64,000 nucleotides of DNA from positions 2,068 to 66,067 of the forward strand of contig DATINJ010000382.1 of the NCBI GenBank assembly GCA_035474375.1, in the 5' to 3' direction. This DNA comes from Kineosporiaceae bacterium (GTDB lineage Bacteria > Actinomycetota > Actinomycetes > Actinomycetales > Kineosporiaceae). Below the pieces are notes generated by a model that had not been told where the DNA came from, did not search any database, and was given only the letters and a program-made list of their open reading frames with translations. The position numbers were made by a program, and so were the translations under genes. Below are positions 1-64,000 of this stretch, one piece after another. Within the stretch, counting starts at the first letter, position 1, and every line of letters begins with the position of its first letter.

Positions 1-120
1 GTCACGATGGGCTCGCTGGCCGGCTCCCGGCTCGGGATCCGGGCTCGGATGGCTACCGGCCTGGTCGGGAACCTGATCGTGTTGGGGTACGCCGCGCGGA
101 TGGCAGCGAGTGCCGGTTGA
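1..120 (+). CDS. 3-prime end of an upstream CDS (hydrophobic C-terminal tail, product unknown)
   Basis: Frame 1 is open from the window edge to TGA at 118-120 with GC-rich third positions. Too short to identify. Confidence 0.3.
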   Translation, partial: VTMGSLAGSRLGIRARMATGLVGNLIVLGYAARMAASAG

Positions 121-364
121 CGCCGGAGTTGGTACCATGGGCGGGTTCCGGCGTTGGTGATGCCGCTGGCCCAGAGGGGCCGCGCCGGGTCGAGGTAGTT
201 GCGCACGTCCGCCCGTGAACCCGGTCGATCGCTGTCCGGGAGCGTCGTCGACCGTGCCCAGATGCCTCAATGACCCGTACCTCACCCCTGGGTTCCCGAC
301 GGAATCCGCACTGCGCTCGCTGAGCTACTCAGCCCAGCGGGCCGATTGAGCCAAAGGACTATTC

Positions 365-1801
<1,437 letters not shown>

Positions 1802-1831
1802 GTTCTCCCGCAGTGCCGTAAGCGCCAATTG

Positions 1832-1894
1832 ACGATCATGCCCGGTTGTCCCACCTGCTCAGGCGGGCCAACCGGCATGATCGTCCGCGTTTTG
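1832..1894 (+). terminator. Intrinsic terminator-like hairpin downstream of ahcY
   Basis: GACGATCATGCCCGGTTG (1832-1849) pairs with CAACCGGCATGATCGTC (1870-1886) with one bulge, followed by a TTTT run at 1891-1894. It lies between convergent genes. Confidence 0.7.
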
Positions 1895-1976
1895 CCCCCA
1901 GCCCGGCCAAGTGGTCTCGCGATCTGACCCCTCACAAGGGTCAAACGCCGATACCACTTCGCCGAGTGCAGAGCGA

Positions 1977-2858
1977 TTAGCCCTCGTCGATCAAGCCGGT
2001 GCCGATCGGAGACAGTGGCCCGGCGGCGCTGCGCCGGTGCAGCCGGGTGGAGCGGGCCTCGGCCTCGCGACGCAGCCGGGCGTAGTCCCGGTCCCGGCGT
2101 TCGGCCAGGACGGCGGCCAGGAAGTCCTCGGGGTGCGTTCCGGGTGGCGGGGAGGGGGCCACATATCGGCTGACCTGCTCGGCCAGGGCTCGACCGAGCC
2201 GTTCTCGGGAGGTGGGCGCCAGCCGGGCTGCCCGGCCGAGGAACTGCCGGACAGCGAGGCTCAGCCGGTCAGGTAGCCGACCGAGATCGCTCGCCGCAGC
2301 CCAGGGATGCAGGTGCGGTGGCATCTGGACCACGTTCGGTTGTTCGCGCGGACTGCGCTCCCGAATCACGTACGTCCCGGCCAGCAGGTCGCCCAACCGC
2401 TTCCCGCGGCGGTTCAGCAGCGAGGTGATCAGGGCGATCGAACCGAAACTCCAGTAGAGCTCCAGAACCCCGAGCAGCCCGCGGATCAGCGCGTGTCGCG
2501 CCCGGATCGGGCCACCGTCATCGCGAACCACGCGCAATCCGGCGGCCAACTTGCCCAGGGAACGCCCTCGGGTGAGGGTCTCGACGGTGATCGGGATGCC
2601 GATCAGCACTCCGAGCGACACGACCAGCCCGAGTGCGCTGCCCGCGGCTTGGTCGAGCACGCTGGTGGTCGCCGCCAGCAGCCAAAACACCAGGAGCACC
2701 AGGATCCCGGTGACGATCAGGTCCAGCGCCAGCGCCAGCGCGCGGGTGATGAAGGACGCCGGCCGCAGGTCGAGCACCACGGCTTCGCCGGTGACCAGAT
2801 CCTCCGTGATGCCTAGGTCGAACCCCAGGTCGTCGAACCCGGTCAGATCTGCGGTCAT
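1977..2858 (-). CDS. RDD family membrane protein
   Basis: 293 aa with N-terminal TM helices typical of the RDD domain and a conserved Arg/Asp pattern. Divergent partner of the SpoIIM-like gene, as in other actinobacteria. Confidence 0.75.
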   Translation of the reverse strand: MTADLTGFDDLGFDLGITEDLVTGEAVVLDLRPASFITRALALALDLIVTGILVLLVFWLLAATTSVLDQAAGSALGLVVSLGVLIGIPITVETLTRGRSLGKLAAGLRVVRDDGGPIRARHALIRGLLGVLELYWSFGSIALITSLLNRRGKRLGDLLAGTYVIRERSPREQPNVVQMPPHLHPWAAASDLGRLPDRLSLAVRQFLGRAARLAPTSRERLGRALAEQVSRYVAPSPPPGTHPEDFLAAVLAERRDRDYARLRREAEARSTRLHRRSAAGPLSPIGTGLIDEG

Positions 2859-2881
2859 ACCGGCCAGGCTACGCTCACCTG

Positions 2882-3877
2882 GTGGACCTCGATGCGTTCG
2901 TCGCCGTGCACCGCGACGACTGGAACCGCCTGGACCAACTCTCGAAACGCCGTCGGCTCAGCGGTGCCGAGGTTGATGAACTGGTCCGTCTCTACCAGCG
3001 GACGGCGACTCATCTCTCGGTGGTTCGCTCGTCCACCCCGGACGCCGCGTTGTCCGCGCGACTGTCCACCACCGTCGCCCGGGCCCGGAGCGTGGTCGCC
3101 GGCGGGCACGAGCCGCTCTGGCGCGAACTCGCCCGACTGGTGGCGGTGTCCTTTCCCGCTGCGGTGTACCGATCCCGGTGGTGGGCGATCGGCTCGGCGG
3201 TGGCCTCGCTGGCGCTGGCCGCGGCGCTGGGAGCTTGGGTGTCGGCCAATCCGTCGGTGCAGGCCGCGCTCGGTTCGAAGGCGCAGATCAAGCAATTGGT
3301 GGAGAACGACTTCGAGAACTACTACAGCGAGCATGCGGCCGCCGGGTTCGCGGCTCAGGTGTGGACGAACAACGCCTGGGTCGCGGCCCTCTGTTTCGTG
3401 CTCGGGATCACCGGGGTCGGGGTGGTCTATCTGCTCGCCCAGAACGCCATCAATCTCGGCCTGGTCGGTGGTCTGATGGCCGCCAATGGCCGACTCGACC
3501 TGTTCTTCGGGCTGATCACCCCGCACGGCTTGCTGGAGCTGACTGCCGTCTTCGTCGCCGCCGGATCGGGGCTGAAGGTGTTCTGGGCGGTGGTCGACCC
3601 GGGCCCACGCCCGAGAACGCAGGCGATTGCCGAAGAAGGCCGGTCGATGGTCACGATCGCGATCGGCCTCGTCGGTGTGCTGTTGATTTCCGGACTGGTG
3701 GAGGCCTTCGTGACGCCGTCCCCGCTGCCGACCTGGGCCCGAATCGGAATCGGCGCTCTGGTTTGGCTCGGTTTCCTGGGGTATGTCCTGCGGTTTGGTC
3801 GGTCGGCAGCGTTGGCGGGAGAGACCGGCGACCTGGATTCCGCCCTGGCCGGCGATGTCCGCCCAGTCGTCGGCTGA
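2882..3877 (+). CDS. Stage II sporulation protein M-like (DUF95) integral membrane protein
   Basis: 331 aa with a GTG start. Soluble N-terminal helical region (FVAVHRDDWNRLDQL) is followed by about 5 TM helices. Confidence 0.7.
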   Translation: MDLDAFVAVHRDDWNRLDQLSKRRRLSGAEVDELVRLYQRTATHLSVVRSSTPDAALSARLSTTVARARSVVAGGHEPLWRELARLVAVSFPAAVYRSRWWAIGSAVASLALAAALGAWVSANPSVQAALGSKAQIKQLVENDFENYYSEHAAAGFAAQVWTNNAWVAALCFVLGITGVGVVYLLAQNAINLGLVGGLMAANGRLDLFFGLITPHGLLELTAVFVAAGSGLKVFWAVVDPGPRPRTQAIAEEGRSMVTIAIGLVGVLLISGLVEAFVTPSPLPTWARIGIGALVWLGFLGYVLRFGRSAALAGETGDLDSALAGDVRPVVG

Positions 3878-3989
3878 CAATGCGTGGCTCACCGTGTTCT
3901 GCCAAACACTTTGCGTAATGTCACGCGAAGTCGTACCTTCCTCGCTATGGGTAACAGCTCACGTATGCCAGGTTGTTCGCGGATAGCCG

Positions 3990-5216
3990 GTGTCCGAGAT
4001 GAGTGACATCGAGCGGACGGCCGCGAAGGAACGAGTAGTCGCACCGGCCGAATCGGGCCGGTCGACGGCGCCCGAGTCGGCTTATCCGGGGCGGCCGACC
4101 TCGGTCTGGAGTTACCGCCCCGGCTTGGAGCCGTCCGCCTTCCCCCGGACCAATTGGGGACACCGGGGCTACGACGAGACTTCCGTCGACGCGTTCGTCG
4201 AGCAGGTCCTCAAGGACCGGGACGCCGCCGAACTGCAGATCTCGGACCTGCGAACCGAGGTCGACCGGCTGCATCGGTACATCCGCCGGCAGTGGGCCGC
4301 GGTGGCCGCCGCCGAGTCCGAGTCCGCCGGCCCGCGGCAGGGCGGTCGATCGGTCGAGGGCCTGGTCACTCCGGCGGCACAGGCCCGGGCGGTGCTCAGC
4401 CAAGCACAGGAGATCGCCGATCGCCGGTTGGCCGAGGCCGATGCCCGGCTCACCGATGCCGAACGCCAAGCTGAGGATCGGTTGGCCTCCGCCGACCGCG
4501 AGATTCAGATCAAGCTGATGGACGCCGACAGCCAGGCCTCGCGGCTGATCGGCGCCGGGCAGGAGGAGGCGGCACATCGGCTCACCCGGGTCGACATGAT
4601 CGCCGAGCAGGTGTTGATCGAGGCCGGGCAGGACGCGGCGAACCGGCGGGCCCAGGCGGAGGACGACGCCACGCGGCTGCTGCTCCTGGCCCGAACCCGC
4701 TACCAGGACCTCGTGGTCCGGGCACACCAGCGGGCCGACCGGGCGGCCGAGGTGGCACTGACCGAAATTGAGCATCCGACCACGACGTTCGACGGCGGCA
4801 GGGTCCGGGCCGAGCTTGAGATGAAGGCCGCCTATCTGCGTACTTTCGCCAAGGTCAGCCGGGCCTCACTGCGGGCTGCCCTCGACGTCACCGCCCGCGA
4901 GTTCGACCGGTTGCTCGGTGCCTCGGCGGCCGCCGGCTCTGCTGCCCTACCGATCGAGTCTGATCCGACGCCGGTTGACTCGACGTCCGACCGGGTTCGC
5001 GTCGACTCGACGTCCGACCAGGTTCGCGTCGACTCGACGTCCGACCGGGTTCGGGTCGACTCGACGTCCGACCAGGTTCCGGTTGACCCGGCATTGCGGC
5101 TGGAGCCGGTCGCGAGTGCCCGCCGGGCGGCTCGAACGGCTCCCCGGCCCCGGATGATCGTGCTCCCGGACACCGAGGCGGCCGAACTCGCCGCAATGAT
5201 CCAATTGCAGCAGTGA
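3990..5216 (+). CDS. DivIVA domain-containing coiled-coil protein with C-terminal 9-aa tandem repeats
   Basis: DivIVA signature (RGYDETSVDAFVEQVLKD) followed by a long Ala/Glu/Arg coiled coil. C-terminus carries 4x VDSTSD(R/Q)VR. Confidence 0.75.
   Translation: MSEMSDIERTAAKERVVAPAESGRSTAPESAYPGRPTSVWSYRPGLEPSAFPRTNWGHRGYDETSVDAFVEQVLKDRDAAELQISDLRTEVDRLHRYIRRQWAAVAAAESESAGPRQGGRSVEGLVTPAAQARAVLSQAQEIADRRLAEADARLTDAERQAEDRLASADREIQIKLMDADSQASRLIGAGQEEAAHRLTRVDMIAEQVLIEAGQDAANRRAQAEDDATRLLLLARTRYQDLVVRAHQRADRAAEVALTEIEHPTTTFDGGRVRAELEMKAAYLRTFAKVSRASLRAALDVTAREFDRLLGASAAAGSAALPIESDPTPVDSTSDRVRVDSTSDQVRVDSTSDRVRVDSTSDQVPVDPALRLEPVASARRAARTAPRPRMIVLPDTEAAELAAMIQLQQ
4974..5081 (+). repeat. 4 x 27-bp in-frame tandem repeat inside the DivIVA-domain gene
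   Basis: Units at 4974, 5001, 5028 and 5055 (GTCGACTCGACGTCCGACCRGGTTCGC) differ at 1-3 positions. Confidence 0.9.
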
Positions 5217-5296
5217 TCGCCAGCCGTGCCCGCTCCGGCGCCCTTGACCAGCACATAATCGGGCCCAACTGGCGATCATGGCTGGCGGCGCGGCGG
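5213..5296. repeat. REP-like palindromic intergenic element, copy 1
   Basis: 19-mer GTGATCGCCAGCCGTGCCC (5213-5231) is identical to 18704-18722. Inverted partner CTGGCGATC lies at 5269-5277. The element overlaps the stop codon of the upstream gene. Confidence 0.7.
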
Positions 5297-5312
5297 TTGA
5301 TCGCCGATCCGC

Positions 5313-6605
5313 TCAGAGCAGGCCGGCTGCCTTGAGCGACAGGTACCGATCGGCCAGTTGGGGTGGCAACAGCTCGGGCGGGGCGTCGACGACGTCCACC
5401 CCGAGCCGGCGCAACTCCGCCGTGGTCGCCGCCCGATCCACCTCGGCTCGCTCGGCGGCGGCCGCGCCGTACACCGCATAGGAGTCGCCGCGGCCCGCCG
5501 CCATCAGCGCAACCTGTGGATCGGCGACCGAGGCGACCAGCACTCGGTGCCGAGTGGAAAGCCGTTGGACGACGGGCAACAACCCTTCTTCGACGGCGGC
5601 GGCTTCCAGCGGCGTCAGCAGAATCACCAGCGAGCGCTGCGACAACCGGCCGAGCACGGTGGAGACGATGGCCGACCAATCGGCTTCGACCAGGTCGGCC
5701 TCCAGCGGGGCCATCGCCGTCACCAGGCGGGGGAGCAGGTCGGTCCGCGACGCGCCCTCGACTCGGGCTCGGACCCGGCGGTCCATCGCCAGCAGATCCA
5801 CTCGATCGCCGGCCCGGGAGGCCAACGCCGCCAGCAGCAAGGCCGCGTCCATGGCGGCATCCAGCCGGGGCTCGTCGCCGACCCGAGCCGCCGAGGTGCG
5901 GGAGGTGTCCAGCACCAGCAGCACGCGACGATCGCGTTCCGGTCGCCAGGTCCGGACGACGATCTGCTGCCGCCGGGCGGAGGCCCGCCAGTCGATCGAT
6001 CGGACGTCATCGCCGTCCACGTAATCGCGCAGCGAGTCGAACTCGGTGCCCTGGCCACGCACCCGCAACGCGGTCCGGCCGTCCAACTCGCGCAGCCGGG
6101 CCAGCTTGCCGGGCAGGTGCTTGCGGGACCCGAACGATGGCAGCACGCGGAGCATCCCGGGAGCGGTCAAGGTCAACTGTCGGGCGGCCAGGCCGAGCGG
6201 GCCGGTGCTGCGGATGGTGACATGCGCAGCGCGCCGGTCCCCGCGCCGAGTCGGGATCAGCGCGGTGGACAGTCGCCGCTGCTGCCCGGCGGGCAGGTCG
6301 AGTCGCTGTCGCGGCTCGGCGGCACCGGCCGACGGCTGCCAGCCGTCCCGGACCAGCCCGTGCACGCGTCGGCGCCCGGTGTTGGACAGGACGAACGACG
6401 CCGTGGTCGGCTGCCCGAGCCGGACCGCAGCCACCGGTTCCCGCTCCACCCGCACCGCTCGCGGTGACCCGGCCAGCACCAGGTCAACCAGGACGGCGAC
6501 CAGCACGATGCCGACCCAGCCGAGGAGCACCGGCCAGCCGGGCCACAACACCGCCGGTACCAGCCCGAGCAGCATCGCCCAAGCGACCCGGCCAGAGATG
6601 CTCAC
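5313..6605 (-). CDS. DUF58 (vWA-like) domain protein, MoxR partner
   Basis: 430 aa with two N-terminal TM helices and the DUF58-typical DWRASARR...VVRTW...LVLD motif. Directly downstream of MoxR. Confidence 0.8.
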   Translation of the reverse strand: MSISGRVAWAMLLGLVPAVLWPGWPVLLGWVGIVLVAVLVDLVLAGSPRAVRVEREPVAAVRLGQPTTASFVLSNTGRRRVHGLVRDGWQPSAGAAEPRQRLDLPAGQQRRLSTALIPTRRGDRRAAHVTIRSTGPLGLAARQLTLTAPGMLRVLPSFGSRKHLPGKLARLRELDGRTALRVRGQGTEFDSLRDYVDGDDVRSIDWRASARRQQIVVRTWRPERDRRVLLVLDTSRTSAARVGDEPRLDAAMDAALLLAALASRAGDRVDLLAMDRRVRARVEGASRTDLLPRLVTAMAPLEADLVEADWSAIVSTVLGRLSQRSLVILLTPLEAAAVEEGLLPVVQRLSTRHRVLVASVADPQVALMAAGRGDSYAVYGAAAAERAEVDRAATTAELRRLGVDVVDAPPELLPPQLADRYLSLKAAGLL

Positions 6606-6630
6606 AGCGAACCCCGGGACTCTGAACCGC

Positions 6631-7683
6631 TCAACGCGGTACCGGGACGGCGGCGAGCACGCTGTCCAGGACGCCGTCCACGGTCACACCCTCCAGTTCG
6701 GCTTCCGGGCGCAGCTGCACCCGGTGCCGGAGGGTCGGTCGAGCCAGCGCCTTGATGTCGTCCGGGGTGACATAGCTGCGACCGGACAGCCAGGCCCAGG
6801 CTCGGCTGGTGGACATCAGCCCGGTGGCACCCCGGGGTGAGACTCCCAGTGACAACGACGGTGAATTGCGGGTGGCCCGGACGACGTCGACGATGTAGCC
6901 CATCACCTCGGGAGCGACCGCGATCTGGCGGACGGCGCGAACCCCGGCGGCGAGGTCGTCCGGGCCGGCCACCGCCCGGATCCCGGCACCGGCCAGGTCG
7001 CGCGGGTCGAACCCGGCGGCGTGCCGAGCCAGTACCTCGAGTTCCACCTCCCGCGGCGGCAGCGGCATCGTCAGCTTGAGCAGGAACCGGTCCAGCTGAG
7101 CCTCGGGCAGCGGGTACGTGCCCTCGTACTCGATCGGATTCTGGGTGGCACAGACCACGAACGGGTCCGGCAGCGGCCGGGGCCGACCGTCGATGCTGAC
7201 CTGCCGCTCCTCCATGGCCTCCAGCAGCGAGGCCTGAGTCTTCGGCGGCGTCCGATTGATCTCGTCGGCGAGCAGCAGATTGGTGAAGACCGGCCCTTCG
7301 CGGAACGAGAACTCGGACTGCCGGGCGTCGTAGACCAACGACCCGGTGACGTCACCGGGCATCAGGTCCGGGGTGAACTGGATCCGGCTGGTGTCCAGCC
7401 GAAGCGCCGCCGAGAGCGCCCGGACCAGCAGCGTTTTGGCCACCCCCGGCACTCCCTCGAGAAGCACATGGCCGCGGCAGAGCAGGGCGATCACCAGCCC
7501 GGTGACGGCGGCGTCCTGACCGACCACGGCCTTGCCTACCTCGACCCGGACCGCACGCAGCGCCTCCCGGGCGGCACTGGACTCGAGGTCCTCGCCCTGG
7601 TCCTGGACGGCGGCCGGCTCAAGGTCGAGTTCGGGCGCCGACTCGGGGGTGCGGTCATCCTGGGTGGTCGGATAGTCGGTCAC
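6631..7683 (-). CDS. moxR: MoxR family AAA+ ATPase
   Basis: Walker A LLEGVPGVAKT and Walker B LLADEINR. 350 aa, typical MoxR length. Confidence 0.93.
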   Translation of the reverse strand: MTDYPTTQDDRTPESAPELDLEPAAVQDQGEDLESSAAREALRAVRVEVGKAVVGQDAAVTGLVIALLCRGHVLLEGVPGVAKTLLVRALSAALRLDTSRIQFTPDLMPGDVTGSLVYDARQSEFSFREGPVFTNLLLADEINRTPPKTQASLLEAMEERQVSIDGRPRPLPDPFVVCATQNPIEYEGTYPLPEAQLDRFLLKLTMPLPPREVELEVLARHAAGFDPRDLAGAGIRAVAGPDDLAAGVRAVRQIAVAPEVMGYIVDVVRATRNSPSLSLGVSPRGATGLMSTSRAWAWLSGRSYVTPDDIKALARPTLRHRVQLRPEAELEGVTVDGVLDSVLAAVPVPR

Positions 7684-7696
7684 AGCAGCGAGCCCT

Positions 7697-8959
7697 TCAG
7701 TTCGAGCGGACGGGTCGATCGCGGGAAAGTTCTCGCTCGACGGCGTCGAGATCGTCGGCTAGGCGGATCAGTTCGGCGTCCGACCGGGGAGCCGGGCCGA
7801 GCAGTAGGGCGTGCAGCATCATCTCGCCACTCGGATCGCGGCCGATCGCCCTCGCCACCAGGGTGACGAGCTGATCCGGCGTCGTCCCGGCCGGTGCGGC
7901 GAGGCGGATGGCCAAGCGCCGCAGCGATGCCGTGCGCAGGGTGGCGGCGGCCCGGCCGCGGGCGGAAGCCTGACGGTAGAGCCGAGCCCGGCCTTCTTGG
8001 GTCTCCGCTGCGCGGACGATCACCGGCAGCGGTTCGGTCACCAGCTTGCCGAGCCGCCGGGCTCGCCAGAGCATGGCGAAGGCGCACGCCACGGCCAGCT
8101 GGACCACCACCCAGAAGACCCAGTCCGGTAGCAGTTCGCGCACCGTCGGCTGGCCCGAGCCGCCCTGTGGTTCCAGCGCGTCCGGGGTGTACCAGATCAG
8201 GGACGGTTGCTCGCCCAACGTCCACAGCGCCAGGGCGGCGTTGCCGTCGGCGCCCAGGTATTCGTTGGTCAACAGATCGGACTGCCCGATCACGGTCACC
8301 GTGCGCCGCGGCGTGTCCAGCACCAGGTAGGACCCGTCGTCCGTGCTGTCCGGATCGCGATAACAGATTCCGGCGGCGCTCGGCCCATCTATCGGCATCG
8401 ACACCCGGCTGTACAGGTAGCCGCCGGCCCGGACCGCACCGGCCGCCTGAACGGCAGCGATCGAGCAGTCGGCGGCTCGGACGGCGGCCTCGGCGTGACC
8501 GGCGGTCCGCAGATCCGGCGCCAGCCGGCTGAGGGTGATCTCGTCCGGCTCGATCAGCACCAGGTTGGGCGCGTCGTCCGCCAGCAGCCGATCGAGTTGC
8601 GCCGGTCCGAGTAGATAGGGGTTCGTGACCACCAGGGTGGAGTTCGCGTTGGTGGCCGACACCACCTCGGGTGAGCGGTGCGCCTGCCGGACGTCGACCC
8701 CCTGCCGGCGCAGTAGCTGCACCAGGGCGCGGCTGCCGTTCGGACCAGGGTTGTCCGGGCCGAGCCGGTCCCGATCCCCGGTGACCGACCCGGTGACGGC
8801 GGCGATCAGCGCGGCCAGGGCGACCACCAGGGCCACCGCCAGCAGCCAGCGCCAGCGCCGCCACCCGGCGGTGACCGCCTGCCGGGCGGTCTCCGGTGCC
8901 GAGCCGGGCCCGGGCTCCGGTGCGCTGGTGCGACTCGTGACGTCGGTACCGATGGTCAC
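7697..8959 (-). CDS. DUF4350-like membrane-anchored protein
   Basis: 420 aa with an N-terminal TM, a periplasmic-type domain, a second TM and a C-terminal helical region. GTGA overlap with the upstream gene at 8956-8959. The competing ORF 7680..8984 is Arg/Gly/Pro-rich and looks like an artefact. Confidence 0.6.
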   Translation of the reverse strand: MTIGTDVTSRTSAPEPGPGSAPETARQAVTAGWRRWRWLLAVALVVALAALIAAVTGSVTGDRDRLGPDNPGPNGSRALVQLLRRQGVDVRQAHRSPEVVSATNANSTLVVTNPYLLGPAQLDRLLADDAPNLVLIEPDEITLSRLAPDLRTAGHAEAAVRAADCSIAAVQAAGAVRAGGYLYSRVSMPIDGPSAAGICYRDPDSTDDGSYLVLDTPRRTVTVIGQSDLLTNEYLGADGNAALALWTLGEQPSLIWYTPDALEPQGGSGQPTVRELLPDWVFWVVVQLAVACAFAMLWRARRLGKLVTEPLPVIVRAAETQEGRARLYRQASARGRAAATLRTASLRRLAIRLAAPAGTTPDQLVTLVARAIGRDPSGEMMLHALLLGPAPRSDAELIRLADDLDAVERELSRDRPVRSN

Positions 8960-9585
8960 AGGGCAGGCACCGTTCTCGCCGCACGCAAGCGCTCGTCCAG
9001 GTCGCGCAACGCCTGATCGGCCCGCCGGTCAGTACTCAGGTGCCCGTACGAGACGTCGTCGAAGTGGTGCGCGGCGACCAGCAGGTCCGAGGCCAGTTCC
9101 GGCAGCGCCTTCCCGCCGTCTCGAGCTACCTCCCGCGCGGTCCGCCCCGGTTGTGGACTGAGCAAGGCGCGTTCCTCCAACTCGCGGGCGATTGCCCGGA
9201 ACCGCTCCACCACGGCCGGGCCCCACTCCTCGGCGTCCGCATGTCGCTGCGCCGCAGCTCGGTGATCAGCTGCGGTGGTGTGCCGCTCGGGTAGCACCCG
9301 GCCCCCCTTGCGCCGGGCGGTCGAGTGCAGGCCACCGGAGGAGTAGACGGCGTAGGTCACCACGGCTCCGACCACGAACGCGATCAGCAGCAGCGCCAGT
9401 TCCGGTGGGGCACCGGCGTCGAAGTTCAGCTTGCCGATCTGATCCACGACCCACTGCAGTACCCGCTCGGCCAGGCTGGGCTTGGCCTCCTGATATTCGC
9501 GGCGAGCCAGCTCCTGGACCGCCCAGTCCTGGGCGGTGCCGCGGTCGGGGTGCACCGGGACGGCGGCCAGTCCACTCACGAACAT
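8956..9585 (-). CDS. DUF4129-like membrane protein
   Basis: 209 aa with one TM and a C-terminal helical domain ending in the family-typical FDDVSYG motif. Confidence 0.6.
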   Translation of the reverse strand: MFVSGLAAVPVHPDRGTAQDWAVQELARREYQEAKPSLAERVLQWVVDQIGKLNFDAGAPPELALLLIAFVVGAVVTYAVYSSGGLHSTARRKGGRVLPERHTTAADHRAAAQRHADAEEWGPAVVERFRAIARELEERALLSPQPGRTAREVARDGGKALPELASDLLVAAHHFDDVSYGHLSTDRRADQALRDLDERLRAARTVPAL

Positions 9586-9646
9586 CGGGCTCGCTCGCTC
9601 GCATTCTTGAGCCGCTCGTCCGCGGCGCTGATGGCGATGCCTTTGC

Positions 9647-10990
9647 TCATGAGCGCATCAGGTCGACGTCGAGACCTTCGCGGCGCATCCGTAGGTCGAG
9701 GTACAGCAGTGCGGCCACTCCGGCGGTGAAGGGGAACAACACCGCACCAGCCAATACCGTCCCGACGTCCGCGACCAGCAGCTGGATCAGGGTGGCGCTG
9801 AACGAACCGCTGGCATCGAAGCCGGTGGCGATCTGGCCCAGCACGGCGAACGGGATGCTGAACACCTGCCGGATGATGTAGGCGATCACCGCGGTGAGTA
9901 GACCGATCCCGAACACCCGCCAGAAACTGCCCCGGACCAACCGGTAGGAGCGGCGCAGCGCGGCAAACACTCCGAGGTTCTCCAGCAGCAAGGCGGGCGC
10001 GGCCACCGCCCAGAAGCCGAAGTACAGCGCCACGCTGAACCCCATCGCGACCAGCGCGCCGAGGATCCCCAAGATCACTCCGGCGACCGGGCTCGACAAC
10101 GCGAAGCCGACGATCAGGCCGGGCAGCAGCGCCACCAGCAGGATCAGTGGCATCGCCACCATGACGACGCAGGCCAGACCGAGAACGGCGACCATCCGGG
10201 AACGGCAGCGGGCCCACAGCTGAGCCGGATTGAGCGCCCGACCGCGGACGGCGGCGTCCACCGCGACGATCAGCAGACCCGAGACAATCGTCGTGGCCAG
10301 GACGAATTGCAGGATCCCGACCAGCAGCGTGACCCCGAAGGGGCCGATGAGTTCGGCCACATCGGCGAGTTCGGCGTTCTGCGACTGCTCCGGATCGGTG
10401 AGCGGGTTGTTCAGCAGCGAGACCAGGGCGTAGGCCTGCGGGATGGTGGCCAGCAGGGTGAGCAGCGCGATCACGATCGCCGAGAACCCGACCATGGTTC
10501 CCGGGTTGGACCGGATCGCCCGGATGGCACCGTCGTAGATCTCACCGATCGCCAGCGGGCGAAGCGGAACGATTCCCTGGCCCCGGCTCGCCCAGTTGCC
10601 GGGTGCTGGCGGTCCGCTCCACTGCGGTTGGCCACCCGCCGGGTTGGGTGCTGAACCCCACTGCGACGGCTGGCCACCAGGAGCGGGTGGTGCGCCCCAC
10701 TGATTCGGCTGTCCGCCCGGGTTGGGCGGTGCGCCCCACTGGCTGGGCTGGCCGCCCGGGTTCGGTGGTGCGCCCCACTGGCTGGGCTGGCCGGGTGCGG
10801 ACCCCCAGCCCGGCGGTTGACCAGGTACCGGCGGCGCACCCCAGTTGGGCTGAGGTCCGGCAGGCGGTGGGGCTTGAGGTACCGGGACAGTGGGATCGCT
10901 GGGCGCGACCTGGCCCGAGGTGTCCCGATCTTCCGGTTCGTCACCGGGCGCGGTCCATGCCGCAGGCGGCTCGGCCATCGACCCCTCCAA
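9647..10990 (-). CDS. Polytopic membrane protein with Pro/Gln/Trp-rich N-terminal repeats
   Basis: 447 aa. N-terminus carries about 4 x (QPSQWGAPPNPGG), from 39-bp repeats at about 10648-10806. At least 6 TM helices follow. Confidence 0.7.
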   Translation of the reverse strand: MEGSMAEPPAAWTAPGDEPEDRDTSGQVAPSDPTVPVPQAPPPAGPQPNWGAPPVPGQPPGWGSAPGQPSQWGAPPNPGGQPSQWGAPPNPGGQPNQWGAPPAPGGQPSQWGSAPNPAGGQPQWSGPPAPGNWASRGQGIVPLRPLAIGEIYDGAIRAIRSNPGTMVGFSAIVIALLTLLATIPQAYALVSLLNNPLTDPEQSQNAELADVAELIGPFGVTLLVGILQFVLATTIVSGLLIVAVDAAVRGRALNPAQLWARCRSRMVAVLGLACVVMVAMPLILLVALLPGLIVGFALSSPVAGVILGILGALVAMGFSVALYFGFWAVAAPALLLENLGVFAALRRSYRLVRGSFWRVFGIGLLTAVIAYIIRQVFSIPFAVLGQIATGFDASGSFSATLIQLLVADVGTVLAGAVLFPFTAGVAALLYLDLRMRREGLDVDLMRS

Positions 10991-11113
10991 GTGGCGTTCT
11001 ATTCGTTTCCGACGTGCTCCGACGGCACAAATCGACGCACCGACGCTCGAGGTTCATCCTGGCACGTCCGACACGAATCGATGTTTGGCCCACCTGTTTG
11101 ACACGATGTCTCC

Positions 11114-11791
11114 ATGAGGGGTCGTGTTCTGGTCGTCGACGACGACAACGCACTGTCAGAGATGCTCGGCATCGTCCTTCGGGGCGAGGGTTTCGAGCCG
11201 ATGTTCTGCGCCGATGGGTTGGGGGCGCTAGAGGCTTTCCGCGCGACTCGCCCGGATTTGGTGTTGCTGGACCTGATGCTCCCTGGCAAGGACGGGATCG
11301 AGGTCTGTCGGCTGATCCGCGCCGAGTCCGGCGTCCCGATCGTGATGCTCACCGCCAAGAGCGACACCGTGGACGTCGTCCTGGGGCTGGAGTCCGGCGC
11401 CGACGATTACATGGTCAAGCCGTTCAAGCCGAAGGAACTCGTCGCCCGGGTCCGGGCTCGGCTGCGCCGAACGGATGAGCCGTCGCCGGAGTCGCTGGAC
11501 ATCGGCGATGTCGGGATTGATGTCGCTGGTCACGTCGTCCGGCGTGGCGACGAGGTGATCTCCCTGACGCCGCTGGAGTTCGACCTGCTGGTCGCGCTCG
11601 CTCGCAAGCCGTGGCAGGTGTTCACCCGGGAGGTTCTGCTCGAACAGGTCTGGGGGTACCGGCACGCTGCCGATACCAGGCTGGTGAACGTTCACGTGCA
11701 GCGACTGCGCTCCAAGATCGAGAAGGATCCCGAACGGCCCGAGATCGTCGTCACCGTGCGTGGCGTCGGTTACAAGGCTGGGCCGGCCTAG
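11114..11791 (+). CDS. mtrA: OmpR-family response regulator MtrA
   Basis: 225 aa with a receiver domain (VLVVDDD...DLMLPG) and a winged-helix output domain. Followed by mtrB and lpqB. Confidence 0.93.
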   Translation: MRGRVLVVDDDNALSEMLGIVLRGEGFEPMFCADGLGALEAFRATRPDLVLLDLMLPGKDGIEVCRLIRAESGVPIVMLTAKSDTVDVVLGLESGADDYMVKPFKPKELVARVRARLRRTDEPSPESLDIGDVGIDVAGHVVRRGDEVISLTPLEFDLLVALARKPWQVFTREVLLEQVWGYRHAADTRLVNVHVQRLRSKIEKDPERPEIVVTVRGVGYKAGPA

Positions 11792-11795
11792 TCCG

Positions 11796-13544
11796 ATGGC
11801 AAAGCGCCGCCGACGCCCGCTGAAGGCGGCCATCTGGCCGATCCGGACGCTCCCGCAACGGACCGTGCGGTTCGTCGTCCGGCAGATCCGCCGGCACTGG
11901 AGCCGGTCGATGCGGCTGCGGGTGGTGGCGACCACCATGCTGCTCGGTCTTCTCGTGGTGCTGGCGGTTGGAACCTTCCTGTCGTTCCGGATCAAGGCCG
12001 GGCTGATCGAGTCCCGGCAGAAGACCGCCATGCTGGAGGCGGAAGGGCTGACCAAGACGGCGACGGAGTTGTTCGACCGGTCCGTCTACAGCGATGCCGA
12101 GCGCCAGGAATCATTTGTCAACGATCTGATCTCCCGACTCGAAGGACCGGGGGGCCCGGAGTTGCGGGGGGTCTCGCTGCTGCGGGCGCTGCGGTCCACC
12201 CAGCCGAGTGAGCTGCGGGACCGATCCTCCAGGATCACCCCCTCGGTGATCCCGGATTCCCTGCGGGCCGCGGTCAACCGGTCGTCCCGGCAGCAAGCTC
12301 AGATCACGTCCTTGCCGGGGGTTGGCGGCCAGAAGGGGATGCCGGCCCTCGCTGTCGGATCGGTGATCGACGTCCCGCTGTCCGGCCCGTACGAGCTGTA
12401 CTTCATCTTCCCGTTGCAGCGCGAACAGGAAATTCTCGACCTGGTGCAGCGGACCTTGCTGCTCGCCGGAATCGGGTTGGTACTGCTGGTCGGCGGGGTC
12501 GCCTACGTCGTGACCCGGCAGGTGGTGACGCCGGTCCGGCAAGCGGCCAAGACCGCCGAGGAGTTGGCGTCGGGCCGGTTGGATCGCCGGATGAAGGTTC
12601 GCGGGCAAGACGATATAGCCCGTTTGGGTAGGGCTTTCAATGGCATGGCGGCCAGTCTTGAGCGGCAGATCCATCAGTTGGAAGAGCTGTCTCGGGTGCA
12701 GCGCCGGTTCGTCTCCGACGTCTCACACGAGTTGCGCACGCCGCTGACCACGATCCGGATGGCGAGCGAGGTGATCCACGAGGGTCGGCATGGGCTCGAC
12801 CCGGTGCTCTCGCGCAGCGCCGAACTGCTGCAGAACCAGCTCGACCGGTTCGAGTTGCTGCTCACCGACCTGTTGGAGATCAGTCGGTTCGACGCCGGTG
12901 CCGCGGTGCTGGATATCGAGGCGGAAGACGTTCGAGAAGTCGTCGAGCGAGTCGTCGAGGTGCTGCTGCCGCTGGCGGAGAGCCGCGGCAGCACGATCGA
13001 GCTGCGGGTGCCGCCGGAACCATGCCTTGCCCAGATCGACTCGCGGCGGGTAGAGCGGATCGTCCGGAACCTGCTCGGCAACGCGATCGAGCACGGCGAG
13101 GGCGGCCCGATCGAGGTCCGGATTGCCGGCTCGGCCGAGGCCGTCGCCATCGCGGTGCATGACTACGGGGTCGGGATCAACGTTGATGATCTGGCGATGG
13201 TGTTCAACCGGTTCTGGCGTGCCGATCTGGCTCGGGCTCGCACCACCGGTGGCACCGGGCTGGGGCTGGCGATCGCCCAGGAGGACGCCCACCTGCACGG
13301 CGGCTGGCTGCAGGCGTGGGGTGAGCCCGGGGTAGGTGCGGTCTTCCGGCTCACGCTGCCCCGCCAGGTCGGTGCCGTCCTGGTCGGATCCCCGCTGCCG
13401 CTGGTTCCGCACCTGGGTGATCCGGACGAGGACGGTGACCAGGCAGGCGTCGAGGGCGCGGCGGAGTTCCCGAACGCGGCCGCTGGGCTGGCTCAGATGC
13501 TCCCCGAGCCGGGCTGTGACCGGCCGGTGCGGCAACGCGGATGA
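11796..13544 (+). CDS. mtrB: Sensor histidine kinase MtrB
   Basis: Start moved to the ATG at 11796, 4 nt after the mtrA stop. Contains 2 TM helices, HAMP, an H-box (SHELRTPLT) and HATPase N/G boxes. Confidence 0.9.
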   Translation: MAKRRRRPLKAAIWPIRTLPQRTVRFVVRQIRRHWSRSMRLRVVATTMLLGLLVVLAVGTFLSFRIKAGLIESRQKTAMLEAEGLTKTATELFDRSVYSDAERQESFVNDLISRLEGPGGPELRGVSLLRALRSTQPSELRDRSSRITPSVIPDSLRAAVNRSSRQQAQITSLPGVGGQKGMPALAVGSVIDVPLSGPYELYFIFPLQREQEILDLVQRTLLLAGIGLVLLVGGVAYVVTRQVVTPVRQAAKTAEELASGRLDRRMKVRGQDDIARLGRAFNGMAASLERQIHQLEELSRVQRRFVSDVSHELRTPLTTIRMASEVIHEGRHGLDPVLSRSAELLQNQLDRFELLLTDLLEISRFDAGAAVLDIEAEDVREVVERVVEVLLPLAESRGSTIELRVPPEPCLAQIDSRRVERIVRNLLGNAIEHGEGGPIEVRIAGSAEAVAIAVHDYGVGINVDDLAMVFNRFWRADLARARTTGGTGLGLAIAQEDAHLHGGWLQAWGEPGVGAVFRLTLPRQVGAVLVGSPLPLVPHLGDPDEDGDQAGVEGAAEFPNAAAGLAQMLPEPGCDRPVRQRG

Positions 13545-15421
13545 GAGTTCGTCGGACGATCGCCGACCGGTCCCGAGCGGTCCGGGTCGTCGTGGCTGGG
13601 CTGGCGCTGCTGGCGTTGTCGGCCTGCGCCACGATTCCGCGCTCCGGGCCGGTGGTGGCCGGCCGGGTGGTGGAGGTCGATCCGCTGTCGGGCGTCGTCC
13701 AGTTCAGGGGTGAGGGCCCGGTGCCGGGTGCGACGCCCGTGAACGTGGTCTCCGGATTCCTCCGGGCGGCACCGGGTTTCAGCGATGATCATGAGCTTGC
13801 CCGGAGCTTCCTCACCTCGGCCCGGCAACTTGCCTGGCGCCCGGACGCGGCCGTCTCGATCTACCCGACGACGCTGAACGTATTGAAGGTCAAGGAGGCC
13901 GGGGCAAAACCCGTCGCGACTGCGACGGCAACGCCGACACCGGCCGGTGCCGATTCCGGCGCGGCGAGCGCCGACGTGCGGGACCGAGCCGAGGTCACCT
14001 GGGTGACCGTGACGACACCGATCATCGCGAAGGTCGACCGCAACGGCCGGTACCAGATCGAACCGCCGGGCACGAAAGTCACTGCCAAGTTCGGCTTGGT
14101 CAAGGTGGGCGGGCAGTGGCGGATCAATACCGTCGCCGACGGGATCCTGATCAGTGCGGAAGACTTCGGGGTGACCTTCCGCCCGTTCAAGGTGTACTTC
14201 GGCGACCCGACCCGCCGGTACCTGGTTCCCGACGTGCACTGGTTCCCCGGCACCCAGAACAACCTCTCCGACAATCAGAACGATTCGCTGCCAACCGCGC
14301 TGGTCCGGGTACTGCTGGAGGGCCCGCCGAAGTGGTTGGAGGGCGCCGTCATCACCGGTGCGCCGGCGAATACCAGCATGGCGATCGACGCCGTCGTGGT
14401 CGACGACGAGGTGGCGACCGTGGACCTGACCGACCAGGTCCGCACCGCCGACACCCGGCAGCGACAGCTCTTGGCGAGCCAGTTGCAGGCGACGCTGGGC
14501 CAACTACGGATCAACTCGGTGAACATTACGGTTCGCCGGCTGGCCTTCGACGTGCCCTCCAGATCCTCGGGAACGAACGACCCCTCCCAGCCGGACGGTC
14601 AGCCGGTGGTCGATCCGCGGGTCGACGTCCGGCCGGTGCTGATTGATGCGAAGGGCCGGTTGGCTCGGCTGGATGGTCGAACCCTCGAGGTGCGTGCGGA
14701 CGTCGCGGCTCTGGGGGTGCCCGGAGCCAATCACCCGGCGGTGGCCAACGACAGCAGCGCCTACGCGGTCCTGAACGCCGACCGGAGCAAGCTGCTGCTC
14801 CAACTGCCCGGGGCCAAAGTCGTCCAACTCGTCAGTTCTGCCAATCTCACCGCACCGTCCTTCGATCCGCAGGGCTGGGTCTGGACGGCGCCGGGAACCA
14901 ACACCGGCTGGGTCTACGCGGCGGCGGCGGACTCCGGTCGGATCAAGGTGAAGGCGCCCTGGCTCAAGGGTGCGGACGTGGTCAGCATGCGGGTGTCGCG
15001 GGACGGTACCCGGGCGGTGATCGCGGCTCGGGTACGGGGTGCGGCTCACCTCTTCGTCACCGGCGTGGTGCGGGACGTCGAGGGCCGGCCGCAGTCCTTG
15101 ACCTGGCCGCCGACCGGACTGTTCCCCAGCCTGCAGACGGTCCGCGATGTCGCCTGGTTGGACGAGGACCATCTGGTGGTCCTCGGCCGGTGCACCGGTG
15201 ACACGCCCAAGTGCACGAAGGACGCGGCCGAAGGGCCCTGGATAGTCCAGCTCGGCGGCATCATCGACCCGGTCGGAAATCCCGTCTCCGGGGCGGAATC
15301 GATCACTGCGGGGAACGGGGAGATCTCGGTGCTGGCCGGGACGGACAAGGGCGTCCAGGCCCGTTTCGGAGCCCTCTGGGACACCGTGGCGGCCGGTCGG
15401 TGGCCGGCTTATCCAGGCTGA
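13541..15421 (+). CDS. lpqB: Lipoprotein LpqB
   Basis: ATGA overlap with mtrB. Lipobox LLALSAC. 626 aa, typical LpqB size and position. Confidence 0.9.
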   Translation: MRVRRTIADRSRAVRVVVAGLALLALSACATIPRSGPVVAGRVVEVDPLSGVVQFRGEGPVPGATPVNVVSGFLRAAPGFSDDHELARSFLTSARQLAWRPDAAVSIYPTTLNVLKVKEAGAKPVATATATPTPAGADSGAASADVRDRAEVTWVTVTTPIIAKVDRNGRYQIEPPGTKVTAKFGLVKVGGQWRINTVADGILISAEDFGVTFRPFKVYFGDPTRRYLVPDVHWFPGTQNNLSDNQNDSLPTALVRVLLEGPPKWLEGAVITGAPANTSMAIDAVVVDDEVATVDLTDQVRTADTRQRQLLASQLQATLGQLRINSVNITVRRLAFDVPSRSSGTNDPSQPDGQPVVDPRVDVRPVLIDAKGRLARLDGRTLEVRADVAALGVPGANHPAVANDSSAYAVLNADRSKLLLQLPGAKVVQLVSSANLTAPSFDPQGWVWTAPGTNTGWVYAAAADSGRIKVKAPWLKGADVVSMRVSRDGTRAVIAARVRGAAHLFVTGVVRDVEGRPQSLTWPPTGLFPSLQTVRDVAWLDEDHLVVLGRCTGDTPKCTKDAAEGPWIVQLGGIIDPVGNPVSGAESITAGNGEISVLAGTDKGVQARFGALWDTVAAGRWPAYPG

Positions 15422-15553
15422 GTCGCACGCCACGATCTCGCGGTCGTCGTCCGCTCCGCGCGTCCTCTCCTCCACAGGCGGCAGTTCTGCGCCTCGATCC
15501 ACAGATTTCGGCCGGCCGCCGTCCGTCGGCCACCTGCCGGGCAGGCTGTCTGT

Positions 15554-16306
15554 ATGCCAGAGGTACCAATCACAGTCGGGTCCGGCCTGCGCGCCGGTTT
15601 GCGTGCCGGGACGACGCTGATCTGGCCGGTCAGCTGCGCGGGTTGCGGGTTGCCCGACGTCCCGATCTGCTCACGGTGTCGGGCCGCCGTCGCCGGGCCG
15701 GCCTTCTGCACCCCGGTGGTTGGCTGGCCCGCGGGGTTCGGCGCCTGGGCGGCGTGCAGCTATCGGGGCTGCGCAGCGCGGCTACTGATCGCCTGGAAAG
15801 AACGAGGCCGGCGCGACCTGACCGGGCCGCTGGGAGCCGGTCTGGGTGCGGCGCTGCTGGCCTGCCGGGCCGCGCACGCTGACCCGGCGTCGCCCTGGTT
15901 GCTGGTCCCGGTTCCGACCACCCGCGCCGGCCGCCGTCAGCGCGGCGGTGACCTGATGGTCGACTTGACTCGTCGGGCGGCAGCGACCTGCCGGCCGGCC
16001 TGGAACGGGCCACCACCGCAGCCGGTTCAGGCCCTGACGCATGTCCGAAGGGTCCGCGATCAGGGGGCGCTGGGGGCCTCTGGCCGGCGCGCGAATCTGC
16101 GTGGAGCCCTTGCGGTCCGGGATTCGATGACAGATCTGGTGTCCGGGCAAAGCTGCGTGGTGGTCGACGATGTCGTGACAACTGGGACAACAGCGGCCGA
16201 AGCGGCGCGGGCGTTGACATCGGCAGGTGCACGCGTGGTGGGGGCTTGCTTCCTCTCAGTGACATTGCGTGAACTGGGGGTGCCCGAGGAGGCATCTAGG
16301 GACTAG
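15554..16306 (+). CDS. comF: ComF family protein (ComFC-like phosphoribosyltransferase)
   Basis: N-terminal Cys-rich zinc-finger-like CAGCG...CSRC and a C-terminal PRTase motif VVVDDVVTTGTT. Confidence 0.75.
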   Translation: MPEVPITVGSGLRAGLRAGTTLIWPVSCAGCGLPDVPICSRCRAAVAGPAFCTPVVGWPAGFGAWAACSYRGCAARLLIAWKERGRRDLTGPLGAGLGAALLACRAAHADPASPWLLVPVPTTRAGRRQRGGDLMVDLTRRAAATCRPAWNGPPPQPVQALTHVRRVRDQGALGASGRRANLRGALAVRDSMTDLVSGQSCVVVDDVVTTGTTAAEAARALTSAGARVVGACFLSVTLRELGVPEEASRD

Positions 16307-16518
16307 CCTCAACAGATGAACGGCACCCCCGCCGCGATCGCCGTCCAAACGGCGCTGTCTTGCTGGCGGGTCTGGAAGGGGGTGTTAGGGAGCAACTCCC
16401 AGCGATTTCCGATCTGACGCTTCGACACTGAGTCGTCCGCATCTCGAGCCAGCGCCAGATTCTGGACCCGGTGAGCGGACCCGGACCTTGTGTTACTCCA
16501 GCTACAGGAGGATTCCCC

Positions 16519-17307
16519 GTGGACATCGTGATCACTGGCCGTCGAACCGAAGTCACAGACCGGTTCCGAAGGCTTGCGGAGGAGAAACTGGCGAAGGTTT
16601 CGCAGTTCACTCCCAGCGCGTATCGGATAGACGTCGAGCTGTCCCATGAGCGCAATCCACGACAGTCCAACACTTGCGAGCGAGTCGAGATCACGGTTCG
16701 GGACAAGGGACCGGTGATTCGGGCCGAGGCTTGCGCCGAAGACCCGCTGGCCTCGCTCGACATCGCCTTCGGCAAACTCCTTGAGCGGCTTCGTCGGATG
16801 GGGGATCGGAAGAAGGTGCACCACGGTCGGCACGCGCCGGTGTCGGTGCGCGGAAGCAACATGCTGTCCGGATCGGTACCCGCCGGCGGTGCCGGATCGG
16901 GCGTCGGTACCGCGGTCGCCGAACGGCCTCTGGACGACAGCGACCATGACCACGCTGGTCAGAACGGTCACGTACACAGCGACGCGAACGGAGCCCGTCG
17001 TTCCGGCGGAGTGGACGTCGAGGATCCGGCTTTCGACGACCTGGCCGATCTGGTGGGTCGCGCCGACCTTCCTGAAGGTGCCGAGGCCCTCGCGGACAGC
17101 CCGGTCGTGATCCGGACGAAGGACCACACCGCCACCCCGATGACCATTGATCAGGCGCTCTACGAGATGGAACTTGTCGGCCACGACTTCTACCTCTTCG
17201 TGGACGCCGCGTGCGGGAAGCCGTCCGTCGTCTATCGTCGGCGCGGATGGAACTACGGAGTGATTCGCCTGGCGGTCGAGCAGGAAGCAAAGGCCACGCC
17301 AAGCTGA
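16519..17307 (+). CDS. hpf: Ribosome hibernation promoting factor (long form)
   Basis: Start moved to the GTG at 16519 with an AGGAGG RBS 7 nt upstream. N-terminus [17 protein letters not shown], acidic/His-rich linker and a C-terminal dimerisation domain. Confidence 0.9.
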
Positions 17308-17444
17308 CGAGGACAAGATCTGCTGCCCCGCGGGGCGCTGAGGCGGCGCGCCCGCCGGATTTCGATCCGGCGAGCGCGCCGTCGTCCGTTGCGGGGAGCC
17401 CGCCGACGGTCTCGGCCGTCGCTCGCGGATCTGGCCCTCGCCGG

Positions 17445-18680
17445 ATGAGCCTGCTCCAGGCCCGCCGGGTCGCCCTGGCCGCTCAAGGGTTCGGAGTCGA
17501 CCGCCCCGGGGCCGGCCAGTCGCACGGAGACACGCCGATCACGATGCGGCAGATCCAACGGGTGATCGACACCGTCGGCATTCTTCAGATCGACTCGGTG
17601 AACGTCCTGAGCCGCAGCCACTACCTGCCGGTATTCAGCCGGCTCGGCAATTATCCGCGCGAACTGCTGGACCGCGCCTCCACGACGGCACCGCGCCGTC
17701 TGGTGGAGTACTGGGCACACGAGGCGTCGTTCGTGCCGCCGCAGACGCACCGGTTGCTGCGCTGGCGGATGGCCCGGGCGGCGGACGAGGCGTGGGGCGG
17801 GATGGCGCGGACCGCCCGCGAGCGGGCCGACCTGACCGACGTGGTGCGCGCCGTGATGGCCGAGCACGGGCCCTTGACGGCCGCCGCCGCTGAGCGCTTG
17901 ATCGGTGACGACCGGCCGCGCGAGCGCAACGGTCAGTGGGGCTGGAACTGGAGCGACGTCAAGCGGGTGATCGAGTTCCTGTTCTGGTCCGGGGAACTCT
18001 CGTCGGCGGGTCGGACCAGCCAGTTCGAGCGCCGGTACGCACTGCCCGAGCGGGTGTTGCCGGCTGCGGTGGCCTCCGCTCCGGATCCGGACCCGGACGA
18101 CGCCCGGCGAGATCTGGTCCGGATCGCCGCTCGTGCGCTCGGCATCGCCAGTGAGAAGTGCCTGCGGGACTACTTCCGCCTCAAGCCCGGCGAGGCGCGG
18201 GCCGCGATCGCCGATCTGGTGGCGGCCGGTGAGCTGATCCCGACCACGGTGGAGGGCTGGGACCGGCCCACCTATCTGCATCCGCAGGCCCGGCTGCCCC
18301 GGCGGATCACCGCTCGGGCCTTGCTGAGCCCGTTCGACTCGCTGGTCTGGGAGCGGCCTCGCACCGAGGCGCTGTGGAACTTTCGGCTGCGGCTGGAGAT
18401 CTACACTCCGGCGGCCAAGCGGGTGCACGGCTACTACGTGCTGCCGTTTCTGCTCGGTGACCAGTTGGTGGGTCGGGTGGATCTGAAGGCCGATCGGGCA
18501 CCCGGGGGCGGCGGGGCGCTGCTGGTCCGCGCGTCCTGGGTGGAGCCCGGCATCCCCCCCGAAGCGGTGGCCCCGGAACTAGCCGAGGAGCTGGATCTGA
18601 TGGCCGAGTGGCTGGAGCTGGACGAGGTACGGATCGCCTCGGTCGGTACGTTGGCGCCCGCCCTGCAAAACCTGCGCTGA
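17445..18680 (+). CDS. Winged-helix DNA-binding protein of the YcaQ/AlkZ-like (DUF1006) family
   Basis: Start moved to the ATG at 17445, because the track ORF overlaps hpf. N-terminus [15 protein letters not shown] is typical of the family. Confidence 0.7.
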
Positions 18681-18703
18681 GCGGGCTGATCTCCTCGCGG
18701 CTG

Positions 18704-18783
18704 GTGATCGCCAGCCGTGCCCACTTAGGTGCCCTTCGTCGGCGCTAAAGCGGGCACACCTGGCGATCTTGGCGGTGCGGCGG
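18704..18783. repeat. REP-like palindromic intergenic element, copy 2
   Basis: Same 19-mer as at 5213. Interrupted stem GATCGCCAG-cc-GTGCCC pairs with GGGCAC-ac-CTGGCGATC (18760-18768). Confidence 0.7.
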
Positions 18784-18837
18784 GGCTATTCCGGCCGGTT
18801 GGCGGTTAGCGGCCGGTCGCCGGTTGGCGGCTAGCAG

Positions 18838-19434
18838 TTAGGGGGACGGCGGATCGCTGCTCAAGCGGGCATGCAGGTGTTCGTCGGAACGGCGGCCGTC
18901 CACCGGGTAGCGCATCGCCGAGCGCATCACGCCCTCTGCCGAGTAGCCGGCCCGCTTGGCCACGCTGCAGGACCGCTCGTTCTCCACCGCGTGATAAAGC
19001 TCGACCCGATGCCAATCGAGCCGGTCGAAGACCAGCCGGGTCGCCGTCCGCAGCGCGCCGGAGGCCAGACCCCGACCGCGGCCTTCCGGTAGCAGCCAGT
19101 AGCCGACGGATCCGGTGCCGATCTCCGCGTCGATCAGACCGAACCGTACCGAGCCGACGATCTGCCGGCTCGGATCGCAGATCGCCCAGGCGGCGCCCCG
19201 GCCCTGCTGCCACTGATCGGACCAGGTGAGCAGGGCTGCCAGGGCGTCCCGCCGGTCGTCGATCAGCTGCCCGGCGTACTGCCGGACCAGGGCGTCGCGC
19301 ATTCCGATCACCATGTCGGGGGCGTCGCTCGTGCTCCACGGCCGGAGCCGGTAGCCAGCGGTCAGCTCGAGTTGAGGTTGCCGGCGTCCGCTCATCGAAG
19401 GGATTCCATCACTGGATGGCCGCAGCTGTTGCAT
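18838..19434 (-). CDS. GNAT family N-acetyltransferase (RimJ/RimL-like)
   Basis: Acetyl-CoA binding core (RGRGLASGAL). An alternative start at 19395 is possible. Confidence 0.8.
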   Translation of the reverse strand: MQQLRPSSDGIPSMSGRRQPQLELTAGYRLRPWSTSDAPDMVIGMRDALVRQYAGQLIDDRRDALAALLTWSDQWQQGRGAAWAICDPSRQIVGSVRFGLIDAEIGTGSVGYWLLPEGRGRGLASGALRTATRLVFDRLDWHRVELYHAVENERSCSVAKRAGYSAEGVMRSAMRYPVDGRRSDEHLHARLSSDPPSP

Positions 19435-19446
19435 CGGGTCCGGTGC

Positions 19447-20604
19447 TCAGCGCACCGCAGGCAGTTCGTCGGCGAGCAGATCGAAGCGCAGATGGTCGCT
19501 TCGGGTTCCGTCGCGGCGCAGGTTCCCGTCCCGATCTCGACCGGAGAAGGTGAAGCCTGCCTTCTCGGCCACCCGCTGGGAGGCGAGGTTGTCGACGTCC
19601 GTGCGGATCAGAATTCGGTCCAGGCCAAGACCACCGTCCTCCTCGGGCAACAGCGCATGCCGGGCCACGAGTTGAACTCCTTCCGTGATCACCCCACGAC
19701 CGCGGGCGTCCGGATGCGTCCAGTAGCCGATCTCGCCCTGTGGATCGTTCGGGTCGCGGATGAATAGCGCCAGGTCGGCGAGCAGTCGGTCGTCATCGGG
19801 ATCGGCGACCACCCACTGCACCCCGCGACCGGCGGCCTGCTCGGCGCGAATCTGTTCCAGGTGCTGGCGGGCGTGGATCTCGGAGTAGTCGTCCGGCAAT
19901 CCGGCCAGCCAGTGCCGGGTCTGCGGATCCCGGCAGGCCTCGACCATCCGGGGCACGTCCTGCTCGCGGTGCGCGCGCAGCACGGTCGTCTTGCCGATCA
20001 CCGGGGCCGGGTCGTACCAGGGGTGCACCGGCTGCAACCGGGTATTGCGAGTGATCGCGGCCAGCCAGCCGTCGACCAGGTTGCCGCGTTGCTCCAGCAG
20101 GCCGGGCACCACGGCGTCCACCCGGAACCCGACTGCCCAGGCGACCCGCCGACTCGCCCAGTTACCCACCTGAGCCCGCCAATGGACGACGTCGATCCTG
20201 GCGTCGTGGAACCCCCAGGGCAGGACGAGTCGCAGCGCCCGGGTCATCAACCCCTGGCCGCGGGCCCCAGCCGCGAGCGAGAAGCCCACCTCGGCCTGCC
20301 TGGCGTGTTGCGGGCGGAGGTTCACGTCACCGATCAAGCGGCCGTTGTGCTCGATGCCGAACTGATAGCGGCTACCGTCGGACCAGCCGGCTTCGTTCAG
20401 TGCCAGCCAGCCCTCGGCGTGCTTGCGCTCGTACGGTTGCGGAAGCGATGACCACTGACTGATCAGCGGGTCGTTGGAGATCTCGACGATGGCGTCGAGA
20501 TCTTCGGTGCGGAACCCACGCAGCGTGACAACGCCGTCGGTCAGGGTGGGAATCGGGCCGTGGAAAGCGCCGGGCGGGGAGCTCACCACAGGAGCCTGAC
20601 GCAC
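19447..20604 (-). CDS. Tandem two-domain GNAT N-acetyltransferase
   Basis: 385 aa with two RimJ-like halves, each carrying a Q/RxxGxG/A motif (ARGQGLMT and ARGRGVIT). Confidence 0.8.
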
Positions 20605-20758
20605 CGTTCGGGCGTCGGCAAACGCGTTTCGTTGCCAAGCTGTCTACGATGGCCTGTGGCATGTACGGGCACGGCTGGATGCCGCCGTTCGTCATGCCTA
20701 TAGCGGCGGTGCGATTCGACCGCAGATCGCACAGTTCAATGACTTGGGAGAACACCCC

Positions 20759-23473
<2,715 letters not shown>

Positions 23474-23532
23474 AACAGTGATCGGGGCGAACGGTTCGAC
23501 CGTCTCGCCCTGATCATCCGGTTTCTCCCGCT

Positions 23533-23566
23533 GGGCCGCGCAGACTCTCACCCGTCTGCGCGGCCC
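23533..23566 (+). terminator. Perfect 13-bp stem hairpin downstream of secA
   Basis: GGGCCGCGCAGAC-tctcaccc-GTCTGCGCGGCCC. A second hairpin at 23480-23515 precedes it. No U-tract, which is common in actinobacteria. Confidence 0.6.
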
Positions 23567-23645
23567 TGTCACTCTCCAGGCCGATCGATTCGGCCGGCCG
23601 ACCTGCCGATCTCATTGCCACGGGCAATTGAGGGGCGGTCGATAC

Positions 23646-24677
23646 ATGTCGCGTCAGCGACGGATCAAGGCATTGCTGTGTACCGGAATTGGCGCTTTGG
23701 CGGTGGCGATCGCGGCTGTGCCCGTCGGCGGGACCGCGACCGCCTCGACCGTTTCCAGCGGTGCCGGCGCGATCACCCAGTACGGCACGGTGGTCTTCGT
23801 TCCGGACGGAGACACGATCGATGTCAAGATCGACGACGTCCCGGCGGATTCTGGCCGGGAAGGCACCCGAATCCGGTTCCTGGCGACGCAGGCCATGGAG
23901 ATTTACGAATATCACCACGACCTGACCAAGTCCACGGGTGAGTGCCATGCGGTCGAGGCCGCCGTACGGCTCAAGGAATTGCTCTTCAAGGCGGACGGCA
24001 GCGGCCGACGAGTGCGGTTGACCGCCCGGGACGCCAGCAGTAGCAACCTCGGCCGGGAGTCGCGCTTCGTCGCCACCCGGACGGCAGAGGGCAGCTGGGA
24101 GGACGTCGGAACGGTGCTGGTGCGTGAGGGCCAGGTGATCCCGAGCTACCAGAAAGTGGAATACACCTATAACCAGGTCTATCGGCAGCTCTCGCAAGCG
24201 GCTGCTGCCGCGGGAGTTGGCCTCTGGGACACAAACTTCTGCGGCGCCGGCCCGGCCGCCAACCTGTCTGTTCGAGTCAAGTGGGACGCCGACGGGGATG
24301 ACTCGACCAACGTCAACGGCGAGTACGTGAAGATCACCAACCACGGCTCGGTCGCGGTGAAGCTGGAAGGCTGGTGGGTGCGGGACTCCGCCACCCGAAA
24401 GCTAGCCACCCCGGAGCGGACGCGGCGGGGCTTCATCTTTCCCAGTGGGGCAAAGGTGGCCGCTGGTTCGTCGGTGTACGTGCATGACGGGAAGGCGCCG
24501 GCTGCTCCCGCCGCTCGGCATTACTATGCCGGCCTCAGCGCGCCTATCTTTGAAAACGTTACCTCCAAGCCGGTTTACCTGGGCGACGGCGCTTACTTGT
24601 TCGATCCACAAGGGGACTTGCGGGGCTGGCAGCAATACCCTTGCGTGTCCACGAAACTGCACGCTTGTACGCGATGA
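23646..24677 (+). CDS. Secreted thermonuclease (SNase)-like domain + lamin-tail domain protein
   Basis: ATG at 23646 with a GAGGGG RBS. Signal peptide, SNase hallmark VPDGDTIDV, C-terminal LTD-like NGEYVKITNHG...LEGWWVRD. Confidence 0.7.
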   Translation: MSRQRRIKALLCTGIGALAVAIAAVPVGGTATASTVSSGAGAITQYGTVVFVPDGDTIDVKIDDVPADSGREGTRIRFLATQAMEIYEYHHDLTKSTGECHAVEAAVRLKELLFKADGSGRRVRLTARDASSSNLGRESRFVATRTAEGSWEDVGTVLVREGQVIPSYQKVEYTYNQVYRQLSQAAAAAGVGLWDTNFCGAGPAANLSVRVKWDADGDDSTNVNGEYVKITNHGSVAVKLEGWWVRDSATRKLATPERTRRGFIFPSGAKVAAGSSVYVHDGKAPAAPAARHYYAGLSAPIFENVTSKPVYLGDGAYLFDPQGDLRGWQQYPCVSTKLHACTR

Positions 24678-24683
24678 ACCCCA

Positions 24684-24771
24684 ATGATTGCCGTGCTGCT
24701 CGGTCGGGATGATGGCCGTGCTGCCCGGTCTGCACAATTGTCGTGCTGTTCGGTCGGGATGATTGCCGTGC
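24684..24771. repeat. About 3.5 x 25-26 bp degenerate tandem repeat between convergent genes
   Basis: Units resemble ATGATTGCCGTGCTGCTCGGTCGGG. Confidence 0.8.
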
Positions 24772-25374
24772 CTAACCGATCTCCAGTTCGGTGACTCGCC
24801 AGCGACCGTGTAGGCCCTCCATCCGGAATGCGACTGCGCGAACCCGATCGGGTTCGGCAATGACGGCACTGACCTCGCATACCCCGGCCCGGGGGGCGCA
24901 GGCGACCAAGGCGCGAACCCGAGGCTTGGACGCCGTGGCGATTCCCCGTCTGGCTCTGGCTGTCAGGGCTCCCCGACGCACGAGGATGGCGTGCACCTCC
25001 GGGGTGGTCCAACGCACCAACTGCCCGGCCGAGCGCAGCCCGCCCGCCACCTCCATGGCGGCCTGGATGAACGTGGCGGCCCAAAGCTTCGGCTCAGGAA
25101 GCAAAGCCGCACGGTCTGGTTTCCGCTTGGCTGTCGCCTGGGCGACCGGCTGCTCGGATGCGCTGAGGTCGACAGCTTCGGTTGGTAGTGCCAGCGCCAG
25201 CGTTCCCTGGGTGTGCGCCGTAGTAGTCGTTCGGTCGTATCGGAAAACTCTTGAAGCGGAACGTGGTTCGTGTTTCGGAACGGCGGAGCGGCGGAGCCGG
25301 GGTAGGGTCGGATTGGCGGCGATGCCAGGAGTGCTTTCGGGTGGTCGGGTGACCGGTAGTGCCGAACTCATCAT
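24772..25374 (-). CDS. Rv3235-like conserved actinobacterial protein
   Basis: Start set at the ATG 25374, which forms an ATGA overlap with the upstream LysM gene stop. The C-terminal part resembles the family conserved downstream of secA. Confidence 0.6.
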   Translation of the reverse strand: MMSSALPVTRPPESTPGIAANPTLPRLRRSAVPKHEPRSASRVFRYDRTTTTAHTQGTLALALPTEAVDLSASEQPVAQATAKRKPDRAALLPEPKLWAATFIQAAMEVAGGLRSAGQLVRWTTPEVHAILVRRGALTARARRGIATASKPRVRALVACAPRAGVCEVSAVIAEPDRVRAVAFRMEGLHGRWRVTELEIG

Positions 25375-26408
25375 CCACCTCGATTCTCGGAGTCGGCCGT
25401 AACACTGGTTCCAGTAGAGGTTTTCGCATCGTCTCGGGAGCCGGACCGGGCGGCTGGTCCAGCTCGATGGCGGCCGAGGTGAGCGTCCGATGCGGGTGGA
25501 CGCAGCCGCTCCCCAGGAACGAGATAGTCGGGGTCGTTGCCGATTACAGCTCGATTCGCGGTGAACCAATGTGGCCAGTCGCGGGCGATCTCTGCGTTCG
25601 TCGCCGTCGGGCCGAGGTGGTGTTCGGCGACGCTCCACAGCGTGTCGCCGCGGCGCACGACGACCTCGTCATCGCTCGTGGACGGCTTCCTCGTGGACGA
25701 CTCGCTCGCGGCCGGCGCTCTCGTCGGCGGCCTTCTCGTGGGCGACGTGCTTGTGGGTGGCGTGCTTGTGGATGGCTCGCTCGTGGGCGACGTGCTTGTG
25801 GACGGCTCGCTCGTGGGCGATGCGGGTCTGGGCGGACGGTTCGGGATCCATCCCGGAAGCAGTTCGGATTGCGGTGCTGGGGTCGGGGCGAGGCCGCGAG
25901 TGATGGGTCGAACAGTGGCGGCGGCTACCGGAGCCCAGGCTGGGGATAGTCCTTCGGTAAGGAGCGGTTGTGCGCCACGGGTTCGAGTGGCTACCAGTTC
26001 CGAGGCCGGGTGCCGGGCGCTCGCGTGCGCGGTGGCAGGACCGGCCGCGATGGCGACCCCGAGCACCGCAGCGACGGCGTTGCGCAGTGCTTTGGGCGCC
26101 AGTACGCGGGCGGTGCTGGTCACGGTGGTGCCGACGGCCGAGGATCTGGACCCGAGTGCCGCCAGCACGCTGAGAAGCAGGGCGCTGAGCAACCAGAGCG
26201 AGATGGCCAAGGCCACAGAACCGCAGATGGCGGCCAGTGCCTGGTCGACGCTGGCCGGACCGGGTTCAAGCACCGAGCGCCAGGCGGACTCGCTCACCGA
26301 CATGAGTTGCAGGCAGAGCATCGCCAGCAGGGCGAGTCCCGAGCCGGTAAGGGCTAGCCCGCGAGTTCGGGGCGCGGAGAGTGGTTGACGAATCTGAGGT
26401 GAGTTCAC
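25371..26408 (-). CDS. Membrane-anchored LysM peptidoglycan-binding protein with a Pro/Ser/Thr-rich linker
   Basis: Start set at the GTG 26408 with a GGAGGAG RBS directly upstream. TM helices, PST repeats, C-terminal LysM (VRRGDTLWSVAEHHLG...VPGERL). Confidence 0.7.
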   Translation of the reverse strand: MNSPQIRQPLSAPRTRGLALTGSGLALLAMLCLQLMSVSESAWRSVLEPGPASVDQALAAICGSVALAISLWLLSALLLSVLAALGSRSSAVGTTVTSTARVLAPKALRNAVAAVLGVAIAAGPATAHASARHPASELVATRTRGAQPLLTEGLSPAWAPVAAATVRPITRGLAPTPAPQSELLPGWIPNRPPRPASPTSEPSTSTSPTSEPSTSTPPTSTSPTRRPPTRAPAASESSTRKPSTSDDEVVVRRGDTLWSVAEHHLGPTATNAEIARDWPHWFTANRAVIGNDPDYLVPGERLRPPASDAHLGRHRAGPAARSGSRDDAKTSTGTSVTADSENRGG

Positions 26409-26511
26409 GTCTCCTCCGGCCCTTGGCTGACGCTGTTCCAGCACTTGATGTCGTTTGATGCCTTTTAGTGTCGCTTGATGCAAGTGATGGCGTCCAGTGC
26501 TGCGTCGAATC

Positions 26512-26520
26512 TGTGGATAA
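26512..26520. promoter_or_regulatory. TTATCCACA box (reverse orientation) in the divergent promoter
   Basis: The plus strand reads CTGTGGATAAG. The box is 39 nt upstream of the ATG at 26559 and 104 nt upstream of the GTG at 26408. Confidence 0.6.
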
Positions 26521-26558
26521 GTCCCAAACGGTGGGTGCGAGACGGCTAGCGTCAGCAG

Positions 26559-27107
26559 ATGCGTTGGGAGCGACTGTTCGACGATCTCGAGGCGCAGTTG
26601 GAGGCAGAGGAACGCACTGCTGCCGAGGGTGAGATCGCCGATCTCGTCCGTGCTGAGCGCGCACGCCTGGCTGTCGTCGATCGATTGAAAGCCCACCTCG
26701 GTGAGCCGCTCACCTGGGCATTGGTCACCGGTGAACCGGCATTGACCGGTCGATTGCTGGACGTCGGTGCCGACTGGGTGCTGGTCGCGACGGCAAGCGG
26801 GGAGTCGCTGATCCCGATCGGCGCGGTCCAGTCCATCACTGGGTTGTCCCGGTTCACTGCGCCGGAGGCCGGCGAGGTCGCGCGACGACTGGGGATCGGA
26901 GTGATCCTGCGTGGGTTGTCCCGTGACCGCGCTGTGGTTGGGATCCGGCTAAAGGGAGACCAGCGAGTGACCGGAACCATCGACCGGGTCGGGGTCGATC
27001 ACTGCGATCTCGCCGTCCACCCGGAGGACGAACCCCGCCGCGAACGCGCGGTGCGTGAGGTGCGCTGCGTGCTGCTGCCCGCCATCGTCGGGGTCAGCGT
27101 TCGCTGA
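26559..27107 (+). CDS. Conserved hypothetical protein
   Basis: 182 aa with protein-like composition and high GC3. No motif recognised. Confidence 0.6.
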   Translation: MRWERLFDDLEAQLEAEERTAAEGEIADLVRAERARLAVVDRLKAHLGEPLTWALVTGEPALTGRLLDVGADWVLVATASGESLIPIGAVQSITGLSRFTAPEAGEVARRLGIGVILRGLSRDRAVVGIRLKGDQRVTGTIDRVGVDHCDLAVHPEDEPRRERAVREVRCVLLPAIVGVSVR

Positions 27108-27136
27108 CGCGGCCGGTGAGATTCGACCCGAGTCTC

Positions 27137-27215
27137 CGGGCGGGTCGCTTCGGGCGGGTGGGTCCGGGGGTGGGCTCGGGACGTGGGCTCGGGGCGGTGG
27201 GCTGGGGGAGTATGG
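27137..27215. repeat. G-tract-rich (plus) / C-rich (minus) low-complexity repeat region
   Basis: At least 12 runs of GGG or longer, with the recurring unit GTGGGCTCGGG. It lies between convergent genes. Confidence 0.8.
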
Positions 27216-27231
27216 GCTGCGGCGCAGTGGA

Positions 27232-27468
27232 TCAGGCGTCGTCCGCGTGATCCTCGACCGCCGTTGGCCGGGACCGGACCATGTCCCGGGTCTCGGCGTA
27301 CTTCCGCTGGATGTAGTTCTCCAGTTCGGTGGCTTCCACTCGCCACTGGCCTCGGCCGCCTACCTGAATCGCCGGTAAATCGCCGCTGTGGACCAGCGTG
27401 TAGGCCTGCCTCGCCGAGATGTTCAGCATCTCCGCGACATCCGCCAGTTGAAGAAAGCGGGGTTCCAC
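27232..27468 (-). CDS. Excisionase-type (HTH_17-like) helix-turn-helix DNA-binding protein
   Basis: 78 aa with a GTG start and an AGGAGG RBS 5 nt upstream. HTH segment LADVAEMLNISARQAYTLVHSGDLPAIQVGGRGQWRV. Confidence 0.8.
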   Translation of the reverse strand: MEPRFLQLADVAEMLNISARQAYTLVHSGDLPAIQVGGRGQWRVEATELENYIQRKYAETRDMVRSRPTAVEDHADDA

Positions 27469-27546
27469 GCAGCCCTCCTGTGATTTCGGCCGAGCGAATA
27501 CTCGGTTCCGGCAAGTGTGGCACGCAGGGTTGTCGGCCGTGTCGAG

Positions 27547-27582
27547 TTATCCACAGGCCAGAGGACCGGCGGTTTATCCACA
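27547..27582 (+). promoter_or_regulatory. Two direct perfect TTATCCACAG boxes, 27 bp apart
   Basis: Boxes at 27547-27555 and 27574-27582, between the HTH gene (minus) and the SAF-TadZ operon (plus). Confidence 0.65.
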
Positions 27583-27737
27583 GTTCCCGGAATGGCTGTC
27601 CCGAAGGTCCGTATTCTGCCAACATGTCGGCGAAAACGTGCGAGGTGAAGGGTTGGATCAGAATCGTCGGCTTCGAGGGTCTGCGGGGAGAAGTTGCGGG
27701 TAGGAGCAGGCAGAGCCGGTCGGCATCGGTCCAGTAG

Positions 27738-27805
27738 TGCAGATGATCCGGCAATGCAGATGATCCGACGATGCAGATGATCCGGCGGCTCAGGTAGTCC
27801 GGCGG
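27738..27805 (+). repeat. 3-4 x 17-bp direct repeat upstream of the SAF gene
   Basis: TGCAGATGATCCGGCAA, TGCAGATGATCCGACGA and TGCAGATGATCCGGCGG, plus a degenerate fourth unit. It ends 23 nt before the ATG at 27828. Confidence 0.85.
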
Positions 27806-27827
27806 GGCAGACAGAGGGGGCACCTCA

Positions 27828-28514
27828 ATGACGCTGACCGGTACCGCCGCGCCACTCAGCGAGCTCACGGCGCCTCGGCTGAGACGACCTTCGTGGCGCG
27901 ATCCCCGATTGTTGATCGGGCTCGTCCTGCTGCTCACCTCGGTAGCTCTCGGTGCCAGGGTGGTGGCGTTGGCCGATCGCACCGAACCGGTCTACGCGGC
28001 GCGGGTCACCCTTCCGTCCGGAACACCGCTTACCTCCGACGCGCTGAAGGTCGTCCGGTTTCGGCTCACGGGCACGGCGGCCGGCTACCTGGACGCGCGG
28101 CACCCCCTGCCGGCGGGCCAGGTCATGGTCCGGCCGGTCGGTGCCGGGGAACTCGTCCCACTCACCTCGATCGCCTCGGCCGGTCAACTCTTGGTCCGGC
28201 CGGTGAGCATCCCGATCGACGCTGATCCGCCACGCGGGCTGGCTCCCGGTGGCGTGGTGGACCTCTGGGCCTCCGCCAAGCGCCGGGACGACGTGGGCGG
28301 TGGATATGACCCGCCCGAACAAATCGCCCATGCGGTCGAGGTCTTCGACCTGCGCATCCCGGGCGCTGGGCTGTCGGCGAGCCGCACCGGATCCGTCGAG
28401 GTGCTGCTGAGTTCCGAGGATCTCGCGCCGGTGCTGGATGCGCTGGCGAACCAGGCACGAGTGGCGGTCTTGCCGGTGCCCGGCCTGATCGCTCGCGATC
28501 AGGAGCAGCGATGA
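27828..28514 (+). CDS. SAF domain protein (CpaB/RcpC-like Flp pilus assembly component)
   Basis: N-terminal TM followed by a SAF-like domain. GAGGGGG RBS. ATGA overlap with the TadZ-like gene. Confidence 0.7.
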   Translation: MTLTGTAAPLSELTAPRLRRPSWRDPRLLIGLVLLLTSVALGARVVALADRTEPVYAARVTLPSGTPLTSDALKVVRFRLTGTAAGYLDARHPLPAGQVMVRPVGAGELVPLTSIASAGQLLVRPVSIPIDADPPRGLAPGGVVDLWASAKRRDDVGGGYDPPEQIAHAVEVFDLRIPGAGLSASRTGSVEVLLSSEDLAPVLDALANQARVAVLPVPGLIARDQEQR

Positions 28515-29887
28515 GTCGTACCGGGGCAACACTGACTGTCCTGACCGCCGTTGTCGGCGACGGCGAGGCTCCGTTGGTCTCCGGCCTGGAACGCTCCTCG
28601 GCCGGTGTCCAGGTCGTCCGCCGATGCGCTGATCTGGTCGAACTGTTGTCGGCGGCAGCAGCCGGGTTGGCCCGAGCGGTCGTGCTGTCCGCGGATCTGC
28701 AACGCCTGGATCGCGACGCGATAGCCCAGCTGACCGCGGTTGGCGTGGCCGTGATCGGGCTGTTCGATCCGAAGGACGCTGCGGCCGCCCGAAGGCTGGC
28801 CGATCTCGGAGTGCAGCAGGTGTTGCCGGCTGACACCCCGACCGAGGAGATCGCCGCAGCGGTGACGTCAGCCGTCGCGGATCTTTCCGATCACCAGGCC
28901 CGAGCCGCTCGAAGTCGGTTGGGGATAGCGGATCCGGGCCTTGCGGCGCCGGCTCCGCCGAGCAGGCGTCGGGCCGGGTCGGTGCCGTCGGCTCGGCCGC
29001 CGGGCCGGGTGGTCGCCGTCTGGGGCCCGGTCGGCGGACCCGGAAGGACGACGGTCGCAGTCACGCTCGCCGCCGAACTGGCGGCGGCCGGTCACGAGAC
29101 CTTGCTGGTGGACGCCGACACGTACGGCGCGAGCGTGGCTCAGTCGCTGGGCCTGCTGGACGAGTCGGCAGGCCTCGCCGCGGCTGCTCGGGCTGCGAAC
29201 CAGGGCGCCCTGGACGTTCCCCGGCTCGCCGAGTTCGCGCCCTATGCCGGGGCGCGATTGCGCGTACTCACCGGACTTCCGCAGTCTCGTCGCTGGCCGG
29301 AACTGCGCTCCGCCGCGCTGGACACGGTCTGGCAGCACGCTCGCCGACTGGCAACCTGGACGGTGATCGATGCCGGATTCGGCTTGGAAGCGGACGAGGA
29401 GATGATGTTCGACACCGCTGCTCCACGCCGGCACGGGGCCACCCTCTCCGCGGTGACCAGCGCAGATCTGGTCATCGCCGTCGGTGCCGCCGAGCCACTG
29501 GGGCTGCAACGTCTGCTCAGCGGGCTGCAAGATCTTGCCGAGGTCGTACCGGCCGGCTCGCCGCTCAAAGTGGTGGTGACGAAAGTCCGTGACGCCGCGG
29601 TCGGGGCGAACGCCGAACAACGGGTTCGGGAGGCGTTGGACCGCTATGCCGGGGTCCGGGACGTGGTGCTGATCCCAGACGATCGGGCGGTACTGGACGC
29701 GGCCATGCTGGCTGGTCGGTCGCTCACCGAGCATGCGCCGACCGCACCGGCGTGCCGGCCGCTGACCGAACTTGCGAGCCACCTGGCCGCCGAGGCCGGC
29801 CTGCGTCACGATCAAGGGCGATCCGGCGGACGTCTCGGTCGAGGGGGACGGCGGCGCGGCCCGCGCCGGGCCCGCCGCTCAGCCTGA
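28511..29887 (+). CDS. TadZ/CpaE/Ssd-like ParA-MinD family protein
   Basis: N-terminal receiver-like domain plus a ParA-type domain (VVAVWGPVGGPGRTTVAVTLAAELA...LLVDAD). Both P-loop lysines are absent. Confidence 0.8.
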   Translation: MSRTGATLTVLTAVVGDGEAPLVSGLERSSAGVQVVRRCADLVELLSAAAAGLARAVVLSADLQRLDRDAIAQLTAVGVAVIGLFDPKDAAAARRLADLGVQQVLPADTPTEEIAAAVTSAVADLSDHQARAARSRLGIADPGLAAPAPPSRRRAGSVPSARPPGRVVAVWGPVGGPGRTTVAVTLAAELAAAGHETLLVDADTYGASVAQSLGLLDESAGLAAAARAANQGALDVPRLAEFAPYAGARLRVLTGLPQSRRWPELRSAALDTVWQHARRLATWTVIDAGFGLEADEEMMFDTAAPRRHGATLSAVTSADLVIAVGAAEPLGLQRLLSGLQDLAEVVPAGSPLKVVVTKVRDAAVGANAEQRVREALDRYAGVRDVVLIPDDRAVLDAAMLAGRSLTEHAPTAPACRPLTELASHLAAEAGLRHDQGRSGGRLGRGGRRRGPRRARRSA

Positions 29888-29907
29888 CCCCTGGCTGGCG
29901 ATCGATC

Positions 29908-29967
29908 GGCCGAGGGTCAGCCGGGAGGGCCGAGGGTCAGCCGGGAGGGCCGAAGGTCAGCCGGGAG
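29908..29967 (+). repeat. 3 x 20-bp tandem repeat
   Basis: GGCCGAGGGTCAGCCGGGAG occurs three times with one mismatch. It lies between the TadZ-like stop and the HAD start. Confidence 0.9.
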
Positions 29968-30008
29968 GGGTTGCCTCGGTCGGTGGCCTGGCGACCTACG
30001 ATGCCGGA

Positions 30009-30659
30009 GTGTCCACACCTGAGAGTGCCCCATCGCAGCTGCGCGGTCTGATCATGGATTGGGGCGGTGTGCTGACCGCCCCGATCGACGAGGCGACGGC
30101 GGCCTGGGCTCGGCACGAGGGGATCGACCTGGAGCTCTACCGAACGGTGATGCGCAGCTGGATCGACGTTTCGTCGTCCCCAATTCATGATCTTGAGCGT
30201 GGCGAGCTGAGCCCGGACGAGTTCGAGCGTTTGCTGGCCGAAGGATTCCGCGAGCGCGGTGTGGCAGTGGTCGCCGACGGGTTGCTGGCCCGGATGCTGG
30301 GCGGGCTGCGCGAACTCTCCGACGACATGGTGAATCTGATCCGAAGAGCTCGACGGCAGGGGGTAAAGACCGCGTTGCTGTCCAACTCGTGGGGCGAGCA
30401 CTACCCGGAACATCTGTGGGTCGGGGCTTTCGACGCGGTCGTGATCTCGGGCCGGGTGGGCATGCGGAAGCCGGACGAGGAGATCTTCCGGCACACCGCC
30501 GACCTGTTGCAGCTGGAGCCCGGGCAATGCGTGATGGTGGACGATCTCGCGGCGAACATCCACGGTGCGGTGGCGGCCGGGATGGTCGGCGTCCTGCATG
30601 TGAGTTATGCGCAGACCCTCGAAGAGCTAGAGGTGCTGTTCGACCTCCCGCTCCAGTGA
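30009..30659 (+). CDS. HAD superfamily hydrolase (subfamily IA-like)
   Basis: Start tentatively at the GTG 30009. Motif I LIMDWGGVL and C-terminal motif VMVDD. Confidence 0.75.
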   Translation: MSTPESAPSQLRGLIMDWGGVLTAPIDEATAAWARHEGIDLELYRTVMRSWIDVSSSPIHDLERGELSPDEFERLLAEGFRERGVAVVADGLLARMLGGLRELSDDMVNLIRRARRQGVKTALLSNSWGEHYPEHLWVGAFDAVVISGRVGMRKPDEEIFRHTADLLQLEPGQCVMVDDLAANIHGAVAAGMVGVLHVSYAQTLEELEVLFDLPLQ

Positions 30660-30697
30660 CGGTCGCCGCTGATCCGAGGACCAGCGGCGACGGCCGG

Positions 30698-31240
30698 TCA
30701 GCGAACGACGAGCTGGAGCAGCAGCAGTTCCGGTCGATGCAGTTCGACGGCGTAGACCCCGGGATCCTTCACCGTGAAGTCCACGGTCAGGGGAACCCCC
30801 GGGGTGATCTCCTGCTCGATCTCCACCCCGTGCACATGCAGGATGTTCGCGGTATCTGTGGTGACGATGAGTTTCACCCGGTCACCGACCGAGATGGACT
30901 TCCGGCCGGGAGCCGGGGTAACGGTCCGTCCCTTCACCGAGATCTTCAGCACCGTGAGCGGCTTGGGTACAGCAGCCGCGCTCGGTGGCGTGGCCGCTCC
31001 AGCCACGGCAGACGCCGGCGGGGCCGCTGAGGAGCCAGCCGAAACGGTCGCCGCCGGGGTGCCCGCGGAGCCGCTGGGCGCTGTCGTCGAAGTAGTGGAA
31101 CTTGTTGCAGTGGAGGGTGTTTCGGACGATCCACCGGAACATGCCGAGGCTCCGACCAGGGCGCAGCCGAGGATTACCGCGGAGGCCGCCGTCGCGCGCC
31201 GGCCTGGCCCGCTGATCTTGCCCAGATTCCGCGCTGACAT
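30698..31240 (-). CDS. Lipoprotein with a cupredoxin-like C-terminal domain
   Basis: Start moved to the ATG 31240 with an AGGAGG RBS 9 nt upstream. Lipobox-like ILGC/SAC, Ser/Thr/Ala linker and a beta-rich C-terminal domain. Confidence 0.6.
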   Translation of the reverse strand: MSARNLGKISGPGRRATAASAVILGCALVGASACSGGSSETPSTATSSTTSTTAPSGSAGTPAATVSAGSSAAPPASAVAGAATPPSAAAVPKPLTVLKISVKGRTVTPAPGRKSISVGDRVKLIVTTDTANILHVHGVEIEQEITPGVPLTVDFTVKDPGVYAVELHRPELLLLQLVVR

Positions 31241-31385
31241 CCGGTGATTCCTCCTGTTGAGCCGATCCTGGACGGACGCTGGTGAATTGGCCGGGGCTCC
31301 CGCTCGAGCTGGAGTCCGCGTGCGACGATAGCCCGGACCCGCGATCCGGCCGCAGCCGGAGCCCAATTGCCCAGGAGGACTGTCG

Positions 31386-32873
31386 GTGACCGATCGGCTC
31401 TCGTCGCTGGACGTCTCCTTTCTCTATCTCGAGCAGCCGACGACGACGATGCACGTCGGATCCTTGATGATCTTCCGCGTGCCGGCGGGGGGCCTCGATG
31501 TCGACCGGCTCACCCGACACGTAGGGTCACGGATCGCCTTCGTCCCGCGATACCGGCAGCGGATCCGCTCGATCCCGGGGCGGATCGCGAACCCGGTCTG
31601 GGTGGACGACGAGCACTTCGATCTGAGCTATCACATCCGCCGATCCGCGTTGCCCAAGCCCGGCAACGACGCCCAACTCGAAGAACTGGTCGCCCGACTG
31701 CAGTCCCGGCCGCTCGATCGGCGCCGTCCGCTCTGGGAGCTCTACCTGGTCGAAGGGCTCAGCGACGGCCGATTCGCATTGGTCAGCAAGGTCCATCAGG
31801 CGCTTGTGGACGGCGTCCGCACGGTCGACCTCGGGCAGGTGATCCTCGACGACTCGGCCGAGACCGCCGAGCCGCCCGCCTTCAACTGGAAACCCACCGC
31901 AGAGCCCACCTCGCTGGAACTGCTCTTCGGCGCGGTCGTCGATTCGGTGCAGCGCCCCGGTCAACTGGTGGACGTCGTCCGGCACGGGCTCGGGGACGTC
32001 CGTGATACCGCCGCGATCACCGCACGCTCCGCGGCCCGGGTGGCCAATGCAGTTCGTCAGGCCGCCGGCAGCCCGCCGAAGAGCCCGTTGACCAGTGCGG
32101 TGACGCCGGACCGCCGGTACGCCATGATCACCACTGACCTGGACGACTACCGGACGATCCGAGCCAGGCTGGCCGCCGCAGCACCGGCCAAGGCGCCCGC
32201 TCGCAAGTCCAGGAGCACCCGGACGGCCCGGGTCGCCGGGCCGCCGAATCCGCCACCCGATCAGGTCACCGTCAACGACGTCGTCCTCGCGGTGCTGGCG
32301 GGTGCGCTGCGGGCGTGGCTACTGGCTCGCGGTGAACCGGTCCCGACCGGCAGCATCGTCCGGACGCTGGTGCCGATGAGTGTCCGGGTCGATGACCCCG
32401 AGGCAGCCGGCGCGATTGGCAGCCGAGTGGATTCGATCTTGATCGACCTGCCCACCGGCGAGGCCAGCCCTCGGATGCGGTTGCACCAGATTTCCTACCA
32501 GACCAAGGGGCACCGGGAGACCGGGCAGGCCGTGGCCGCTCCGACCCTCGCCGGGATCGCCGGATTCGCCCCGCCCACGCTGCATTCGCTCGGCGCGCGA
32601 GTGGCCAGCGGCCTGTCCCGGCGGATGTTTCACCTGGTGGTGACCAACGTGCCCGGACCACAGCAACCGCTGTACGTGGACGGCGCCCAGATGCTGGCTA
32701 CCTACCCGGTGGTACCGCTCGCCGCCGGGCAGGCCCTGAGTATCGGCCTGACCTCGTACGCCGGGAAGGTTTACTACGGTCTGAACGCTGATCGAGAGGC
32801 GATGCCGGACGTCGACGTCGTTGGCCAGTGCATCCTCGATGCGCTGGCCGAACTACGGGAGGCGGTTCGATGA
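31386..32873 (+). CDS. Wax ester synthase / diacylglycerol acyltransferase (WS/DGAT)
   Basis: GTG start with an AGGAGG RBS. N-terminus LSSLDVSFLYLE, active-site variant HQALVDG, C-terminal NVPGP motif. Confidence 0.9.
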   Translation: MTDRLSSLDVSFLYLEQPTTTMHVGSLMIFRVPAGGLDVDRLTRHVGSRIAFVPRYRQRIRSIPGRIANPVWVDDEHFDLSYHIRRSALPKPGNDAQLEELVARLQSRPLDRRRPLWELYLVEGLSDGRFALVSKVHQALVDGVRTVDLGQVILDDSAETAEPPAFNWKPTAEPTSLELLFGAVVDSVQRPGQLVDVVRHGLGDVRDTAAITARSAARVANAVRQAAGSPPKSPLTSAVTPDRRYAMITTDLDDYRTIRARLAAAAPAKAPARKSRSTRTARVAGPPNPPPDQVTVNDVVLAVLAGALRAWLLARGEPVPTGSIVRTLVPMSVRVDDPEAAGAIGSRVDSILIDLPTGEASPRMRLHQISYQTKGHRETGQAVAAPTLAGIAGFAPPTLHSLGARVASGLSRRMFHLVVTNVPGPQQPLYVDGAQMLATYPVVPLAAGQALSIGLTSYAGKVYYGLNADREAMPDVDVVGQCILDALAELREAVR

Positions 32874-34033
32874 TTCATCGGCGAGTGAACCCGAATTTCG
32901 CCCAGCGAGCTGCCATCCGGGCAACCGGATTGACCTCCGTGGGGCAGGCTGCGTCCGTCGTCCGGCTCGCCGTCCCCGGCACCGCCCGAGCCGGGTCAGG
33001 AGGCCGCTGGGGGCTCGTCCTCGGCGGCGGTGGGGTGCTCGGCGCGGCCTGGTTGGTCGGAGCTCTGGAAGCGCTGGAGCGCTCGCGTGGCATTGATGTT
33101 CGGCAGGCCGAGGTGATCCTCGGGACCTCCGCCGGATCGGTGATCGGTGCCCTGCTCGCGACCGGTGTCTCGGTGGCCGACCTACGGGCCCAGCAGCTGG
33201 GCGAGCAGGATCCGACCGCCGAGCTGACCGCTCGGCTGGCCGGGGTGGCTTTCGACCCGGAACAACCAGCTGGCTCGGCGCTCCCGCCGCGCCCTCGGTT
33301 GCGACCGGGAAGCACCGCTCTGCTGCGAAACAACCGTGGATCGCTGCGGGAGATCCCACGCTCCACCCTGCTGGCCGGGCTGGCACCGGCCGGTCGAGGC
33401 AAGATGGTGGGCGTTGCCCGGTTGATCGAGGCGTTCGCGCCGGTCGGTGAATGGGCGCCGCATCCCGGCTACCGTGCGGTGGCCCTGGACTACGAAACCG
33501 GCCGCCGGGTGGTCTTCGGCGCCGACCAGGCGCCACCCGCGGGCCTGTCTGCCGCCGTCCTGGCCTCCTGCGCCATCCCCGGCTGGTTCGAACCGGTGAC
33601 GATCGGTGGACGGCGGTACGTCGACGGCGGGATGTGGTCGGCCAACAACGTCGACCTGCTCGCGGACTCCGGCCTCGACGAGATCTTCGTTCTCGCACCG
33701 ATGGCCTCCGCGGCCTACGATGCTCCGGGGGACTGGCGGGCACGGGTGGAGCGACGGCTCCGGGTGGCCAGTACCCGCCGTTGCCTGGCAGAAGCCCGCA
33801 TGGTGCAGCTGAAGGGCACGGCCGTGACCGTTCTCGGCCCTGGTCCGGAGGATCTGCAGTTGATGGGTTACAACTTGATGGCTCCAGAACGTCGGCGGGT
33901 GGTGCTGGAAAGCGCGGTCCGGACCGGCCTGGTGGCCTTCGCCGACCCGCCGATCGTTGAGCCGTCGGCTGAACTCCCCGCCGAGCCATTGCTCGCCTTC
34001 GATCTCGACGTGAACCGGAGTGAACACGGATGA
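32870..34033 (+). CDS. Patatin-like phospholipase
   Basis: ATGA overlap with WS/DGAT and a GGAGG RBS. Oxyanion GGGGVLG, nucleophile GTSAGS and a DGG motif. Confidence 0.85.
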   Translation: MIHRRVNPNFAQRAAIRATGLTSVGQAASVVRLAVPGTARAGSGGRWGLVLGGGGVLGAAWLVGALEALERSRGIDVRQAEVILGTSAGSVIGALLATGVSVADLRAQQLGEQDPTAELTARLAGVAFDPEQPAGSALPPRPRLRPGSTALLRNNRGSLREIPRSTLLAGLAPAGRGKMVGVARLIEAFAPVGEWAPHPGYRAVALDYETGRRVVFGADQAPPAGLSAAVLASCAIPGWFEPVTIGGRRYVDGGMWSANNVDLLADSGLDEIFVLAPMASAAYDAPGDWRARVERRLRVASTRRCLAEARMVQLKGTAVTVLGPGPEDLQLMGYNLMAPERRRVVLESAVRTGLVAFADPPIVEPSAELPAEPLLAFDLDVNRSEHG

Positions 34034-34548
34034 CCCGGGTCTACGTCCCCACCACCCTGGTGGGACTGGCACGAGCGCAGAAGCTAGGCACCTTGAACGA
34101 CCTTGACGATTCGGTAAACGCCGCAGATCCTCGAGTACCGGCCCACGCGGTGACCGGAGCCGTCCGCGAGTGGTACGTCGAGGGCAACCTCGAAGAGCTG
34201 GAGTACTCCGCCCTGATCGATGCGGCCGAGTCGTCGCTGCGGCTGCTCGCCCTCGAACCGCTCGCCCCCCGGCGTCGGGTCGTCGTCGCGGTCGACGTCC
34301 CGGAAGCCCTGGTTCTGCCCGGCGGCCAGGCTCGCTCGTCCGTCTGGATTGCCGGTTCGATCGAGCTGTCTCGGGTGGTCAGCGTGCACGTCGACGAGGT
34401 GGAGTCGGAAACCACGATCGTCGCCGCGGTCGACGCGCTCGCCGCAGCCGCCGACGGTGACGACGACGCCCGCTTCCAACTCGACGAGGCGGAAGCCTGC
34501 GATCTGCTCTGGTACGACATCAGCGAGATCGACGACCTGATCGGCTGA
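34030..34548 (+). CDS. Conserved acidic hypothetical protein
   Basis: ATGA overlap with the patatin gene. 172 aa with high GC3. Confidence 0.6.
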   Translation: MTRVYVPTTLVGLARAQKLGTLNDLDDSVNAADPRVPAHAVTGAVREWYVEGNLEELEYSALIDAAESSLRLLALEPLAPRRRVVVAVDVPEALVLPGGQARSSVWIAGSIELSRVVSVHVDEVESETTIVAAVDALAAAADGDDDARFQLDEAEACDLLWYDISEIDDLIG

Positions 34549-34557
34549 TCTTCGAGC

Positions 34558-35406
34558 TCACCAGCTACTGAGGACCTGCTGGACCGCCGTGATGACCGCC
34601 TCGGGTGCCTCCCGCCGGGGCGAATGCCCGGCGTCCAGAGCGAGCACCTGAGCGCCTCCAGGGCAGGCCGCCACGCATCGGCGGGCACCGGCTCGAGAAA
34701 CGATCCCGCCGCGGGCCGGCTCGCCACGGATGATCAGTACCGGGCACCGCACCTCGGACAGCAAGGCCGGCAACGGCTCGCCCCAGTCCGTCGTCCGATC
34801 CAGATGCTCCAGGTCGACGGCTGCCTTGCTGCGCGCCCAGGGCTCCAGTTCGGCCTCCGGCCAGTCCGGATGGTTGGCCCGAACCCAGGCCACCCGGGAG
34901 GCGTGGTCACCGGACCGCAGGCCTCGGATCCAGGCCCGCATCTGCGCGCTGGAGTCGGCCCGCCGTAACGTGGTCCGGGCCGGGTCCTCCAGAATCAGGC
35001 CGCGGATCAGGTCCGGCCGGGCTGCGGCCAACCGCGCTGCGGTCAGCGCGCCCATCGAATGCCCGTAGGCGACCGCAGTGCGGTGCTCTCGACCGGCCAG
35101 CCGGGGCTGCCCGAGAGCGTCCAGGACGGCGATCGCGGAGGTTGCATGGTCGGCGATCACGTACGTCCCGGCCCGAAGCGGGGTACCGCCGTGCGCCGGA
35201 GCATCCGGTGCCACCACCGTCCAGCGCCGCTCCAGGGCCGTGACCAGCGGCGCGAACACCTCCGACGAATCGGTCCAGCCGTGAAAGGCCAAAAGCGAGG
35301 GAGCGCCGGGCCGATCGATCTCGGCCGGCCAGACCCGGATCTGCACCGGGCCGTCCGGGGCCCGCAGACGGACCGTTCTGGAGCCGGTTACCGTTCCGCC
35401 AGCCAC
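34558..35406 (-). CDS. Alpha/beta hydrolase
   Basis: HGW oxyanion region and nucleophile elbow GHSMGA. 282 aa. Confidence 0.85.
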   Translation of the reverse strand: MAGGTVTGSRTVRLRAPDGPVQIRVWPAEIDRPGAPSLLAFHGWTDSSEVFAPLVTALERRWTVVAPDAPAHGGTPLRAGTYVIADHATSAIAVLDALGQPRLAGREHRTAVAYGHSMGALTAARLAAARPDLIRGLILEDPARTTLRRADSSAQMRAWIRGLRSGDHASRVAWVRANHPDWPEAELEPWARSKAAVDLEHLDRTTDWGEPLPALLSEVRCPVLIIRGEPARGGIVSRAGARRCVAACPGGAQVLALDAGHSPRREAPEAVITAVQQVLSSW

Positions 35407-35915
35407 GCCTTACCGATCCGTTCTTCCGCGGTGATCGCGGCACGCACGGCGGGTTCGGCGCTGCGCTCGATCTTGCCACCGATCAGTGGCACCCGGGCTT
35501 TCAGTTCGCCGTCCACAAGTTCGACGGTACCGGCGCCGGAAGCCGACAGCGAGAGCGTCGCGTTCATCCGAATCGGCGCCCCGCTCAGCTCCACCACCAG
35601 GGTGCCGGTGCGCGCCCCATCGGCCTGGGCGGGTCCCCAGGTCTCGGTCTGGGTGATGTTGATCTGCGCTCCGACCAGCGCACGGAAGGCATCTGGGACC
35701 TGGTCGGTGGGCAATGCCCGGCGGCTGGTGATGATCGCGCCGCCGCCGTCCGTACTGATCTCCACTTCCCACGAAAGCGCACCAGTCTGGCCGAGTTTGC
35801 GATCTTGGAAGGCCTTGTCGGTGAGCATCGCGAAGACGTCCCCCGGTTCGGCGGCGTAGTGAATCTCGGCTGTCAGGCGCACGCGTGACTCCTCTCGGTG
35901 AGCGAAGGCGATCAT
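35388..35915 (-). CDS. SRPBCC-fold, DUF2505-like protein
   Basis: 175 aa. The pattern ...VPLIGGKIE...WL near the C-terminus is typical of the family. The start is uncertain. Confidence 0.6.
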   Translation of the reverse strand: MIAFAHREESRVRLTAEIHYAAEPGDVFAMLTDKAFQDRKLGQTGALSWEVEISTDGGGAIITSRRALPTDQVPDAFRALVGAQINITQTETWGPAQADGARTGTLVVELSGAPIRMNATLSLSASGAGTVELVDGELKARVPLIGGKIERSAEPAVRAAITAEERIGKAWLAER

Positions 35916-36060
35916 TAAGTTCGGCAGGATGGCAGTCAGAACGCGTTACCGGCTGGTCACACCCGCTGGCAAGAGTATGGTCGCCAGCCAGGTGCGCATT
36001 CCCCGCGCACCGTGGTCTCAGAGTTTCGGTGGGTGTGACGTGGTGTCCGGTAGGGCTTTA

Positions 36061-39000
36061 ATGCTGCCGACGACCGAAGGTGATCGACAGGCGCTGTTGA
36101 GTCGGACAGCGGCGATCGCACAGCGAGATGCCAACGCACCGCCGGACCCCTTCGGGTTCCTGGATCGGTACTTCCAGAACGTGGCCATGGAAGACCTGGC
36201 CGAGCGGCGTCCCGAGGATCTGGTCGGGCTGGCGCTCTCGCACCGGGCGGCCGCGGCCTCCCGGCCGCAGGGCACGGCCGTGGTCCGGGTGTTCACCCCG
36301 ACCGAGGAGAGCGTGGGCTGGTCGACCGGTCACACCGTGATCGAGATCGTCGCCGCCGACGTCCCATTCCTGGTCGACTCGGTGAACGGTGAACTCGCTC
36401 GGCTGGATTGCCAGATCCACCTGGTGATCCACCCGCAGTTCGTGGTCCGCCGGACCGTCACCGGCGAGATGATCGAGATTCTCGATCTTCCGCCGAGGGC
36501 CGGCAGCCACCCGGCGCTGCCCCGCGACGCCGCCCTGGAATCCTGGATCCACGTCGAGATCGACCGGGAGAGCGACCCGGCTCGGCTCACCACCTTGGAG
36601 CACTCGCTCCGCCAGGTCCTGGAGGACGTCCGGGTCACGGTCGAGGACTGGCCGAAGATGCGTGCCGCCGCCGAGCGGATCGCCGGCGATCTGCGCCGTC
36701 AGCCGCCGCTCGGGCTCGACCCGGAGGAAGTCGCCGAGGGCGCCGAACTTCTGGAGTGGCTGGCCGACGGTCACTTCACCTTCCTCGGGTTGCGCGAGTA
36801 CGTGTTGACCGAGCGTGACGGCGAAGAGGTACTCCTCGGCCGCAACGGCACCGGGCTGGGCATCCTGCGGCACGACCAGCGGGCCGAGTCCAGCAGCTTC
36901 GGTCGGCTGACCGTGCAGGCTCGGGCGAAGGCCCGGGAGCACCGCTTGCTGGTGCTGACCAAGGCCAACTCCCGGGCGACCGTCCACCGGACCGGGTACC
37001 TGGACTACGTCGGGGTGAAGACCTTCGATGCCAGCGGTGAGGTGACCGGCGAGCGCAGGTTCCTCGGGCTGTTCGCGTCTTCGGCCTACACCGGCAGCGT
37101 GCTGGACATCCCGGTGGTCCGCCGGAAGGTCGCCGCCGTCCTCGATCGCGGCGGGTTCTCCCCGGACAGCCATTCCGGTAAGGACCTCCTGCAGATCCTG
37201 CAGACGTATCCACGCGATGAACTCTTCGAGATCGACGTCGACGATCTCTACACGATCGCCGTTGCCGTGATGCAGTTGCAGGAACGTCGCCGCACCCGGT
37301 TGTTCCTGCGCGTCGACGACTTCGGCCGCTACGTCTCGTGCCTGGTGTTCCTGCCTCGAGAGCGGTACATCACCAAGGCCCGGTTGCAGATCGAGCAGAT
37401 CCTGCGCGAAGCGATCGGTGGCACCACCGTCGACTACACCGCCCGGGTCTCGGAGTCCGTCCTGGCCCGGTTGCATTTCGTGATCCGGGTTCCGCCCGGG
37501 GCCGGAGTTCCGGAGCTGGACGCGGCGGCCCTGGAGGCCGCACTGGTTGCGGCCACCCGGAGTTGGGACGACGACTTCGCCGCTGCGGCGACCGATGTGC
37601 TGGGCGAAGGTCCGGCCAGCAAACTGGTGCGGGAATGGGGTTCGGGGTTCCCGGAGTCGTACCGAGAGGACGTCGAACCCCGGTCCGCGGTGGACGATCT
37701 CTGCCGGTTGACCGCGATGCAGCGGAGCACCGGCCGGTCTGGTGCGCTGGCGATGAAGCTGCACGAAGGGGAGAGCAGCGCGCCGGACGAAAGCCGGTTC
37801 GTGCTCTACCGGCGCGAGCCGCTCTCGCTGTCCGCCGTGCTGCCGTTCCTCGCCAATCTCGGGGTTGAGGTGGTGGACGAGCGTCCTTACCTGCTGCATT
37901 CGGCGAGCGGCACCGAGGCGCACGTCTACGACTTCGGGATCCGCCGGGATGCGGGAGCCGGTCGCGGGTCCGCTCCGAAGGCACTAGAGCACCCGGAGAC
38001 CATGCACCGGCTGTTCACCGAGGCGTTCGAGGCGGCCTGGTGGGGGGACGCCGAGAGCGACGGCTTCGACCGGTTGGTGCTCAGTGCCGGACTGGACTGG
38101 CGGCAGGTCTCGGTGCTGCGCGGATACGCCCGCTACCTGCGCCAGGCCGGGTCCACGTTCGGCCAGGACTACCTGGAGAACTGCCTGGTCACGTACGCGG
38201 AGATCGCGGCCTTCCTGGTCGAACTGTTCGAAACCCGGTTCGACCCGGACCGGTTCGGTGGTCCGGGCGAGGGCGCTCCAAGTTCGGTTGCCCCGACTGC
38301 GGATGGTCGAGGGCAGGCCCGTCCGAACGGACGCGCGGAGGCCGCCGACGCGCTGGTCGCCAAGATCAGGTCGGCGCTGGACGGCGTGGTCAGCCTTGAT
38401 CACGATCGGATCCTGAGGTCCTTCCTCGGCCTGATCCTGGCCACCATGCGGACCAACTTCTACGTCGATACCCGCCCGGGTGACGGCGAGAAGAGCGACC
38501 GGGTGGCACTGGCCCTGAAACTCGATCCGCATGCCTTGCCCGACCTGCCGGCGCCGCGCCCAGCGCACGAGGTCTTCGTCTATTCGCCCTGGATGGAAGG
38601 GGTGCACCTGCGGTTCGGTGCGGTCGCCCGGGGTGGCCTGCGCTGGAGTGACCGGCGCGAGGACTTCCGCACCGAGGTGCTCGGGCTGGTCAAGGCCCAG
38701 ATGACGAAGAACGCGGTGATCGTGCCGACCGGCGCCAAGGGTGGCTTCGTCGCCAAGCAGTTGCCTGACCCGGGCCTCGACCGGGACGCCTGGCTGGCCG
38801 AGGGAGTGGCCTGCTACCGCAGCTTCATCAGCGCGTTGCTGGACGTCACCGACAACCGGGTCACGCTGCCGGGCGGTGACCAGGTGGTCGTGCCGCCGGC
38901 CCGCGTGGTGCGGCACGACGGCGACGACAGCTACCTGGTGGTGGCCGCGGACAAGGGCACCGCGGCGTTCTCCGACCTGGCGAACGAGGTGGCGATCGGC

Positions 39001-41049
39001 TACGGGTTCTGGCTCGGCGACGCCTTCGCCTCCGGTGGATCGGTGGGGTACGACCACAAGGTGATGGGGATCACGGCCCGCGGTGCCTGGGAGAGCGTGG
39101 ATCGACATTTCCGCGAACTGGGCCAGGACGTGCAGACCACGCCGACCTCCGTGGTCGGGATCGGTGACATGAGCGGTGACGTCTTCGGCAACGGCATGCT
39201 GCTGTCGAAATCCCTGCTCCTGGTGGGTGCTTTCGACCACCGCCACATCTTCCTCGACCCGAATCCGGACCCGCGGCTCTCGCATGCCGAGCGAGCCAGG
39301 CTGTTCGACTTGCCGCGTTCCAGTTGGGCCGACTACGACCGGGCGCTGATCAGCGCCGGTGGCGGTGTGTATGCCCGATCGGCGAAGTCGGTGCCGGTGT
39401 CTGCGCAGGTCAGGGACCGGCTTGGACTGCCCCCGTCGACGACCGTGCTGACCCCCGCGGAACTGATCCGGGCGATCCTTGCGGCCCCCGTCGATCTGCT
39501 TTGGAACGGCGGGATCGGCACCTACGTCAAGGCGTCCACCCAGTCGCACGCCGAGGTGGGAGACAAGGCCAACGATGCGATCCGGCTCGACGGTCGCCAG
39601 TTGCGCGCCCGGGTGATCGGCGAAGGTGGCAACCTCGGGTTGACGCAACCGGGCCGGGTGGAAGCCGCACTGTGCGGGATCCGGGTGAACACCGACGCGA
39701 TCGACAACTCGGCCGGGGTGGACTGCTCCGACCATGAGGTCAATATCAAGATCATGCTGGATCGGATCGTCGCGGCCGGCGGGCTGGCGGTGGACCAGCG
39801 CAACGAACTGCTCGCCTCGATGACCGACGACGTGGCCCGGCTGGTGCTGCGGGACAACTATGAGCAGAACGTGCTGCTCGGCAACGCCCGGGTGCAGTCC
39901 AGGACGATGCTGAAGGTGCACCAGCGGTTCATCCAGGCGCTGGAGGCCCGCGGGGCCCTGGACCGGGATCTGGAGTACCTGCCGGACGATGCGGGCCTGG
40001 CGGGCCGCGCTGACGCCGGGCTGGGGCTCACCTCGCCGGAGTTCGCGGTGCTCGTCGCCTACGCCAAGCTCACGCTGACCGACGACATCGGCGCGACGTC
40101 GCTGCCGGACGACCCGTGGCTGGACCGGGTGCTGCAGGCCTACTTCCCGCCGCAGCTCACCCGCTACGCCGACCAATTGGCGGCACACCCGCTACGCCGC
40201 CAGATCGTCACCACCTGCCTGGTGAACGACATGGTGAACCGGGGCGGGATCACCTTCGCGTTCCGGGCTCAGGAAGAGACCTCGGCCGACCCGGAACAGG
40301 TGGCCCGGGCGTACATCGTCTGCCGGGAGATCTTCGACTTCAACGGGTACAGCGAGGCGATCGAAGCCCTGGACGGCGTGGTGACGACCGCCGACTCCGC
40401 TGCCATGTATCTGAGCTTCCGTCGGCTGCTCGATCGCGCCGTCCGGTGGTTCCTGCAGGCCCGGCCGGGGACGATCGACATCGCCGGTGAAATCGAACGG
40501 TTCAGCCCGGTGATCGCCGAGCTGGCTCCGCAGCTGCCCGAGCTGGTCGTCGGTGAGCAGCGCGCGGTGATGGCCAACGAGATCACCCGGCTGCAGTCGT
40601 TGGGTGTACCCGAGACGCTGGCCCGGATGGCAGCCGGGCTGCTCACCCGCTACATGCTGCTGGACATCGCCGACATCGCCCGGAACACCGGCACCCCGCC
40701 GGGCCCGGTGGCCCGGGTGTATCTGTATCTGGCCGAGCGTTACGGGGTGATCGAGCTGCTGTGGCGGATCTCCGCGCTTTCTCGGGGAGATCAGTGGAAG
40801 TCGCTGGCCCGGGCCTCGCTGCGCTACGACCTGTACGCGGCGCTGGAGGCGCTCACCGTCGCGGTGCTGGAGAGCACCGCCGAGGCGGACGCTCAGACCC
40901 GGGTCGCACAGTTCGAGCAGGCGAACGCCGAGCGAGTGGCCAGAGCGCGGGCCACGATGGAAGAGGTCTGCCGGTTGCCCCAAGCCGACATCGCCGCGCT
41001 CTCGGTGGTGTTGCGCGCGTTGCGGAGCATCGTGCGGTCCGGGACCTGA
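36061..41049 (+). CDS. gdh: Large NAD-specific glutamate dehydrogenase (about 180 kDa class)
   Basis: About 1660 aa from the ATG at 36061 (GTG at 36040 or 36043 is also possible). Catalytic core region KGGxR...GPDxGT-type motifs, with GIGDMSGDVFGNGML present. Confidence 0.92.
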   Translation: MLPTTEGDRQALLSRTAAIAQRDANAPPDPFGFLDRYFQNVAMEDLAERRPEDLVGLALSHRAAAASRPQGTAVVRVFTPTEESVGWSTGHTVIEIVAADVPFLVDSVNGELARLDCQIHLVIHPQFVVRRTVTGEMIEILDLPPRAGSHPALPRDAALESWIHVEIDRESDPARLTTLEHSLRQVLEDVRVTVEDWPKMRAAAERIAGDLRRQPPLGLDPEEVAEGAELLEWLADGHFTFLGLREYVLTERDGEEVLLGRNGTGLGILRHDQRAESSSFGRLTVQARAKAREHRLLVLTKANSRATVHRTGYLDYVGVKTFDASGEVTGERRFLGLFASSAYTGSVLDIPVVRRKVAAVLDRGGFSPDSHSGKDLLQILQTYPRDELFEIDVDDLYTIAVAVMQLQERRRTRLFLRVDDFGRYVSCLVFLPRERYITKARLQIEQILREAIGGTTVDYTARVSESVLARLHFVIRVPPGAGVPELDAAALEAALVAATRSWDDDFAAAATDVLGEGPASKLVREWGSGFPESYREDVEPRSAVDDLCRLTAMQRSTGRSGALAMKLHEGESSAPDESRFVLYRREPLSLSAVLPFLANLGVEVVDERPYLLHSASGTEAHVYDFGIRRDAGAGRGSAPKALEHPETMHRLFTEAFEAAWWGDAESDGFDRLVLSAGLDWRQVSVLRGYARYLRQAGSTFGQDYLENCLVTYAEIAAFLVELFETRFDPDRFGGPGEGAPSSVAPTADGRGQARPNGRAEAADALVAKIRSALDGVVSLDHDRILRSFLGLILATMRTNFYVDTRPGDGEKSDRVALALKLDPHALPDLPAPRPAHEVFVYSPWMEGVHLRFGAVARGGLRWSDRREDFRTEVLGLVKAQMTKNAVIVPTGAKGGFVAKQLPDPGLDRDAWLAEGVACYRSFISALLDVTDNRVTLPGGDQVVVPPARVVRHDGDDSYLVVAADKGTAAFSDLANEVAIGYGFWLGDAFASGGSVGYDHKVMGITARGAWESVDRHFRELGQDVQTTPTSVVGIGDMSGDVFGNGMLLSKSLLLVGAFDHRHIFLDPNPDPRLSHAERARLFDLPRSSWADYDRALISAGGGVYARSAKSVPVSAQVRDRLGLPPSTTVLTPAELIRAILAAPVDLLWNGGIGTYVKASTQSHAEVGDKANDAIRLDGRQLRARVIGEGGNLGLTQPGRVEAALCGIRVNTDAIDNSAGVDCSDHEVNIKIMLDRIVAAGGLAVDQRNELLASMTDDVARLVLRDNYEQNVLLGNARVQSRTMLKVHQRFIQALEARGALDRDLEYLPDDAGLAGRADAGLGLTSPEFAVLVAYAKLTLTDDIGATSLPDDPWLDRVLQAYFPPQLTRYADQLAAHPLRRQIVTTCLVNDMVNRGGITFAFRAQEETSADPEQVARAYIVCREIFDFNGYSEAIEALDGVVTTADSAAMYLSFRRLLDRAVRWFLQARPGTIDIAGEIERFSPVIAELAPQLPELVVGEQRAVMANEITRLQSLGVPETLARMAAGLLTRYMLLDIADIARNTGTPPGPVARVYLYLAERYGVIELLWRISALSRGDQWKSLARASLRYDLYAALEALTVAVLESTAEADAQTRVAQFEQANAERVARARATMEEVCRLPQADIAALSVVLRALRSIVRSGT

Positions 41050-41112
41050 GGACGCGGCCCGGCGGGCCGGCGACCGGCCGAGAAGCTCCGGGCCGCACCT
41101 TAAGGTGAACCC

Positions 41113-42603
41113 ATGCCCACCATGAAAGACCTGGTCGCCCGGTACAGCGAGCTAGGTCAGGCCGACCTTGAGTGGCTGCACCTGCTGGTCGGTGACTGGC
41201 AGATGCTGTCCGACCTCTCGTTTGCGGACCTGGTGCTGTGGGTGCCCCGGGCCGGCGGCGAAGGCTGGGTGGCAGCCGCTCATTGCCGGCCGAGCACCGG
41301 GGTGACGGTCTACTACGACGACATCGTTGGGACGCTGGCGGACCGGGGCCGGCGTCCACTGCTGGATCGGGCCTTCGAACTGGTTCGGATCTGCCGGGAA
41401 CGTGACCCGGAATGGCATGACGACATCCCGGTCCGGGAAGAGACGGTGCCGGTGGTCCGCGCCGGGCAGCCGATCGCGGTGGTTGCCCGGCACACGAACC
41501 TGTCGTCCGCCCGCACCCCGAGCCGCCTGGAGCTCACCTACGTCCAGTGTGCCGACGAGCTGACCCGAATGATCTGTGCCGGCGATTTCCCGCTGGTCGG
41601 GGCACCCAGCGGGCCGCGACGGGGAGCTCCGCGAGTGGGCGACGGGTTGATCCGGATGGATCGCGAGGGCACGGTCAGCTACGCCAGCCCGAATGCCGTC
41701 TCCGCCCTGCACCGGCTCGGTCACTTCGGTGACATCGTTGACCACACGCTGTCGGAGATCATCACTCCGCTGCTCGACCAACCTGGCACCGTGGACGAGT
41801 CGCTCCCGTTGGTGCTCACCGGCCGGGCGCCCTGGCGCAGCCACATCGAGAGCCATGCCGCTGCGCTGTCGCTCCGGGCGATCCCGATCAAGATCGGTGG
41901 CGAGCGAACCGGAGCGCTGCTGCTGCTGCGGGAGATTTCCGAGCTACGCCGACGCGAGCGGGAGCTGCTCACCAAGGATGCGACGATCCGCGAAGTCCAT
42001 CACCGGGTCAAGAACAATCTGCAGACCGTGGCCGCCCTGCTCCGGCTGCAGGCGCGGCGGATCGGCTCGGATGAAGGCCGGGCGGCACTACAGGAAGCGA
42101 TGCGCCGGGTGGCGACGATCGCGCTGGTGCACGAGACGCTGTCCGAAGGGCTTGGCGAGACGGTCGACTTTGACGACGTCGTCGGCCGGACCCTGTCGCT
42201 CGCCGTCGAACTGGCGGTTCCGTCGGCCTCGGTGAAGATCCGCCGGGAGGGCCGCTTCGGTGAGCTACGGGCGGAGAATGCCACGCCGTTGGCGCTGGTT
42301 CTCACCGAGCTGGTGACGAACGCCGTCGAGCATGGTCTGCGGGACATCGGAGGCACCGTGACGGTGACCGCGAAGCGAAGCGGCACCGGCCTGCGGATCT
42401 CGATCCTGGACGACGGCATGGGGCTGCCGGAGGGGTTCAACGCGAGCGCGGCTGGACTCGGGACACAGATCGTCCAGGCCTTGGTCAGCGGAGAGATGCG
42501 GGGGCGAATCACCTGGGCCCAGGGGCCCGAAGGCGGGACCGAGGTGGTGGTTGAGGTCACGCTTCAGACGGCGGCGCTGGAAACGGCGGACGACGGAATC
42601 TGA
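41113..42603 (+). CDS. pdtaS: Soluble sensor histidine kinase PdtaS-like (GAF/PAS + HisKA_2 + HATPase)
   Basis: H-box HHRVKNNLQTVAALL and C-terminal HATPase_c. No TM segment. Neighbour of whiB1, as in Mycobacterium and Streptomyces. Confidence 0.85.
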   Translation: MPTMKDLVARYSELGQADLEWLHLLVGDWQMLSDLSFADLVLWVPRAGGEGWVAAAHCRPSTGVTVYYDDIVGTLADRGRRPLLDRAFELVRICRERDPEWHDDIPVREETVPVVRAGQPIAVVARHTNLSSARTPSRLELTYVQCADELTRMICAGDFPLVGAPSGPRRGAPRVGDGLIRMDREGTVSYASPNAVSALHRLGHFGDIVDHTLSEIITPLLDQPGTVDESLPLVLTGRAPWRSHIESHAAALSLRAIPIKIGGERTGALLLLREISELRRRERELLTKDATIREVHHRVKNNLQTVAALLRLQARRIGSDEGRAALQEAMRRVATIALVHETLSEGLGETVDFDDVVGRTLSLAVELAVPSASVKIRREGRFGELRAENATPLALVLTELVTNAVEHGLRDIGGTVTVTAKRSGTGLRISILDDGMGLPEGFNASAAGLGTQIVQALVSGEMRGRITWAQGPEGGTEVVVEVTLQTAALETADDGI

Positions 42604-42863
42604 ACGCGCGCGAGGCTCGCGAGACGATGACGAACGATGCCCCGACGCGTCGGAGGTGACGCATCGGGACATCGTTGATGTTTCCGTCAGGGTTAACGCT
42701 TTGGTGATCAGGTGCTTCACGATCGAGCAGGACGAGGCGAACCGGCAGATCGACAGGTTCAGCTGTCGTAGGCCGCTCGTACTGCTCCAATCGGGTGATC
42801 CCGGCCGCGCGGTATTACCAGCGAACAGGCAGTCGGGTGATGCGAGAGCGCAGGTGATCCGCA

Positions 42864-43035
42864 GCGGTGCGGGTGGAGCGGGGTTAGAGCAGAGGTGCGG
42901 GTACAGCAGCTGGTGAGGCGTACAGCGGGTGGTGCGGGTACAGGCCGAGCGGTGGTGCGGTACAGCAAGTGGTGCGGGTACAGCGGTGGTGCGGTACAGC
43001 AAGTGGTGCGGGTAAAGCGGTGGTGCGGGTTGGGC
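42864..43035 (+). repeat. About 9 degenerate copies of a 16-19 bp unit (GGTGGTGCGGGTACAGC)
   Basis: Read directly in the convergent spacer between pdtaS and whiB1. Confidence 0.85.
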
Positions 43036-43059
43036 AAGATCGTCGAGATTGCCACGGGC

Positions 43060-43084
43060 GGCCGACCCCGATTAGGGGTCGGCC
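43060..43084 (-). terminator. Perfect 10-bp hairpin 18 nt downstream of the whiB1 stop
   Basis: GGCCGACCCC-gatta-GGGGTCGGCC. Confidence 0.7.
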
Positions 43085-43101
43085 TTACTCAAGCGCTACG
43101 G

Positions 43102-43350
43102 TCAGCTCGCACGCCGGGCGCGTGCGTTACGGCGCTTCAGTGCACGTCGTTCGTCCTCGGAAAGGCCGCCCCAGACTCCGGCGTCCTGACCGGTGTCGAG
43201 CGCCCAACGCAAGCACGTCTCAACGACCTCGCATCGACGGCAAACGGCCTTAGCTTCCTCGATCTGCAGAATGGCCGGACCTGTGTTCCCGATCGGGAAA
43301 AACAGTTCCGGGTCTTCCTCGAGGCAGGCTGCTTCATGGCGCCAGTCCAT
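43102..43350 (-). CDS. whiB1: WhiB-family Fe-S transcription factor, WhiB1/WblE type
   Basis: 82 aa from the ATG at 43350 (GAGGAG RBS 11 nt upstream). MDWRHEAAC...CRRCEVVETC...GVWGG closely matches the WhiB1 pattern. Confidence 0.93.
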   Translation of the reverse strand: MDWRHEAACLEEDPELFFPIGNTGPAILQIEEAKAVCRRCEVVETCLRWALDTGQDAGVWGGLSEDERRALKRRNARARRAS

Positions 43351-43534
43351 GGGATGGTCCACTCCTCACGCCCTCAGGGCGGTAGATATCGATTGGGACA
43401 TGACGGATTTCCGTCAAATCCCCTCGGGGTTTGGCCTCCCCGTTACGGGGTGTGGCCGGGTCAAGCGGGTGTTTCACTCATCGGCGGGTGCTTCGTAAGA
43501 CTCCCGCTGAATTCAACGACTAGCCTCACACTCT

Positions 43535-43550
43535 TGTGCCCGCTTTCACA
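43535..43550. promoter_or_regulatory. CRP/FNR-type palindrome TGTGC-N6-TCACA upstream of whiB1
   Basis: TGTGCCCGCTTTCACA lies 185-200 nt upstream of the whiB1 ATG. whiB1 of M. tuberculosis is known to be CRP (Rv3676) regulated. Confidence 0.5.
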
Positions 43551-44227
43551 AGGCTTTTCCCATAGTGACTTGGGACATCTCTGGTTGCCCACCGTCACGA
43601 TGCAGGACTGTAGTCGTTCAGGCACGCTGCGTATATACGTTGCTGGTCATTGCTTTCGTGCGCGGTTCTTTCCAGAGTCACTGGTGGGGTGCATTTGTGT
43701 CCTCTCTGTGACGCCCGCCACGGATAGCGCTGCGTTGTGTGATCGCTCCTCAACCAATCGTTGGTTTCTGAGTGCGCGCCGTGAAGGAGTTTGGAGTTGG
43801 CCATTAATTCCTCGCCTCCAATCAACGGAGAGTGACGTCCTGTCCTTTGTCTGATGCTGCGCCCCACAAAGCGGGGCGAATCACTGTTCCACTCGTGGCC
43901 GCCGAGGGTTGCCGACTTGACAACGGGTCCGACGCTTGCTTGATGCACTTCAGAACGCACCGGATGCCCACTTGGTTCAAGCGTGCAGGGTCCGGCCTTG
44001 TCGGCAACTCAGCCCGAGATGCCGGCCCTGAGTCCCCGACCGGGGTCTGCTCAGTGCGATGTGTCACCTTTGCCGACGAGATCTGCGGTCGGAAGGGCAA
44101 CCGGCGGCAGGCTCACCCAGCGGTAACCCTGCTGCCGTCCCAGGCAGACTTGGGAAGCCACCGAGGCGATCGACCAGCGAGAATCATCAATCAGTGAGGG
44201 CTGTCGACCAGTGAGGACCAGGGACCG

Positions 44228-44653
44228 ATGAGTGCGGCATCCGACAAATCCAGCCCGGAGCCCGAGGGCAACCGACTGTCTGCACTGGTTGCCGCTCTGG
44301 TTGCTCTCGAAGCGGTAATGCTCGTAATCGCAGCCGTATTCCTGCTGGTCGAAGCCGTACGGTCGGGCGGCGACGATCTTGCGGCTGGGCTCTCGCTGGC
44401 CGCCATCGCGATCGTGGTGGGGGTCGGGCTGGCAATCTGTGCCCGAGGAGTTGCCCGTCGCCAGAGATGGAGCCGTGGGCCGGTGCTGACGTGGCAGTTG
44501 TTGCAAGCCGGTGTCGGCATGCCGCTGTCGACCAGCCAGGCATGGTGGGCCGGAGTGCTCCTGCTCGCGGTCTCGATCATCGTCGGTGTGCTGATTGCCG
44601 GCGGACGAGTGATCACGGAGTCGACAAACCGACCTGATCCAGACCAACTCTGA
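44228..44653 (+). CDS. Small membrane protein (about 4 TM)
   Basis: 141 aa with four hydrophobic helices and high GC3. Confidence 0.6.
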   Translation: MSAASDKSSPEPEGNRLSALVAALVALEAVMLVIAAVFLLVEAVRSGGDDLAAGLSLAAIAIVVGVGLAICARGVARRQRWSRGPVLTWQLLQAGVGMPLSTSQAWWAGVLLLAVSIIVGVLIAGGRVITESTNRPDPDQL

Positions 44654-44714
44654 CTCGGGCGAAGGAACCCGAGCGGGGTTGTGATATCTGGCACATTCTC
44701 CGAGTGAGTGCCGC

Positions 44715-45809
44715 TCAGAGTTCCTCGGTCAGCCCCGACCGAAGCATCGCCAGGCTCTTGGCCAGCAGCCGGGAGACGTGCATCTGAGAGACGCCGACCT
44801 CGCTGGCAATCTGCGACTGCGACATCCCGCGGGCGAAACGCAGCTCCAGGATTCGCTGCTCCCGGGCCGGCAGCCGGGCCAGGAGCGGCCGCAAGGTCTC
44901 GCGCTGTTCCACCAGTTCCAGCCCTGAGTCCTCGAAAGCCTTCGCCATCCGGTCCGACTCGTCCGCAGATGTCGGCAGCGGCACGGTGATGTACGCGGTG
45001 GCGGTCTCCAGTGCTTCCAGGACGAGATCCGCGTCCACCTCTAGGTAGGCGGCGATCTCTTGCACGGTGGGCGAGCGGTCCAAGTTGTGGGTGAGTGTCT
45101 CCCGGGCCTCGGAAACCCGTCGTCCCAGGTCTTGGACCCGGCGCGGGATCCGCATTGCCCAACCGCGGTCTCGGAAGTGCCGGCGGATCTCGCCCACGAT
45201 CGTGGGGACGGCGAACGCAGCGAATGAGCCGCGACCGGGGTCGTAGCGGTCGACGGAGTGCAGCAGGCCGATGGTGCCGACCTGGACGAGGTCGTCGTAG
45301 GGCTCGCCACGCCCGCGGAATCGCTGCGCAAGGTGATGGACGAGCGGCAGGTGCGCCTCGATGACGGTCCGGCGCAGGGCTCCGTATCGCGGATCGGCCG
45401 AGGACATCGTGGCGAGCAGGACGAGTCGATGGTCCACCCGGGGATCGGACACCCGCGGACCGTCGTCCTCGCTGACCTCAGCGCCTGGCGTCGCTGTGCC
45501 GGCGGCCTGGGGACTGAGCTCGGCCTCGGTGGGCGCACTGCCGCCGACGGCGCCGGAGCCCGCGGTGTGGGCGGTCGCGGTACGGGCGGTCGCGGCGCGG
45601 GCGGGCTCGTGGCCCCGGGTCTCGTGGCCTCGGGTCGTGCCGCCTCGGGTATTGGCGTCTCTGGTCTCCACCGTCGCTGAGGTGGTATCAGTCGGCGAGA
45701 ATTCCGTCGTTGGGAGGGCACCTCCCGGAAGGCGTTCGCCGAGGATTCGCTGCGTCGGTGGCCGATGCAAAAGGCTCAGCCGAGCATCGGTGGTATCTGG
45801 GCGGATCAC
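44715..45809 (-). CDS. SigB/SigF-type (group 3) RNA polymerase sigma factor with a long low-complexity N-terminal extension
   Basis: Regions 2-4 are recognisable (DLVQVGTIGLLHSVDRYD, RIPRRVQD, GMSQSQIASEVGVSQMHVSRL). GTGA overlap with the anti-sigma gene. Confidence 0.88.
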   Translation of the reverse strand: MIRPDTTDARLSLLHRPPTQRILGERLPGGALPTTEFSPTDTTSATVETRDANTRGGTTRGHETRGHEPARAATARTATAHTAGSGAVGGSAPTEAELSPQAAGTATPGAEVSEDDGPRVSDPRVDHRLVLLATMSSADPRYGALRRTVIEAHLPLVHHLAQRFRGRGEPYDDLVQVGTIGLLHSVDRYDPGRGSFAAFAVPTIVGEIRRHFRDRGWAMRIPRRVQDLGRRVSEARETLTHNLDRSPTVQEIAAYLEVDADLVLEALETATAYITVPLPTSADESDRMAKAFEDSGLELVEQRETLRPLLARLPAREQRILELRFARGMSQSQIASEVGVSQMHVSRLLAKSLAMLRSGLTEEL

Positions 45810-46213
45810 TCGGTTCCCCGTCCAACGTGGGTCAATTTGATCCAGGAGCCACTGTCGTTGACGCCGACGATGACTTCACCGGCGAGGGCGCGAAGGACCG
45901 TCCAGGAAAAGCTTGCGCCAGCCGGCAGTTCCTCGACCGGCCCGGCGATGATGACCGAGATCGTGCTGTTCCCGACGCTGAACGCGGCGTTCAGCGTGCG
46001 GCCCGGATGTGCGCGCCCGCCCAGGAGCAAGGAGCAAGCCTCATCCACGGCTATCCGCAGATCCTCGATCTCGTCCAGCGTGAGCTTCAGGCGAGTGGCC
46101 AGACCGGCTGTTGCCGTGCGGACCACGGAAAGATACGCGGGGTCGGCGGGAACTCGGAGATCCACCGCGTCCGTCGTCGTTACCGCCGCTTGCCTTTGAT
46201 CGCCACGCGTCAT
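45806..46213 (-). CDS. RsbW/UshX-like anti-sigma factor (HATPase-type)
   Basis: Start set at the ATG 46213 (GTG at 46222 is possible, with a GGGGGG RBS-like run upstream). Core motif VPADPAYLSVVRTATAGLA...EIEDLRIAVDEA. Confidence 0.75.
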   Translation of the reverse strand: MTRGDQRQAAVTTTDAVDLRVPADPAYLSVVRTATAGLATRLKLTLDEIEDLRIAVDEACSLLLGGRAHPGRTLNAAFSVGNSTISVIIAGPVEELPAGASFSWTVLRALAGEVIVGVNDSGSWIKLTHVGRGTE

Positions 46214-46421
46214 GGTGCTCACATCCCCCCGTGACAACGGTAGGCCTGCTGGACAGTTGCGGTGCGCGGTTCGTTCGTTACTGAACGAGACCAATGTCAC
46301 CATCGGGCAAGAATAGAACACGTTGCGTGGTGAATGTCGACGCTATCCGAAGTTCAATCTCACTCAGTCAGAGTTGCTCGTTGCTCTATGTCACAACGCC
46401 CAGGAAGGCGTGCGCGGTCAG

Positions 46422-47071
46422 TCACATTGGACGATCGCTCAATGCTTTAAGTGATTCATCCGTGACCCGCCATACGGTCCAGTCATCCTGTGGCACGGCC
46501 CCGACGCCGCGATAGAAGCGATGTGCCGACTCATTCCAATCCAGCACACACCACTCCATCCGGGCATATCCCCGACTGGTGCAAATGTTTGCGAGTTCCG
46601 CCAGCAGGGCACGCCCAACACCGAGCTGTCGGTAGGCAGGCTGAACGTAGAGATCCTCGAGCCAGAGACCATGTCGGCCTCGCCAGGTAGAGAACGTGAC
46701 AAACCAGATCGCCAGCCCCACCACCGTCGGGCCTGCCGGGCCGTCCAACTCCACGACATGGCAGTGCACTCGCGGGTGCGGGTTGAAGAAGGCGGCACCG
46801 AAATCCTCCGGCGTTGCCTTGACGGCGTTCGGTTCGCGTTCGAAATCGGCGAGTTCCCGGACCAAACTGTCGATCTGAGCCACATCGCCGGGCCGAGCCG
46901 GGCGTACCCGCCAGGCCGCCGCAGATGCCGTGGACCCGGAGGTTGGCGTCACGGATTCGGATATGGCGGGCGATACTTCGGGGGATTCTGGGGCGGTGGG
47001 TCCAGACACGGTGGGCATCACCGGGGCACCGGTGACGAGTGTGCCGTCGGGTCTTTCCATGGCATCCGAGG

Positions 47072-47075
<4 letters not shown>
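46422..47075 (-). CDS. GNAT acetyltransferase (diamine/SSAT-like) with a Pro/Ser/Thr-rich N-terminal extension
   Basis: Core motif LYVQPAYRQLGVGRALL...RMEWCVLDWN. ATGA overlap with the stop of the upstream FtsK-domain gene. Confidence 0.85.
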
Positions 47076-51799
<4,724 letters not shown>

Positions 51800-51842
51800 G
51801 CCGAAGATTCTGCGGGCCGGGTCCGACAGCCGACCTGAGCCC

Positions 51843-51897
51843 TGTGGATAACGTAGCCGCCGAGACTTCCCCTGTGGATATCGCCGGTTTATCCACA
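51843..51897. promoter_or_regulatory. Cluster of three TTATCCACA-type boxes in the divergent EssC-like / cpaF promoter
   Basis: TGTGGATAA 51843-51851, TGTGGATAT 51873-51881 (30 bp apart, both preceded by CCC) and TTATCCACA 51889-51897. Confidence 0.65.
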
Positions 51898-51936
51898 ATT
51901 TACGGTTACCTTCTGCGCGAAGTGTCCGAGTTTCGT

Positions 51937-53253
51937 ATGCTTCCTTCTCAATCGCTGGCAGCGCCCGTCAGATCAACTCTGTCCGTGATCGAGCCCGGTG
52001 ATGAATCGAGAGCGGGGGTGGTCGTGGACGCCGTGGCGATCGTGTCCGACGAGGTCCGAGACCTGATTCGGCGCGAAGGCATCGACCCGGGCCGAGATGT
52101 CGGGCGGTTGCGCCGGTTGGTCGAAGCTGTCGTCGCTGACTACGACGAACGTTCGCTGACCAGAGCGTTGCCACCGCTGATCGATACCGCGATCGCCGTG
52201 AAACGGGTGCTGGACGACGTCGCGGGCTTCGGTTCGCTGCAGCCATTTCTTGACGACCCGGGCATCGAGGAGATCTGGATCAACGAACCTGGCAAGGTTT
52301 TCATCGCCCGCTCCGGTGTCAGCGAACTCACCTCCGTCATCTTCACCGCCCAAGAGGTCCGAGACCTGGTCGAGCGAATGCTCAAGAGCAGTGGCCGCCG
52401 GGTCGACCTGTCCAGCCCTTTCGTCGATGCGATGCTTCCGGACGGCTCCCGGTTGCACGTCGTGATCCCGGACATCACTCGAAGCGAGTGGGCAGTCAAC
52501 ATCCGAAAATTTGTCATCCGGGCGACAACGCTGGACGACCTGGTCACGTTGGGAACGCTCACCCCGCAAATGGCCGACTTCCTGGTCGCTTCGGTGGTCG
52601 CCGGGCTGAACATCCTAGTGTCCGGCGGCACTCAGGCCGGCAAGACGACGATGCTCAACTGCCTGCTGGGGGCGGTACCGGCTCGCGAACGAGTGATCAC
52701 CTGCGAGGAAGTCTTCGAATTGCGGGTGCCGATCCGAGACTGGGTGGGAATGCAATGCCGTCAGCCCAGTCTCGAAGGTACCGGCGAGATTCCGCTGCGT
52801 CGGCTGATCAAGGAAGCCCTCCGGATGCGACCCGACCGACTGATTGTCGGTGAGGTGAGACAGGCCGAAAGTCTTGATCTGCTCCTTGCTTTGAACAGCG
52901 GCCTGCCCGGCATGGGGACCATCCATGCGAATTCCGGGCGAGCCGCGATCATCAAGATGTGCACGCTTCCGCTGCTCGCAGGCGAGAACGTGAGCGCTCG
53001 ATTCGTCGTTCCGACGGTTGCGAGTTCGATCGATCTGGTGGTGCAGATCGCGCTTGACGGTGACGGTCGACGTCGAGTCCACGAGATCATCTCGGTTCCG
53101 GGCCGGGTCGAGGGTGACGTGATCGAGACCGCCGAGATCTTCGTCCGACGTGATGACCGGGTAGTGCGCGCAGATGGGTTCCCTCCGCACCCAGATCGCT
53201 ACCGGCGTGCCGGGATCGATCTCCCGGCGCTGCTTCACGGCGGCTGGAGGTAA
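51937..53253 (+). CDS. cpaF: CpaF/TadA family secretion ATPase
   Basis: Walker A VSGGTQAGKTT and Walker B RLIVGEVR. The start is uncertain (ATG 51937; GTG options at 51985-52024). The track start 51844 lies inside the low-GC3 box cluster and was rejected. Confidence 0.88.
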   Translation: MLPSQSLAAPVRSTLSVIEPGDESRAGVVVDAVAIVSDEVRDLIRREGIDPGRDVGRLRRLVEAVVADYDERSLTRALPPLIDTAIAVKRVLDDVAGFGSLQPFLDDPGIEEIWINEPGKVFIARSGVSELTSVIFTAQEVRDLVERMLKSSGRRVDLSSPFVDAMLPDGSRLHVVIPDITRSEWAVNIRKFVIRATTLDDLVTLGTLTPQMADFLVASVVAGLNILVSGGTQAGKTTMLNCLLGAVPARERVITCEEVFELRVPIRDWVGMQCRQPSLEGTGEIPLRRLIKEALRMRPDRLIVGEVRQAESLDLLLALNSGLPGMGTIHANSGRAAIIKMCTLPLLAGENVSARFVVPTVASSIDLVVQIALDGDGRRRVHEIISVPGRVEGDVIETAEIFVRRDDRVVRADGFPPHPDRYRRAGIDLPALLHGGWR

Positions 53254-53256
53254 CCG

Positions 53257-54117
53257 GTGGGTGTCCTGGTCGGGTTGCTCTCGGGTACTGGTCTGTTCTG
53301 CATCTGGTGGTCGTTCTGGGCTCCGTCCGTCTCCTCAGCTCCCGGCTCTATCGGGCCGGTGGCCAGGGTCCGGGAGTTGTTGATCCAGGCAGACCTCCCG
53401 GCAGTCAGCCCGCAGGCGCTGGCGTTGACCTGCGTCGGCGTCGGGATCACCGGGTTTATCGCCGTGTTCGCGCTCAGTACCGTGCTGGCGATCGCGGTGT
53501 GCTTCGCGCTGTTGGCGACCTGGCTACCGGTGTCCCTGGTGATGGCTCGGGCCAGACGTCGTCGAGAGCGATGGCGTGAGTTGTGGCCGGAGGTCGTGGA
53601 CAACCTCGGTTCCGGAGTGCGGGCAGGGCTCTCGCTGCCCGAGGCGCTGGGGCAGATCGGCCAGCGCGGCCCGGAACCGCTGCGGGCTCCGTTCATCGCG
53701 TTCGCCCATGATTACCGCCTGACCGGGAACTTCGGCGAGGCGCTGGACGCACTCAAGGAGCGGCTCGCGGATCCGGTCGCTGATCGGTTGTGCGAGGCAC
53801 TGCGAATCACTCGTGAAGTCGGCGGGTCGGATCTCGGCCGGCTCCTTCGCGGACTCTCCGCCTTTCTTCGTGAGGACGCCCGGACTCGCTCCGAACTGGA
53901 GGCCCGGCAGAGCTGGACGGTCTATGCGGCCCGACTGGCCGTGACCGCGCCGTGGCTGGTCCTTGGCCTGCTCGCGACCAGACCGGAGTCGGTGGCCGCG
54001 TACGACCGCCCGGCAGGGACCGTCGTACTGCTGATCGGAGCAGTGGCCTCGGTGGCCGCTTACCGGCTGATGGTGCTGATCGGTCGGCTGCCCGAAGAAC
54101 AGCGGGTACTCAGATGA
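53257..54117 (+). CDS. tadB: TadB-like type II secretion system F-domain membrane protein
   Basis: GTG start with a GGAGG RBS 7 nt upstream. T2SSF domain and TM helices. Confidence 0.8.
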   Translation: MGVLVGLLSGTGLFCIWWSFWAPSVSSAPGSIGPVARVRELLIQADLPAVSPQALALTCVGVGITGFIAVFALSTVLAIAVCFALLATWLPVSLVMARARRRRERWRELWPEVVDNLGSGVRAGLSLPEALGQIGQRGPEPLRAPFIAFAHDYRLTGNFGEALDALKERLADPVADRLCEALRITREVGGSDLGRLLRGLSAFLREDARTRSELEARQSWTVYAARLAVTAPWLVLGLLATRPESVAAYDRPAGTVVLLIGAVASVAAYRLMVLIGRLPEEQRVLR

Positions 54118-55058
54118 CCACTGAACTGTCGGCCTCCGGTGCGCTCTTCGGTCTCCTGGCCGGTCTCGGCGGCTGGCTGATAATCAGCCGAGTGCCCTGG
54201 CGCCGAGCACCGACACTTGATCAACGGCTCGCACCGTATCTGCGCGGAATCCACCCTGCTGGGCGCCCCTCGGTCGCGGCGCCTGCGCATCACTCCCCGT
54301 TGGACGTCGTTGAGCGGGTTCTGGGCCCGTTCATGGGCGACGCCCTGCGCTGGGTGGAACGAATCAGCGGTGGCACCGGAACGGTACGCCGCCGCCTCGA
54401 CCAACTCGGCGGCCGGCGAACCATCGATCAGTTCCGCGCCGAGCAGGTGATCTGGGGTGTCGTCGGAGCCGCGGCGGGAGCAGCGATTGGTGGTCTCACT
54501 GTGATCGGGCGGGGCTTCAGCGTCGTTCCAGTCGTCGGGCTGGTCGTGATCGGAACACTGCTCGGTGTGCTCGGCCGCGACCTTTGGCTCAGCTTCCAGG
54601 TTCGCCGCCGCGACCGCCGCATCCTGGCTGAATTCCCAGCCGTCGCTGAGCTTCTGGCGCTCGCAGTCGGAGCCGGGGAAGGGCCGATGGGAGCGCTGGA
54701 GCGGGTCGCTCGCACCTGCCGGGGCGAGCTGTCAGCCGAGCTGCGGCGCACGGTCGCCGAAGTGCGAACCGGAATGCCGCTGACCGATGCCCTGACCGGG
54801 CTCGCGAATCGGACCACCCTGCCCAGCCTCGCTCGTTTCGTCGACGGAATCGTCGTTGCGGTGGACCGAGGCACCCCACTGGCAGAGGTGCTTCGCGCCC
54901 AAGCACAGGACGTTCGGGAGTTGACCCGCCGACAGCTGATGGAAGCAGGTGGCCGTCGCGAGATCGGGATGATGGTCCCCGTGGTATTTCTGGTGCTCCC
55001 GGTCACCGTCCTCTTCGCCGTCTACCCAGGGCTTGCCGTCCTGGATCTCAATCCGTGA
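54114..55058 (+). CDS. tadC: TadC-like type II secretion system F-domain membrane protein
   Basis: ATGA overlap with tadB. T2SSF domain. Confidence 0.8.
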   Translation: MTTELSASGALFGLLAGLGGWLIISRVPWRRAPTLDQRLAPYLRGIHPAGRPSVAAPAHHSPLDVVERVLGPFMGDALRWVERISGGTGTVRRRLDQLGGRRTIDQFRAEQVIWGVVGAAAGAAIGGLTVIGRGFSVVPVVGLVVIGTLLGVLGRDLWLSFQVRRRDRRILAEFPAVAELLALAVGAGEGPMGALERVARTCRGELSAELRRTVAEVRTGMPLTDALTGLANRTTLPSLARFVDGIVVAVDRGTPLAEVLRAQAQDVRELTRRQLMEAGGRREIGMMVPVVFLVLPVTVLFAVYPGLAVLDLNP

Positions 55059-55074
55059 CCCAAGGAGAGCACCG

Positions 55075-55353
55075 ATGAAGCTAGGTTCGATCGACTATCG
55101 GATCGGCCGACCGAGGGCAGATCGCCTGGACGCCGATGATCTCCTGAACCGGGCTTTCAGATGGAGTCTTTCGGCGAAGCAACGGATCTCGGCGCGAGTC
55201 TTCGACGTCAACCCGGAGCGCGGTGACGTGTCGGGCTGGGTCTTGGTGACCCTGATGACCGCCGGTCTGGTGGTGACGCTCTGGGCGGTGGCCGGCCCGC
55301 GTCTGGAGGAGGTGTTCAACGACGCGATGGACCGAGTGGTTGGCGGGCCGTGA
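55075..55353 (+). CDS. Flp-like / DUF4244-like small pilin-type protein (atypical)
   Basis: AAGGAGAG RBS. 92 aa with ERGDVSGWVLVTLMTAGLVV, a hydrophobic helix in the position of the Flp mature N-terminus. Confidence 0.55.
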   Translation: MKLGSIDYRIGRPRADRLDADDLLNRAFRWSLSAKQRISARVFDVNPERGDVSGWVLVTLMTAGLVVTLWAVAGPRLEEVFNDAMDRVVGGP

Positions 55354-55846
55354 GCACCCGGAGGCCGAACTGCGGGCACTGGAACGACGGGCATCGGAGC
55401 GCCGGGCCTTGGAACGCCGGGCACTGGAACGACAGGCATGGGAACGACAGGCAGTGGAACGGGTAGCCGACCGGGGCGCGGCGATCGTGGACTTCGTGCT
55501 GGTCGGCGGGCTATTGACGCTGCTCTTCCTCGCCGTCCTGCAACTCAGTATCGCCTTGCACGTGCGTAATGTATTGGTGGACTGTGCCTTTGAGGGAGCC
55601 CAGTTCGGCGCGCTGGCGGACCGGGATCCCCAAGCCGGCGCCGACCGGGCCCGCGAGCTGATCCGCAGTGAGCTGTCCGATCGGTATGCAGAGCAGGTCT
55701 CGGCCGGACTCGCCTGGGTGGACGGGCTGCCAACGGTAGAAGTGCGGGTCGAGGCGCCGCTACCGGTAATCGGCGTGTTCGGCGTCGGCCGGACCCTGAC
55801 CGTGTCCGGTCACGCGCTCGCCGAACAGCCCGTCCCGCAGCCGTGA
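55340..55846 (+). CDS. TadE-like pseudopilin protein (start uncertain: TTG 55340 or GTG 55454)
   Basis: RGAAIVDFVLVGGLLTLLFLAV resembles a TadE N-terminal motif. It is preceded by an in-frame (A/S)(L/W)ER(R/Q) x6 repeat. Confidence 0.7.
   Translation: MAGREHPEAELRALERRASERRALERRALERQAWERQAVERVADRGAAIVDFVLVGGLLTLLFLAVLQLSIALHVRNVLVDCAFEGAQFGALADRDPQAGADRARELIRSELSDRYAEQVSAGLAWVDGLPTVEVRVEAPLPVIGVFGVGRTLTVSGHALAEQPVPQP
55374..55463 (+). repeat. 6 x 15-bp tandem repeat
   Basis: GGGCACTGGAACGAC-type units at 55374, 55389, 55404, 55419, 55434 and 55449. Confidence 0.9.
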
Positions 55847-56325
55847 GATCGACCGCGCGGTCAACCGCCTGGAACCGGCCCCCTGTCCGGGACGACGGGT
55901 CGGCGACGATCGAGTTCGTTGTGATGGGGGTCTTGCTGCTGGTACCCCTGGTTTACCTCGTGATAGCCCTCAGCCGGATCCAGGCTGCTGCCTTCGCCGC
56001 CGACAGTTCCGCCCGCGAAGCAGCCCGCGCTTTCGTCACCGCGACTGAAGAGGATGACGGACGGCGTCGCGCATCGGTCGCCGTCCAGCTCGGTCTGCGT
56101 GATCAGGGATTCGGCAACCCCTCCGATGGTGATCTGGCAATCGAATGCGAAACGTCAAGGGCTTGCCTGACCCCGGGCAGTCAGATCCGTGTCCTGGTGA
56201 CGGTCCGAGTCATCCTGCCCGGCGTCCCACGATTTCTTGGTCACGCCTTGTCGACCGATGTCACCGTTCGCGCCCGACAGCTGGCAGTGGTGGACCAGTT
56301 CCGGGCGCAAGGTGGAGATCCATGA
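55843..56325 (+). CDS. TadE-like pseudopilin protein
   Basis: GTGA overlap with the previous gene. DDGSATIEFVVMGVLLLVPLVYLV motif. Confidence 0.7.
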   Translation: MRSTARSTAWNRPPVRDDGSATIEFVVMGVLLLVPLVYLVIALSRIQAAAFAADSSAREAARAFVTATEEDDGRRRASVAVQLGLRDQGFGNPSDGDLAIECETSRACLTPGSQIRVLVTVRVILPGVPRFLGHALSTDVTVRARQLAVVDQFRAQGGDP

Positions 56326-56837
56326 ACCGGCGATCCGAGAGCCAGCAATCGATGAACCGGCGATCCGCTGACCGGGGCAACGACGACGGGCAGATCCTTC
56401 CGCTGGTGATCGCCTACGTGCTGATTGCGTTTGCTCTGGTCGTCGTCGCTGTGAACATCACCGCGGTACACCTTCAGCGACAACGGTTGTTCTCGCTGGC
56501 CGACGCGGCTGCGCTGGATGCGGCCGATGCCTTGGATCGGTCCCGGTTCTATTCCCAGGGCGCGCAAACCGTATCTGGTGATGCGGCGGTGGCCGTTCCG
56601 CTGACAGACCTGACCGTGCGCTCCAGCGCAGAGCGATACGTGGTGGCTGCAGCGCCCTTGGCCAGGGTCGCGGACGTCGCGGTAGATCGGCCCACTGGCT
56701 CGCCCGACGGGGTGACGGCCGAGGTCACCCTGGTCGGACGGGCCACCTTGCCGCTGTTCAGCTTTGCTTCCGTGCGGTGGTCAGATGGCGTTCCGCTCCG
56801 GGCGACCGCACGGGCCCGGGCGCGCGTCTCGCCCTGA
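56322..56837 (+). CDS. TadG / Rv3654c-like pilus assembly protein
   Basis: ATGA overlap with the previous gene. N-terminal hydrophobic helix QILPLVIAYVLIAFALVVVAV. A duplicated ATGAACCGGCGATCCG occurs at 56322 and 56352. Confidence 0.65.
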   Translation: MNRRSESQQSMNRRSADRGNDDGQILPLVIAYVLIAFALVVVAVNITAVHLQRQRLFSLADAAALDAADALDRSRFYSQGAQTVSGDAAVAVPLTDLTVRSSAERYVVAAAPLARVADVAVDRPTGSPDGVTAEVTLVGRATLPLFSFASVRWSDGVPLRATARARARVSP

Positions 56838-57135
56838 TCTGCTCTCGGCGTCGCTGCGGATCCGGTCCCGGTGCGGAACCGTTCACTCGTGCCCTCCGGC
56901 CTCCCGGTTCGGCGCCGAAGACGAACATGATGGTCGGGGTGTGACCGGAAAACGAGACGCTGATGACCCCCGGAAGTTTCAGGACGCAGCGCCGAGCCAA
57001 CTCGTACTGCTGAAGACCGGCCTCGAGAAAGACCACCACGGCCTGTCGCCCGTCCGAGGTGGGTGGCATTCGAGCGGCATGGTGCACGACGACGCCGCAT
57101 CGTCGTAAGTGCGCCTGGATATGACGCGCTTCCAT
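56758..57135 (-). CDS. Possible small protein, Lrp/AsnC-ligand-binding (RAM)-like fold by eye
   Basis: This is the only protein-like frame in 56860-57135 (MEARHIQAHLRRCGVVVHHAA...VVVFLEAGLQQYELARRCVLKLPGVISVSFSGHTPTIMFVF). GC3 is only moderate, and the 3-prime 80 nt overlap the convergent tadG-like gene. Confidence 0.3.
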   Translation of the reverse strand: MEARHIQAHLRRCGVVVHHAARMPPTSDGRQAVVVFLEAGLQQYELARRCVLKLPGVISVSFSGHTPTIMFVFGAEPGGRRARVNGSAPGPDPQRRREQIRARRAPGPVRSPGAERHLTTARKQS

Positions 57136-57172
57136 CGGCGGATCCCTTCTGATGGCTCGCCTCGTCCGCGCA

Positions 57173-57268
57173 GGGAGCAGCTTCCGAGTGGAGTGGTCTC
57201 CCGAGTGGGAGCGGTCTCCGAGCGAGAGCGGTCTCCGAGCGGGAGCAACTTCCGAGCGGGAGCGACGG
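57173..57268. repeat. 5.6 x 17-bp tandem repeat (GGGAGCGGTCTCCGAGC)
   Basis: Units at 57173, 57190, 57207, 57224 and 57241, plus a partial unit at 57258. Confidence 0.9.
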
Positions 57269-57478
57269 CACTGTCGAGGCGCATGATCGGTTGGGTGAAC
57301 GGGTGGAGGGCCCCGACCCACCAGGACGTGGAGGGCGTCGACCGATGGGCCGGGACCGGCCTGTGTCGATTCAGCTATTTGCCGATCGATTCGTGAAATT
57401 ACCTTAGCGTTTCGGATATACCTGAATCAACCCGGATGGCGGTGTGTCCGTGGGGGTTGTTCTCCCTACGGTCAGCTC

Positions 57479-57721
57479 ATGCCCGACTTGGCAGCCATCG
57501 TGGCGCGGAACGTGCGTGCCGAACGCGCGCGTCGCTCCTGGCGGCAAGTTGATCTTGCCGATCGAATGGGTTGGTCGATCGGCATGGTCAGTGAGACCGA
57601 GAACGGAAAGCGCCGGATCGGCATCGCCGACATGCCGCTGCTCTGCCGGGCGCTAGAGGTGCCGTTGGCGGACTTGGTGGCCGGCGCTGACCGCGAGGAT
57701 CTCGCCGCGCTCAGGTTGTAA
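57479..57721 (+). CDS. XRE-family helix-turn-helix transcriptional regulator
   Basis: 80 aa. IVARNVRAERARRSWRQVDLADRMGWSIGMVSETENGKR is a classic Cro/C1 HTH. An AT-richer promoter-like stretch lies upstream. Confidence 0.75.
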   Translation: MPDLAAIVARNVRAERARRSWRQVDLADRMGWSIGMVSETENGKRRIGIADMPLLCRALEVPLADLVAGADREDLAALRL

Positions 57722-57781
57722 GCGTCGAGAGCGCAGTCGCCGCAGCCCAGCGGCCGGTGGCTGTCTCAGATTGAAGCCCAA

Positions 57782-57814
57782 CCGCGCGTCCAGGGCTGAA
57801 ATCAGGACGCGCGG
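57782..57814 (+). terminator. Perfect 10-bp stem hairpin downstream of the XRE gene
   Basis: CCGCGCGTCC-13 nt loop-GGACGCGCGG. Confidence 0.55.
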
Positions 57815-58028
57815 CCGGGTGTATGTAGGCCCCCGCCGAGCGGCCACAGTCAGATGGCGAGGTCTGTGGGCCGCTCAATTACTCGAGAGTAACCTCTGGC
57901 GGTCCTTCCGCCTTGTGGGTTATGCCACACCGGTTTGACGGGTGTCCCGGCTGGGCGGATCGGGCTGCGAGGCCGCCAGTCGGTGCCGAGGCAGTCGAGA
58001 TCGTTCAGAACGCGTACGCTCGGGGACC

Positions 58029-59144
58029 GTGGCTGCCGTCGACTTCCCCGCCGAGATCCGTAAACTCCGCATCACCCTGGAGTCGATCCTCAACGTCAGC
58101 GATCTTGACGGGATGCGGAAGCAGATCGAAGAGCTGTCCGAGAGCGCATCCGCGCCGGACCTGTGGGACGACCCGGAGAAGGCTCAGGTCGTCACCAGCA
58201 AGCTCTCGCATCTGCAGTCCGAACTGGACCGTCTGACCCGGATGAGCAGCCGGGTCGATGACCTCGAGGTGCTGATCGAGCTGGCCGAGGGGGAGGACGA
58301 CGCCGAAACCCTGGCCGAGGCCGAGAACGAGCTGGTCGCGCTGCGCAAGGCGCTCGGCGAGCTGGAGGTCCGCACCCTGCTGTCCGGCGAGTACGACGCT
58401 CGGGAGGCCGTGGTCACGATCCGGGCCGAGGCCGGTGGCATCGATGCCGCGGACTTCGCCCAGATGCTGCTGCGGATGTACCTGCGCTGGGCCGAGCGGC
58501 ACGGTTACGGCTCCGATGTCTACGACACCTCCTACGCGGAGGAGGCCGGGATCAAGTCCGCGACCTTCAAGGTCTCGGCCCCGTACGCCTACGGCACGCT
58601 CTCGGTCGAGCAGGGCACGCACCGGTTGGTCCGGATCAGCCCGTTCGACAACCAGGGCCGCCGGCAAACCTCCTTCGCGGGCGTCGAGGTGCTTCCGGTG
58701 GTGGAGGAGACCGATCACATCGAGATTCCGGAGAACGACCTGCGAGTGGATGTGTACCGCTCCTCCGGCCCCGGCGGGCAGAGCGTCAACACCACCGACT
58801 CCGCGGTCCGGCTCACCCACATTCCGACCGGTGTCGTCGTGACCTGCCAGAACGAGAAGTCACAGCTGCAGAACAAGGTCTCCGCCATGCGGGTTCTGCA
58901 GGCGAAGCTGCTGGATCGTGCTCGACGCGAACGGCAGGCCGAGCTGGACTCGCTGAAAGGTGACGGTGGGTCGAGCTGGGGCAACCAGATGCGCTCCTAC
59001 GTGTTGCACCCGTATCAGATGGTCAAGGATCTCCGGACGGAGTACGAGACCGGCAACACGTCCGGCGTCTTCGACGGCGAGATCGACGAGTTCCTCGAGT
59101 CGGGCATCCGCTGGCGCAGGACCTCGGAAGACCCCCAGACCTAG
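58029..59144 (+). CDS. prfB: Peptide chain release factor 2 (no programmed frameshift)
   Basis: Start set at the GTG 58029 ([13 protein letters not shown]). SPF and GGQ motifs (SGPGGQSVN). Contiguous frame. Confidence 0.93.
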
Positions 59145-59160
59145 GCGCTTTGGAAGCGCC
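59144..59160 (+). terminator. Short hairpin overlapping the prfB stop codon
   Basis: GGCGCTT-tgg-AAGCGCC. Confidence 0.4.
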
Positions 59161-59303
59161 GTGCGGGCGTCGGACGCGGCACCGACGCACCGCAGCGCCG
59201 CTGTCGACGGTCTCGTTGTCAGGGGCATCCAGGTTGAGTGTCTAGACTCGCCACGGCCGTGAAATCTGCCCCCAGTCCCCGATAGCGGTCGAGGTATCAA
59301 CCA

Positions 59304-59993
59304 GTGATCCGATTCGACGAAGTCACTAAGGTCTATGCCGGCACCCAGCGTCCCGCCCTAAGCCAGGTCAGTCTCGAGGTAACGAAGGGGGAGTTCGTCT
59401 TCCTCGTCGGCACCTCCGGCTCCGGGAAGTCCACCTTCCTCCGGCTTGTGCTCAAGGAGGAGAAGGCCACCAAGGGCATCGTCCGGGTGTCCGGCAAGGA
59501 CGTCGCCAAGCTGTCCAGCTGGAAGGTGCCGCATCTGCGCCGGACCATCGGCGTGGTGTTCCAGGATTTCCGGTTGCTGCCAAACAAGACCGTCTTCGAG
59601 AACGTCGCGTTCGCCTTGCAGGTGATCGGCAAGCCTCGGCACGCGATCTCGCACACCGTTCCAGAGGTGCTCGAGCTGGTCGGTCTGGAAGGCAAGGAGG
59701 CCCGCTTCCCGCACGAGCTGTCCGGCGGTGAGCAGCAGCGAGTCGCGATCGCCCGAGCCTTCGTCAACCGGCCGGCAATCCTGCTTGCCGACGAGCCGAC
59801 CGGAAACCTTGACCCAACCACGAGCGGTGGCATCATGCGCCTGCTTGATCGGATCAACAAGACCGGGACGACGATCGTGATGGCTACTCACGACTCCGAG
59901 CTCGTCGACTCGATGCGCAAGCGTGTCATCGAGCTTCAGGACGGCAAGAAGATCCGCGACCAGGACCGCGGGGTCTACGGATACTCCCGCTGA
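59304..59993 (+). CDS. ftsE: Cell division ABC transporter ATP-binding protein FtsE
   Basis: GTG start. Walker [10 protein letters not shown], signature LSGGEQQR, Walker [10 protein letters not shown]. Confidence 0.95.
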
Positions 59994-60061
59994 CCGATGT
60001 CGGCGGCTACTTCCGGCTAACTCCTAGAACGCTGAGCTGCCTAATTTGCTGAGAAGGGTCC

Positions 60062-60976
60062 ATGCGCCTCCAGTTCATCTTCGACGAGATCGTCGTCGGC
60101 CTTCGCCGTAACGTGGCGATGGCCGTCTCGGTCGTGCTTGTCACTGTCGTGTCCTTGTTCCTGCTCGGCCTCGGATTCCTCGCCCAGCGGCAGGTCGACA
60201 CGATGAAGGACTATTGGTACGACCGTATCCAGGTCTCGATCTTCCTGTGTGGCGCTGATTCCGATTCCGCCACGTGTACGGATGGTGAGGTCACCCAGAC
60301 CCAGAAAGATCAGATCAAGAGCACGCTGGCTTCTCCGCAATTAGCCAGTTACGTGAAGCAGGTCTATTTCGAGTCCAAGCAGGAAGCCTTCGACCGATTT
60401 AAGTCGCAGTTCAAGGACAGCGTGCTGTCCAACAACGTGACGGTCGACCAGATGCCCGAGTCCTACCGGGTTCAGCTGAACAATCCTAAAGACTACGACG
60501 TAGTCGCACAGCTGGTCACGGACAAGCCTGGAGTCGAGTCCGTGGAGGACCAGAACCAGGTGCTGGACCGGCTCTTTGCGCTGCTCAACCGGTTGAAGTA
60601 CTACTCCTGGATGCTGGCCGGGGTGACCCTGATCTGTTCGGTGCTGCTGGTGGCCACCACGATCCGGCTGACCGCGTTCACCCGGCGCCGAGAGACCGGA
60701 ATCATGCGCCTGGTCGGGGCGTCCAATTTCTTCATCCAATTGCCATTCATTCTGGAAAGCATGATTGCGGCTGCTATCGGCGCCACTCTGGCGTCGGTGG
60801 CGCTGGTCTCGCTGACGCATTTCGAAATTCAGGGACGACTCGCGAAATCCCTCAAATTCGTCAATTATGTGACAACCGGGGACGCATTGATGATCGTTCC
60901 TTGGCTATTCTTCATTGGATTGTTCATTGCTGGCGTGTCGGCGTTCATCGCGTTGATGAAGTACCTCAAGGTGTAG
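60062..60976 (+). CDS. ftsX: Cell division permease-like protein FtsX
   Basis: 304 aa with a large extracellular loop and 4 TM helices. Directly downstream of ftsE. Confidence 0.9.
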   Translation: MRLQFIFDEIVVGLRRNVAMAVSVVLVTVVSLFLLGLGFLAQRQVDTMKDYWYDRIQVSIFLCGADSDSATCTDGEVTQTQKDQIKSTLASPQLASYVKQVYFESKQEAFDRFKSQFKDSVLSNNVTVDQMPESYRVQLNNPKDYDVVAQLVTDKPGVESVEDQNQVLDRLFALLNRLKYYSWMLAGVTLICSVLLVATTIRLTAFTRRRETGIMRLVGASNFFIQLPFILESMIAAAIGATLASVALVSLTHFEIQGRLAKSLKFVNYVTTGDALMIVPWLFFIGLFIAGVSAFIALMKYLKV

Positions 60977-61081
60977 CCATCTCCTCGTCCTGCTGAGCCG
61001 ATCGGCCGCACGATCGGCATCGCGTTGGCCTGTCCAGCTCGCGCGACCTGTGGTCGGAGGTGACAGCCGACAGGAGCACAG

Positions 61082-62470
61082 ATGAACGTCACGCCCGGCC
61101 TTGCTCTCGCCATGAGTGGGGCTGGTGGTCGGTCCGAGCACAGTGGGCGAGTCGGGCGGGCCGGGCTGGATGGGCTGCGTGGGCGGGCTGGGCGTGGCGG
61201 GGGATCATGGCGGCGAGCGTTGCCCGCCGTGTCGGCGCTCGGTCTCGGACTCTTCCTGGTCGGTGGCCTGCTCGCGGCGCCGGCCTCCGCGGACAATGCG
61301 TCCGATCGCAAGCAGACTCTCGACCGCCAGCTCGATGATCTTCGGGAAACTCTGGAGGGGACGTCGAAAAGCCTCGTTGACGCAGCGGTCAACCTTGAGC
61401 GGGCGCAGAGCGAACTGGTCGATGCGAACGCGAAGCTGGCCTCGGCTCGTGCGGCGGTGGCCGCGGCTGCCACCCGGGACCGGGAACTGGCAGGTCGGCT
61501 GGCCGTTGCGGAGGCGGCTGCGGCCAAGGCCGGACGCGAGCTGGATTCCGGTCGACAGCTTGAGGCGGACACCCGTGATCGGCTCGGCCGTATCGCCCGG
61601 GAGGAGTATGTCAATTCCGGTCTCTCTGGCCTCTCCATTGCCCTGAATGCGGAGGACCCCGCCCAGTTCGCCGACCGAGTAAACGTCGTCGGAACCGCCC
61701 TGCGGCGGCAGAACGGTGCGATTTTCCGGATTGAGGTGCAGCAGGCCGACACTCGCGCCCGGCAGGCTCGGCTGACCGCCGCGCAGATCGAGGTGGCCGA
61801 CCTGAAGCGGCAGTCCGAGTTGCTCCTCAGCCAGCGCAAGAACGCTGAACGGGACGCCGAGACTGCTGCGAGCGAGGTGAGTGACCTGGTGGCGCTGAAG
61901 ACCCGGTCGGTGCAGACCATCACCGCCCGCAAGTCGGACGAGAAGAAGCGGATCGCTGCGCTGCAGGTTCAGCAGGACCGGCTGGCCGCGCTGCTGCGGG
62001 TACGAGCGAAAGCCAGGGCCGGGGCCGATCGGCGCTTGGCCAGCCGCAGCGGTGGCCGGTCCACGCCGAGCAACGGATCCGGGCGGCTGTCCTACCCGGT
62101 CAACGCCCCGATCACCTCTGGTTTCGGGTATCGGTACCACCCGATCCTGCATTACTCCCGGCTGCATGCCGGCGTTGACTTCGGCGCGGCCTGTGGGACG
62201 CCGGTGCTGGCGGCCGCACCGGGGACGATCGTCCGGGCGGGAGGCGCGGGCGGGTACGGCAATCAGGTCGTCATCGATCACGGATCGATGCGTGGCCAGC
62301 AGGTGGCGACGTCGTACAACCACCTGAGCCGATTCGTGGTCCGGTCCGGTCCGGTGCGACGCGGCCAACTGATCGCCTATTCCGGGACCACGGGTCTGTC
62401 CACCGGCTGTCATCTGCACTTCGAGGTCTACGTCAGTGGCACCCACGTCAACCCGATGAGCTGGCTCTAG
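61082..62470 (+). CDS. Coiled-coil + M23 (LytM) peptidoglycan metalloendopeptidase (PcsB/EnvC-like architecture)
   Basis: AGGAG RBS. Tat-like SWRRALPAV...ASA signal and a long coiled coil. M23 motifs HAGVDF and HLHFEV. Confidence 0.88.
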   Translation: MNVTPGLALAMSGAGGRSEHSGRVGRAGLDGLRGRAGRGGGSWRRALPAVSALGLGLFLVGGLLAAPASADNASDRKQTLDRQLDDLRETLEGTSKSLVDAAVNLERAQSELVDANAKLASARAAVAAAATRDRELAGRLAVAEAAAAKAGRELDSGRQLEADTRDRLGRIAREEYVNSGLSGLSIALNAEDPAQFADRVNVVGTALRRQNGAIFRIEVQQADTRARQARLTAAQIEVADLKRQSELLLSQRKNAERDAETAASEVSDLVALKTRSVQTITARKSDEKKRIAALQVQQDRLAALLRVRAKARAGADRRLASRSGGRSTPSNGSGRLSYPVNAPITSGFGYRYHPILHYSRLHAGVDFGAACGTPVLAAAPGTIVRAGGAGGYGNQVVIDHGSMRGQQVATSYNHLSRFVVRSGPVRRGQLIAYSGTTGLSTGCHLHFEVYVSGTHVNPMSWL

Positions 62471-62578
62471 AGCCTGTCCTGGTGGGCAGCGATTAACTCG
62501 TTGGGTGCCGGGGGCCGAGGTCTCTAGACTGATCCCTCCAGCCGAGGCTGATCCATTAGCCGATGAAGGGGTGTCGCA

Positions 62579-63049
62579 GTGCCCAGGGAGACCGGTCGCA
62601 AGGTCGTCGCGACCAATCGCAAGGCTCGGCACGACTATCTCATCGAAGACGTGTACGAGGCCGGCCTTGTGCTGACCGGTACCGAGGTGAAGGCCTTGCG
62701 AGCCGGCCGAGCGTCGTTGGTCGATGGTTTCGGCACGATCTCTAACGGGGAGGCCTGGCTGGAAGGCGTTCACATCCCCGAGTACAGCCAGGGCACCTGG
62801 AACAACCACGCTCCCCGGCGCCGGCGCAAGCTGCTGCTGCACCGCGACGAGATCCAGCGAATCCTGCTCGACACGCGGGAGAGCGGGCACACGTTGGTGC
62901 CGCTGCAGCTGTACTTCCTGAACGGCCGAGCCAAGATCGAAATCGCTGTCGCCAAGGGTAAGAAGAATTACGACAAGCGGCAGACGCTGCGCGAACGCCA
63001 GGACAAGCGCGAGTCCGACCGGGCGATGTCGGCCCGCCGGAACCGCTGA
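62579..63049 (+). CDS. smpB: SsrA-binding protein SmpB
   Basis: GTG start with a [42 protein letters not shown] is typical of the family. Confidence 0.93.
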
Positions 63050-63155
63050 AGCGGCCTAGACGTCGTGATCTGATCCGGCACCCCGGGCGGCTTTCTCGGC
63101 CGTGACAAGGTGCTTTTCCTGCCTGATCACGGGTGGGGTTGCGTACTCTGTGGCC

Positions 63156-64000
63156 GTGTCGGGATCTCGTACGCCGCTACGCGCGGCCAGGGTGTTCTCC
63201 GTAGCGCTGCTGGCAGTCGGCTGGACGCTGCTCACCGCGGTCGATGGCCAGGCCGAGGTCAGTGCCGGTGCGGTGGCTGCTCCCCGGGCGTTCGACAGCT
63301 GGGATGAGCAGATCACCAAGTACGCCGTCGACCTGATGGTGAAGCCCGACGGGTCGATGCACGTCAAAGAGACGATTGACTACGATTTCGACACCTCGCA
63401 CAAGCACGGGATCAAGCGGGAGATCCCGGTGCAGTTCGACTACAGCAAGACGCAGATTCGCGAGTATCCGATCGACAACATCAAGGTCTCCAGCCCGACC
63501 GGAGCGCCGGCCGAGCTGAACAAGGACATCGGCGCTTACGCCACGCTCCAGATCGGTGATCCGGACAACGACAATGTCACGGGCAAGCAGACCTATGTCA
63601 TCGACTATGACCTCGAGGGCGTCGTCAACTCGTTCGCCGACCATCAGGAGCTGTACTGGAACGCGATTGGTGACGAGTGGTCGGTCCCGATCCTGGGCGC
63701 CACCGCGCGGGTCGAGGGTCCGGCGGCGATCCAGAAGGTGGCCTGCTTCGAGGGGGTGCAGGGCAGCACCGATACCTGCACCGGGACGATCGACAAAGCC
63801 GGCACTGCCACCTTCGTCGGCGCTGACCTCAATCCGAGTCAGGGGATGACGGTCGTGGCCTCGTTCCCGACAGGCACTTTCCCGAACGCAGCGCCGATCC
63901 TGAAGGAGAAGCAAACCCTGCAGCGGGCGTTCTCGCTCACCCCGGTAACCGGCGCCGGCTCGCTCGCGCTGCTCGGCTTGCTCGGTGGGAGTGCGTTCGC
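63156..64000 (+). CDS. DUF2207-like secreted/membrane protein (5-prime partial, runs off the window)
   Basis: Not in the ORF track because there is no stop within the window. GTG 63156 (or 63150), signal peptide, then ITKYAVDLMVKPDGSMHVKETIDYDF, typical of DUF2207. Confidence 0.7.
   Translation, partial: MSGSRTPLRAARVFSVALLAVGWTLLTAVDGQAEVSAGAVAAPRAFDSWDEQITKYAVDLMVKPDGSMHVKETIDYDFDTSHKHGIKREIPVQFDYSKTQIREYPIDNIKVSSPTGAPAELNKDIGAYATLQIGDPDNDNVTGKQTYVIDYDLEGVVNSFADHQELYWNAIGDEWSVPILGATARVEGPAAIQKVACFEGVQGSTDTCTGTIDKAGTATFVGADLNPSQGMTVVASFPTGTFPNAAPILKEKQTLQRAFSLTPVTGAGSLALLGLLGGSAF

Follow-up and report, generated by a model that had tools for sequence, protein, structure and literature searches.

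A conserved DnaA-box-like motif as a putative cis-regulatory element of natural-transformation promoters in Actinomycetota

Background

The K-box of ComK, the com-box of ComX and the CRP-S sites of Sxy follow one plan, in which a single short motif is common to the pilus, ComEA/EC and ComF promoters and these promoters lack a normal -35. The same plan was found in the DNA analysed here, where one motif is common to the pilus, comEA/EC and comF promoters, as in a natural-transformation regulon. However, it differs from ComK, ComX and CRP-S in sequence and in candidate binder: no ComK, ComX or Sxy homologue is involved and the motif coincides with the site of the replication initiator.

In Micrococcus luteus, mutations altering comEA/EC expression or transformation map to HTH_17/SAF-CpaE and to the FtsK-like/CpaF region of tad-1 (PMC8467076), and the M. 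luteus literature consulted names genes and no cis-element. Nearly every comEA/EC up-mutant carries a lesion in Mlut_14660 or its 5' region, and R64W alone, when re-introduced, reproduces the phenotype; the genetics suggest that the HTH_17 protein is a negative regulator (PMC8467076). Furthermore, the SAF knockout lowers transformability 1e4-fold and expression of the SAF operon is high in competence medium. The paper gives no binding motif and calls it unverified that the HTH protein binds the comEA/EC promoter (PMC8467076).

The "perfect" DnaA box of actinomycetes is TT(G/C)TCCACA and the E. coli box is TTATCCACA (PMC4285127). Among the E. coli sites bound in vivo are gagTTATCCACAg (oriC, datA) and TTATCCACAg (DARS1, DARS2, nrdD, dnaA), flanked by a trailing G and in some cases also by a 5' G, and in living cells E. 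coli DnaA favours two boxes separated by 2-3 bp (PMC11317965). A functional M. tuberculosis oriC box, CCGTTCACA, has C at positions 1-2. Extra-oriC DnaA boxes (E. coli dnaA, nrdAB, polA and mioC; the B. subtilis DnaA regulon) have the same 10-12 bp as the motif described below, including the flanking G, and like it they lie in promoter regions where 1-3 boxes are enough. The difference is in the targets, which here are the natural-transformation machinery, with no link to DnaA in the literature searched, and binding here is predicted. Searches of the literature for the 9-mer in actinobacteria, the Streptomyces DnaA regulon, follow-ups of Mlut_14660 and DnaA box together with comEA found no description of the motif. 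The present analysis supplies a phylum-wide cis-element on uptake genes, with a predicted promoter architecture and two candidate binders.

Results and discussion

Boxes in the window and the genes beside them

The window, i.e. the whole 64-kb stretch of DNA that was analysed, has a G+C content of 67.8%, somewhat below the roughly 70% given in an earlier note on the same sequence. A scan of the window recovered five exact copies of TTATCCACA and one 8/9 copy, ATATCCACA (51873-51881, minus strand), just as that note had counted them, all six intergenic and located between divergent genes in three regions: LysM-like(-)/hyp182(+), HTH_17(-)/SAF-TadZ(+) and FHA-FtsK-like(-)/TadA(+). The rough estimate that the 9-mer should occur well under once per 64 kb was also borne out: 100 dinucleotide-preserving shuffles averaged 0.01 exact copies, and no shuffle contained as many as 5. 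The base after the 9-mer is G at 26512, 27547 and 27574, the three copies where it had been noticed, and also at 51843 and 51873, and A at 51889. The genes concerned are:

15554..16306, plus strand: ComF-like phosphoribosyltransferase gene
25371..26408, minus strand: gene of a LysM-like secreted/membrane protein
26559..27107, plus strand: hyp182, a conserved 182-aa protein, divergent from the LysM gene
27232..27468, minus strand: HTH_17 protein of 78 aa, an excisionase/BldC-type winged helix
27828-28514, plus strand: SAF/CpaB-like gene
28511-29887, plus strand: TadZ/CpaE-like ParA-family ATPase gene
47072..51799, minus strand: gene of an FtsK/SpoIIIE (EccC-like) ATPase with an FHA domain, divergent from TadA
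51937..56837, plus strand: Tad pilus operon (TadA/CpaF, TadB, TadC, two TadE-like and TadG-like)
51937-53253, plus strand: TadA/CpaF gene of this operon; the public record begins 16 codons later

The SAF/CpaB-like and TadZ/CpaE-like genes (27828..29887) form a probable operon, and their synteny is conserved in about 70 loci. Directly upstream of comF the window contains mtrA-mtrB-lpqB. The boxes, with scores from the position weight matrix described below (maximum 20.3 bits, so that the box at 27547..27555 is near the top), are:

15468..15503, plus strand: weaker direct pair in the lpqB/comF spacer, TCCTCCACAgg (15468) and CGATCCACAga (15495), 27 bp apart
26512..26520, minus strand: single box facing the LysM-like gene, with a -35-like TGGACG (26491-26496) 15 nt downstream
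27547..27555, plus strand: gTTATCCACAgg, distal box of a direct pair in the HTH_17/SAF spacer, pointing to SAF-TadZ; 20.2 bits
27574..27582, plus strand: tTTATCCACAgt, proximal box of that pair, 27 bp from the distal one; 17.3 bits
51843..51851, minus strand: proximal box facing the FHA-FtsK/EccC-like gene, with a -10-like CAGAAT 30 nt downstream; 20.2 bits
51873..51881, minus strand: distal 8/9 box ATATCCACAgg, 30 bp from the proximal box at 51843 and in the same orientation; 15.5 bits
51889..51897, plus strand: box toward the TadA operon

The two boxes lie 79 and 114 nt from the start of the HTH gene, as had been correctly given, and the -10-like CACACT of this gene is found ~27 nt downstream of the reverse complement of the box at 27574..27582. 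The weaker lpqB/comF pair was absent from the earlier list; it lies ~38 nt upstream of a -10-like CAGGCT and of the comF ATG, which is probably leaderless. One more box, at 35509, was discarded as it falls inside a DUF2505 coding sequence. An RNA element at 26300-27900 was rejected after an Rfam scan of that region, which found nothing relevant, its sole match being a sub-threshold chance hit.

Motif and its conservation in orthologous spacers

EM refinement over 209 spacers gave a 12-bp motif, g-T-T-(G/A)-T-C-C-A-C-A-G-g, with frequencies T.71, T.66, G/A.63/.30, T 1.0, C.96, C.99, A.92, C.98, A.97 and G.83. Its core positions are at 92-100%, position 3 is the only freely variable core position, and of the flanks the trailing G reaches 0.83 and the 5' G 0.67. 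Over 46 kb of orthologous spacers the matrix scored 4.11 hits/kb, and over 1.87 Mb of the other DNA fetched 0.074/kb, a 55-fold enrichment; the box is kept in orthologous spacers across many actinobacterial orders. Irrespective of gene order, the boxes reappear in different genomes beside a single functional set of genes. The box upstream of TadA is present in 69 of 75 metagenomic loci. At a score of at least 11 bits, the HTH/SAF-TadZ spacer has a box in 61/70 loci and the hyp182/LysM spacer in 21/64. In addition, boxes were found upstream of comF (15 of 22 loci) and of comEA-comEC (six of eight; in five of these the boxes form direct pairs with a spacing of 29-30 bp). An A-to-C core variant, TCCCCAG, was found at homologous positions.

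The 9-mers are thus very probably copies of a conserved cis-regulatory box marking the natural-transformation (Tad-pilus DNA-uptake) promoters of Actinomycetota, as the comparative data show. The box-marked set would comprise comEA-comEC, comF, the tadA operon with the divergent FtsK-like gene, and the SAF-tadZ operon with the divergent HTH_17 gene, and, in roughly one of every three loci examined, the LysM/hyp182 pair would belong to it as well. The dispersed regulon that had been proposed for the HTH protein, as a set of genes, is strongly supported by the conservation of the box and by its presence before comF and comEA-comEC. The box may serve as a practical marker for predicting actinobacterial competence regulons, including those of Streptomycetales (locus L169).

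Promoter geometry

The boxes are single or arranged as direct pairs about three helical turns apart, with 1-3 per site, and same-strand pairs in the orthologous spacers cluster at 27-32 bp. By inspection, as were made all the -10 and TSS assignments, the layout is a box, 38-40 nt, a -10 and a leaderless ATG, without -35. At such promoters the boxes are found at about -43 or -52 and at about -82, and the HTH_17 gene's own promoter has a reversed box at about -41. This upstream placement at promoters with a -10 but without a -35 is activator geometry. Most boxes are oriented toward the gene (28/32 in the LysM spacer and nearly all at comF and comEA). Many spacers orthologous to that of LysM share a box followed after 14-17 nt by TTGAC/TGGAC. 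The box itself, CTGTGGACAAC, contains TGGACA and was considered as a sigma -35 element, which was rejected since the spacing to the -10 (24-27 nt) is too long and both orientations occur. Tandem CAAAC/GTAAAG repeats were considered as an HTH operator common to the regulon. Only the LysM promoter has them (47/64), the comEA and TadA promoters do not, and they therefore cannot explain regulon-wide control.

The 78-aa HTH_17 protein

Within the conserved cluster no gene other than that of HTH_17 codes for a DNA-binding protein. The HTH_17 protein passes Pfam PF12728 (HTH_17; 49.9 bits, cut-off 27) and TIGR01764 (34.2 bits, cut-off 28.8), and its AF2 model (pLDDT 84) has an extra long C-terminal helix at residues 46-66. 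A search of the PDB by sequence with the HTH profile gave only marginal matches. In a fold search with the model the best PDB matches were Pukovnik Xis and BldC (TM 0.79-0.87, normalised to the target, with 24-28% identity), so that the predicted fold matches the small monomeric MerR-like winged helices of Streptomyces BldC, Pukovnik Xis and RdfS. The exposed residues of the recognition helix vary (ISVRQAY, VSAVQAR, ISAAQAY, ISAPQAY, IQVRHAR) while the box is constant and, in the other direction, Terrabacter has the box variant TCCCCAG with an unchanged HTH. Covariation between the recognition helix and box variants was looked for across lineages and none was found.

The protein is the counterpart of Mlut_14660 by family and by the divergent SAF-CpaE arrangement, a comparison made by description and not by sequence.

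Candidate readers of the box

The five exact copies in the window and the refined motif all agree with the DnaA-box consensus TT(A/G/C)TCCACA. The refined motif is identical to the actinomycete DnaA box extended by the G that typically flanks E. coli in vivo sites, and its variable position 3 is where the DnaA boxes of E. coli and of actinomycetes diverge. The trailing G had been considered as an argument against DnaA and was dropped, E. coli in vivo sites being mostly TTATCCACAg. The full 12-bp identity with a DnaA site and the lack of covariation with the HTH recognition helix favour DnaA over the HTH_17 protein, and we consider the replication initiator, acting as a transcription factor, to be the likeliest reader of the box, with about an even chance of being so. 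The status of DnaA, and hence the replication and nutrient state, would then gate expression of the uptake machinery, and the HTH_17 protein would be a co-regulated negative regulator. If DnaA binds, the state of the replication initiator would bear on whether DNA is taken up; the literature searched describes no such coupling in a competence system. Some observations count against DnaA. TCCCCAG is not, to our knowledge, a good DnaA box, and a regulon motif in a regulator's own promoter is the usual sign of that regulator's operator. The pairs are 27-32 bp apart, about three helical turns, in contrast to the 2-3 bp of the E. coli double boxes, a rule that may not hold for actinobacterial DnaA. 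The M. luteus screen points to the HTH_17 protein and not to DnaA in comEA/EC control, with no dnaA mutation in the text and tables consulted (PMC8467076); dnaA would be hard to hit because it is essential.

A less likely reading is that the box is the operator of the adjacent HTH_17 protein, an autoregulating master regulator of competence, its identity to the DnaA box being coincidence or mimicry. In the case of mimicry the HTH protein would compete with DnaA for its sites, and a small winged-helix protein would imitate the specificity of DnaA. Its own promoter is boxed in 61/70 loci, as the sole DNA-binding gene of the cluster, protein and box are both highly conserved across orders, Xis/BldC-type monomers read asymmetric units of ~9 bp, and nearly all the M. 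luteus up-mutants are hit in the matching gene or its 5' region, with R64W alone sufficient (PMC8467076). However, a chance match to a DnaA site at 12 positions, flanks and one degenerate position included, is very unlikely, and the exposed positions of the recognition helix change between lineages but the box does not. BldC makes few base contacts and reads AATTxxxxC units by minor-groove shape, forming contiguous head-to-tail filaments on AT-rich repeats, whereas the box here has a G+C-rich, near-invariant core and is single or repeated at 27-32 bp. Contiguous head-to-tail repeats of ~9-10 bp with an AT-rich minor-groove element are absent from these sites, and this paralogue may read DNA otherwise. 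Furthermore, the box sits in activator-like positions at -35-less promoters, but the genetics point to a negative regulator. It is rather unlikely that the HTH_17 protein, possibly essential, evolved into a true reader of the DnaA box (the same 10-12 bp) that competes or cooperates with DnaA, perhaps at oriC too; competence and replication initiation would then be connected through a single DNA word shared by two proteins.

In other competence regulons, boxes of their own are read by dedicated factors (ComK, ComX, CRP-Sxy), and the fairly fixed distances from box to -10 at comEA and comF would suit another factor, either a competence-specific activator or an element associated with an alternative sigma, with DnaA and the HTH protein as bystanders. 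We think this improbable, as no candidate gene co-occurs in the conserved loci, the two orientations and several distances (about -41, -52, -82) are unlike a sigma -35 element, and the exact identity with the DnaA site would be left unexplained. The earlier note had DnaA either acting as a transcription factor or being titrated by box clusters; the identity with the DnaA box speaks for the first part, and titration does not fit 1-3 boxes at fixed promoter distances. That the boxes are titration sites (datA-like reservoirs) or other replication-control elements without a transcriptional role is in fact very improbable. They are perfect boxes of the high-affinity type, as in datA and DARS, and Streptomyces has DnaA-box clusters controlling initiation. 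But they are positioned on core promoters, oriented toward genes and tied to one functional gene set in any gene order, and no dense cluster (at least 4 boxes within 600 bp) was found in the fetched DNA outside these promoters, that is, no datA-like locus independent of promoters. Five clusters were flagged, four of them upstream of TadA and the fifth in the probable comF promoter of locus L051. No dnaA or oriC was found either in the window and 169 fetched loci. A site of the response regulator MtrA was rejected on motif architecture and can hardly be credited: an older MtrA motif, GTCACAGCG, is superficially like GTCCACAGG and mtrA-mtrB-lpqB adjoins comF, but MtrA sites defined by ChIP-seq are degenerate GTnAC direct repeats with an 11-bp period, and the box has an invariant TCCACA core (both C's >95%) and is single or paired at 27-32 bp.

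The Tad module and its M. luteus counterparts

The TadZ-like protein scores 43.9 bits against the Ssd model TIGR03815, below its equivalog cut-off of 154.45, so the septum-site-determining-like module of the earlier note was not upheld. Together with the location of the M. luteus counterpart in a transformation locus, this links the module to DNA uptake and not to septum placement. Judged by this analogy, the Tad/"Ssd" module is a putative competence-pilus module rather than a septum-site module. The FtsK-like/TadA arrangement of the window is like that of Mlut_07490/Mlut_07500, and M. luteus "cluster 13" (Mlut_14660/Mlut_14650-40) and tad-1/Mlut_07490 have the same gene families and divergent arrangements as the window (PMC8467076). 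The SAF operon of M. luteus adds a PAS histidine kinase (PMC8467076), whereas in the window tadZ is followed by a HAD hydrolase gene.

Box copies and gene neighbourhoods

The canonical DnaA box TTATCCACA occurs five times exactly in the window (G+C 67.8%), at 26512 (-), 27547 (+), 27574 (+), 51843 (-) and 51889 (+), with one 8/9 match at 51873 (-). Dinucleotide-preserving shuffles of the window gave a mean of 0.01 copies and none of 100 reached five, which bears out the earlier note, where the same six sites had been judged rare by chance. As also described there, the copies at 26512, 27547 and 27574 are each followed by G, and all six sites fall within three divergent intergenic regions. The genes concerned are:

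25371-26408 (-), LysM-like gene, divergent from the 182-aa hypothetical gene (hyp182) across a box-bearing spacer
26559-27107 (+), hyp182 gene, divergent from the LysM-like gene
27232-27468 (-), HTH_17 gene, 78 aa, divergent from the SAF/CpaB-like gene
27828-29887 (+), SAF/CpaB-like and TadZ/CpaE-like genes
47072-51799 (-), FHA-FtsK/EccC-like ATPase gene, 1575 aa, divergent from TadA/CpaF
from 51937 (+), TadA/CpaF gene, then TadB, TadC, TadE-like and TadG-like genes

The TadA start is ambiguous (window 51937-52024): translation from the ATG at 51937 yields 438 aa, against 422 aa in the 100% identical public record P0121 and 406-411 aa in most homologues. The TadA leader may thus exceed its assumed length by 50-90 nt. 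Upstream of the box region lies the block mtrA-mtrB-lpqB-comF-hpf ... secA (11102-23473), conserved in actinobacteria; after hpf and before secA it is interrupted by two GNAT genes and a gene for an AlkZ-like glycosylase. A sigma-70-family factor gene (386 aa, 44715-45875, -) is located between both box-bearing regions, and no box was found upstream of it.

Conservation and refined motif

A profile search of reference genomes with the HTH protein retrieved 80 loci, including Kineosporia, Cryptosporangium, Terrabacter, Cellulomonas, Oerskovia and Nostocoides as well as MAGs labelled Jiangellales, Frankiales, Nanopelagicales and Acidimicrobiales. The gene order TadZ, SAF, HTH, hyp182, LysM, divergent at SAF/HTH and at hyp182/LysM, is kept in about 70 of them, and most HTH/SAF spacers contain CTGTGGACAAC (reverse complement of GTTGTCCACAG). 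A TadA profile search gave 80 metagenomic loci (64-88% identity, without taxonomy), with TCCACA in 69 of 74 TadA upstream regions, mainly as GTT(G/A)TCCACAGG. The earlier note had proposed aligning orthologous spacers; the box is conserved in those of HTH/SAF, hyp182/LysM and TadA. The motif was refined by EM over 209 spacers, seeded with the box but without requiring the exact core.

Refined motif, base frequencies by position
5' flank: g.67
1: T.71 (C.20)
2: T.66 (C.31)
3: G.63 / A.30
4: T 1.0
5: C.96
6: C.99
7: A.92 (C.07)
8: C.98
9: A.97
3' flank 1: G.83
3' flank 2: g.54

With the resulting 12-column PWM (box call at 11 bits or more), matches reached 4.11 hits/kb in the spacers against 0.074/kb in the remaining 1.87 Mb of fetched DNA, a 55-fold difference. 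Boxes were called in 69/75 TadA, 61/70 HTH/SAF and 21/64 hyp182/LysM spacers, counts that are not independent events because the loci are phylogenetically related. Same-strand pairs in the PWM scan cluster at spacings of 27-32 bp.

Some loci depart from this pattern. Upstream of TadA in L157 (~3858-3917), CAACCGGTGTGTGGA stands in four perfect tandem copies with a 15-bp period, an amplification of the box itself. A variant core, TCCCCAG, with C replacing A at box position 7, stands at the equivalent place in HTH promoters (L024, L026, L033, L034, L037, L057, L061) and at comEA (L163, L168) and comF (L026, L033). Most of its carriers are Terrabacter and related Intrasporangiaceae, and their HTH protein is unaltered. 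Dactylosporangium and Virgisporangium (L018, L020, L040, L045, L050, L053, L054, L059) have an HTH homologue (60-66% identity) that is probably a paralogue, because the SAF/TadZ/hyp182/LysM neighbours and the box are absent while the GGCAAACT -10-like element and leaderless start are retained. Two loci, L102 (44-52) and L150 (298-324), lack a TadA-proximal box and carry it one gene further upstream, before a BNR-repeat protein gene (L102) or a Ser/Thr protein kinase gene (L150), which may have joined the TadA operon.

Link to DNA-uptake genes

Beyond these spacers, the HTH loci have their strongest boxes immediately before ComF-like genes. In 15/22 comF upstream regions a box reaches 11 bits or more, nearly always oriented toward comF and frequently paired at 27-31 bp. 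In the window, weaker boxes between lpqB and the ComF-like gene form a direct pair with a spacing of 27 bp. Nine comEA-comEC loci were fetched with a hand-written ComEA helix-hairpin-helix consensus query, the hits being validated by Pfam HHH_3 and the adjacent ComEC gene; eight of the loci have usable upstream sequence. Six of the eight have a box upstream of comEA, five (among them one Streptomycetales genome, Yinghuangia) as a direct pair 29-30 bp apart oriented toward comEA.

In an EMS screen on comEA/EC-lacZ in Micrococcus luteus, nearly all up-mutants were mutated within one 550-bp region containing Mlut_14660 and the divergent operon Mlut_14650 (SAF) - Mlut_14640 (CpaE) (PMC8467076). 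The lesions of Mlut_14660 (HTH_17, excisionase family) were S27L, S46F, R64W and two 5'-region SNPs, its deletion was not obtainable, and the sigma-70-family gene Mlut_17340 was also mutated in two up-mutants (PMC8467076). Transformation fell 1e4-fold on deletion of the SAF gene and at least 1000-fold on mutation of Mlut_07490, an FtsK/SpoIIIE-family gene arranged divergently to the tad-1 CpaF gene Mlut_07500 (PMC8467076). Both arrangements, HTH_17/SAF-CpaE and FtsK-like/CpaF, are those of the box-bearing regions of the window. That paper gives no motif and states HTH binding at the comEA/EC promoter as yet to be verified (PMC8467076); our literature search found no follow-up to it and no paper joining DnaA boxes with comEA.

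Judged by comparative sequence evidence, the box is a mark of the DNA-uptake gene set and not of a septum module, and is a putative control element, identical to the DnaA box, on natural-transformation genes across the phylum Actinomycetota. The observation of the earlier note is thus real and wider in reach than could be seen from the window, but its septum-site (Ssd-type) module is unsupported, since the TadZ-like protein, at 43.9 bits, falls below the 154.45 cut-off of the Ssd equivalog model. DnaA boxes as transcriptional sites and competence-regulon boxes are already known kinds of element.

Promoter architecture

All -10, -35 and TSS assignments were made by eye, and the geometry is that given by inspection. 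In most HTH/SAF spacers CTGTGGACAAC is followed after 23-26 nt by a -10-like TGGCAnACT, often with the HTH start codon 6-8 nt beyond this element, which makes a leaderless mRNA probable. In its own promoter the HTH gene carries the box in reverse orientation, at about -46 to -36. The hyp182/LysM box is oriented toward LysM and, in the window as in the other loci, precedes a -35-like TTGAC/TGGAC by 14-17 nt; it ends at about -51. Upstream of comEA, 23-24 nt separate the distal from the proximal box and 38-40 nt the proximal box from the -10 (TAGGTT, TAGCGT, TACCGT or TAACCT), with the ATG a further 6-7 nt on and no -35 recognisable by inspection. The two boxes would thus share one helix face, at around -82 to -90 and -52 to -60. 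The comF pair of the window matches this spacing, with CAGGCT at a distance of 38 nt and a leaderless ATG after it. The FtsK-like gene has its proximal box 30 nt from CAGAAT, nearer by one helical turn. Such positions would be of the activator type.

Candidate binding proteins

DnaA is the first candidate because the motif, its flanks, the variability at position 3 and the C at positions 1-2 fit DnaA sites. The EM motif equals the DnaA box along its whole length. The 'perfect' box is TT(G/C)TCCACA in M. tuberculosis and S. coelicolor and TTATCCACA in E. coli and B. subtilis (PMC4285127); position 3, which differs between these groups, is the sole freely variable core position here and shifts toward A in lower-G+C lineages and in the window. 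Sites bound by DnaA in vivo in E. coli share the trailing G, and some the 5' G, as in gagTTATCCACAg at oriC and datA and TTATCCACAg at DARS1, DARS2, nrdD and dnaA (PMC11317965). A functional M. tuberculosis oriC box, CCGTTCACA, tolerates C at positions 1-2. From the published specificity of actinobacterial DnaA, the protein should at least bind these perfect boxes in vitro in nearly every scenario; that it is the physiological binder we hold to be an even call.

The HTH_17 protein as binder, mostly by evolved mimicry or competition, is a tentative alternative. It is implicated by genetics, its own promoter carries the box, and its predicted Xis/BldC-type winged-helix fold (pLDDT 84; TM 0.79-0.87 to Pukovnik Xis and BldC) belongs to a class reading asymmetric units of ~9 bp. 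BldC, however, binds AT-rich repeats that adjoin one another head-to-tail and contacts few of their bases (PMC5859096), whereas the box is G+C-rich, nearly invariant and single or spaced by 27-32 bp. The exposed recognition-helix residues differ by lineage (ISVRQAY, VSAVQAR, ISAAQAY, ISAPQAY, IQVRHAR) while the box is constant, the Terrabacter TCCCCAG variant is paired with an HTH identical to that of canonical-box lineages, and the genetics suggest a negative regulator where box geometry suggests activation. Weighing the high prior that a regulon motif belongs to a co-located, autoregulated regulator against the very low chance of an unrelated winged helix sharing 12-position specificity with DnaA, we place DnaA ahead. 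Binding by another factor is unlikely, the boxes being titration sites is highly improbable, and an MtrA site slightly more so.

Other repeats beside the box

The stretch from the -35 to the start codon of LysM (window 26445-26480, - strand) contains tandem direct [CT]AAA[CG] repeats, such as GCATCAAACGACATCAAG, that recur every 10-11 bp; elsewhere they take forms such as AAGCAAACGTAGGCAAACG. They are kept in 47/64 hyp182/LysM spacers (L001-L080), always in LysM orientation, and are absent from comEA and TadA promoters. Their format resembles OmpR-type response-regulator sites, and the MtrA gene is present in the window; the repeat region had no Rfam match. Just before the SAF start codon, in the long leader or promoter region of that gene, 27738-27786 comprises 2.9 copies of a 17-bp unit, TGCAGATGATCCGGCAA, with 90% matches. 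The convergent gap between the hyp182 and HTH stops (27134-27208) is occupied by tandem G-rich units of 12-14 bp, such as GGGTGGGCTCGG. In a subset of lineages the box is adjoined by a third element that recurs, a pair of GGTAAAGA / GGTCAAGAA-type words ~11 bp apart, in HTH/SAF spacers (L025, L032, L036, L079, L044) and upstream of TadA (L097, L107, L110, L117, L119, L120, L131, L141).

Follow-up and report, generated by a model that had tools for sequence, protein, structure and literature searches.

The window (the whole 64-kb stretch of DNA that was analysed) has the gene context of a core chromosome, with mtrA-mtrB-lpqB-comF-hpf followed by secA, the gene for NAD-glutamate dehydrogenase, pdtaS, a SigB/F-type sigma factor gene, tad, prfB and ftsE. 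The window belongs to a Kineosporiaceae chromosome, and by identity of CpaF a Kineosporiaceae MAG (95%) and Kineosporia mesophila (82%) stand closest to it. The plus strand encodes a cpaF/tadA-type secretion ATPase (52024-53253; T2SSE Pfam match, NCBIfam), followed on the same strand by the rest of the tad operon (53257-56837), which comprises tadB, tadC, a pilin-like ORF (55033-55353), two tadE genes and a tadG-like gene. Divergent from cpaF, on the minus strand, is a gene for a 1575-aa protein (47072-51799) with an N-terminal FHA domain and three FtsK/SpoIIIE P-loop domains. This architecture is EssC-like, and the protein resembles EssC/EccC and scores below the cut-offs of those families. 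The locus meets the description of a tad-1-type locus, namely the gene order tadA(cpaF)-tadB-tadC-(pilin)-tadE/F-tadG together with a divergent FtsK/SpoIIIE gene. A SigB/F/G-family sigma factor gene (44715-45809), syntenic in close relatives, follows directly downstream of the FtsK-GNAT pair.

A second locus encodes a small HTH_17 protein (78 aa; 27232-27468, minus strand, start GTG 27468), predicted to be an excisionase or BldC-like winged helix protein. It matches Pfam PF12728 (E 4e-13), and the TIGR01764 excisionase domain scores above its cut-off. Divergent from this gene, on the plus strand, are cpaB-like (SAF) and cpaE/Ssd-like (ParA-type) genes (27828-29887). Convergent with it, also on the plus strand, is the gene for a conserved 182-aa protein of unknown family (26559-27107). 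In the protein encoded at 25371-26404, a LysM domain had been suspected by eye, and no Pfam match supports it.

The regulation of natural competence and of Tad pili in Actinobacteria is largely unknown. In M. luteus, the tad-1 locus (Mlut_07500-07560; tadA-tadB-tadC-tadE/F-tadG) is needed for natural transformation (PMC4322843). The only genetic screen, which scored comEA/EC expression in M. luteus, pointed to an HTH-17 gene, a cpaB/cpaE operon and the FtsK gene by tad-1, and to no DNA site. Its main target was Mlut_14660, a small HTH-17 'excisionase family' gene divergent from Mlut_14650 (SAF/CpaB) and Mlut_14640 (CpaE), and it also picked out the divergent FtsK/SpoIIIE gene Mlut_07490 (PMC8467076). 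Nearly all mutants with raised comEA/EC expression were altered either in Mlut_14660 itself or in its leader. Attempts to delete the gene failed, and its product is proposed in that study to be a repressor, for which binding is unverified and the site unknown (PMC8467076). One M. luteus SNP, G1607081A, goes with transformability reduced 100-1000-fold.

The segments 47072-56837 and 27232-29887 of the window hold the same gene families, in the same order and with the same divergent layouts, as these M. luteus loci. The tad operon has the tad-1 order, and the gene at 47072-51799 is the counterpart of Mlut_07490. The HTH_17 gene corresponds to Mlut_14660, and the cpaB-like and cpaE-like genes to Mlut_14650 and Mlut_14640. 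Orthology was judged by family, order and orientation only, without sequence comparison. The two M. luteus papers (PMC4322843, PMC8467076) describe no cis-element or binding site, and propose transcriptional interference and the unverified repressor.

Three short boxes lie in the spacer between the FHA-FtsK gene and cpaF. Box A (51843-51851, minus strand) reads gTTATCCACAGg on the minus strand and TGTGGATAA as window letters. With its flanks, at 51840-51852, it reads CCCTGTGGATAAC, which is E. coli oriC box R1 without a single difference (R4 reads gTTATCCACAGt). Box B (51873-51881, minus strand; ATATCCACAGg, or TGTGGATAT in window letters) has one mismatch, at position 1, and repeats box A in direct orientation at a distance of 30 bp. 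Both are contained in 14-nt repeats, CCCTGTGGATAACG from 51840 and CCCTGTGGATATCG from 51870, with exactly 30 bp between their starts. Box C (51889-51897, plus strand; tTTATCCACAa, core TTATCCACA) is inverted relative to boxes A and B. An earlier note, written from the sequence alone, had given these coordinates and sequences, the 30-bp direct repeat and the inverted third box, and all of them held exactly. The distances that it gave from the boxes to the start of the FtsK-like gene (CAT 51797-51799) and to an ATG at 51937 held too, as did its claim of low local GC (0.53 around the boxes vs 0.68 for the window).

The assignment of that ATG as the start of cpaF, and with it a spacer of 137 bp, was probably mis-set. 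In 80 orthologues, homology does not begin until about residue 26-30 when the ORF is numbered from ATG 51937, and in the relative with 95% CpaF identity a 40-nt indel, not a multiple of three, falls between 51937 and ~52010. The GTG at 52024 is preceded by GAGCGGGGG, and is conserved in three aligned sequences. We consider GTG 52024 the likely start of cpaF, with GTG 52018 as an alternative. With GTG 52024 as the start, the spacer measures ~224 bp, and the distance from the boxes down to cpaF is 127-181 nt.

The position of the cpaF promoter is inferred. A scan of 51700-52100 for a sigma-70 consensus promoter or a terminator found nothing. In the three-sequence alignment, TA[C/G/A]CTT is kept just downstream of box C, and the hexamer TACCTT (51907-51912, plus strand) is a candidate -10 element of cpaF, a possibility that rests on this alignment only. 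Box C is 10-18 nt upstream of the candidate hexamer, and in two relatives (L001 and L002) an extra box overlaps it. Alternatives in which the region acts as RNA were rejected: there is no Rfam match at E<=1 across 51000-52600, the orientation of the boxes flips between loci, and the predicted RNA fold of 51835-52020 is no better than that of shuffled sequences (z 0.61).

Further boxes of the same kind flank the HTH_17 locus. Two are in the spacer between the HTH_17 and cpaB-like genes, both on the plus strand: gTTATCCACAGg at 27547-27555, which is 79-87 nt upstream of the HTH_17 start, and tTTATCCACAGt at 27574-27582, 27 bp from it. Another, on the minus strand (cTTATCCACAGa; 26512-26520), which is invariant in three relatives, precedes the 182-aa gene by 39-47 nt. 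The statement in the earlier note that one motif is common to three divergent promoters held. Two other repeats in these spacers were rejected as candidate elements. The 17-nt tandem repeat at 27738-27786, considered as an array for HTH_17, is an insertion specific to the window that is missing in relatives. The element CATCAAACG, present twice by the box at 26512, is conserved in that one spacer of close relatives only and is missing from the other promoters.

Exact copies of TTATCCACA occur five times in the window, at 26512, 27547, 27574, 51843 and 51889. The mean in dinucleotide shuffles is 0.01, none of 100 shuffles reached five, and base composition gives an expectation of 0.087. So AT-rich a 9-mer is very improbable because the window is 67.8% GC. 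When up to one mismatch is allowed the excess is weaker (6 matches vs 2.5 expected; 5 of 100 shuffles reach 6). All six sites (five exact, one with a single mismatch) are in spacers between divergent genes, where GC is 0.53-0.60. The motif and its statistical excess are therefore shown, and the six sites also satisfy the 9-bp definition of a DnaA box, for which the consensus is TTATCCACA and the 'perfect' actinomycete form TT(G/C)TCCACA (PMC4285127).

Absence of the motif from orthologous spacers was named in the earlier note as an outcome that would refute its reading. We checked this, and the motif is present. The sample upstream of cpaF comprised 80 orthologue loci from Kineosporiaceae, Dermatophilaceae, other Micrococcales, Jatrophihabitantaceae (Jatrophihabitans), Geodermatophilaceae-like MAGs and others. 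In 60 of the 80, TTRTCCACAG (<=1 mismatch) lies no more than 350 nt upstream of cpaF, and 68 have the TCCACA core upstream of cpaF; orthologous sites read TT[A/G]TCCACA. Across 1.40 Mb of orthologous loci, 48 of the 54 exact copies of TTRTCCACAG fall within 350 nt upstream of cpaF. For YYRTCCACAG, 62 of 92 copies are in the 2.1% of the DNA just upstream of cpaF, a density excess of roughly 90-fold. Box-derived 8-mers occur in 20-37 of 79 cpaF upstream regions vs 0-1.4% of background segments, and box k-mers are by far the most enriched k-mers there. Most cpaF loci have only one or two boxes, and the motif is missing from most Frankia cpaF loci, though Frankia has DnaA.

The boxes follow the genes rather than one particular arrangement of them. 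The FHA-FtsK gene is the divergent neighbour of cpaF in only ~30 of the 80 loci, and the boxes are there either way. In two loci (L019 and L027) another gene parts FtsK from cpaF, and FtsK has a box of its own ~40 nt upstream. In alignments of close relatives, both for the cpaF spacer and for the HTH_17 spacer, the boxes are fixed in place and the adjoining bases diverge, as in a phylogenetic footprint. Box A aligns with boxes of L001 and L002, and L001 has a TTATCCACAG box aligned to box B and CTGTCCACAA aligned to box C.

At the second locus, the 120 best database relatives of the HTH_17 protein, from many actinobacteria, share 70-99% identity with it. The gene order (secA ... DUF6459, a membrane protein, the 182-aa gene, HTH_17 and the divergent cpaB-cpaE-(HAD)) is kept in Kineosporia succinea and on other long contigs. 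On these contigs boxes lie upstream of HTH_17, and in one (L083) also upstream of the 182-aa gene. We sampled a further 80 metagenomic loci found with the HTH_17 alignment, of which ~76 were usable. The TCCACA core is present within 300 nt upstream of HTH_17 in 71 of these, and 53 of 76 exact YYRTCCACAG sites fall in the 300-nt upstream windows, which make up 6.6% of the DNA. A further 14 YYRTCCACAG sites are at +650 to +1150, which is the upstream region of the 182-aa gene. No other k-mer was comparably enriched upstream of HTH_17 in the same metagenomic loci. Conservation of the motif at orthologous promoters is thus shown for both loci.

The promoter boxes of the cpaF and HTH_17 sets share a position profile of ~11 bp, g-Y-Y-R-T-C-C-A-C-A-G, and occur as one to four copies per promoter region in either orientation. 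Positions 1-2 are relaxed towards C, and position 3 is A or G. The base at position 10 is G in a fraction of 0.78 and 0.73 of sites in the two sets. After the TCCACA core of oriC boxes the corresponding values are 0.79 (82 unique Streptomyces boxes) and 0.69 (16 Janibacter-like boxes), with 0.87 for boxes in the rpmH-dnaA spacer and 0.33 for background TCCACA. Positions 1-2 are relaxed to Y in oriC boxes likewise. A G before the box is favoured in the promoter sets and in Streptomyces oriC, but not in the Janibacter-like or rpmH-dnaA sets. These features agree with the E. coli sites that DnaA binds in vivo, which are mostly gTTATCCACAg (PMC11317965).

Pairing is also alike. Boxes that lie close together in the promoter sets are preferentially head to head, at an offset of 10-12, and head-to-head pairs at offset 11 are preferred in Streptomyces and Janibacter-like oriC. 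Same-orientation partners in the promoter sets are mostly 27-30 bp apart. These two arrangements recur across loci, and the 'helical-phase spacing' proposed in the earlier note failed as a conserved rule. Two boxes in one orientation with 2-3 bp between them (offsets 11-12), the double box described for E. coli, are not enriched in the promoter sets, and this trait may not be diagnostic of sites in actinobacteria. Identity with the oriC DnaA box in core, flanks and pairing is thus shown, as is oriC-like degeneracy, with an exception at position 3: C there has a frequency of 0.01-0.07 in promoter boxes, whereas it is the commonest base (0.38) in Streptomyces oriC boxes. The oriC comparison used Streptomyces, Janibacter-like and Mycobacterium genomes, not Kineosporia, and the sites are partly orthologous and not independent.

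Mycobacteria differ in the base that follows the core. None of 11 unique sites in mycobacterial oriC and dnaA-promoter boxes has G10. The DnaA domain IV segment reads G-RDHTTVMYA in mycobacteria vs GGRDHTTVMHA in Streptomyces and Janibacter-like genomes; the latter resembles the E. coli domain IV motif, GGRDHTTVLHA. The G10 preference therefore tracks the DnaA domain IV type across clades, in a sample that is small and partly non-independent.

The HTH_17 protein, the alternative candidate to read the boxes, was modelled. Its AlphaFold model (pLDDT 84.6) is a winged helix with an extra C-terminal helix (residues 46-66). A fold search with this model gave Pukovnik Xis and BldC as the nearest structures (TM 0.8-0.9 on target, rmsd 1.1-1.3 A), and a sequence search of the PDB with the protein gave no match. 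The recognition helix and wing of the protein are invariant, as is the box core, so there is no covariation between residue and box to measure.

We conclude that the boxes are very likely a genuine conserved cis-regulatory element of the actinobacterial Tad/competence gene set. The best single explanation for them is that DnaA, acting as a transcription factor, reads the boxes. We hold this to be as apt to prove wrong as right; DnaA binding is inferred, without binding data. The suggestion in the earlier note of a multi-site operator or DnaA-box cluster is supported, with both the operator role and the part of DnaA as inferences. In the DnaA reading, the gene set would comprise the cpaF-tadB-tadC-pilin-tadE-tadE-tadG operon, the FHA-FtsK gene, HTH_17 with cpaB-cpaE, the 182-aa gene and possibly comF. 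DnaA would bind the boxes via domain IV, at sites that overlap or abut the core promoters (whose positions are inferred). Its occupancy would set transcription of the pilus and DNA-uptake genes by DnaA level or activity, i.e., by replication and growth status. The direction of regulation is likewise inferred; repression is the likelier one because the boxes overlap the inferred core promoters. The link to competence is made by analogy, because the M. luteus genetics concern genes of the same families in the same arrangement.

Several observations weigh against the DnaA reading. There are no binding or expression data for any actinobacterium. An HTH_17 gene that looks autoregulated adjoins the boxes, and the norm in regulon reconstruction points to such a local factor; in M. 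luteus, the genetics cast its counterpart as a negative regulator of com genes. In the promoter boxes C hardly occurs at position 3, the double box is unenriched, and most Frankia cpaF loci lack the motif despite the presence of DnaA in Frankia. The main rival is that the boxes are operators of the HTH_17 protein (27232-27468, Mlut_14660 family), with each 10-11-bp site bound by this small Xis/BldC-like winged helix protein. Under this reading, repression would extend from the HTH_17 gene itself to the divergent cpaB-cpaE, the tad-1 operon, the FtsK gene and further competence genes, and the likeness to DnaA boxes would be coincidence or functional mimicry by a protein that competes with DnaA. 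In favour of this are boxes upstream of the protein's own gene in nearly all loci, where they are the sole widely conserved motif, a helix-turn-helix and wing that are almost invariant, like the box core, and the predicted DNA-binding winged helix near Pukovnik Xis and BldC. An asymmetric site usable in both directions fits monomeric Xis-like recognition. The M. luteus mutants with raised expression, nearly all changed in Mlut_14660 or its leader, the failure to delete that gene and the repressor proposed (PMC8467076) point the same way. The pattern expected of an autoregulated operator, a conserved motif that precedes both the HTH_17 gene and genes linked to it in function, is also present; regulation of the divergent cpaB operon by DnaA would predict it just as well. 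Against the rival, the protein would need to copy the core, flanks, degeneracy and oriC pairing of the DnaA box, and a chance match is very unlikely. BldC-type head-to-tail repeats of short period are not seen (spacings are 27-30 bp, or pairs are inverted), and the G10 preference tracks DnaA domain IV type across clades. On balance we lean against the HTH_17 reading. The two readings can both hold, since whatever binds these sites would have them in common with DnaA. In a bolder reading, which we consider improbable, the HTH_17 protein (near-invariant, possibly essential) would be a second reader of DnaA-type boxes. Outside the mycobacteria, it would compete or cooperate with DnaA at the Tad/competence promoters of actinomycetes and might do so at oriC too.

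Two further explanations seem unlikely. The boxes could be DnaA titration or recharging sites that tune initiation without a role in adjacent transcription; datA and DARS of E. coli and the DnaA-box clusters of B. subtilis and Streptomyces are precedents. There are indeed several consensus, high-affinity-type boxes outside oriC, five of them perfect copies in 64 kb, and E. coli has clusters of this kind (PMC11317965). Titration sites have no need to be attached to particular genes, yet these boxes stay with the same functional genes from order to order and despite rearrangements, the FtsK gene keeps its box when parted from cpaF, and most loci have only one or two boxes. Alternatively, the sites could be read by some other factor, either an unlinked transcription factor or a sigma factor (SigF/SigB-type; 44715-45809) with the motif as a promoter element. 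A SigB/F/G-family gene does lie near the FtsK-GNAT pair, in synteny in close relatives, and the GATAA within the box is loosely like a sigma-28/WhiG -10 element. We rejected the sigma-28/WhiG -10 and SigF promoter readings: the boxes face either way with respect to cpaF and HTH_17 in different loci, and neither their copy number nor their distance is constant, which is unfit for a promoter element. In addition, A and G alternate inside the supposed -10, and the sigma factor gene is missing from most motif-bearing loci. A replication origin was also rejected, as no member of the DnaA or DnaN family turned up among those ORFs that were scanned, and there are at most three boxes per spacer.

DnaA boxes in promoters are a known kind of element. 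DnaA represses or activates at promoters outside oriC, including those of dnaA, nrdAB, polA and purH in E. coli, sda and dnaA in B. subtilis, and gcrA, ftsZ and podJ in Caulobacter. Like these, the Tad loci have consensus boxes in or near promoters outside oriC, with the gTTATCCACAg flanks of the E. coli in vivo sites. Unlike them, the targets are Tad pilus and DNA-uptake genes rather than replication or nucleotide genes, and the boxes are single, in direct pairs at 27-30 bp or in head-to-head pairs, rather than in the E. coli 2-3-bp double box. The present motif is also conserved across several actinobacterial orders, where DnaA binding is only inferred. Compared with the oriC arrays of actinomycetes (Streptomyces, Janibacter-like), the boxes share the g-YYN-TCCACA-G consensus and the head-to-head offset of 11, but number only one to four per spacer, avoid C at position 3 and have no dnaA or dnaN in the window.

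Streptomyces BldC (PDB 6AMA, 6AMK) has the same fold as that predicted for the HTH_17 protein (TM 0.82-0.89 on target, rmsd ~1.2 A), which is also predicted to be a small stand-alone DNA binder. They differ in that identity is 22-26%, the HTH_17 protein has an added C-terminal helix, and the conserved boxes are not in short-period head-to-tail arrays. In Caulobacter, CtrA controls the pilA/cpa Tad genes. That system is alike in coupling a cell-cycle and replication regulator to Tad pilus expression, and unlike in regulator, motif and phylum, as the candidate here is the initiator DnaA itself. In the literature searched we found no paper that joins DnaA boxes or the present motif to tad or Flp genes, and this target set, the breadth of its conservation and the link to DNA uptake are undescribed there.

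A precise conserved cis-element now joins the M. luteus-type loci into one regulon, and it is indistinguishable from the site that the replication initiator itself binds. If DnaA binds it, DNA uptake would be tied to replication status over a large part of the phylum, and these promoters would represent a new kind of target for DnaA. Binding by the HTH_17 protein would instead mean that this protein recognises DnaA boxes, the more surprising outcome. Were the bolder reading with both proteins true, replication initiation would be coupled directly to the decision on whether a DNA-uptake pilus is built.

Two weak boxes on the plus strand (15468-15504; TCCTCCACAG and CGATCCACAG, 27 bp apart) sit 50-86 nt upstream of the gene for a ComF-like phosphoribosyltransferase (15554-16306). 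Judged from these weak boxes, in this window only, the ComF-like gene may be a further member of the regulon.

The gene for an uncharacterised 182-aa protein (26559-27107) is likely a further member of the proposed box regulon. It has a box upstream and neighbours the HTH_17 gene in all related loci, and the protein has no match in Pfam, NCBIfam or PHROG. Adjoining the box at 26512 is a conserved element, GGCATCAAACGACATCAAACG (26445-26480), which has a 10-nt period and reads as TTGATG repeats on the plus strand. The element also occurs in four loci related to the HTH_17 region (L081, L083, L086 and L087), and is confined to the spacer of the 182-aa gene and to close relatives. A second regulator could bind there, or the element could act as a promoter. 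Divergent from the 182-aa gene and sharing its box-bearing spacer is a gene (25371-26404) whose product is a membrane protein containing a Pro/Thr/Ser-rich repeat (PTSEPSTSTS...). The C-terminal segment of this protein looks LysM-like by eye; despite this appearance, no match to Pfam was found.

In the spacer between the HTH_17 and cpaB-like genes, the box pair is flanked, one on each side, by two blocks, TGGCAGAAT and TG(C/A)CA(C/G)ACT, that are kept in Kineosporiaceae-type loci (approximately 27500-27625, minus strand). Judged from sequence alone, both blocks resemble extended -10 elements (TGn + NANNNT) directed at the HTH_17 gene. If both are real elements of this type, the spacer would contain tandem promoters with the boxes in between. 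Between the boxes and the start of the cpaB-like gene is a seemingly perfect 17-nt tandem repeat (TGCAGATGATCCGGCAA, 2.9 copies; 27738-27786), an insertion that is missing from five related loci.

The cpaF gene is probably over-extended by the longest ORF and by a start at ATG 51937 (51937-52023), the start assumed in an earlier note; conservation favours GTG 52024 (or 52018) as the start. In Dermatophilaceae-type cpaF loci (L005, L006, L011, L012, L017 and L020), the boxes form near-perfect head-to-head palindromes (e.g., TTGTCCACAGGCCTGTGGACAA), whereas the layout in the window is different. This difference demonstrates that the box unit is retained as its arrangement evolves.

Comparison of origin regions (L166-L169 vs L170-L189) showed that G never directly follows the DnaA boxes of Mycobacterium oriC, whereas it does so in about 70-87% of Streptomyces and Janibacter-like cases. 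The GGRDHTTVxHA segment of DnaA domain IV carries a one-residue deletion and an H to Y change in mycobacteria. A lineage-specific change in the flank preference of DnaA is possible.

Two weak boxes, TCCTCCACAG and CGATCCACAG (15468-15504), were identified in the lpqB-comF spacer, 50-86 nt upstream of the gene for a ComF-like phosphoribosyltransferase (15554-16306). They are 27 bp apart, the same spacing as that of the pair at 27547 and 27574. The phosphoribosyltransferase belongs to a competence-associated family.

Directly downstream of the FHA-FtsK gene, at 44715-47075, are genes for a SigB/SigF/SigG-family sigma factor (364 aa, with a long N-terminal extension) and a GNAT acetyltransferase. 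In the closest relatives (cpaF-orthologue loci L001, L002 and L010), synteny of the sigma factor gene is maintained; that of the GNAT gene is maintained in L001.
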